DNA of 24,644 bases from Candidatus Thorarchaeota archaeon (GCA_029858305.1 JAOUFI010000029.1:1-24644), one strand, 5' to 3'. Positions 1 to 24,644 are shown, counted from the first letter of the stretch. The notes: generated by a model from the sequence alone, not told the origin. Program-made: numbers and translations.

Positions 1-327
1 CTTGGCGATAGTGCCAGTTCGCTTCAGACAACAATCACTGTCATTGGAGCAGCCATGTCTCTTGCAGTAATAATAGCGCTCTATGTCAGTCGAAAGACTC
101 AGATTAAGAAGTTCGAGGCTGATGTGACCGACGGTAAGAAATGGATGCCTACTGAAGAAGAAGCCAAAGCTGAACAAGCTGCAGAGGATACTACAGAACA
201 AGACATGGAAGAACAGGGTGAAGATGTGTCTGAACACACTACAGAAGATAGTGTGGTGTTAGAGGAAATTGATTCTGAGCCTGATTTCGACGGAACAACT
301 AACGAGGACAACATTCCCAAAGATTAG
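1..327 (+). CDS. C-terminal fragment of a membrane-anchored protein (TM helix + acidic tail); gene starts upstream of the window
   Basis: Frame 1 is open from base 1 (LGDSASSLQTTITVIGAAMSLAVIIALYVSRKTQIKK...). A hydrophobic helix is followed by basic residues and an E/D-rich tail; stop TAG at 325-327. The ATG at 55 lies inside the TM helix. Confidence 0.8.
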   Translation, partial: LGDSASSLQTTITVIGAAMSLAVIIALYVSRKTQIKKFEADVTDGKKWMPTEEEAKAEQAAEDTTEQDMEEQGEDVSEHTTEDSVVLEEIDSEPDFDGTTNEDNIPKD

Positions 328-351
328 ACACAATGTTATCTTTGGCTAGTC

Positions 352-382
352 AAAAAAGGGGCGGGATTATTTTCCGCCCCTT
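352..382. terminator. Hairpin terminator between convergent genes
   Basis: Stem AAGGGGCGG (356-364) / CCGCCCCTT (374-382). The A6 run at 352-357 gives a U-tract on the minus strand just after the stop of the giant gene. Confidence 0.75.
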
Positions 383-387
383 CTATT

Positions 388-3300
388 TCATTCATCCTCA
401 TCAGATTCTAATTCTGTAATATCTTCAGATGGTTCGATTTCTATTTCTTTCTCTTCAATGGAATCGATATCCATGTCTGATGCACCTTCTTCCATGGTGG
501 TGGAATCTGAAACGACTGGATCCTTATCTTTCCGAACTCTAATGTTCGATGCGCGGTTCACAGCTTGCACGATTTTTGATGAGATAAATGGTATCACAAC
601 CAAAAATGCAACAGGCATGAGCACAATCACGCCAAGTTCATAGCTTTGTAGAAAGTCCATAGTTGTGACAGCTGCAGCTCCAACAACTACGAGGAACATT
701 AGGAATTTGATTCTGATTGAGGAGCTGTATCTATTGATCATTGTGTCTTTCTCATCTTCGATGATCGGACCTGGGGTGTTAGCATCCTGCATTTTCTTGA
801 GTTTCTTGAGACCACTGCTGACTTCTCTATAGAGATTGACAACAACGACAAGGATGGATGAGACATACGCTACAAATATCGTTGTCATGATTGATGGAAT
901 AGATATGCCAGCAACCTCGAATGCTTGGTCTATCATATTTGCCTTAAACCAATCAATCTCAGTTCCATAGTTGAGAATCATTATGATTACTACTGGTACA
1001 AAGAATAGATGCCAGAGACCTGCGAACATTCTCTTTCTACTTAGAGTTCCTCTGATCATGACTGCGGATACCGCATCTCGATAGAGCCATAACCCATAGA
1101 GAAGTACAGAGGCTCCTAGAAGTGCCACAGTGAGTATTAGTGCACCAGCATAATCACCAATAGAATTGAATCCCCATGAAGTTAGGATGCCTAATGCACT
1201 GGCAAAAACTATCATGAGATAGAGTCTATCCATGCGTTTCACAGATTTTCTTAGCTCTTCCTTACTCGTCCCAGTTCTACGAAGTGATGGAGAAATTCTG
1301 AAATAGATAAACATGCCAATCAGGCTAACTGCAAAGGATATGCCAGCAAACGAAGCCACTGTTTGAGCATCCATGACGCCAATATCAGGATTAGCGACAT
1401 ATAGGTAGAATGTATCTGTTGTTTCAGAGGATTGGACAAACTCGCCCGAAGCCATAACCAAAATGTCCTTTGTTCCATATCCTTCAGTAATTGGTAAGTG
1501 TTCGATGAAGACAATATAGAGTCCAACCAGGTCAGTTTCTTCTGCTCGCATAGTTGGCATATTCATTATAGTAATGTAAACTTCAAGTCCAGGGACCGGA
1601 TTTCCATATGCATCTATCACGGAGACAGAAATTAGCAACGAGTCTCCTTGAGTAGGAATTTCTGTATTGAAATCTACGAAGAACTCCAAAACTCCAAGTA
1701 CAGTGATATTACCCCTAATCGGATCCCCGGTCTGGATGTCCTCATGATTTACAGCTGCCGTGTATTCATATTTTCCTGGTGCCCAACCAACTGTGGATAC
1801 ATTGACTGCATAGAATCCTGGAGTAATCTCAATCAGATTATATGCTAAAGCCTTCACATAGAATGAAACTGTTGCACCAGAAACGGGTCTATCCAACCAG
1901 TCTCTTAGGGTCAACTCCAATCTTGTCCTATCACCCTGCAGAATTGTCCAACCATTTGTTGATACTATTGCAGCGGAAGCAGAGGCATCAGTATATGCTC
2001 TTATTCGAAAGATCTCCATCCATGGTGATGCATATGTTGCATTGACATAGATTGTGAAATTATTTGGCCCCATTAGGAAATCTGCAAGCATAGTCAGATT
2101 ATAGTCTGGATCGCCTGCCGAATTGATCTGGGTATATCTTGTCCCATTTATTTCAATTGTTACGCTTGTTCCAATAAAGACCGGTCCATATTTGTCTTTG
2201 ACAAAGACATGGACCTCGAACATAGAACCGCCCTCCACTCTAGTTTCATAGAAGACATTTGGTTCTAGTTCACCATAGACTTCGAAGCTGATAACGGTAG
2301 CAGGAGGACCAACGATGTTTGGTGTATCTACATTTAGGTCAAAACTGTGATCTCCGATTCCTAGATTCATACTATGAGTAAACCTGTAGCTTCCCAAGTT
2401 TGTTGAGCTCTCAATCAATGCGAAGACTTTTGGCCCACTCCTAAGTGTAACAACTGCGCTAATAATTGGATGTCCATAGGCATCTGTGATGTTGAACCAA
2501 GCATCCAGTGGTTCGTCCTGTTGAACTGTTGCTGGGAAGTTTGTTGATATAACAAGGTTTTCAGTTAATACCTGAACGATGAATGCCTTGGCTATCATAC
2601 CCACTGCGAGAGCATAGGGATGGTTTGCTCTAGCGACAACAACATGAATCCCCGCCTCAAGCTGAACCTCAGGAATATCTAGAATGTGTGATTTTTCAAT
2701 AGCTGTTGTAGCATATACAACACTGTCAATAGAAATTGTGACGGTGGCTCCTTCTACAACACCTCCTCGATTATCAAAGACAATTGCTCGAAACGAAGTG
2801 TTTGCACCTTGTTGTACAATATCAGGAACTTGCAAATCTACATGCAGCTCGCTTCTGACAATAAATACATCTGAGTAGAACATGTTGAATAGATGGTAGA
2901 ATCCATTGTCCACTGCAATGCTTAAGCTTACGGTCCCTATTGGCCAAGAAACATCCAATACCGCTGAGTATTTGCCCGCGCCTTCCCAATAGTAGAATCC
3001 GTATGTATTGGCACTTGGACCCTCAGGCACAAAGTAGTGAGATGTTACGAAAACATTTGCATCGTCTATGACCTCGCCATAAATGTTGAGAACAGTGACA
3101 TTAACTTGAACACTCTCTCCTTGTATTAGATCTGTTGACGAATATGACATTGAAACATCAAGAAGATAGCTACTATCAAGGTTCCTGACTGCTCCAAGAA
3201 TCATACGATTTATTGATGCAAATGGGTAAGTTGCAATTTCAACTCCTGGTACCATGTCTATATTCCCAATGACGAGAGGATTGCGAACCTCGCCCACCTT

Positions 3301-6042
3301 GACTGTCCATTCAACCTCTCCACCGAATGAAACAGATGTTAGGCGTTCATCTTGATCAGTAAATAATACAAACTCATCTTGATTATCTCCATCAAAGTCA
3401 GCAACAGTGGCACTTAGTGGTGTTGCACTAGTAATAGGTGTAACCCAGAGTGTTGAGAGTGATATATCTGCACTTGTAAGGAGAAGTTCTCCTGAGCTCA
3501 ATAGTATAAACAGCTCATCTGTGCTGCTCCCACCAGTATTATGCGCAAACACGTATTCGATATCTTGATGGGGAATTGCATAGTATGGTGTGTCATTCAC
3601 ATTTGTTGTCGTACTATCGAAGATAAAGATACGACCAGTGGGATCGGAACCGTTCCAGTAGTTTACTGCGGCAACGAACTCTTCGCGGTTATTGAACGAG
3701 TCATATCTACTCCATAAACCTACTGGGACTTGATCAGAATAGGCACTCAATCCGACATCAAGTGACCGAATGAAAGATAGATCCCCAGCATTGTGTATAT
3801 CGATTTCTAGATTCGATCTGAGAATGGCAATATATCCATCACCTGCAGTAGGAGAGTTTATCACAGAATAACTTCGAGGTACATCAACACCCACAAGATC
3901 CACTTTTGACCAACTTGCATCAGAATCCATTTTTATCAAAGATAATGGTGTTGTATCAGATACAAGCAGCAGTTCTTGATTTCCATCTCCATCATCATCT
4001 ATGACTCCCAGATAATTGAAACTCTTGTATGGGAACGGACATATTCCCTCATCTATCAATGACAAATCATTTCCATGAAATACGTGATATCCAAGGAAAG
4101 ATCCACTCTTATAGTAGTAGTCAAGGATAATGATGTCTGCCACGTTATCTCCGTCAAGCATAGCTGTATAGACTTCAAAATATTCCCAAACATTGCCTGT
4201 ATTCACTATGGTCACGGTATCAAGCACAGTCCCACTGCTTGAATATTGCGTGAGTGTGAGGTCTTCAACTCCCATCTCTTTTTCTATAGTGTAAATTACT
4301 TTCTGACCATCTGAGAGATTCCCAAGGTCTGATTGATGAGCTCTACTAGTTACATAATCCGTACTACTCCTATCAACCTGCCATACAAAATGACCTGCTA
4401 CAGTGAAATTTAGTGGATGTGTGGAATTGCCTAGATTCATTGTATTTAGGTATGTATCTTGAAACTCCATATAGTACTCATAGATACCGGATTGGAGATT
4501 TCCAATGAAAGCATAATATAATCCTTCACTATGTGATGCATACATCTCTTCTTGAGGTTGTACCCAAATTCCACTACCCCCAACTCTCATGAAAATATCT
4601 GCATACTCGATTTCTGATGCTTCATCAATTTGCACTTTGACAGTAACATAATCGTCAAGAATTGTTGGGTGAGCTGGATCTATAGGCAACTGCAATACAT
4701 CAGGCGGTGTTGAATCGCTAAGAAGCAGATACACGTCACCTAACACTCTGCAAATCACATCTACTCGTGAATCAAAATTCGCATCAATAGCTTCTATTTG
4801 ATAGGAAGACGAAACGCTTCGAACATCGATCAGATATTCAGTATACGCCCTTTTGCCATCTGCACCCCGAATTATCCCAAGTCCGCCATCCATTGTGCCT
4901 GTTGCAAGATCATCAAGTTCATCACTGTCCATTCGCCCCACATCTTGCCGCTTAATGCTTGACAAGTAAATACCGCTAGTTTCTCTTATTGCAAAGCCCA
5001 AATTACCATCTCTGAAGTATGCTTTTTCTTGGTTACGACTTATGATTACTAGATCGTCTTGTGGATTAAGATTGAAGTCACCAGTTTGGATTGTTCTATA
5101 TGAACTTACAAGAGGATCTACATTTACTGGCGCAAATGACGGAGCAAGAGTAGGTCCTGAATATACAACAAGGTCTCCGTTTGATTGAATTGTAGCAATT
5201 TCCTCCAGTCCGCCCAACCAATCAAATGTTACCATATCTTGCACAGCTGCACTCAGCATGGTATAATCAAGCTGGGTTCCATTAGCTGCTACGAGAGTCA
5301 GGTTTCTATGTGAAGTTGTTCCTGCCTGATTAGCCAAAGCTATTGAGTCCTCCGTTGGACTCGCAAACTTGCCTACAACAATGTCAACATAGCTATAATC
5401 AACATTGAACAATCCTATCGTGACATTTGATGTTAGATCGAGGGTCATGAAGTTATCATTGTTATTCGTGTTTTTTATGACTACATCAGGGAAAGCATCC
5501 CCGTTGAAATTGCCAAAACCAACTGCTGCAGGATAGTTGAAGGGTATTGGATACTGGAGCACAGTCGCATCATCTATGTCAACAACTAGAATATAGTACT
5601 GAGGATTGACGTAGTTGCGTATCAAGAACTCTGAATCACCATCATTATCAACATCATAGCCAACAATACCAGAACCAAGTCCCTGATCCCCTGTCGGAAG
5701 TGCAATATCGAAGGATACATCGTTTAGGATATCCACAAAGTATAGCCTGTCCTCATCATCTATAACATAGGCAAGTCCTTGATATCCTTGTACCGTTCCG
5801 GTGGTAATTTGGATGTTCGAAGCGCCGGGTAATGAATAGTGAAGGAGTGATTGTGACGGTATGAATCCGGCACCTTCTTCTAAATACGAGGTTGAGGTTG
5901 GTGATAATGAACTTAGAATAATTGGTGCAACCAGCATGAATGAAATGAAAAACAATGAAAGCAATCTAATCATACCAAGATTATTCGAAGTCATAGGTTC
6001 CGATTTTGGTCTAAATCTGCTCTCTCTTTTCATTATACTCAT
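388..6042 (-). CDS. Giant (~1,884 aa) cell-surface protein: signal peptide, FG-GAP/VCBS-like propeller repeats, Ig-like repeats, 7-TM C-terminal domain, acidic tail
   Basis: Uninterrupted ORF. The track starts at TTG 6120; ATG 6042, preceded by GGGGATG, is preferred. Repeated DxDxDG-type motifs (DVDNDGDSE, NFNGDAFPD, LDGDNVAD, DDDGDGNQE, DFDGDNQDE). Six (D/N)xxGxx(I/V)xxAxV repeats. Seven hydrophobic segments at ~580-1362. Confidence 0.9.
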   Translation of the reverse strand: MSIMKRESRFRPKSEPMTSNNLGMIRLLSLFFISFMLVAPIILSSLSPTSTSYLEEGAGFIPSQSLLHYSLPGASNIQITTGTVQGYQGLAYVIDDEDRLYFVDILNDVSFDIALPTGDQGLGSGIVGYDVDNDGDSEFLIRNYVNPQYYILVVDIDDATVLQYPIPFNYPAAVGFGNFNGDAFPDVVIKNTNNNDNFMTLDLTSNVTIGLFNVDYSYVDIVVGKFASPTEDSIALANQAGTTSHRNLTLVAANGTQLDYTMLSAAVQDMVTFDWLGGLEEIATIQSNGDLVVYSGPTLAPSFAPVNVDPLVSSYRTIQTGDFNLNPQDDLVIISRNQEKAYFRDGNLGFAIRETSGIYLSSIKRQDVGRMDSDELDDLATGTMDGGLGIIRGADGKRAYTEYLIDVRSVSSSYQIEAIDANFDSRVDVICRVLGDVYLLLSDSTPPDVLQLPIDPAHPTILDDYVTVKVQIDEASEIEYADIFMRVGGSGIWVQPQEEMYASHSEGLYYAFIGNLQSGIYEYYMEFQDTYLNTMNLGNSTHPLNFTVAGHFVWQVDRSSTDYVTSRAHQSDLGNLSDGQKVIYTIEKEMGVEDLTLTQYSSSGTVLDTVTIVNTGNVWEYFEVYTAMLDGDNVADIIILDYYYKSGSFLGYHVFHGNDLSLIDEGICPFPYKSFNYLGVIDDDGDGNQELLLVSDTTPLSLIKMDSDASWSKVDLVGVDVPRSYSVINSPTAGDGYIAILRSNLEIDIHNAGDLSFIRSLDVGLSAYSDQVPVGLWSRYDSFNNREEFVAAVNYWNGSDPTGRIFIFDSTTTNVNDTPYYAIPHQDIEYVFAHNTGGSSTDELFILLSSGELLLTSADISLSTLWVTPITSATPLSATVADFDGDNQDEFVLFTDQDERLTSVSFGGEVEWTVKVGEVRNPLVIGNIDMVPGVEIATYPFASINRMILGAVRNLDSSYLLDVSMSYSSTDLIQGESVQVNVTVLNIYGEVIDDANVFVTSHYFVPEGPSANTYGFYYWEGAGKYSAVLDVSWPIGTVSLSIAVDNGFYHLFNMFYSDVFIVRSELHVDLQVPDIVQQGANTSFRAIVFDNRGGVVEGATVTISIDSVVYATTAIEKSHILDIPEVQLEAGIHVVVARANHPYALAVGMIAKAFIVQVLTENLVISTNFPATVQQDEPLDAWFNITDAYGHPIISAVVTLRSGPKVFALIESSTNLGSYRFTHSMNLGIGDHSFDLNVDTPNIVGPPATVISFEVYGELEPNVFYETRVEGGSMFEVHVFVKDKYGPVFIGTSVTIEINGTRYTQINSAGDPDYNLTMLADFLMGPNNFTIYVNATYASPWMEIFRIRAYTDASASAAIVSTNGWTILQGDRTRLELTLRDWLDRPVSGATVSFYVKALAYNLIEITPGFYAVNVSTVGWAPGKYEYTAAVNHEDIQTGDPIRGNITVLGVLEFFVDFNTEIPTQGDSLLISVSVIDAYGNPVPGLEVYITIMNMPTMRAEETDLVGLYIVFIEHLPITEGYGTKDILVMASGEFVQSSETTDTFYLYVANPDIGVMDAQTVASFAGISFAVSLIGMFIYFRISPSLRRTGTSKEELRKSVKRMDRLYLMIVFASALGILTSWGFNSIGDYAGALILTVALLGASVLLYGLWLYRDAVSAVMIRGTLSRKRMFAGLWHLFFVPVVIIMILNYGTEIDWFKANMIDQAFEVAGISIPSIMTTIFVAYVSSILVVVVNLYREVSSGLKKLKKMQDANTPGPIIEDEKDTMINRYSSSIRIKFLMFLVVVGAAAVTTMDFLQSYELGVIVLMPVAFLVVIPFISSKIVQAVNRASNIRVRKDKDPVVSDSTTMEEGASDMDIDSIEEKEIEIEPSEDITELESDEDE

Positions 6043-6271
6043 CTTAGATACATCCCCAGTATTCTTGTTCGTTGTTTTATTCTCATTAGTCCTGAGAAAC
6101 ACTTGTTCAAATCCTCTCAATGCCTAACTCGCAGGGCGAATCCTAAAAGCGCTGCTCAGAAATGTTCAGTTTTCATCCTTTTATCGATTCTGTGCTTCTC
6201 CTAAAGTAGAACCAATAATCTAAATATGATGCAGCTCTAGCAGAGCATTCAGGTATTTGGAGGATGCCATA

Positions 6272-7633
6272 ATGGTTGAGCATATCGCTGTAATCGGGTG
6301 CGGAGCGGCTGGTGCAACCGCCGCGTTACAAGCCCGAAAATTCGATCGGAAAGTGGCAATTACACTATTTAATTCTGAGAAGTACTCCCAGTACTCCCGT
6401 TGTGGTTTACCTTATACAATATCTGGGAAGGTCAAAAACTTTGAAGACCTTGTATTAATGCCTCCTGAGAGTTGGGCTGGATTAAATATCGATGCGAAAC
6501 TTGGCTTTAGCATAACAGACATTGATCACAAAAAACGTGAGCTCTTCTTCAGCGGTGCAGATGGTGAAGGAAAGCAAGCATACGACTCGCTCATCTTTGC
6601 GACAGGCGCAAAGAATGCAGACCCTCCCATCAAGGGTCTTGATAAGAAACGTGTCTATGGTCTTCGAACCCTTGATGACGCAAAAGCCCTTGCAAAAGAA
6701 GCTGACAAGGCAAAGAACTCTGTCATCATAGGAGGAGGCTTAGTTGGAATGGAAGCCGCAGAAGCATTTCATGAACGCGGACTCAACGTGACTGTCGTGG
6801 AGTTTTTGCCTCATATTCTTCTTGCAATGGTAGATCCGGACATGGCGCAGATTATTGAAGATCATTGCAGAGCGCATGGTCTTAAGATACTCAATAATAC
6901 TGCTGCTCAAGAAATTCTTGGAGGAGATAGCCCATCCAGTGTGACTGTGAAGAACAGGGAAACCGAAGAGGTTTCAAAGCTTCCTGCAGACTTCGTTGTC
7001 GTGGCAACAGGTGTGCGACCTGTAACCAATTTGGCTCAAAAGATTGGAGCTGATCTTGGACCCAGCCATGGCATCAAAACAGATGATAGAATGATGACAA
7101 ATCTGAAAGATGTATATGCTGTTGGTGATTGTGCTGAAAATTTAGAGTTCATTACTCGAACTCCTATGGCAGGTGGTTTGGGAACTGTAGCTGTTCGCCA
7201 AGCTCGGGTCGCAGGAATTAACGCTGCTGGAGGCGATGTGCGTTTTCCTGGTATTGTTGGGGCTAAAGTCACTAAGTTGTTTGGGCTTGAAATTGCTAGC
7301 ACTGGGCTTACAGAAGATATGGCTAGTCGCCTAGAAGTGCCGATTGTTAAAGGATCCATAAAAGGAAGCACGAAACCTCCTTATTATACGGGAGGGCAGG
7401 ACTTGAAACTTAAAACCTTCTTCAATAAAGATACGGGCAAACTTGTTGGAGGTCAATTAGTTGGTCTTGAAGATGCTGCAATGAGATTGAATGTTTTGAC
7501 CTTGGGAATCCAGCAGGATATAGATGCTGACGAGCTCTTTGATTTTGAAAATTGTTATGCTCCAGCAGTTTGTGATACCTGGGATCCCTTAGTTCAATCT
7601 GCTGATGTTGCAAAAAAAAGGTTGAAACGGTAA
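6272..7633 (+). CDS. FAD-dependent pyridine nucleotide-disulfide oxidoreductase, CoA-disulfide reductase/NADH oxidase family
   Basis: FAD motif GCGAAG; single active-site Cys in YSRCGLPY; ATGA; NAD(P)H motif GGGLVGME followed by VVE (suggests NADH); YAVGDC; C-terminal YAP. GGAGG at 6259-6263 precedes ATG 6272. Confidence 0.92.
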   Translation: MVEHIAVIGCGAAGATAALQARKFDRKVAITLFNSEKYSQYSRCGLPYTISGKVKNFEDLVLMPPESWAGLNIDAKLGFSITDIDHKKRELFFSGADGEGKQAYDSLIFATGAKNADPPIKGLDKKRVYGLRTLDDAKALAKEADKAKNSVIIGGGLVGMEAAEAFHERGLNVTVVEFLPHILLAMVDPDMAQIIEDHCRAHGLKILNNTAAQEILGGDSPSSVTVKNRETEEVSKLPADFVVVATGVRPVTNLAQKIGADLGPSHGIKTDDRMMTNLKDVYAVGDCAENLEFITRTPMAGGLGTVAVRQARVAGINAAGGDVRFPGIVGAKVTKLFGLEIASTGLTEDMASRLEVPIVKGSIKGSTKPPYYTGGQDLKLKTFFNKDTGKLVGGQLVGLEDAAMRLNVLTLGIQQDIDADELFDFENCYAPAVCDTWDPLVQSADVAKKRLKR

Positions 7634-7645
7634 TCTCTAGATGCA

Positions 7646-8140
7646 TCAGTCGTTTCTGATAATTTTGATGTTATGAAGAGCAAATTGGAAGGAACTCAAC
7701 TGAATGGGTGAGCTCGCTACTAGGATTATTCTATCAAGAGTGGTTCCTGTTTTCACATGGTCATAGACTGCTTTGACGATTTCCTCAGCAACTTCCCAAC
7801 TTGGCATTCTTGCAATCTCAAGAGCTAATGTGAAGAATCCGACACTTGCAACCTTTACATCCTCAGCATCTTTCAAAGCATCTTTTGCGGCTTGATAGAC
7901 GATTTTTCTTCGATTTGGATTCTGTATAGATACGCTGGGCCAATGTCTTACTATTTCCGCATTAGCTGCCTCTTTTATAGAAATCTCAAAACCGCTCGCC
8001 CCGCGCACACTGCCCTTACCATTTTTTTGTGATAATCCAACTGGAATACTCGGTGCTTTAACTACAAGACCCATTTCTGAATCGTCACATGGTCCTAATT
8101 GAACCGAGACATCAACGCCTCTAAAATCGTGATGTTCCAA
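7646..8140 (-). CDS. Hypothetical protein, probable degenerate macrodomain-fold paralog
   Basis: TTG start 5 nt after the macrodomain stop, with GGAG upstream. The C-terminal half aligns by eye with the neighbouring macrodomain but lacks the Gly-rich loops. Confidence 0.65.
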   Translation of the reverse strand: MEHHDFRGVDVSVQLGPCDDSEMGLVVKAPSIPVGLSQKNGKGSVRGASGFEISIKEAANAEIVRHWPSVSIQNPNRRKIVYQAAKDALKDAEDVKVASVGFFTLALEIARMPSWEVAEEIVKAVYDHVKTGTTLDRIILVASSPIQLSSFQFALHNIKIIRND

Positions 8141-8145
8141 AGTCT

Positions 8146-8673
8146 TTACTCCTGCACATCATCGATTGCTCGATAGAAGCAATCGCAAGTATGCTTACTA
8201 AGTCCAACAAGTGTTATTTCCTTTACTGACCCCGAGCTTCTTGAGTAGTGCATGATACCTGTAGCAATAGCTCTTGCGGATTCTTGTTCTGTGAGCCCTC
8301 CGACACCTGCACCAATTGCAGGAAATGCTACCGATCTCAGATTATGGTCCGTAGCGATATTCAAAGCATTCTGTACAGACGAGGTGACTTTCCAAAATGT
8401 TGCCTTTCCTCCAGGCGGCATGCCAGCACAATGAAGCACATAGCGCGCAGGTAAAGCTCCTCCGCTAGTCATAACTGCATCTCCCGGCTTAATGGGCCCC
8501 AATGACATCGCTTCTTTCTCTATCTCAATCCCGCCCTTTGCCTTGATAGCGCCTGCTACGCCGGAGCCCATCCAAAGATCTGAGTTGGCCGCATTAACAA
8601 TTGCATCGACAGATAAGTCAACGATACTGCCTAGATAGGTTCTAACTACAATGTCCCCGATTTTTCTCTCCAT
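8146..8673 (-). CDS. Macrodomain protein (AF1521/YmdB-like ADP-ribose binding/hydrolase)
   Basis: VDAIVNAAN...GSGVAGAI, GDAVMTSGGALPARYVLHC, RSVAFPAIGAGVGG. ATG 8673 is preferred because the upstream extension overlaps the divergent gene. Confidence 0.93.
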   Translation of the reverse strand: MERKIGDIVVRTYLGSIVDLSVDAIVNAANSDLWMGSGVAGAIKAKGGIEIEKEAMSLGPIKPGDAVMTSGGALPARYVLHCAGMPPGGKATFWKVTSSVQNALNIATDHNLRSVAFPAIGAGVGGLTEQESARAIATGIMHYSRSSGSVKEITLVGLSKHTCDCFYRAIDDVQE

Positions 8674-8773
8674 GACGTTGCCTACCTTTATCGAGTGTGA
8701 TAATGTATAGGTGAACGTTTTCGTAAAAGGTTGTTGTTCCACAATGCTTTTTGGCAAATCAGCAGTACCTGAG

Positions 8774-9364
8774 ATGGCGAGTTCCCTGAACGAGATTAAT
8801 AGTGAGGAAATGAGGTCTCTTGTTGAGAGGTATGGTGAACCGAGAAAGAATCGCTTCTCTGCTAGCTTTCTTGACTTTGAGTGCCAATTTGTGAAACAGA
8901 GCCGAAATAAGGGGCGCCTTCACGATGTAACTTGTTTTATTAGAGAACCTACAGGAGATTATGTGGTGATTCAAAAACACCAGTATGCCAATTCTGGAAT
9001 ATATCGCGCACCTTCAGGCGGTGCATCGTTTGGCGAGCCAATTGAGGAAGCCATACATCGCGAGATGAAAGAAGAAACCGGTCTTCAGATTCGCCTTGTC
9101 AGATTTGTTCTCGATCTCACTCTTGACATTGAATGTGAAGAGGAAACGATTTTGTGGAGATCTCTTGTTTTCTTAGCCGAACCAGTCGCAGGCGAGATGA
9201 AACCTATCGATACCCATGAAATATTTAATGTTGGCGTGATGAGCCGAGAGCAGCTCCTCGGCGAGGTAGACAGATTGATGGTTGAGTCTGGCTGGGGTGG
9301 TTTTGCTTACAGGGCTTTTCTGACTCGCGAGTTTTTCAAGAGTCTTGATGAACTTAATATCTAA
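8774..9364 (+). CDS. Nudix hydrolase
   Basis: Complete Nudix box G-x5-E-x7-REMKEETGL. ATG 8774 is preferred over GTG 8711; the exact start is uncertain. Confidence 0.9.
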   Translation: MASSLNEINSEEMRSLVERYGEPRKNRFSASFLDFECQFVKQSRNKGRLHDVTCFIREPTGDYVVIQKHQYANSGIYRAPSGGASFGEPIEEAIHREMKEETGLQIRLVRFVLDLTLDIECEEETILWRSLVFLAEPVAGEMKPIDTHEIFNVGVMSREQLLGEVDRLMVESGWGGFAYRAFLTREFFKSLDELNI

Positions 9365-9760
9365 CCCAGTGTTACTCGATTCCATATTGTGCAGATGTAT
9401 TGAAAAAATCAGAGCAGAGGAAAACCAGCATGATGAATTTTCCTGGCGATTTCATGACACTTGAAATTTTAATTTCCTAACCCCACGATCCTGCTGCCAT
9501 CTTCTGCTCTTTACTTCGTTATTTCATTTGGAGCGTTCCTATTAATCGGATGTAGTGCACAATGCAACCTCTGCTTTATGCGCTTCCTACCGGAGGTATG
9601 ACCTGTAGGTCAAAAAAGCCATCTTTTTTGTTTAGGCTTCCTCCTCAGAGTAGCACTGTAGGCGGACTGCACATTTCGTAACGAGTTCAAATTGATCAGC
9701 CGTTTTTCAACTTTCAATTTACTCTCAGCAGTTCAACCGTATTCCCATTTGAAGGTTTCA

Positions 9761-9800
9761 AGAGAAAAGAAAGAGAGATGGGTGGGGGATTCCCCCGCCC
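9761..9800 (-). terminator. GC-rich hairpin terminator of the carbamoyltransferase gene
   Basis: Minus strand GGGCGGGGG-AAT-CCCCCACCC (9800-9780, one mismatch), followed by a U/C-rich tract, 10 nt after the stop. Confidence 0.65.
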
Positions 9801-9809
9801 AATTCCAGA

Positions 9810-10856
9810 TTATCGCATTGTCAATGCCATTACAGCTTTCTGTGCGTGGAGTCTATTCTCCGCTTGATCGAAAGCAATAGACTGTGGTCCGTCAATTACA
9901 GAGTTGGAAACCTCAAAGCCACGATCGCACGGAAGACAGTGCATATAGGCTGCTTTTGGTCCTGCGATCTTCATCATATCATCATCACAAATCCAATGTT
10001 TGTTCTTATCGAACACCACCTGTGACTTCTCTAACTCTGGTTTGCTGTTGAACGGTGGAATGTACTGTTTACATGTCCATGCTTTCGGATATACAACATG
10101 CGCACCTTCAAAAGCTTCTTCCATGTCATTTACAATCTCGAAGCTTGATTCATTCTCCTCTGAGAAGACCTTACAATGATCAATGATTTTATCGTCGAGT
10201 TCCATGCCTTTTGGATGAGCTAGAACTGTATCACATCCCATCTTGGTAGCGGCAATGATAGCACTCTGTGGTACTGCTAAGGGCTTGTGAACAGATGGAG
10301 AGTAGGCCCATGACATGACGAATTTGACTCCCTTAAAGGTTCCAAATTTCTCTTTGATTGTCATTATGTCTGCGAGACCCTGGCATGGATGGTAGATATC
10401 GTCTTCCATGTTTATCACTGGAATATGACTCCAATGCGCAAAATTCCGGATGACCTCATTTGCACGACCGTAAATCCAGCCAACAGGGTCTCCATAACAA
10501 CGAATCGCAATGCCATGACCCATTCGTGCGAGAACGCGTGCCACATCTGATACACGTTCTGTGGAATAGGCTTTCTCGTCGCCTTCAAGTGCTGGAGCAT
10601 ATATCTTACCGGGATCCAAGAAATGAGCGTGGCCGCCCAATTGTGTCATTCCAGCCTCGAAAGAGTTGCGAGTGCGTAGACTCTGGTTATAGAAAATCAT
10701 GAACAATGTCTTTGCATCGAGAAGCTTGTGAGGTTCACCTACCGCAAACTTTCGTTTGAGGTCGAGGGCAACCTCTAGGAGGGTTTCTATCTCCTCCTTT
10801 GAATAGTCCAGCAGGGTGATGAAGTCCCTGCCTCGAAAACTTTCTGTTTTAACCAT
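9810..10856 (-). CDS. Carbamoyltransferase of the ATCase/OTCase superfamily, YgeW/N-acetylornithine carbamoyltransferase-like subgroup
   Basis: Carbamoyl-phosphate motif SLRTR, HPCQ, HCLP, AENRLH. WAYSPSVHKPLAVPQS and YPKAW stand where canonical OTCases have DGxNN and DxxxSMG. Confidence 0.9.
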   Translation of the reverse strand: MVKTESFRGRDFITLLDYSKEEIETLLEVALDLKRKFAVGEPHKLLDAKTLFMIFYNQSLRTRNSFEAGMTQLGGHAHFLDPGKIYAPALEGDEKAYSTERVSDVARVLARMGHGIAIRCYGDPVGWIYGRANEVIRNFAHWSHIPVINMEDDIYHPCQGLADIMTIKEKFGTFKGVKFVMSWAYSPSVHKPLAVPQSAIIAATKMGCDTVLAHPKGMELDDKIIDHCKVFSEENESSFEIVNDMEEAFEGAHVVYPKAWTCKQYIPPFNSKPELEKSQVVFDKNKHWICDDDMMKIAGPKAAYMHCLPCDRGFEVSNSVIDGPQSIAFDQAENRLHAQKAVMALTMR

Positions 10857-11107
10857 AGTAGGTCACAACCGCACTAACCACAACGTTAGTTGTAGAAAAA
10901 GATTGCCTACTGGACCAAATAATAAAAACACCCAAATCAACCACAGTGTGAAATTCTTATCTATTACACTCTCTCTAAATCGGCTCTACACACTTCTTCG
11001 CTGTTTTCGAGGTTTTCTATAAAGGACAACTGCAATCCCAGCTTTTCTCCCAATGTTTAAGAGAAGCCATGCATATTAGATTGGAATCTAGATAAGAGGA
11101 GACGTTA

Positions 11108-13714
11108 ATGTTGATGAAGAGAAAAGTCTTGAACTTGGGTCTATCCTTCATAGGGCCAATTGCTTTGATAGTGATACTGACTATGCCAATCGGCCCACTT
11201 GCTGGAGGATTACAAATACTTCAGCCATGGGGTGGTATTTTCGATGTTGGAAAAGGAATCCAGCATGGGGGTAACGAAACTATTGCCCTTCCTGACATGC
11301 TATCAGGTGCTGAAGTAATCGTCGATGAGTGGGGTATTCCTCATATCTATGGCGATACTCTCGAGGATACATTCATGGCCCTAGGATACATGCACGCTCG
11401 TGACCGATTGTTTCAGATGGTGATGCAGACATACCTTGCATCGGGACGGATATGTGAAGTGATTGGAGGAGCTGACTATGCCATTAACTCTGATAAATAT
11501 CAGCGTGCGATAGGTCTAGTAAAGGCTGCAGAGGAAACCTATCAATGGTATGTTGATAATGCAGATACAAATGAAGATGTAGACTACTCCTTGCGAGCGA
11601 CTCTTGCTCATGTCGCTGGGATTAATGCCTTCATCGACACAATGACTAGTGACAACACACCTATTGAATTCAAAATTCTAGGATTCACTCCAAGTCATTG
11701 GACTCCTATTGACTCATTTACGTGGGCAAAGTATATGACATGGTCATTATCAGGAGGTGTGTATGACCTAAGAAGAGAATTCGTTAGAAATCAACTCGGA
11801 AACGATTCATTATATGCTGATATCTTTCCTGAATTCTACCCAAACACGATTCCTATCATTCCTGAACAATACAATCTCAGTCTAATTGATTATGCTGATG
11901 CGCCTGGAGGGTATCCTGCTATGCTAGTTCCCCCTCCAAGTATTCTATCTGAAAATGAACCTATCGCACAGATATCAGAATCAAAATTAAACGAACTTCT
12001 CAATATCGTATCCAGCAACATCAATCTTCTCGGTGATAGTGTATTTGTGGGTAGTAATAGCTGGGCTGTTAACGGAAGTAAGACCGCAACAGGTCAAGCT
12101 ATGTTAGCCAATGATCCACACTTAAGTCTCCAAGCCCCATCTCTTTGGTATGAAGTGCACCTTGTAGTGTTGGATGATGATGAAGCACTAAATGTTCAAG
12201 GAGGCAGTCTACCAGGAACTCCTGGTATCCTGATTGGACATACGGAGCATATTTCATGGGGTATGACGAATGTAGGAGCTGATGTTCTCGATATCTTTGT
12301 TGAAGAGCTAAATCCAACTGATCCAACACAATATCGGTATAACGGCGATTGGGTCGACTTTGAAGTTCGAGAAGAGGTGATTCATGTCAAGGGAAGAGCT
12401 GATATTCACTTCAATGTCAGTTGGTCATTGCATGGTCCATGTATAGACTCCGTAATGAGTACATATACCTCAGACACTGAAACATCTTATCCCAACATAG
12501 CCATGAACTGGACTGGCCTTAGCATAACTCATGAGGTTTTGACGCTTGGAATCCTTAATCGTGCACAAGATATCCAAGACTACTATGATGCAATGTATTG
12601 GTGGGACTCGCCGCCTCACAACTTCATATATGCTGATGATGCGGGAAATATTGCTCTCACTGTTGCTGGTCGATTCCCTATACGCCAGGGGTATTCCGGT
12701 AACTTCCCTGTGACAGCAACAAATGACTCAGTCGGAATGATTAGCAATATCCCATATGCTTTCAATCCGCGCTCTGTAAATCCATCGCAGTGTTTCTTGC
12801 AGTCTGCAAACCAAAAGTCGATTGATCCATCAACCTATGGTTTTACTATCCTAGGTGCTCAAAGCCCAGACTACCGTGGTGAACGAATTCATACTTACTT
12901 AGATGGAAAGACTGGCATCACTGTGAATGACATGATGCAGCTTCAGGCTGATGTCCTTGACTTAACTGCAGAGAAAATGCTTCCCTATGTTCTTGCTGCT
13001 TGGACATCATCAGGTGAAGTGAATACTACAATTCAAACCCTTGTCGATGAATTGACCGGTTGGAATTATGAGATGGAGATTGATATTGCAGCTCCAACTA
13101 TTTGGACCTATCTCCTCGAAGAGATTCGATATGTTCTATTTGATGAAATACGTGATGCGGATCTTCCTGCAACCCTCGCGCAAATTCCTATCGTAGAATG
13201 GGTACTCAGTGCACCAATAGATTACTACATTGATGACCACTCTACGGTCGCAATTGAGTCTATGGATGAAATCCTTGTGCAAGCTATGCATCGCACTGCA
13301 AATAATCTTTATGCACTTGGTGATGATCCGTCAGAGTGGCTATATGGTCACTATCATACTATTTTCATAGATCACCTAGCAGGAATGACCTATATTGGTG
13401 GTGGAGCACATCGAGGAAGCGGCTATACAGTCAATGTTGGTGGAGGATGGACTGTACAACATGGTCCGTCACGGAGAATGGTTGTCAGTTATACAGAAAC
13501 TCCAGAATATTACACGGTGTATCCTGGTGGTCAGAGTCAGGTAATGTTCAGTCAACACTGGGATGATTTGTTTGAGCTCTGGTATGCCTATGATCCCATT
13601 CTAGGTCACTATGGCTATACACTGGAATATAACTATGCAACAGCGATTGCGTTCACCAATGCCAACGATGGAACAATGATCGAATACATCATCTTATTCA
13701 TACCAAGGGGGTAG
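11108..13714 (+). CDS. Penicillin acylase family Ntn hydrolase (peptidase S45), N-terminally membrane-anchored/secreted
   Basis: DEWGIPHIY, ALGYMHARDRLFQM, autoproteolysis site GS|NSW region (GSNSWAVNGSKTATGQAMLANDPHL), PGGQS. N-terminal hydrophobic segment. GAGGAG upstream of the ATG. Confidence 0.95.
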   Translation: MLMKRKVLNLGLSFIGPIALIVILTMPIGPLAGGLQILQPWGGIFDVGKGIQHGGNETIALPDMLSGAEVIVDEWGIPHIYGDTLEDTFMALGYMHARDRLFQMVMQTYLASGRICEVIGGADYAINSDKYQRAIGLVKAAEETYQWYVDNADTNEDVDYSLRATLAHVAGINAFIDTMTSDNTPIEFKILGFTPSHWTPIDSFTWAKYMTWSLSGGVYDLRREFVRNQLGNDSLYADIFPEFYPNTIPIIPEQYNLSLIDYADAPGGYPAMLVPPPSILSENEPIAQISESKLNELLNIVSSNINLLGDSVFVGSNSWAVNGSKTATGQAMLANDPHLSLQAPSLWYEVHLVVLDDDEALNVQGGSLPGTPGILIGHTEHISWGMTNVGADVLDIFVEELNPTDPTQYRYNGDWVDFEVREEVIHVKGRADIHFNVSWSLHGPCIDSVMSTYTSDTETSYPNIAMNWTGLSITHEVLTLGILNRAQDIQDYYDAMYWWDSPPHNFIYADDAGNIALTVAGRFPIRQGYSGNFPVTATNDSVGMISNIPYAFNPRSVNPSQCFLQSANQKSIDPSTYGFTILGAQSPDYRGERIHTYLDGKTGITVNDMMQLQADVLDLTAEKMLPYVLAAWTSSGEVNTTIQTLVDELTGWNYEMEIDIAAPTIWTYLLEEIRYVLFDEIRDADLPATLAQIPIVEWVLSAPIDYYIDDHSTVAIESMDEILVQAMHRTANNLYALGDDPSEWLYGHYHTIFIDHLAGMTYIGGGAHRGSGYTVNVGGGWTVQHGPSRRMVVSYTETPEYYTVYPGGQSQVMFSQHWDDLFELWYAYDPILGHYGYTLEYNYATAIAFTNANDGTMIEYIILFIPRG

Positions 13715-13718
13715 AAGC

Positions 13719-14144
13719 ATGAGAAAATTGAATGTAATATTTCCCGACCTAGGACTCTTCCCGGCCTTTGTGATTACTCTAGTTCTTTCCATTGTGCTTC
13801 AGCTGAGCGGTGCATGGATTACTATGTTTCTTGTTGGAGTACTAAGTTCTATGTTTGTTAGACGACATAGGACTGCTTTTGGAGTAGGTTTCTTTGGTGT
13901 ATTCATAGGGTGGTTGTTTATATTCGTATATCTTATCCTCACAGCACAAGCACTTCCTATTGCAGACTTCTTTATTGGTTTGCTGGGACTTGGAGGATTA
14001 GGCTGGCTTGTCATTGCAATCAGCTCCATTATAGGCGGACTTCTCGGGGGTTTTGGAGGCCTTCTGGGTCGTTCGATAGTGGACCTGGTCGATGAGCTAC
14101 TTCCCAATGAAGCTGGAAAGGAAACGAAAGACAATAATCGATAA
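13719..14144 (+). CDS. Small Gly-rich multi-pass membrane protein, unknown function
   Basis: Starts 4 nt after the acylase stop. About four hydrophobic helices, with GxxxG-like repeats (GGLLGGFGGLLG). Confidence 0.8.
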   Translation: MRKLNVIFPDLGLFPAFVITLVLSIVLQLSGAWITMFLVGVLSSMFVRRHRTAFGVGFFGVFIGWLFIFVYLILTAQALPIADFFIGLLGLGGLGWLVIAISSIIGGLLGGFGGLLGRSIVDLVDELLPNEAGKETKDNNR

Positions 14145-14170
14145 GAGCTATGGGAGGAGAACCATAGCTC
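14145..14170. terminator. Hairpin between convergent genes
   Basis: Perfect 9-bp stem GAGCTATGG (14145-14153) / CCATAGCTC (14162-14170) filling the gap between two stop codons. Confidence 0.6.
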
Positions 14171-14172
14171 TC

Positions 14173-14715
14173 CTATTTTGTTTTTCTGAAGACTGGCATA
14201 CTCAGCAAGCATGCAAGTCCGAGTAGACCTAAGGTGATTAATAGGAAAAGCGGCTGGCTATCATTTGGATGATTGACTGTTCCATCAATTGTCTTCATAT
14301 AGATTGAATTATTGTAATGAACTAAGAACCAGGTGCCATTACTCGGGACTATGAAACTCCATGATAGTTCCATTACATTAGTCTTTGAATAGTCTGAATT
14401 GAAGGTGTTGCTTTCAGAGAACAAAACAAAGTTGGAGTAATTCAATATATGGAACTCAATTCCCTCAAAGATCCAATTATCATACTTTTGCTCATCTCCA
14501 AAGTATAGACTTCCATCACTACTAGACTTGAAGCTTCCCGAGATTGTGTCCTCTTTTTCACAATCGATTGGAATTGCATTCCATGACATTGCATCTAGAA
14601 TGAAATTATACTTATTATTTGAGCCAGAGGGTAAAAACATCCCTGAATACCAAAGACTGATACCTGAAGCGAAAACAATCATAAAGAGCAAGAACAGGTA
14701 TGTTTTCCGAATCAA
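14173..14715 (-). CDS. Membrane-anchored beta-rich protein, GOLD/emp24-gp25L-p24-like (tentative)
   Basis: N-terminal signal/TM; beta-strand core (DTISGSF...IEFHIL...SWSFIVPSNGTWFLVHYN...KTI); C-terminal TM; short basic tail. TTG start with GAGGT upstream. Confidence 0.7.
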   Translation of the reverse strand: MIRKTYLFLLFMIVFASGISLWYSGMFLPSGSNNKYNFILDAMSWNAIPIDCEKEDTISGSFKSSSDGSLYFGDEQKYDNWIFEGIEFHILNYSNFVLFSESNTFNSDYSKTNVMELSWSFIVPSNGTWFLVHYNNSIYMKTIDGTVNHPNDSQPLFLLITLGLLGLACLLSMPVFRKTK

Positions 14716-14918
14716 AACATCAGACCTCTAGCTGTTGTTGTATTGAGTCCTTATTGACTCTTTATACTTACCCACCTATCAGCTATTATCCCCTTTATCA
14801 TAAAAATCTCAGGAAGCTTCCCAACCATCTGGAATGCAAGTTTCGATATTATTCTCTAAATAAACAATGAAATGGTGTATTTGTGTTTACGTTCCCTAGT
14901 TAGGATTTTTAAAACTCA

Positions 14919-15830
14919 TTAGACAGGTAGTTCCCCTTCATCCATGGTTGTGAATGCTCTAAACAAAAATAACATCGACAGCCCGATGAAGAAGAGAATC
15001 GCGACAAATGATCCCATGAAGATTGTTCCTGTAAATGGATTAAAAGTAGGAATGTCGTATTGCCAGCGAGTAAAATCTGACAACACTGCTATGATGTTCA
15101 GAGTAATTGCCATTCCTACATATGAAAGAAGAAATCCAGCGAAATATGCACCTCTAATGAGCCAGATGCGTCTTTTCATTGTTTTTTTCTCCTGTAAGGA
15201 CAAAACCTCCAGTCTTGCTCCTTGTTTTTGAGTTTGCTCTTCGATACCATTGTTCTGAGCTACTCCAGCTGTTGCACTCCTTATTAGTCGTGCATCATAT
15301 CGATCATCAAGTCTACTGCTTACAAATCCCGTTGCGCTACGCCAAGTCAAATCCTGTTGACGCCTAAAGAGATTATTTATGAGATATAGACTGCCACAGA
15401 ATGCGAAGAGTCCCACCCAAAGGGGTGGCTGGACAGTTAGAACTACTGGGATGTAGTAGAAGGTGACATTGTACGCAACCATTGCTATTCGAAGAGAGAT
15501 TATCAAGGTCAACCAAAATGTATCAGGTCCACTTGGATGATTCCGTGTGTGAAGGTAATAGGAGCCTGCAAGCATGCAGAAGAAAGTAAATCCCATTATA
15601 TTGATAATAGCCCAAAGAGGCCACAAGCCACTTGCTATAAACCATCTTGTTACGGGATTGAATTCAACATCGGGACCAAACTGACTAGTCATTGCCACGG
15701 TGTAGACTGTATCTACTATCCCTACTGGTATCAACATGAGGACAAGACCTCTTACCCAGCGTACTTCCCACCAAAGTGATGCCATTTTTCCGGGCGAGAT
15801 GGTGTTTATTTCTCTCATATTGATAACCAC
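14919..15830 (-). CDS. Multi-pass membrane protein with a DUF5658-like N-terminal domain
   Basis: DTVYT...G...EFNP motif, about 6 hydrophobic segments, and a polar linker before the last two helices. Start GTG 15830 or ATG 15818. Confidence 0.7.
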   Translation of the reverse strand: MVINMREINTISPGKMASLWWEVRWVRGLVLMLIPVGIVDTVYTVAMTSQFGPDVEFNPVTRWFIASGLWPLWAIINIMGFTFFCMLAGSYYLHTRNHPSGPDTFWLTLIISLRIAMVAYNVTFYYIPVVLTVQPPLWVGLFAFCGSLYLINNLFRRQQDLTWRSATGFVSSRLDDRYDARLIRSATAGVAQNNGIEEQTQKQGARLEVLSLQEKKTMKRRIWLIRGAYFAGFLLSYVGMAITLNIIAVLSDFTRWQYDIPTFNPFTGTIFMGSFVAILFFIGLSMLFLFRAFTTMDEGELPV

Positions 15831-16105
15831 ATTTTGACAGGTTTCAATTGGTTCTCAATATAATGCTGTGTATCTAAGTAAATAATTGTGATGACAAAGG
15901 CACTTGTAAATGAGAATAGAGAAGGAGATGCCTTTTTTTATGGGACATTAGTTATCGTGTAATTGTGGGAAGGTCAATATTCAGTTTCTATCTTTGAATA
16001 TCGACATATGGGGATTCATCTTAGAGTGCAAGTAGCGCTCGATTTAGATTCTCTTGAATTCTTTTCCTCAAAATGAAATGAAGTCAGAGTTCACAAAAGA
16101 AGAGT

Positions 16106-16144
16106 AAAAAAAAGAAAAGGATTGCAGAGGGACGAACCCTCTGC
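16106..16144 (-). terminator. Intrinsic-type terminator of the solute-binding protein gene
   Basis: Minus strand GCAGAGGG-TTCGT-CCCTCTGC (16144-16124), followed by AATCCTTTTCTTTTTTTT. Confidence 0.8.
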
Positions 16145-16176
16145 TTTTCCTACAATTCACTATTCATGAGTGTGGA

Positions 16177-18132
16177 TTATACGTAGGGGCTGTAAGCTTC
16201 TCCCGCATCGTAGCCAGCATAGTCCTTGTACATGTGATAGAAGTAGAAGGAATACACTCCTGACAATGGGTTCCACTTCAGACCGTCACCATGCACCCAA
16301 GTTCTCCAGACTCTCAACTCACCTTGCTGATATGTCCAGAGGTATGGGTAGTCATCGGCCATAGCCTGTAGAATCCAACTATAGAGCTTTGTACGTTCTG
16401 TGACATTAGCGGTCTTAGCTTGCATGTACCAGGCATCAACGTTGGTGTTGTTGTAACGGATTCTGTATCCGTTTGTCCCACGGCTGTAGCCGAATGGGAA
16501 GATGAAGTTATCAGGATCAGGGTAGTCTGGTCCCCAACCAACGAAGAAGAGCATGACCTGTCTGTAACGAGTGTAGGCCAAGTAGTTTGACCACTCTAGA
16601 GCCTGAACGGTAACAGTGACACCATCTGGGAAGGCGGTCATGTTCGCGTCATCATGAGCAAGGACATCCTCTAGACCATCCTTAATCAGCAGACAACCTT
16701 GCTCACGCTCGGTGTTTCCGCTGTTGTAGAACAATTGAATGGTGTTAGGTGCTGCTGTGCCTGTGCTAGTAAGAGTACCAGCCATATTAGCTAGGAAGGT
16801 GGGATCTAGTACTGCTTCGTTCCACATCTCTACAGCCCTTGTAATGTTGTATTGGATATCTGTAAAGGCTGTAGTGTTGTATCCTAGTAGTCCGAGCGGA
16901 ATTGGACCAGAGTCAGCTCTGAAACCAAAGCCTTGGACTGCTGCAGCCAAGAACGCATTGTAGTCGAAAGCGTATGATACACATTTCCTTATTGCTAGAT
17001 TCTGGAATGGGCTGTTGTAGAATGTACCAGCAGTTGTGTTGACCTGAGCTAGGTTGAATCCCATGAAGGTCAAACCATAGCCATATCCTGCCTTTGAGAG
17101 GTAGATAGTCTCAGGATACAATGATGCGGCAGTGACGTTGTTATAGACATCCTGTGCATTGGTTCTTGGAACCAAAACTGCATCTGATGTGCCTGCTCTG
17201 AGATTTAGGATCCTACCGGTTACATCCTCGTTAGTTCTGAGGTAAATATGCTTGATTGAGCCAGCATATGTTGGAGCACTAAAGGTTCTCCAGTAGTCTG
17301 TATTCAATTCCAGATGAATGTATGAGTCAGGAATCCACTCTGTGAGCATGTAAGGACCTGTTCCACATGTATGAGTGACCATGTAGTTTGGATCTGATAT
17401 TGGATCTTGCAAGTAGTCTACGCCGAAGGTGTCCCAAGTTGTGAATCCCTCGTCTGCGTGAGCCAACACAAATGTTGGGCTCATCATGGCGCTAGCAGTG
17501 TAGGTCAGGATTGGCATGAAGTAGCCGAATGAATCCGTCAAAACAAACCTCACTGTGAACTCGTCAATTACTTCAATTCCTTCGCCACTTTCGACCCAGG
17601 CATCAAAGGTCTCTTGGAACAGAGTTGCGTTGCCACTGAAGGCTGCATCTTCTACTGCTTGACCACCAACGACGCACTCAGCGATCATCCAGAATGGACC
17701 ATCAAGGTAGAACATTTTTGCTGCTCTGTAGATGTTCCACTGCACAACACTGGCGTTAAATGGTGTTCCATCGTGGAATACAACATTTTGCCTAAGCGCA
17801 ATGGTGTAGTTCTTCCCACTGTCTGCTATTACCGGAGCAGATGCTGCCAAGTTTGGCCGCAAATCCGCTGTTTGGGTACTTTCACTCCCAAATGGGGGTG
17901 AATACAACGTCTCATAGACGTTATAGAATACAAAACCACCATAGTTCTCATAATCTGCGTGTGGGTCCATAAACTGGGGGTTGCCTATTGTTTCAAATAC
18001 GAAAGTGTCCTCAAGTGGACGTGATGGTCCGGTCATGAGGAGAAAAGCAACACCAGCGCCCGCCACGACGACTATAATGACGACGATGGCTATTAACTGA
18101 TTTCTTTCCAAAGTTTTTTGTTCCTCCTTCAT
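16177..18132 (-). CDS. dppA: Peptide/nickel ABC transporter substrate-binding protein (family 5, DppA/OppA-like)
   Basis: MDPH, NVYETL, LRQNVVFHDGTPFNA, GTGPYML, IRKCVSYAFD, GWGPDYPDPDNF. N-terminal TM anchor, no lipobox. Divergent from dppBCDF. Confidence 0.93.
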   Translation of the reverse strand: MKEEQKTLERNQLIAIVVIIVVVAGAGVAFLLMTGPSRPLEDTFVFETIGNPQFMDPHADYENYGGFVFYNVYETLYSPPFGSESTQTADLRPNLAASAPVIADSGKNYTIALRQNVVFHDGTPFNASVVQWNIYRAAKMFYLDGPFWMIAECVVGGQAVEDAAFSGNATLFQETFDAWVESGEGIEVIDEFTVRFVLTDSFGYFMPILTYTASAMMSPTFVLAHADEGFTTWDTFGVDYLQDPISDPNYMVTHTCGTGPYMLTEWIPDSYIHLELNTDYWRTFSAPTYAGSIKHIYLRTNEDVTGRILNLRAGTSDAVLVPRTNAQDVYNNVTAASLYPETIYLSKAGYGYGLTFMGFNLAQVNTTAGTFYNSPFQNLAIRKCVSYAFDYNAFLAAAVQGFGFRADSGPIPLGLLGYNTTAFTDIQYNITRAVEMWNEAVLDPTFLANMAGTLTSTGTAAPNTIQLFYNSGNTEREQGCLLIKDGLEDVLAHDDANMTAFPDGVTVTVQALEWSNYLAYTRYRQVMLFFVGWGPDYPDPDNFIFPFGYSRGTNGYRIRYNNTNVDAWYMQAKTANVTERTKLYSWILQAMADDYPYLWTYQQGELRVWRTWVHGDGLKWNPLSGVYSFYFYHMYKDYAGYDAGEAYSPYV

Positions 18133-18503
18133 TAAAACTGAAGTTGGTTTGCTAAGTTATAGATTGGATTGTGATCACATAGGGTTGAATCATCCACCGC
18201 GATGTGTTAGAATATCAACCCATGGTATCAACGACTTGTGAAGCAGAACGTTATAAAGCTACGGTTTTCAGAGACGGTTTGTGAGGATATCGTTATTCGT
18301 ATGTCTGGTTTTGAGATTACCACTGTAGGCTCAAAACAGCATTATCCGAGATTCCCGCAATTCGAACCAGACACCCATTTCTTAAGCCCTAGATGGCTCT
18401 AATTTCACCGAGAACCATAGACTTAAAAACTGGCCACGCTCAACTTGCGCTCCAGAAGCACATAGCTGGATGCGCTAGAGCAATCCGGAGAGTGATTTGG
18501 CAC

Positions 18504-19529
18504 ATGAGACTAAGAGACTATGTGATAAGACGACTTCTACTTGCGATTCCTGTAGTCATTGGTGTTCTTGCCATCACATTTGTTCTTGCATATGTGATGG
18601 GAGACCCAGTAGGTATTTACACACAGGAGAGAACAAGTCCAGAAGCAGTTGAAGCTATCAGGCGTGCTCACGGTCTGGACCGACCACTATATGAGCAGTT
18701 CTTCTTTTACTTGAGGGATCTAGCTTCAGGTGACTGGGGTTACTCAGTAAGTGCTCGCCTGCCTGTCACTCAAGTCATTGCTACTCGACTTCCCGCAACA
18801 ATCGAGCTCTCCCTCTTTGCCATAGTATTTGCTATCGCTCTTGGTATTCCACTTGGCATACTCTCTGCGACGAAGAAGGATCGATGGCCTGACCATGTTA
18901 CTCGTGTTGTTGCACTGGCAGGGGTATCAATGCCGATTTTCTGGTTTGCACTTATGCTAAAATACGTGTTCTTCTTCCAGTTCTATATGGCAGGTCTACC
19001 TGCTCTACCCGAGGGAGGTAGATACACATTTACTGTACTCCCATACACCCCGATAACTGGTTTCCTCTTAATTGACTCCATAATAACATTAAATCCAGTT
19101 CTCTTTATGGATGGTCTGGTTCACCTCATACTTCCAGGATTTGCCCTTGGCTACTTGACATTAGCAATTATCACACGTATGATGCGTTCTAGTATGTTGG
19201 AGGTGCTAAAGGAGGATTACATCACACTAGCAAGATCGAAGGGCTTACGGGAGAGAGTTGTGATTTACAGACATGCCTTGCGAAACGCCATGATACCCAC
19301 GGTCACGGTGATAGGCCTTGCCTTTGGAGGTCTCATGTCTGGTGCTGTGCTCACAGAAACGATATTCAGTTGGCCAGGGCTAGGTCGTTGGTCAACTCGT
19401 GCGATTCTGAATTCCGACATCCCAAGTATCAATGCTTTCACATTGCTCGTGGCTTTCATATTCGTGGGAGCTAATTTAGTCGTTGATCTTGTCTATGGTG
19501 CATTGGATCCCAGAATAAGATATGGATAG
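18504..19529 (+). CDS. dppB: Peptide ABC transporter permease
   Basis: MRLRDYVIRRLLLAIPV start, GLDRPLYEQF, RLPATIEL, EAA loop DYITLARSKGL, LDPRIRY. ATG 18504 is preferred over 18393. Confidence 0.95.
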   Translation: MRLRDYVIRRLLLAIPVVIGVLAITFVLAYVMGDPVGIYTQERTSPEAVEAIRRAHGLDRPLYEQFFFYLRDLASGDWGYSVSARLPVTQVIATRLPATIELSLFAIVFAIALGIPLGILSATKKDRWPDHVTRVVALAGVSMPIFWFALMLKYVFFFQFYMAGLPALPEGGRYTFTVLPYTPITGFLLIDSIITLNPVLFMDGLVHLILPGFALGYLTLAIITRMMRSSMLEVLKEDYITLARSKGLRERVVIYRHALRNAMIPTVTVIGLAFGGLMSGAVLTETIFSWPGLGRWSTRAILNSDIPSINAFTLLVAFIFVGANLVVDLVYGALDPRIRYG

Positions 19530-20826
19530 GAGGTTGTATAGATTGACAAAAATGGATACAAAGCAATATTCCGAGGAGATAGAAGAGACTAGCTCTTCGA
19601 TAAAGTACTTCGTTTATTTCATCTTGGTCTTGGGATTCATTAATGTAATAGCTGGATTTGTAAACATAATAGATGCCCTCCTTCTCTATGATATTGGAAC
19701 CATCAACGAAATAGGCCTAATGGGTAATATTGCCACTGGCTCAATTGCAGCAATTGTGATTGGAATACTGCTGCTTCCTATTGGGCTTGGCGTACGAGAT
19801 CTTGAGAATTGGGCTTTCCCATGGGTGCTCTATGCCAACCTGCTGGCGATTCTATTGTTTTTGGTGAATGGGGGCTTCATTGTTTATATTGGATTATTCA
19901 ATCTATTCGCAATTATCTTGCTCATGACCCCTCAAATACGCGCGTTTTGGTGGAAACTTTATATGGAGGACATGGGTCCACGAGCAAAGGAGACGCGCTA
20001 CACCCTTTACCTCATAAGGAAGAGCCCGCTGGTTGTTGCTGGAATCATTATTATTGCGGTCTACATTTGTTTAGCCATTTTCGCTCCATACATTACTCCC
20101 TATGGTCCCACTGAGAGGGAGTGGTACAATTTTCTTCAAGCTCCGAGTCCCCAACACATATGGGGAACTGACCAGAATGGCGGCGATGTGTTTAGCATGG
20201 TTATCTGGGCTACACAAGTTGACCTCAAGATTGCGATATCAGTAGTAGCGGTTGCATTGGTAGTCGGGGCATTCATTGGAGCAGCAGCAGGCTACTTCGG
20301 AGGTGCAGTTGATGAAATCGTTATGAGAATAACCGATGTCTTCTTTGCATTCCCTGGACTCATTCTTGCAATGGCGATAGTATCTGCACTTGGCGCAAGA
20401 AACCTCGATAATATTAGTATCGCACTGATGCTGGTCTGGTGGCCCACCTACGCACGTCTTGTGCGTGGGCAGGTATTGATTGAACGAGAGAAGCTATACG
20501 TCGAGGCCGCACGGTCAGTAGGTGCCTCGGATATGAGGATTCTAGCTTTTCACATCCTCCCTAATACTATTCAACCTGTAATAGTTCAAGCGACTCTCGA
20601 TATGGGTGGAGTACTACTCACTGCAGCTGGCTTGAGCTTCATCGGTTTCGGAGCAGAGGCTGGGAGTGCTGAGTGGGGACTAATGATCGCACAAGGTCAG
20701 AATCATTTTGCACAATACTGGGTAACACTCTTTCCCGGACTAGCTATACTATTCTGTGCTCTGTCATTTAATCTGGTTGGTGATGGGGTGCGTGATATAC
20801 TAGATCCAAAGCTCAGGAGAAGATAG
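19522..20826 (+). CDS. dppC: Peptide ABC transporter permease with an extra N-terminal membrane domain
   Basis: HIWGTDQNGGD, YVEAARSVGAS, HILPN, FNLVGDGVRDILDPK. Start could be 19522, TTG 19543 (after AGGAGG) or 19552. Confidence 0.93.
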   Translation: MDRRLYRLTKMDTKQYSEEIEETSSSIKYFVYFILVLGFINVIAGFVNIIDALLLYDIGTINEIGLMGNIATGSIAAIVIGILLLPIGLGVRDLENWAFPWVLYANLLAILLFLVNGGFIVYIGLFNLFAIILLMTPQIRAFWWKLYMEDMGPRAKETRYTLYLIRKSPLVVAGIIIIAVYICLAIFAPYITPYGPTEREWYNFLQAPSPQHIWGTDQNGGDVFSMVIWATQVDLKIAISVVAVALVVGAFIGAAAGYFGGAVDEIVMRITDVFFAFPGLILAMAIVSALGARNLDNISIALMLVWWPTYARLVRGQVLIEREKLYVEAARSVGASDMRILAFHILPNTIQPVIVQATLDMGGVLLTAAGLSFIGFGAEAGSAEWGLMIAQGQNHFAQYWVTLFPGLAILFCALSFNLVGDGVRDILDPKLRRR

Positions 20827-20834
20827 AACAGGAG

Positions 20835-22061
20835 ATGAATGATATGGTAGCTTCTCAAGATGATACATCCATAGAAACAACGAACGACATTCGGTTAGAC
20901 TCAGATACCTTATTACTGGTAAGGGGGCTCAAAACGAATTTCTATACATACGAAGGCGTAGTTAAGGCATTGGACAATGTGCAGTTCGAACTGAAACGTG
21001 GTGACACGTTAGCCATCGTTGGAGAAACTGGATGCGGCAAGAGTGTTACAGCGAAATCGATTCTTCGCTTGGTCGACTCTCCAGGTAGGATTGAGGAGGG
21101 ACAAATCCTCTTTCAAGATGTCAATGAGGAGGGTGAGAATGTCATCATAGATCTTCTTCAGTCCACTGAGGATGAGATGCGCAAGATACGCGGCAATAAA
21201 ATCGCTATTGTCTTTCAAGATCCTGCGACATATCCAAACCCGGTCTTCAGAATTGGAGACCAGATAGCAGAAGTAATTGCACTTCACCAAGATCTATCTC
21301 GAGATGTTCTCGAAATGAAGATTGCACGGTTGGAAGATGCACTGAGAACCAACCCGGACGCTGAGAATGTTGAAGAGATAACCACAAGAATTGAGGAATA
21401 CAAGTCACAACTAGACTCACCGCCGCCTCCAACTGACAAGGAAAAGAAGGAGGCCGCAAAGAAAAGGACAGTTGAAACACTCAAACTTGTGCGAATGCCC
21501 TCTGCGGAACAGACAATTAATCAATACCCACATGAGCTGTCTGGTGGGATGAGACAGAGAGCATTGATAGCTATGGCTCTCTCATGCAATCCAAGAATAC
21601 TAATTGCTGATGAGGCGACAACAGCACTTGATGTGACAGTCCAAGCTCAGGTTCTAAAGTTGTTAAACGTTCTCAAAACTGAACTTGATGCATCGATTAT
21701 CATTATCACACACGATCTTGGTGTGGTTGCAGAAACATGCACAAGGGTCGCTGTAATGTACGCTGGCGTAGTTGTTGAATACACAAATACAGACGAGCTC
21801 TTCTCAGACCCAATACACCCATACACAAGCGGTCTCCTTAGGGCAATTCCAAAAATCACTGAGAAAGTGGAACACCTGCTCCAGATCACAGGAACTGTAC
21901 CAAACCTCATCCATCCCCCAAGTGGTTGCCGATTCCATCCGAGATGCGAGTTTGCGACTGAGATCTGTGCTCAGCAAAGACCTCCTAGAGAAGAGATTAA
22001 ACCAGCACACTGGATCGAGTGCCATCATCCGCAAGGATCAATGAAGGGGAGGAAAAGATAG
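20835..22061 (+). CDS. dppD: Peptide ABC transporter ATP-binding protein
   Basis: Walker A GETGCGKS, signature LSGGMRQR, Walker B ILIADE, ITHD, HPYT, C-terminal CRFHPRC. Confidence 0.95.
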   Translation: MNDMVASQDDTSIETTNDIRLDSDTLLLVRGLKTNFYTYEGVVKALDNVQFELKRGDTLAIVGETGCGKSVTAKSILRLVDSPGRIEEGQILFQDVNEEGENVIIDLLQSTEDEMRKIRGNKIAIVFQDPATYPNPVFRIGDQIAEVIALHQDLSRDVLEMKIARLEDALRTNPDAENVEEITTRIEEYKSQLDSPPPPTDKEKKEAAKKRTVETLKLVRMPSAEQTINQYPHELSGGMRQRALIAMALSCNPRILIADEATTALDVTVQAQVLKLLNVLKTELDASIIIITHDLGVVAETCTRVAVMYAGVVVEYTNTDELFSDPIHPYTSGLLRAIPKITEKVEHLLQITGTVPNLIHPPSGCRFHPRCEFATEICAQQRPPREEIKPAHWIECHHPQGSMKGRKR

Positions 22062-22064
22062 AAG

Positions 22065-23096
22065 ATGACTTCGAGTGAAGAATTAATCCAAGTTCGTAAT
22101 CTGAAGAAGTATTTCCAACTCACCGGTGGTGTCTTTAGAAAAGTCATGGGCTATGTAAGAGCTGTAGACGATGTTACCTTCGATATCTATAGAGGTGAAA
22201 CCCTTGGCTTGGTAGGCGAATCCGGTTGCGGAAAAACCACCTGTGGCAGAACTATTATGCATCTCATTCCAAAAACCGCAGGAGAGATAATCTTCGAGGG
22301 GAAAGATGTTTCTGAAATTAAAGGCGGAGATCTTCGTGAGTTTCGAAAGAATATGGGTATTGTATTTCAAGATCCAATGGCTTCCCTTGATCCTCGAATC
22401 ACTATCAAGAACGCTGTTGGGGAACCCCTTCTTGTCAACGGTATTGCGAAAGGATTCCGTTTACGTAATATGGTTCTTGAGCTGCTTCAGAAGGTAGGAC
22501 TGAGTGAGGATCACTTGAATCGTTTCCCACATGAGTTCTCAGGTGGACAAAGACAAAGGATTTGCATTGCACGTGCCTTAGCACTTAACCCGAAGTTCAT
22601 CGTTATGGATGAACCAACCAGTAGTACCGATGTTTCTGTTCAAGCTCAGACACTCAATCTTATGAAAGATCTTCAGAAGGAATTCAACCTCACATATCTA
22701 TTCATCTCTCATAATCTTAGTGTTGTCAAACATATGAGTGATCGAGTCGCTGTAATGTACCTTGGAAAAATTGTTGAAATGACGCCCGGAGATATATTCG
22801 AGGATGCTATGCATCCATATTCGGCAGCGCTAGTGTCCGCCGTTCCTGTGCCTGATCCGAGTCTTCGAGGGCGTGCTCACATACTTGCTGGTGAGGTGCC
22901 TAGTCCTATCAATCCGCCGTCTGGCTGCAGATTTCATCCGCGTTGTCGCTTTGCAAAAGAACGATGTATGGAAGAAATACCCGAGCTGCGGGACATGGGT
23001 GGAGGGCAACTTGTGGCTTGTCACTTTGCAGGTGAGCTGGATTTGGGCTATAAGGAGGAGTTGGATGCTTCCTCAACATTAGCCGTCGAAGCATAG
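22065..23096 (+). CDS. dppF: Peptide ABC transporter ATP-binding protein
   Basis: Walker [38 protein letters not shown]...VACH. Confidence 0.95.
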
Positions 23097-23162
23097 TTAA
23101 GTTTTCAAGCATTCAAGTAGGCAACACGTTAATGTGTTCTATTCTCAGTGGAGAAGAGAAAA

Positions 23163-23357
23163 ATGGAAGATGAGGATAAGGATGAAGAATTCGACTGGTC
23201 TAATTATGGCGATTTCGAGCGTCAAGGTCAAGTCGATCTAGAAGGTCAAGATATACTGGCGATTTGTATAGCATCTCTCCAGACCATATTCCTTCCCCTC
23301 TTGATTCTCACAGCTTTCCTCTTGGTTGTAGGTATTTTGATGGGACTCATCCTCTAG
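23163..23357 (+). CDS. Small membrane protein with acidic N-terminus
   Basis: MEDEDKDEEFDWS... followed by a ~35-aa hydrophobic C-terminus. Start ATG 23163 (GGAG upstream) or GTG 23148. Confidence 0.6.
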   Translation: MEDEDKDEEFDWSNYGDFERQGQVDLEGQDILAICIASLQTIFLPLLILTAFLLVVGILMGLIL

Positions 23358-23503
23358 TCGCAGTAGGAAATGTTCAGAAATACGGTCTATAGAAACAGCT
23401 TTCATTTCTTCTCTCAGTTTCTATTTCGGATGAAAAAAGACAATGATTGATGTTTTGAATATCTATCCTTTGAGTCAATGCTCGGTACGAAAGTGTGTAA
23501 CAG

Positions 23504-23527
23504 CGAAAGAATATTAACCATGGTTAA
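23504..23527 (+). promoter_or_regulatory. Putative BRE/TATA promoter overlapped by a 14-bp palindrome upstream of fprA
   Basis: CGAAAGA-ATATTAA (23504-23517) and perfect palindrome TTAACCATGGTTAA (23514-23527). Confidence 0.4.
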
Positions 23528-23601
23528 CATGGCAGTTAATAATTATGAAGGGGAAGGTCTTTTACCTTCTACTTTCTGAGATTAGAGCACAGGTGGATAT
23601 A

Positions 23602-24644
23602 TTGCATAGAGAGCTCACTAAGGGTGTATATTACGTTGGTGTAGATGACCACCACACTGAATTATTTGAGAATCTTTGGAAACTGCCTTTTGGCGTTTCA
23701 TATAATAGCTATCTAATTGTGGATGAGAAGATTGCTATCGTTGAAACTGTAAAGGGCCCATGGGCTGAGGAATGGTTAGATAATATTCGCGAGATAGTGG
23801 ACCCTGCAAAGATTGACTACATCATCCTAAATCATATGGAACCAGATCATACGAGTGCATTGCCTGATATTGCTAAAATCGCTCCCAATGCTACACTGGT
23901 CTACACACCTCGAGCTTCGGATATGCGCAAGTCCTTCTACGATGTTGACCTCAAGGAACGTATCGTCGAAGACTTAGAGGAACTCTCACTCGGCAAGAAG
24001 ACACTGAAGTTTGTTCATGTCCCCTTTGTCCATTGGCCTGAAACCATGGCGACATGGCTGGCTGAGGATGGAGTCTTGTTCAGTTGTGATGCCTTTGGAG
24101 CTTTTGGAGCTTTAAATGGAAAACACTTTGATGATGAAGCTAATATGGAGCTAGTCGAGAAGGAGAGCAAGAGGTATGTTTCTGCAATTATTACATCCTA
24201 CTTCAAGTTCGTACAGAGTGCCATCAAGAAAGTAAAGGATCTTGGAATCAAAATCAGGATTATTGCGCCAAGTCATGGTGTTATCTATCGGAAGGACCCA
24301 ATGTGGGTCGTTGACAAATTCGATGAGTGGAGTAGCCCTGAACTTGAGAAGAACTGCACTATTGTGTATGGAACGATGTACGGGTACACTCATCGTCTGG
24401 CGATGAAGCTCAAGAAAGAGTTGCTCGAGTTAGGAGTTGATGTCAAAGTTCACAACGTTTCTTACAGTGAAATGAGCAAGATAATAACTGATACAGTTCG
24501 GGCAGGAGTCATTGTTCTTGGATCACCAACATATGATGCCTTTCCCTTCCCAAAAATTTGGGCCTATGTTAATGAGTTGCAGGGCAAACGCTTTACGCCA
24601 AGACCTATTGGTCTCTTTGGAACATTCGGCTGGGGGGGCGGGTG
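23602..24644 (+). CDS. fprA: Flavodiiron protein (FprA/A-type flavoprotein), truncated by the window end
   Basis: Read manually; not in the ORF track because there is no stop. TTG after AGGTGG; GVYYVGVDD, GVSYNSYLI, NHMEPDH, VHWPETM, LFSCDAFG, IAPSHG; flavodoxin domain YGTMYGYT, GSPTY, FGTFGWGGG. Confidence 0.95.
   Translation, partial: MHRELTKGVYYVGVDDHHTELFENLWKLPFGVSYNSYLIVDEKIAIVETVKGPWAEEWLDNIREIVDPAKIDYIILNHMEPDHTSALPDIAKIAPNATLVYTPRASDMRKSFYDVDLKERIVEDLEELSLGKKTLKFVHVPFVHWPETMATWLAEDGVLFSCDAFGAFGALNGKHFDDEANMELVEKESKRYVSAIITSYFKFVQSAIKKVKDLGIKIRIIAPSHGVIYRKDPMWVVDKFDEWSSPELEKNCTIVYGTMYGYTHRLAMKLKKELLELGVDVKVHNVSYSEMSKIITDTVRAGVIVLGSPTYDAFPFPKIWAYVNELQGKRFTPRPIGLFGTFGWGGG

Follow-up and report, generated by a model that had tools for sequence, protein, structure and literature searches.

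Why does a very large surface protein of an Asgard archaeon, built from adhesin-like domains, end in seven hydrophobic helices rather than in a single anchor? The question is raised by a gene of Candidatus Thorarchaeota archaeon at positions 388-6042 on the minus strand of the window, as we call the whole stretch of 24,644 nucleotides that was analyzed (all features given below lie on this strand). The gene runs from an ATG at 6042 over 1,884 codons to its stop at 388-390. The reading frame is open over 388..6120 (1,910 aa), extending upstream of the ATG to a TTG at 6120; the ATG form of 1,884 aa is identical to the protein on record (P0002). Along the 1,884-aa protein, an N-terminal signal or anchor segment is followed by an ectodomain of FG-GAP and Ig-like type, seven hydrophobic helices, and an acidic tail.

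Domain composition of the ectodomain

Hydropathy was scanned after Kyte and Doolittle with a 19-aa window and a threshold of 1.5. At the N-terminus, a single hydrophobic segment was found (residues 25-43, score 2.4), which lies behind a basic n-region. The whole segment (residues ~25-46; 5905..5970) is predicted to be a signal peptide or an uncleaved signal anchor, and the topology described below is consistent with either.

Two FG-GAP-type propeller regions follow, both with approximate borders. The first (residues ~90-470; 4633..5775) was recognized by a profile match to an FG-GAP-type esterase (see below), by Ca-loop-like motifs at residues 128 and 176, and by an FG-GAP match at 171-194 that stayed under the Pfam cut-off (E 0.32). 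The second (residues ~600-960; 3163..4245) carries further Ca-loop-like motifs at residues 680 and 880 and the best FG-GAP_3 stretch (residues 838-892). The Ig-like domain stalk (residues ~1000-1545; 1408..3045) contains Invasin_D3 (1370-1399) and Big_1 (1467-1504) in addition to weaker YtkA/DUF7382/A2M matches at 1061-1113. FG-GAP_3 (three stretches), Big_1, and Invasin_D3 were all above the Pfam cut-offs for the ectodomain. When a profile of 32 family members was compared with PDB sequences, it matched the intimin-family Ig chain 4e9l (E 9e-5), an FG-GAP-type esterase (E 3e-4) and, marginally, the propellers of integrin alpha-V (E 0.05-0.1); phmmer with the single ectodomain sequence gave 0 matches among PDB sequences. 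The FG-GAP_3, Big_1, and Invasin_D3 matches, together with the profile matches, bear out the adhesin-type propeller and Ig-like ectodomain.

NCBIfam returned nothing significant for the window protein, and no catalytic output domain was seen with Pfam or NCBIfam. We also counted N-glycosylation sequons in the ectodomain; the 17 sites compare with 12.6±3.2 in shuffled sequences, and as 121 of 1,000 shuffles reached 17, the enrichment was not significant.

Membrane helices and predicted topology

The hydropathy scan detected exactly seven strong segments in the C-terminal part of the protein (residues 1561-1579, 1607-1625, 1635-1653, 1672-1690, 1717-1735, 1780-1798, and 1803-1821). Two further peaks, at 844-862 and 1142-1165, are weak (scores 1.5-1.6) and fall within the beta-rich ectodomain. 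Seven long helices were also present in both AlphaFold2 models of the membrane module. TM1 (residues 1561-1581; 1300..1362), delimited by hydropathy, AlphaFold2 (pLDDT 65-76), and conservation, is predicted to run from outside to inside. Behind it, a basic linker with 8 K/R, assigned to the cytoplasm by its loop charge (residues 1582-1604; 1231..1299), leads to TM2-TM7 (residues 1605-1823; 574..1230), a six-helix core that stands out by its conservation and by pLDDT values >90 for TM2-TM6. The putative cytoplasmic tail (residues 1824-1884; 391..573) begins with a basic stretch and then becomes acidic; it contains 21 D/E, is poorly conserved, and was modeled with low confidence.

K+R residues number 8 in loop 1, 4 in loop 3, and 8 in loop 5, with 6 more where the tail begins, against 0 in the N-terminal flank and 0, 1, and 0 in loops 2, 4, and 6. 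Because Lys and Arg concentrate in loops 1, 3, and 5 and at the tail start, the positive-inside rule predicts an N-out/C-in topology, which places both ends of the six-helix core in the cytoplasm. Loop 5, between TM5 and TM6, is with 42 aa the longest cytoplasmic loop of the window protein. A double zinc ribbon (DZR) is expected to lie in the cytoplasm, and its presence after TM7 in 22 of 59 members, in a Lokiarchaeota-labelled sister branch, provides independent support for the C-in orientation.

In these respects the initial annotation held up well. Its description of a propeller-Ig-7TM protein was correct by hydropathy, Pfam, and PDB-sequence profile matches, the seven hydrophobic segments it listed are the same seven recovered here, and the loop counts agree with the Lys/Arg-rich loops 1, 3, and 5, the N-out/C-in topology, and the longest inner loop between TM5 and TM6 that it had proposed. 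We saw no other helix count and no sign of a C-out topology, and the lack of a catalytic output domain had likewise been noted.

A membrane module of one plus six helices

The membrane module is better read as 1+6, i.e., as a less conserved TM1, the basic cytoplasmic linker, and a conserved six-helix core. Matches in distant members begin at TM2. TM1, which ties the ectodomain to the membrane, is packed less confidently than the core in the model. Conservation was followed in an alignment of 32 rows (A1), consisting of the window module and 31 mostly Thorarchaeota-labelled homologues. There, the mean frequency of the top residue was lowest in TM1 and TM2 (0.56-0.60), intermediate in TM4 (0.69), and reached 0.77-0.81 in TM3, TM5, TM6, and TM7. 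Motifs that are invariant in A1 were YGLWLYRD at the inner end of TM3, WHL..VP in TM4, NLYRE after TM5, and SSIRxKF before TM6, together with prolines in TM7. Across the whole family, P267 (module numbering) is fixed in every row, and each of W155, P173, K236, and F240 occurs in at least 90% of the rows. All defining features are present in the window's module, which serves as the reference of this Asgard 1+6-helix base family.

The module is also more conserved than the domains it carries. Among 63 homologues of <2,000 aa, the median identity to the window protein was 64% in the module vs. 35, 36, and 48% in three parts of the ectodomain, and among 29 longer paralogues it was 47% vs. ~30%, although the higher identity in membrane helices is partly an effect of their restricted composition. 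In A1, the cytoplasmic face contained somewhat more information than the outer face (helix halves 3.53 vs. 3.18 bits; loops 2.66 vs. 2.44). This difference is small in A1 and absent family-wide, and a conserved cytoplasmic face was therefore dropped as an argument. As the conservation signal sits in the intramembrane helices, it fits a packing, a channel, or a lipid-facing role equally well.

According to the model, the helices would be 34-39 residues long and reach 11-20 residues past their hydrophobic cores on the cytoplasmic side, and the outer TM4-TM5 loop would form a short helix and a beta-hairpin. A homodimer prediction with two copies of the module (alignment A3) scored 0.03 against a mark of 0.42, which weighs neither way.

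Distribution and phylogeny of the family

The initial annotation had proposed searching the membrane domain alone for its taxonomic range and for fusions to varied ectodomains. With the last 340 residues as query, a word-indexed search yielded 115 proteins of 1,036-3,297 aa. Forty of the 115 matches are labelled with an organism, and all 40 belong to Asgard archaea (Thorarchaeota, Promethearchaeota, Sifarchaeia, Odinarchaeota, and Lokiarchaeota); named members are restricted to Asgard lineages. With phmmer, applied exhaustively to 1.84 billion cluster representatives, we obtained only 123 matches at E<=1e-3 and 61 at E<=1e-10; each match sits at the C-terminus of a long protein or in a fragment. 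Ten distant clusters were examined, two of which are labelled as Lokiarchaeota and one only as 'archaeon'.

In the phylum of the window, 101 of 400 genomes contained a match, 89 of them strong (E at most 6e-17) and 12 weak and partial; two of the weak matches (L064 and L065) look like unrelated membrane ORFs. In the window's own taxonomic family, 56 of 85 genomes matched, and most genomes of this family contain one to three copies of the protein. The window's genome itself encodes a second copy, a 2,504-aa ORF with a module that is 41% identical. A scan for related loci with the single protein returned four loci.

A quick maximum-likelihood tree was calculated from 64 module sequences, after removal of L001, a duplicate of the window, and of rows with <200 profile positions. 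The window's clade (28 rows) was recovered with an SH-aLRT support of 98 and the zinc-ribbon clade (19 rows) with 100. A group of long paralogues and several small clades without zinc ribbons were separated as well; owing to long branches, the deep order of the tree is unsure.

At least four types of ectodomain were found on the same module, namely BNR_2, FG-GAP propellers, CarboxypepD_reg/SpaA, and the Invasin_D3 type. The module is thus shuffled among different ectodomains.

Zinc ribbons, tails, and a gene split behind TM1

The cytoplasmic side of the family is variable. Of 163 long proteins of the family, 34 carry a zinc ribbon in the tail and 129 do not. In 66 of these 129, the tail has at least 15 aa, and 97% of such tails are net acidic; the others end just past TM7. 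The median tail of the orthologues has 15 aa, and many of them stop directly after TM7. In the zinc-ribbon branch, the linker between TM1 and TM2 is lysine-rich and 60-130 aa long, and it is at this same position that the gene is split in one lineage.

In the split lineage (locus L057), the product of the first gene is 941 aa long and comprises a signal sequence, an ectodomain, TM1, and a basic tail. The second gene encodes 345 aa, comprising the six-helix core and the double zinc ribbon; it starts one base past the stop of the 941-aa gene and has a GGAGG motif before its start. Collinearity of the 941-aa protein with the fused protein of another locus (L044, E 6e-54) extends across TM1 and the linker. 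As a protein of its own, the core is found again in six clusters (342-357 aa, 60-100% identity), all with the same start point; the split is therefore genuine and inherited rather than an artifact of assembly.

Anchor or partner subunit?

Since TM1 stays with the ectodomain in the split lineage, the core is dispensable for anchoring. It is kept all the same, as a gene beside that for the ectodomain and TM1. As TM1 probably can anchor alone and the core, which is better conserved than the ectodomain, is retained even as a separate polypeptide, the core most likely is a partner subunit. We estimate a probability of about one half that it is a built-in, autonomous partner or transducer subunit, which couples the ectodomain to the membrane and the cytoplasm rather than merely holding it. 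In such a protein, the two FG-GAP-type propellers and the Ig-like stalk would stand outside the cell, and TM1, which alone may suffice to anchor them, would carry the chain across the membrane, from where the short basic linker would lead to a core with both ends in the cytoplasm. The core would couple the ectodomain, engaged in contact or adhesion, to the membrane and the cytoplasm. On the cytoplasmic side, the Lokiarchaeota-labelled branch would present its zinc ribbon, and the window's branch an acidic tail or nothing. The protein would resemble adhesion receptors in layout but would have arisen independently of GPCRs.

Alternatively, the seven helices might be a structural base only, a strong anchor, or the foot of a lattice, for a major protein of the surface coat in cells without a classical S-layer, with nothing being transmitted. 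We regard this as possible, with a clearly lower probability than an even chance. The occurrence as a conserved component of one to three copies in most genomes of its family speaks for a coat protein and not for a variable adhesin, and the missing output domain, the nearly tail-less orthologues, and the peak of conservation inside the membrane would all suit a foot. Cultured Lokiarchaeia offer a fitting setting, as a cryo-tomography report describes a single membrane with complex surface proteins and states that an ordered S-layer is absent (PMC9834061); according to that report, these surface proteins of cultured Asgard cells are thought to mediate cell-cell contacts in syntrophic life. The glycoproteomics of Promethearchaeum did not find an S-layer protein (PMC11284389). 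However, a mere foot does not explain why the split lineage, with TM1 on the ectodomain, keeps the core as a neighboring gene, and the invariant polar and proline residues of the YGLWLYRD, WHL..VP, NLYRE, and SSIRxKF motifs as well as the zinc ribbon exceed the needs of an anchor.

Going beyond the partner subunit as such, the core might be the transducer half of an Asgard-specific contact receptor, in which pull on the ectodomain or a bound ligand would act via TM1 on the core and from there on cytoplasmic partners, either through the zinc ribbon (in the Lokiarchaeota-labelled branch) or through the inner loops and the acidic tail (in the window's branch). In this complete form the proposal is rather doubtful. 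The initial annotation had suggested that the protein signals contact across the membrane, an idea that in our reading is helped by the split genes, the high conservation of the core, and the zinc ribbon of the sister branch. Given the many orthologues that stop at the end of TM7, any signal could exit only via the short inner loops.

Members of the 1+6 family are widespread and strongly conserved parts of the Asgard cell surface, and their membrane module, with a fold unmatched in the PDB, looks built for more than holding the protein in place. If the contact-receptor reading is true, the family might account for the complex surface densities on cultured Asgard cells. Should the module link contact on the outside to the cytoplasm, it would form a prokaryotic adhesion-receptor system that evolved separately from GPCRs and integrins, a possibility on which the two-gene form offers a direct handle; as no more than a foot of the surface coat, it would still be a new solution for membrane anchoring.

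Comparison with described membrane families and folds

No family was assigned to the module of the window protein by Pfam or NCBIfam, and Pfam gave 0 of 59 on the membrane part of the members, where apart from this part only zinc ribbons and remnants of ectodomains were matched. DUF2207_C matched in 5 of the 59, with a best E of 0.0035 that remained under the cut-off, and was not accepted. Likewise, the family profile matched only zinc-ribbon proteins among PDB sequences. Structure was predicted twice with AlphaFold2. The first model of the module, from the 32-row alignment, had a pLDDT of 71.5, while the second, from 59 module sequences of genome loci and fragments, reached a pLDDT of 84.3 and a pTM of 0.77, with >90 for TM2-TM6 and 65-78 for TM1 and TM7. 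Fold comparison was carried out against the PDB, and Foldseek gave 0 matches at E<=1e-3 with both models. For the second model, the best E was 0.25, the TM-score (query length) was at most 0.32, and the top rows were designed helical bundles. In the ESM Atlas, the best scores were 0.78 for the window module and 0.82 for the protein P0222, with a structure TM of at most 0.42. These matches are sub-threshold leads, all of them to other zinc-ribbon membrane proteins.

The same searches bear on the possibility that the six-helix core is a channel, a transporter, or an intramembrane enzyme tethered or gated by the ectodomain, for example a tension-gated pore. The strongest conservation in TM3 and TM5-TM7, the invariant Gly, Pro, Ser, Thr, and His inside helices, and the cytoplasmic position of both core ends, as in many six-helix transport units, are compatible with such a function. 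It nevertheless appears unlikely, as no transporter, channel, or protease family was matched in Pfam, NCBIfam, PDB sequences, or PDB folds and no cluster of acidic or basic residues was seen mid-membrane. Nor was there an internal repeat: comparing the hairpins TM2-3, TM4-5, and TM6-7 and the two halves of the core gave hhalign probabilities of 2-10%. A confident match of the module to a transporter, a permease, or a sorting domain, named by the initial annotation as evidence against its reading, was thus not obtained with Pfam, NCBIfam, or the PDB.

The likeness to GPCR-type 7TM receptors pointed out in the initial annotation holds for the layout and not for kinship or fold. Pfam models for 7tm_1/2/3/Frizzled and for the GPS/GAIN domain, which in the adhesion class lies before TM1, matched neither the window protein (7tm models followed up to E 1) nor any of the 59 members (up to E 0.1). 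The same was true of 7TMR-DISM_7TM and DISMED, and no output domain accompanied the module. Microbial rhodopsins were matched neither in Pfam nor by fold in the PDB, and the only Lys of TM7 lies at the cytoplasmic end, so that a mid-helix lysine for retinal is missing. The proposed comparison of the module with GPCR, rhodopsin, and 7TMR-DISM folds hence turned out negative at E<=1e-3 in the PDB, and the module has no tie in sequence or fold to GPCRs, rhodopsins, or other described families. That it might be genuinely, if very distantly, related to GPCRs or microbial rhodopsins, as an archaeal forerunner of adhesion GPCRs, is close to refuted: the gross layout is the same (a large adhesive ectodomain, seven helices, N-out/C-in, and a long inner TM5-TM6 loop) and GPCR chains headed the Foldseek list of the first, weaker model, but those rows had E 0.07-0.4, TM-scores of 0.15-0.25, and an rmsd of 16-17 A, which amounts to no superposition, they disappeared with the pLDDT-84 model, and the conserved unit consists of six helices from TM2 with a separable TM1.

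Resemblance to known receptors and adhesins

Adhesion GPCRs (class B2) combine a very large adhesive ectodomain with seven helices in N-out/C-in orientation and may exist as two non-covalent pieces. The Asgard protein is alike in this layout, including, in one lineage, the two-piece form; however, it lacks a 7tm_2 or GPS/GAIN match and a fold match, and its conserved unit is TM2-TM7. Moreover, adhesion GPCRs are split outside, before TM1, whereas the Asgard split lies in the cytoplasmic linker past TM1. In bacterial 7TMR-DISM receptors, an extracellular sensor domain sits on a seven-helix membrane part with cytoplasmic enzymatic outputs. The Asgard protein shares the prokaryotic extracellular domain on seven helices, but neither a model match nor an enzymatic output.

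With integrin alpha and prokaryotic FG-GAP/VCBS propeller proteins, it shares membrane-bound FG-GAP-type propellers followed by Ig-like domains. Integrins, to whose alpha-V chain the Asgard profile matches were only marginal (see above), are single-pass heterodimers, whereas the Asgard protein has two propeller regions and a seven-helix base. Its stalk matches Big_1, Invasin_D3, and an intimin-family PDB chain and so resembles intimin/invasin-type Big_1 adhesins; these are held by a beta-barrel in the bacterial outer membrane, the Asgard protein by helices in the archaeal cytoplasmic membrane. Polycystin-1-type giants consist of an ectodomain with Ig-like repeats, a first helix, a cytoplasmic insert, and further helices. 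A possible likeness is the single first helix set apart from the later bundle, sometimes with a long cytoplasmic segment in between, but the Asgard module has no sequence or fold match to TRP-like or other channels and no pore loop.

A full-text literature search found no description of the Asgard 1+6-helix family; the 1+6 anatomy, the zinc-ribbon branch, the shuffling of ectodomains, and the split-gene form are what the present analysis adds. "Integrin repeat-containing ESPs" in Asgard genomes are mentioned in the asCOG study of Liu et al. (2021), as cited in PMC9258230. The asCOG tables of that study may list these Asgard proteins.

Gene neighborhood and sequencing runs

A conserved neighboring gene was not found family-wide; conservation was limited to the synteny of close relatives, with functionally unrelated neighbors, and near the window gene there was no beta-like partner gene. 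Among nine listed sequencing runs, no RNA run contains the window; one DNA run contains the whole stretch and may be its source. Two neighbors recur on a smaller scale: a divergent upstream gene for a pyridine-nucleotide-disulphide oxidoreductase is present in 5 of 25 loci, and a gene for a 461-aa unknown protein is present in three loci of the Loki branch.

Module-family members in the same genome and at other loci

The genome that carries the window protein, an FG-GAP/Ig-like surface protein with a C-terminal seven-helix module, also encodes a paralogue of this module at G000:C119:107890-108864 (locus L002). The corresponding ORF is 2,504 aa long, and its C-terminal module is 41% identical to that of the window protein. 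Pfam domain matches were obtained from the 903 C-terminal residues contained in L002; within these, Invasin_D3 was detected above its cut-off, while Big_1, Wzt_C and Big_7 each fell short of their own. Family forms of about 1,850 and about 2,500 aa co-occur in several genomes of the window's genus.

Two module-family genes lie in tandem at locus L037 (G282:C191, 5158-9570 and 10866-15356, both on the minus strand). The double zinc ribbon is present in one member and absent from the other, and the arrangement resembles the outcome of a local duplication, the genome being one of the zinc-ribbon clade. At locus L057, where the ectodomain with TM1 and the six-helix core are split into two genes, a Ras/Rab-type small GTPase gene (934-1491, plus strand; Pfam Ras, E 7e-43) is convergent to the stand-alone six-helix and zinc-ribbon gene. 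As Ras/Rab-type small GTPases are abundant in Asgard genomes, this adjacency may be due to chance.

Other genes in the window

A Macro-domain gene (8146-8757, minus strand) and a NUDIX gene (8711-9364, plus strand) are divergent, their predicted 5' ends overlapping by 47 bases; the pair would suit ADP-ribose handling. Synteny of this pair, together with an unknown 164-aa ORF (7646-8140), extends to three related Thorarchaeota loci. An aspartate/ornithine carbamoyltransferase gene (9810-10856, minus strand) adjoins a gene of the penicillin-amidase family (Ntn hydrolase, 868 aa; 11108-13714, plus strand), whose Pfam match is very strong (E 2e-177). No family match was found for the window ORFs of 141 aa (13719-14144, plus strand), 180 aa (14173-14715, minus strand) and 303 aa (14919-15830, minus strand), the only similarity of the last being a faint match to TMEM43 (E 0.006).

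An oligopeptide-type ABC importer set (16177-23096) comprises a family-5 solute-binding protein on the minus strand, followed on the plus strand by two permeases and two oligo_HPY-tailed ATPases. A related solute-binding protein was the main glycoprotein in one Asgard archaeon grown in culture (PMC11284389). A flavodiiron-type protein gene (23545-24642, plus strand), which runs past the window end, combines an ODP/metallo-beta-lactamase domain with flavodoxin, and its product is likely an O2/NO detoxifier in an anaerobe.
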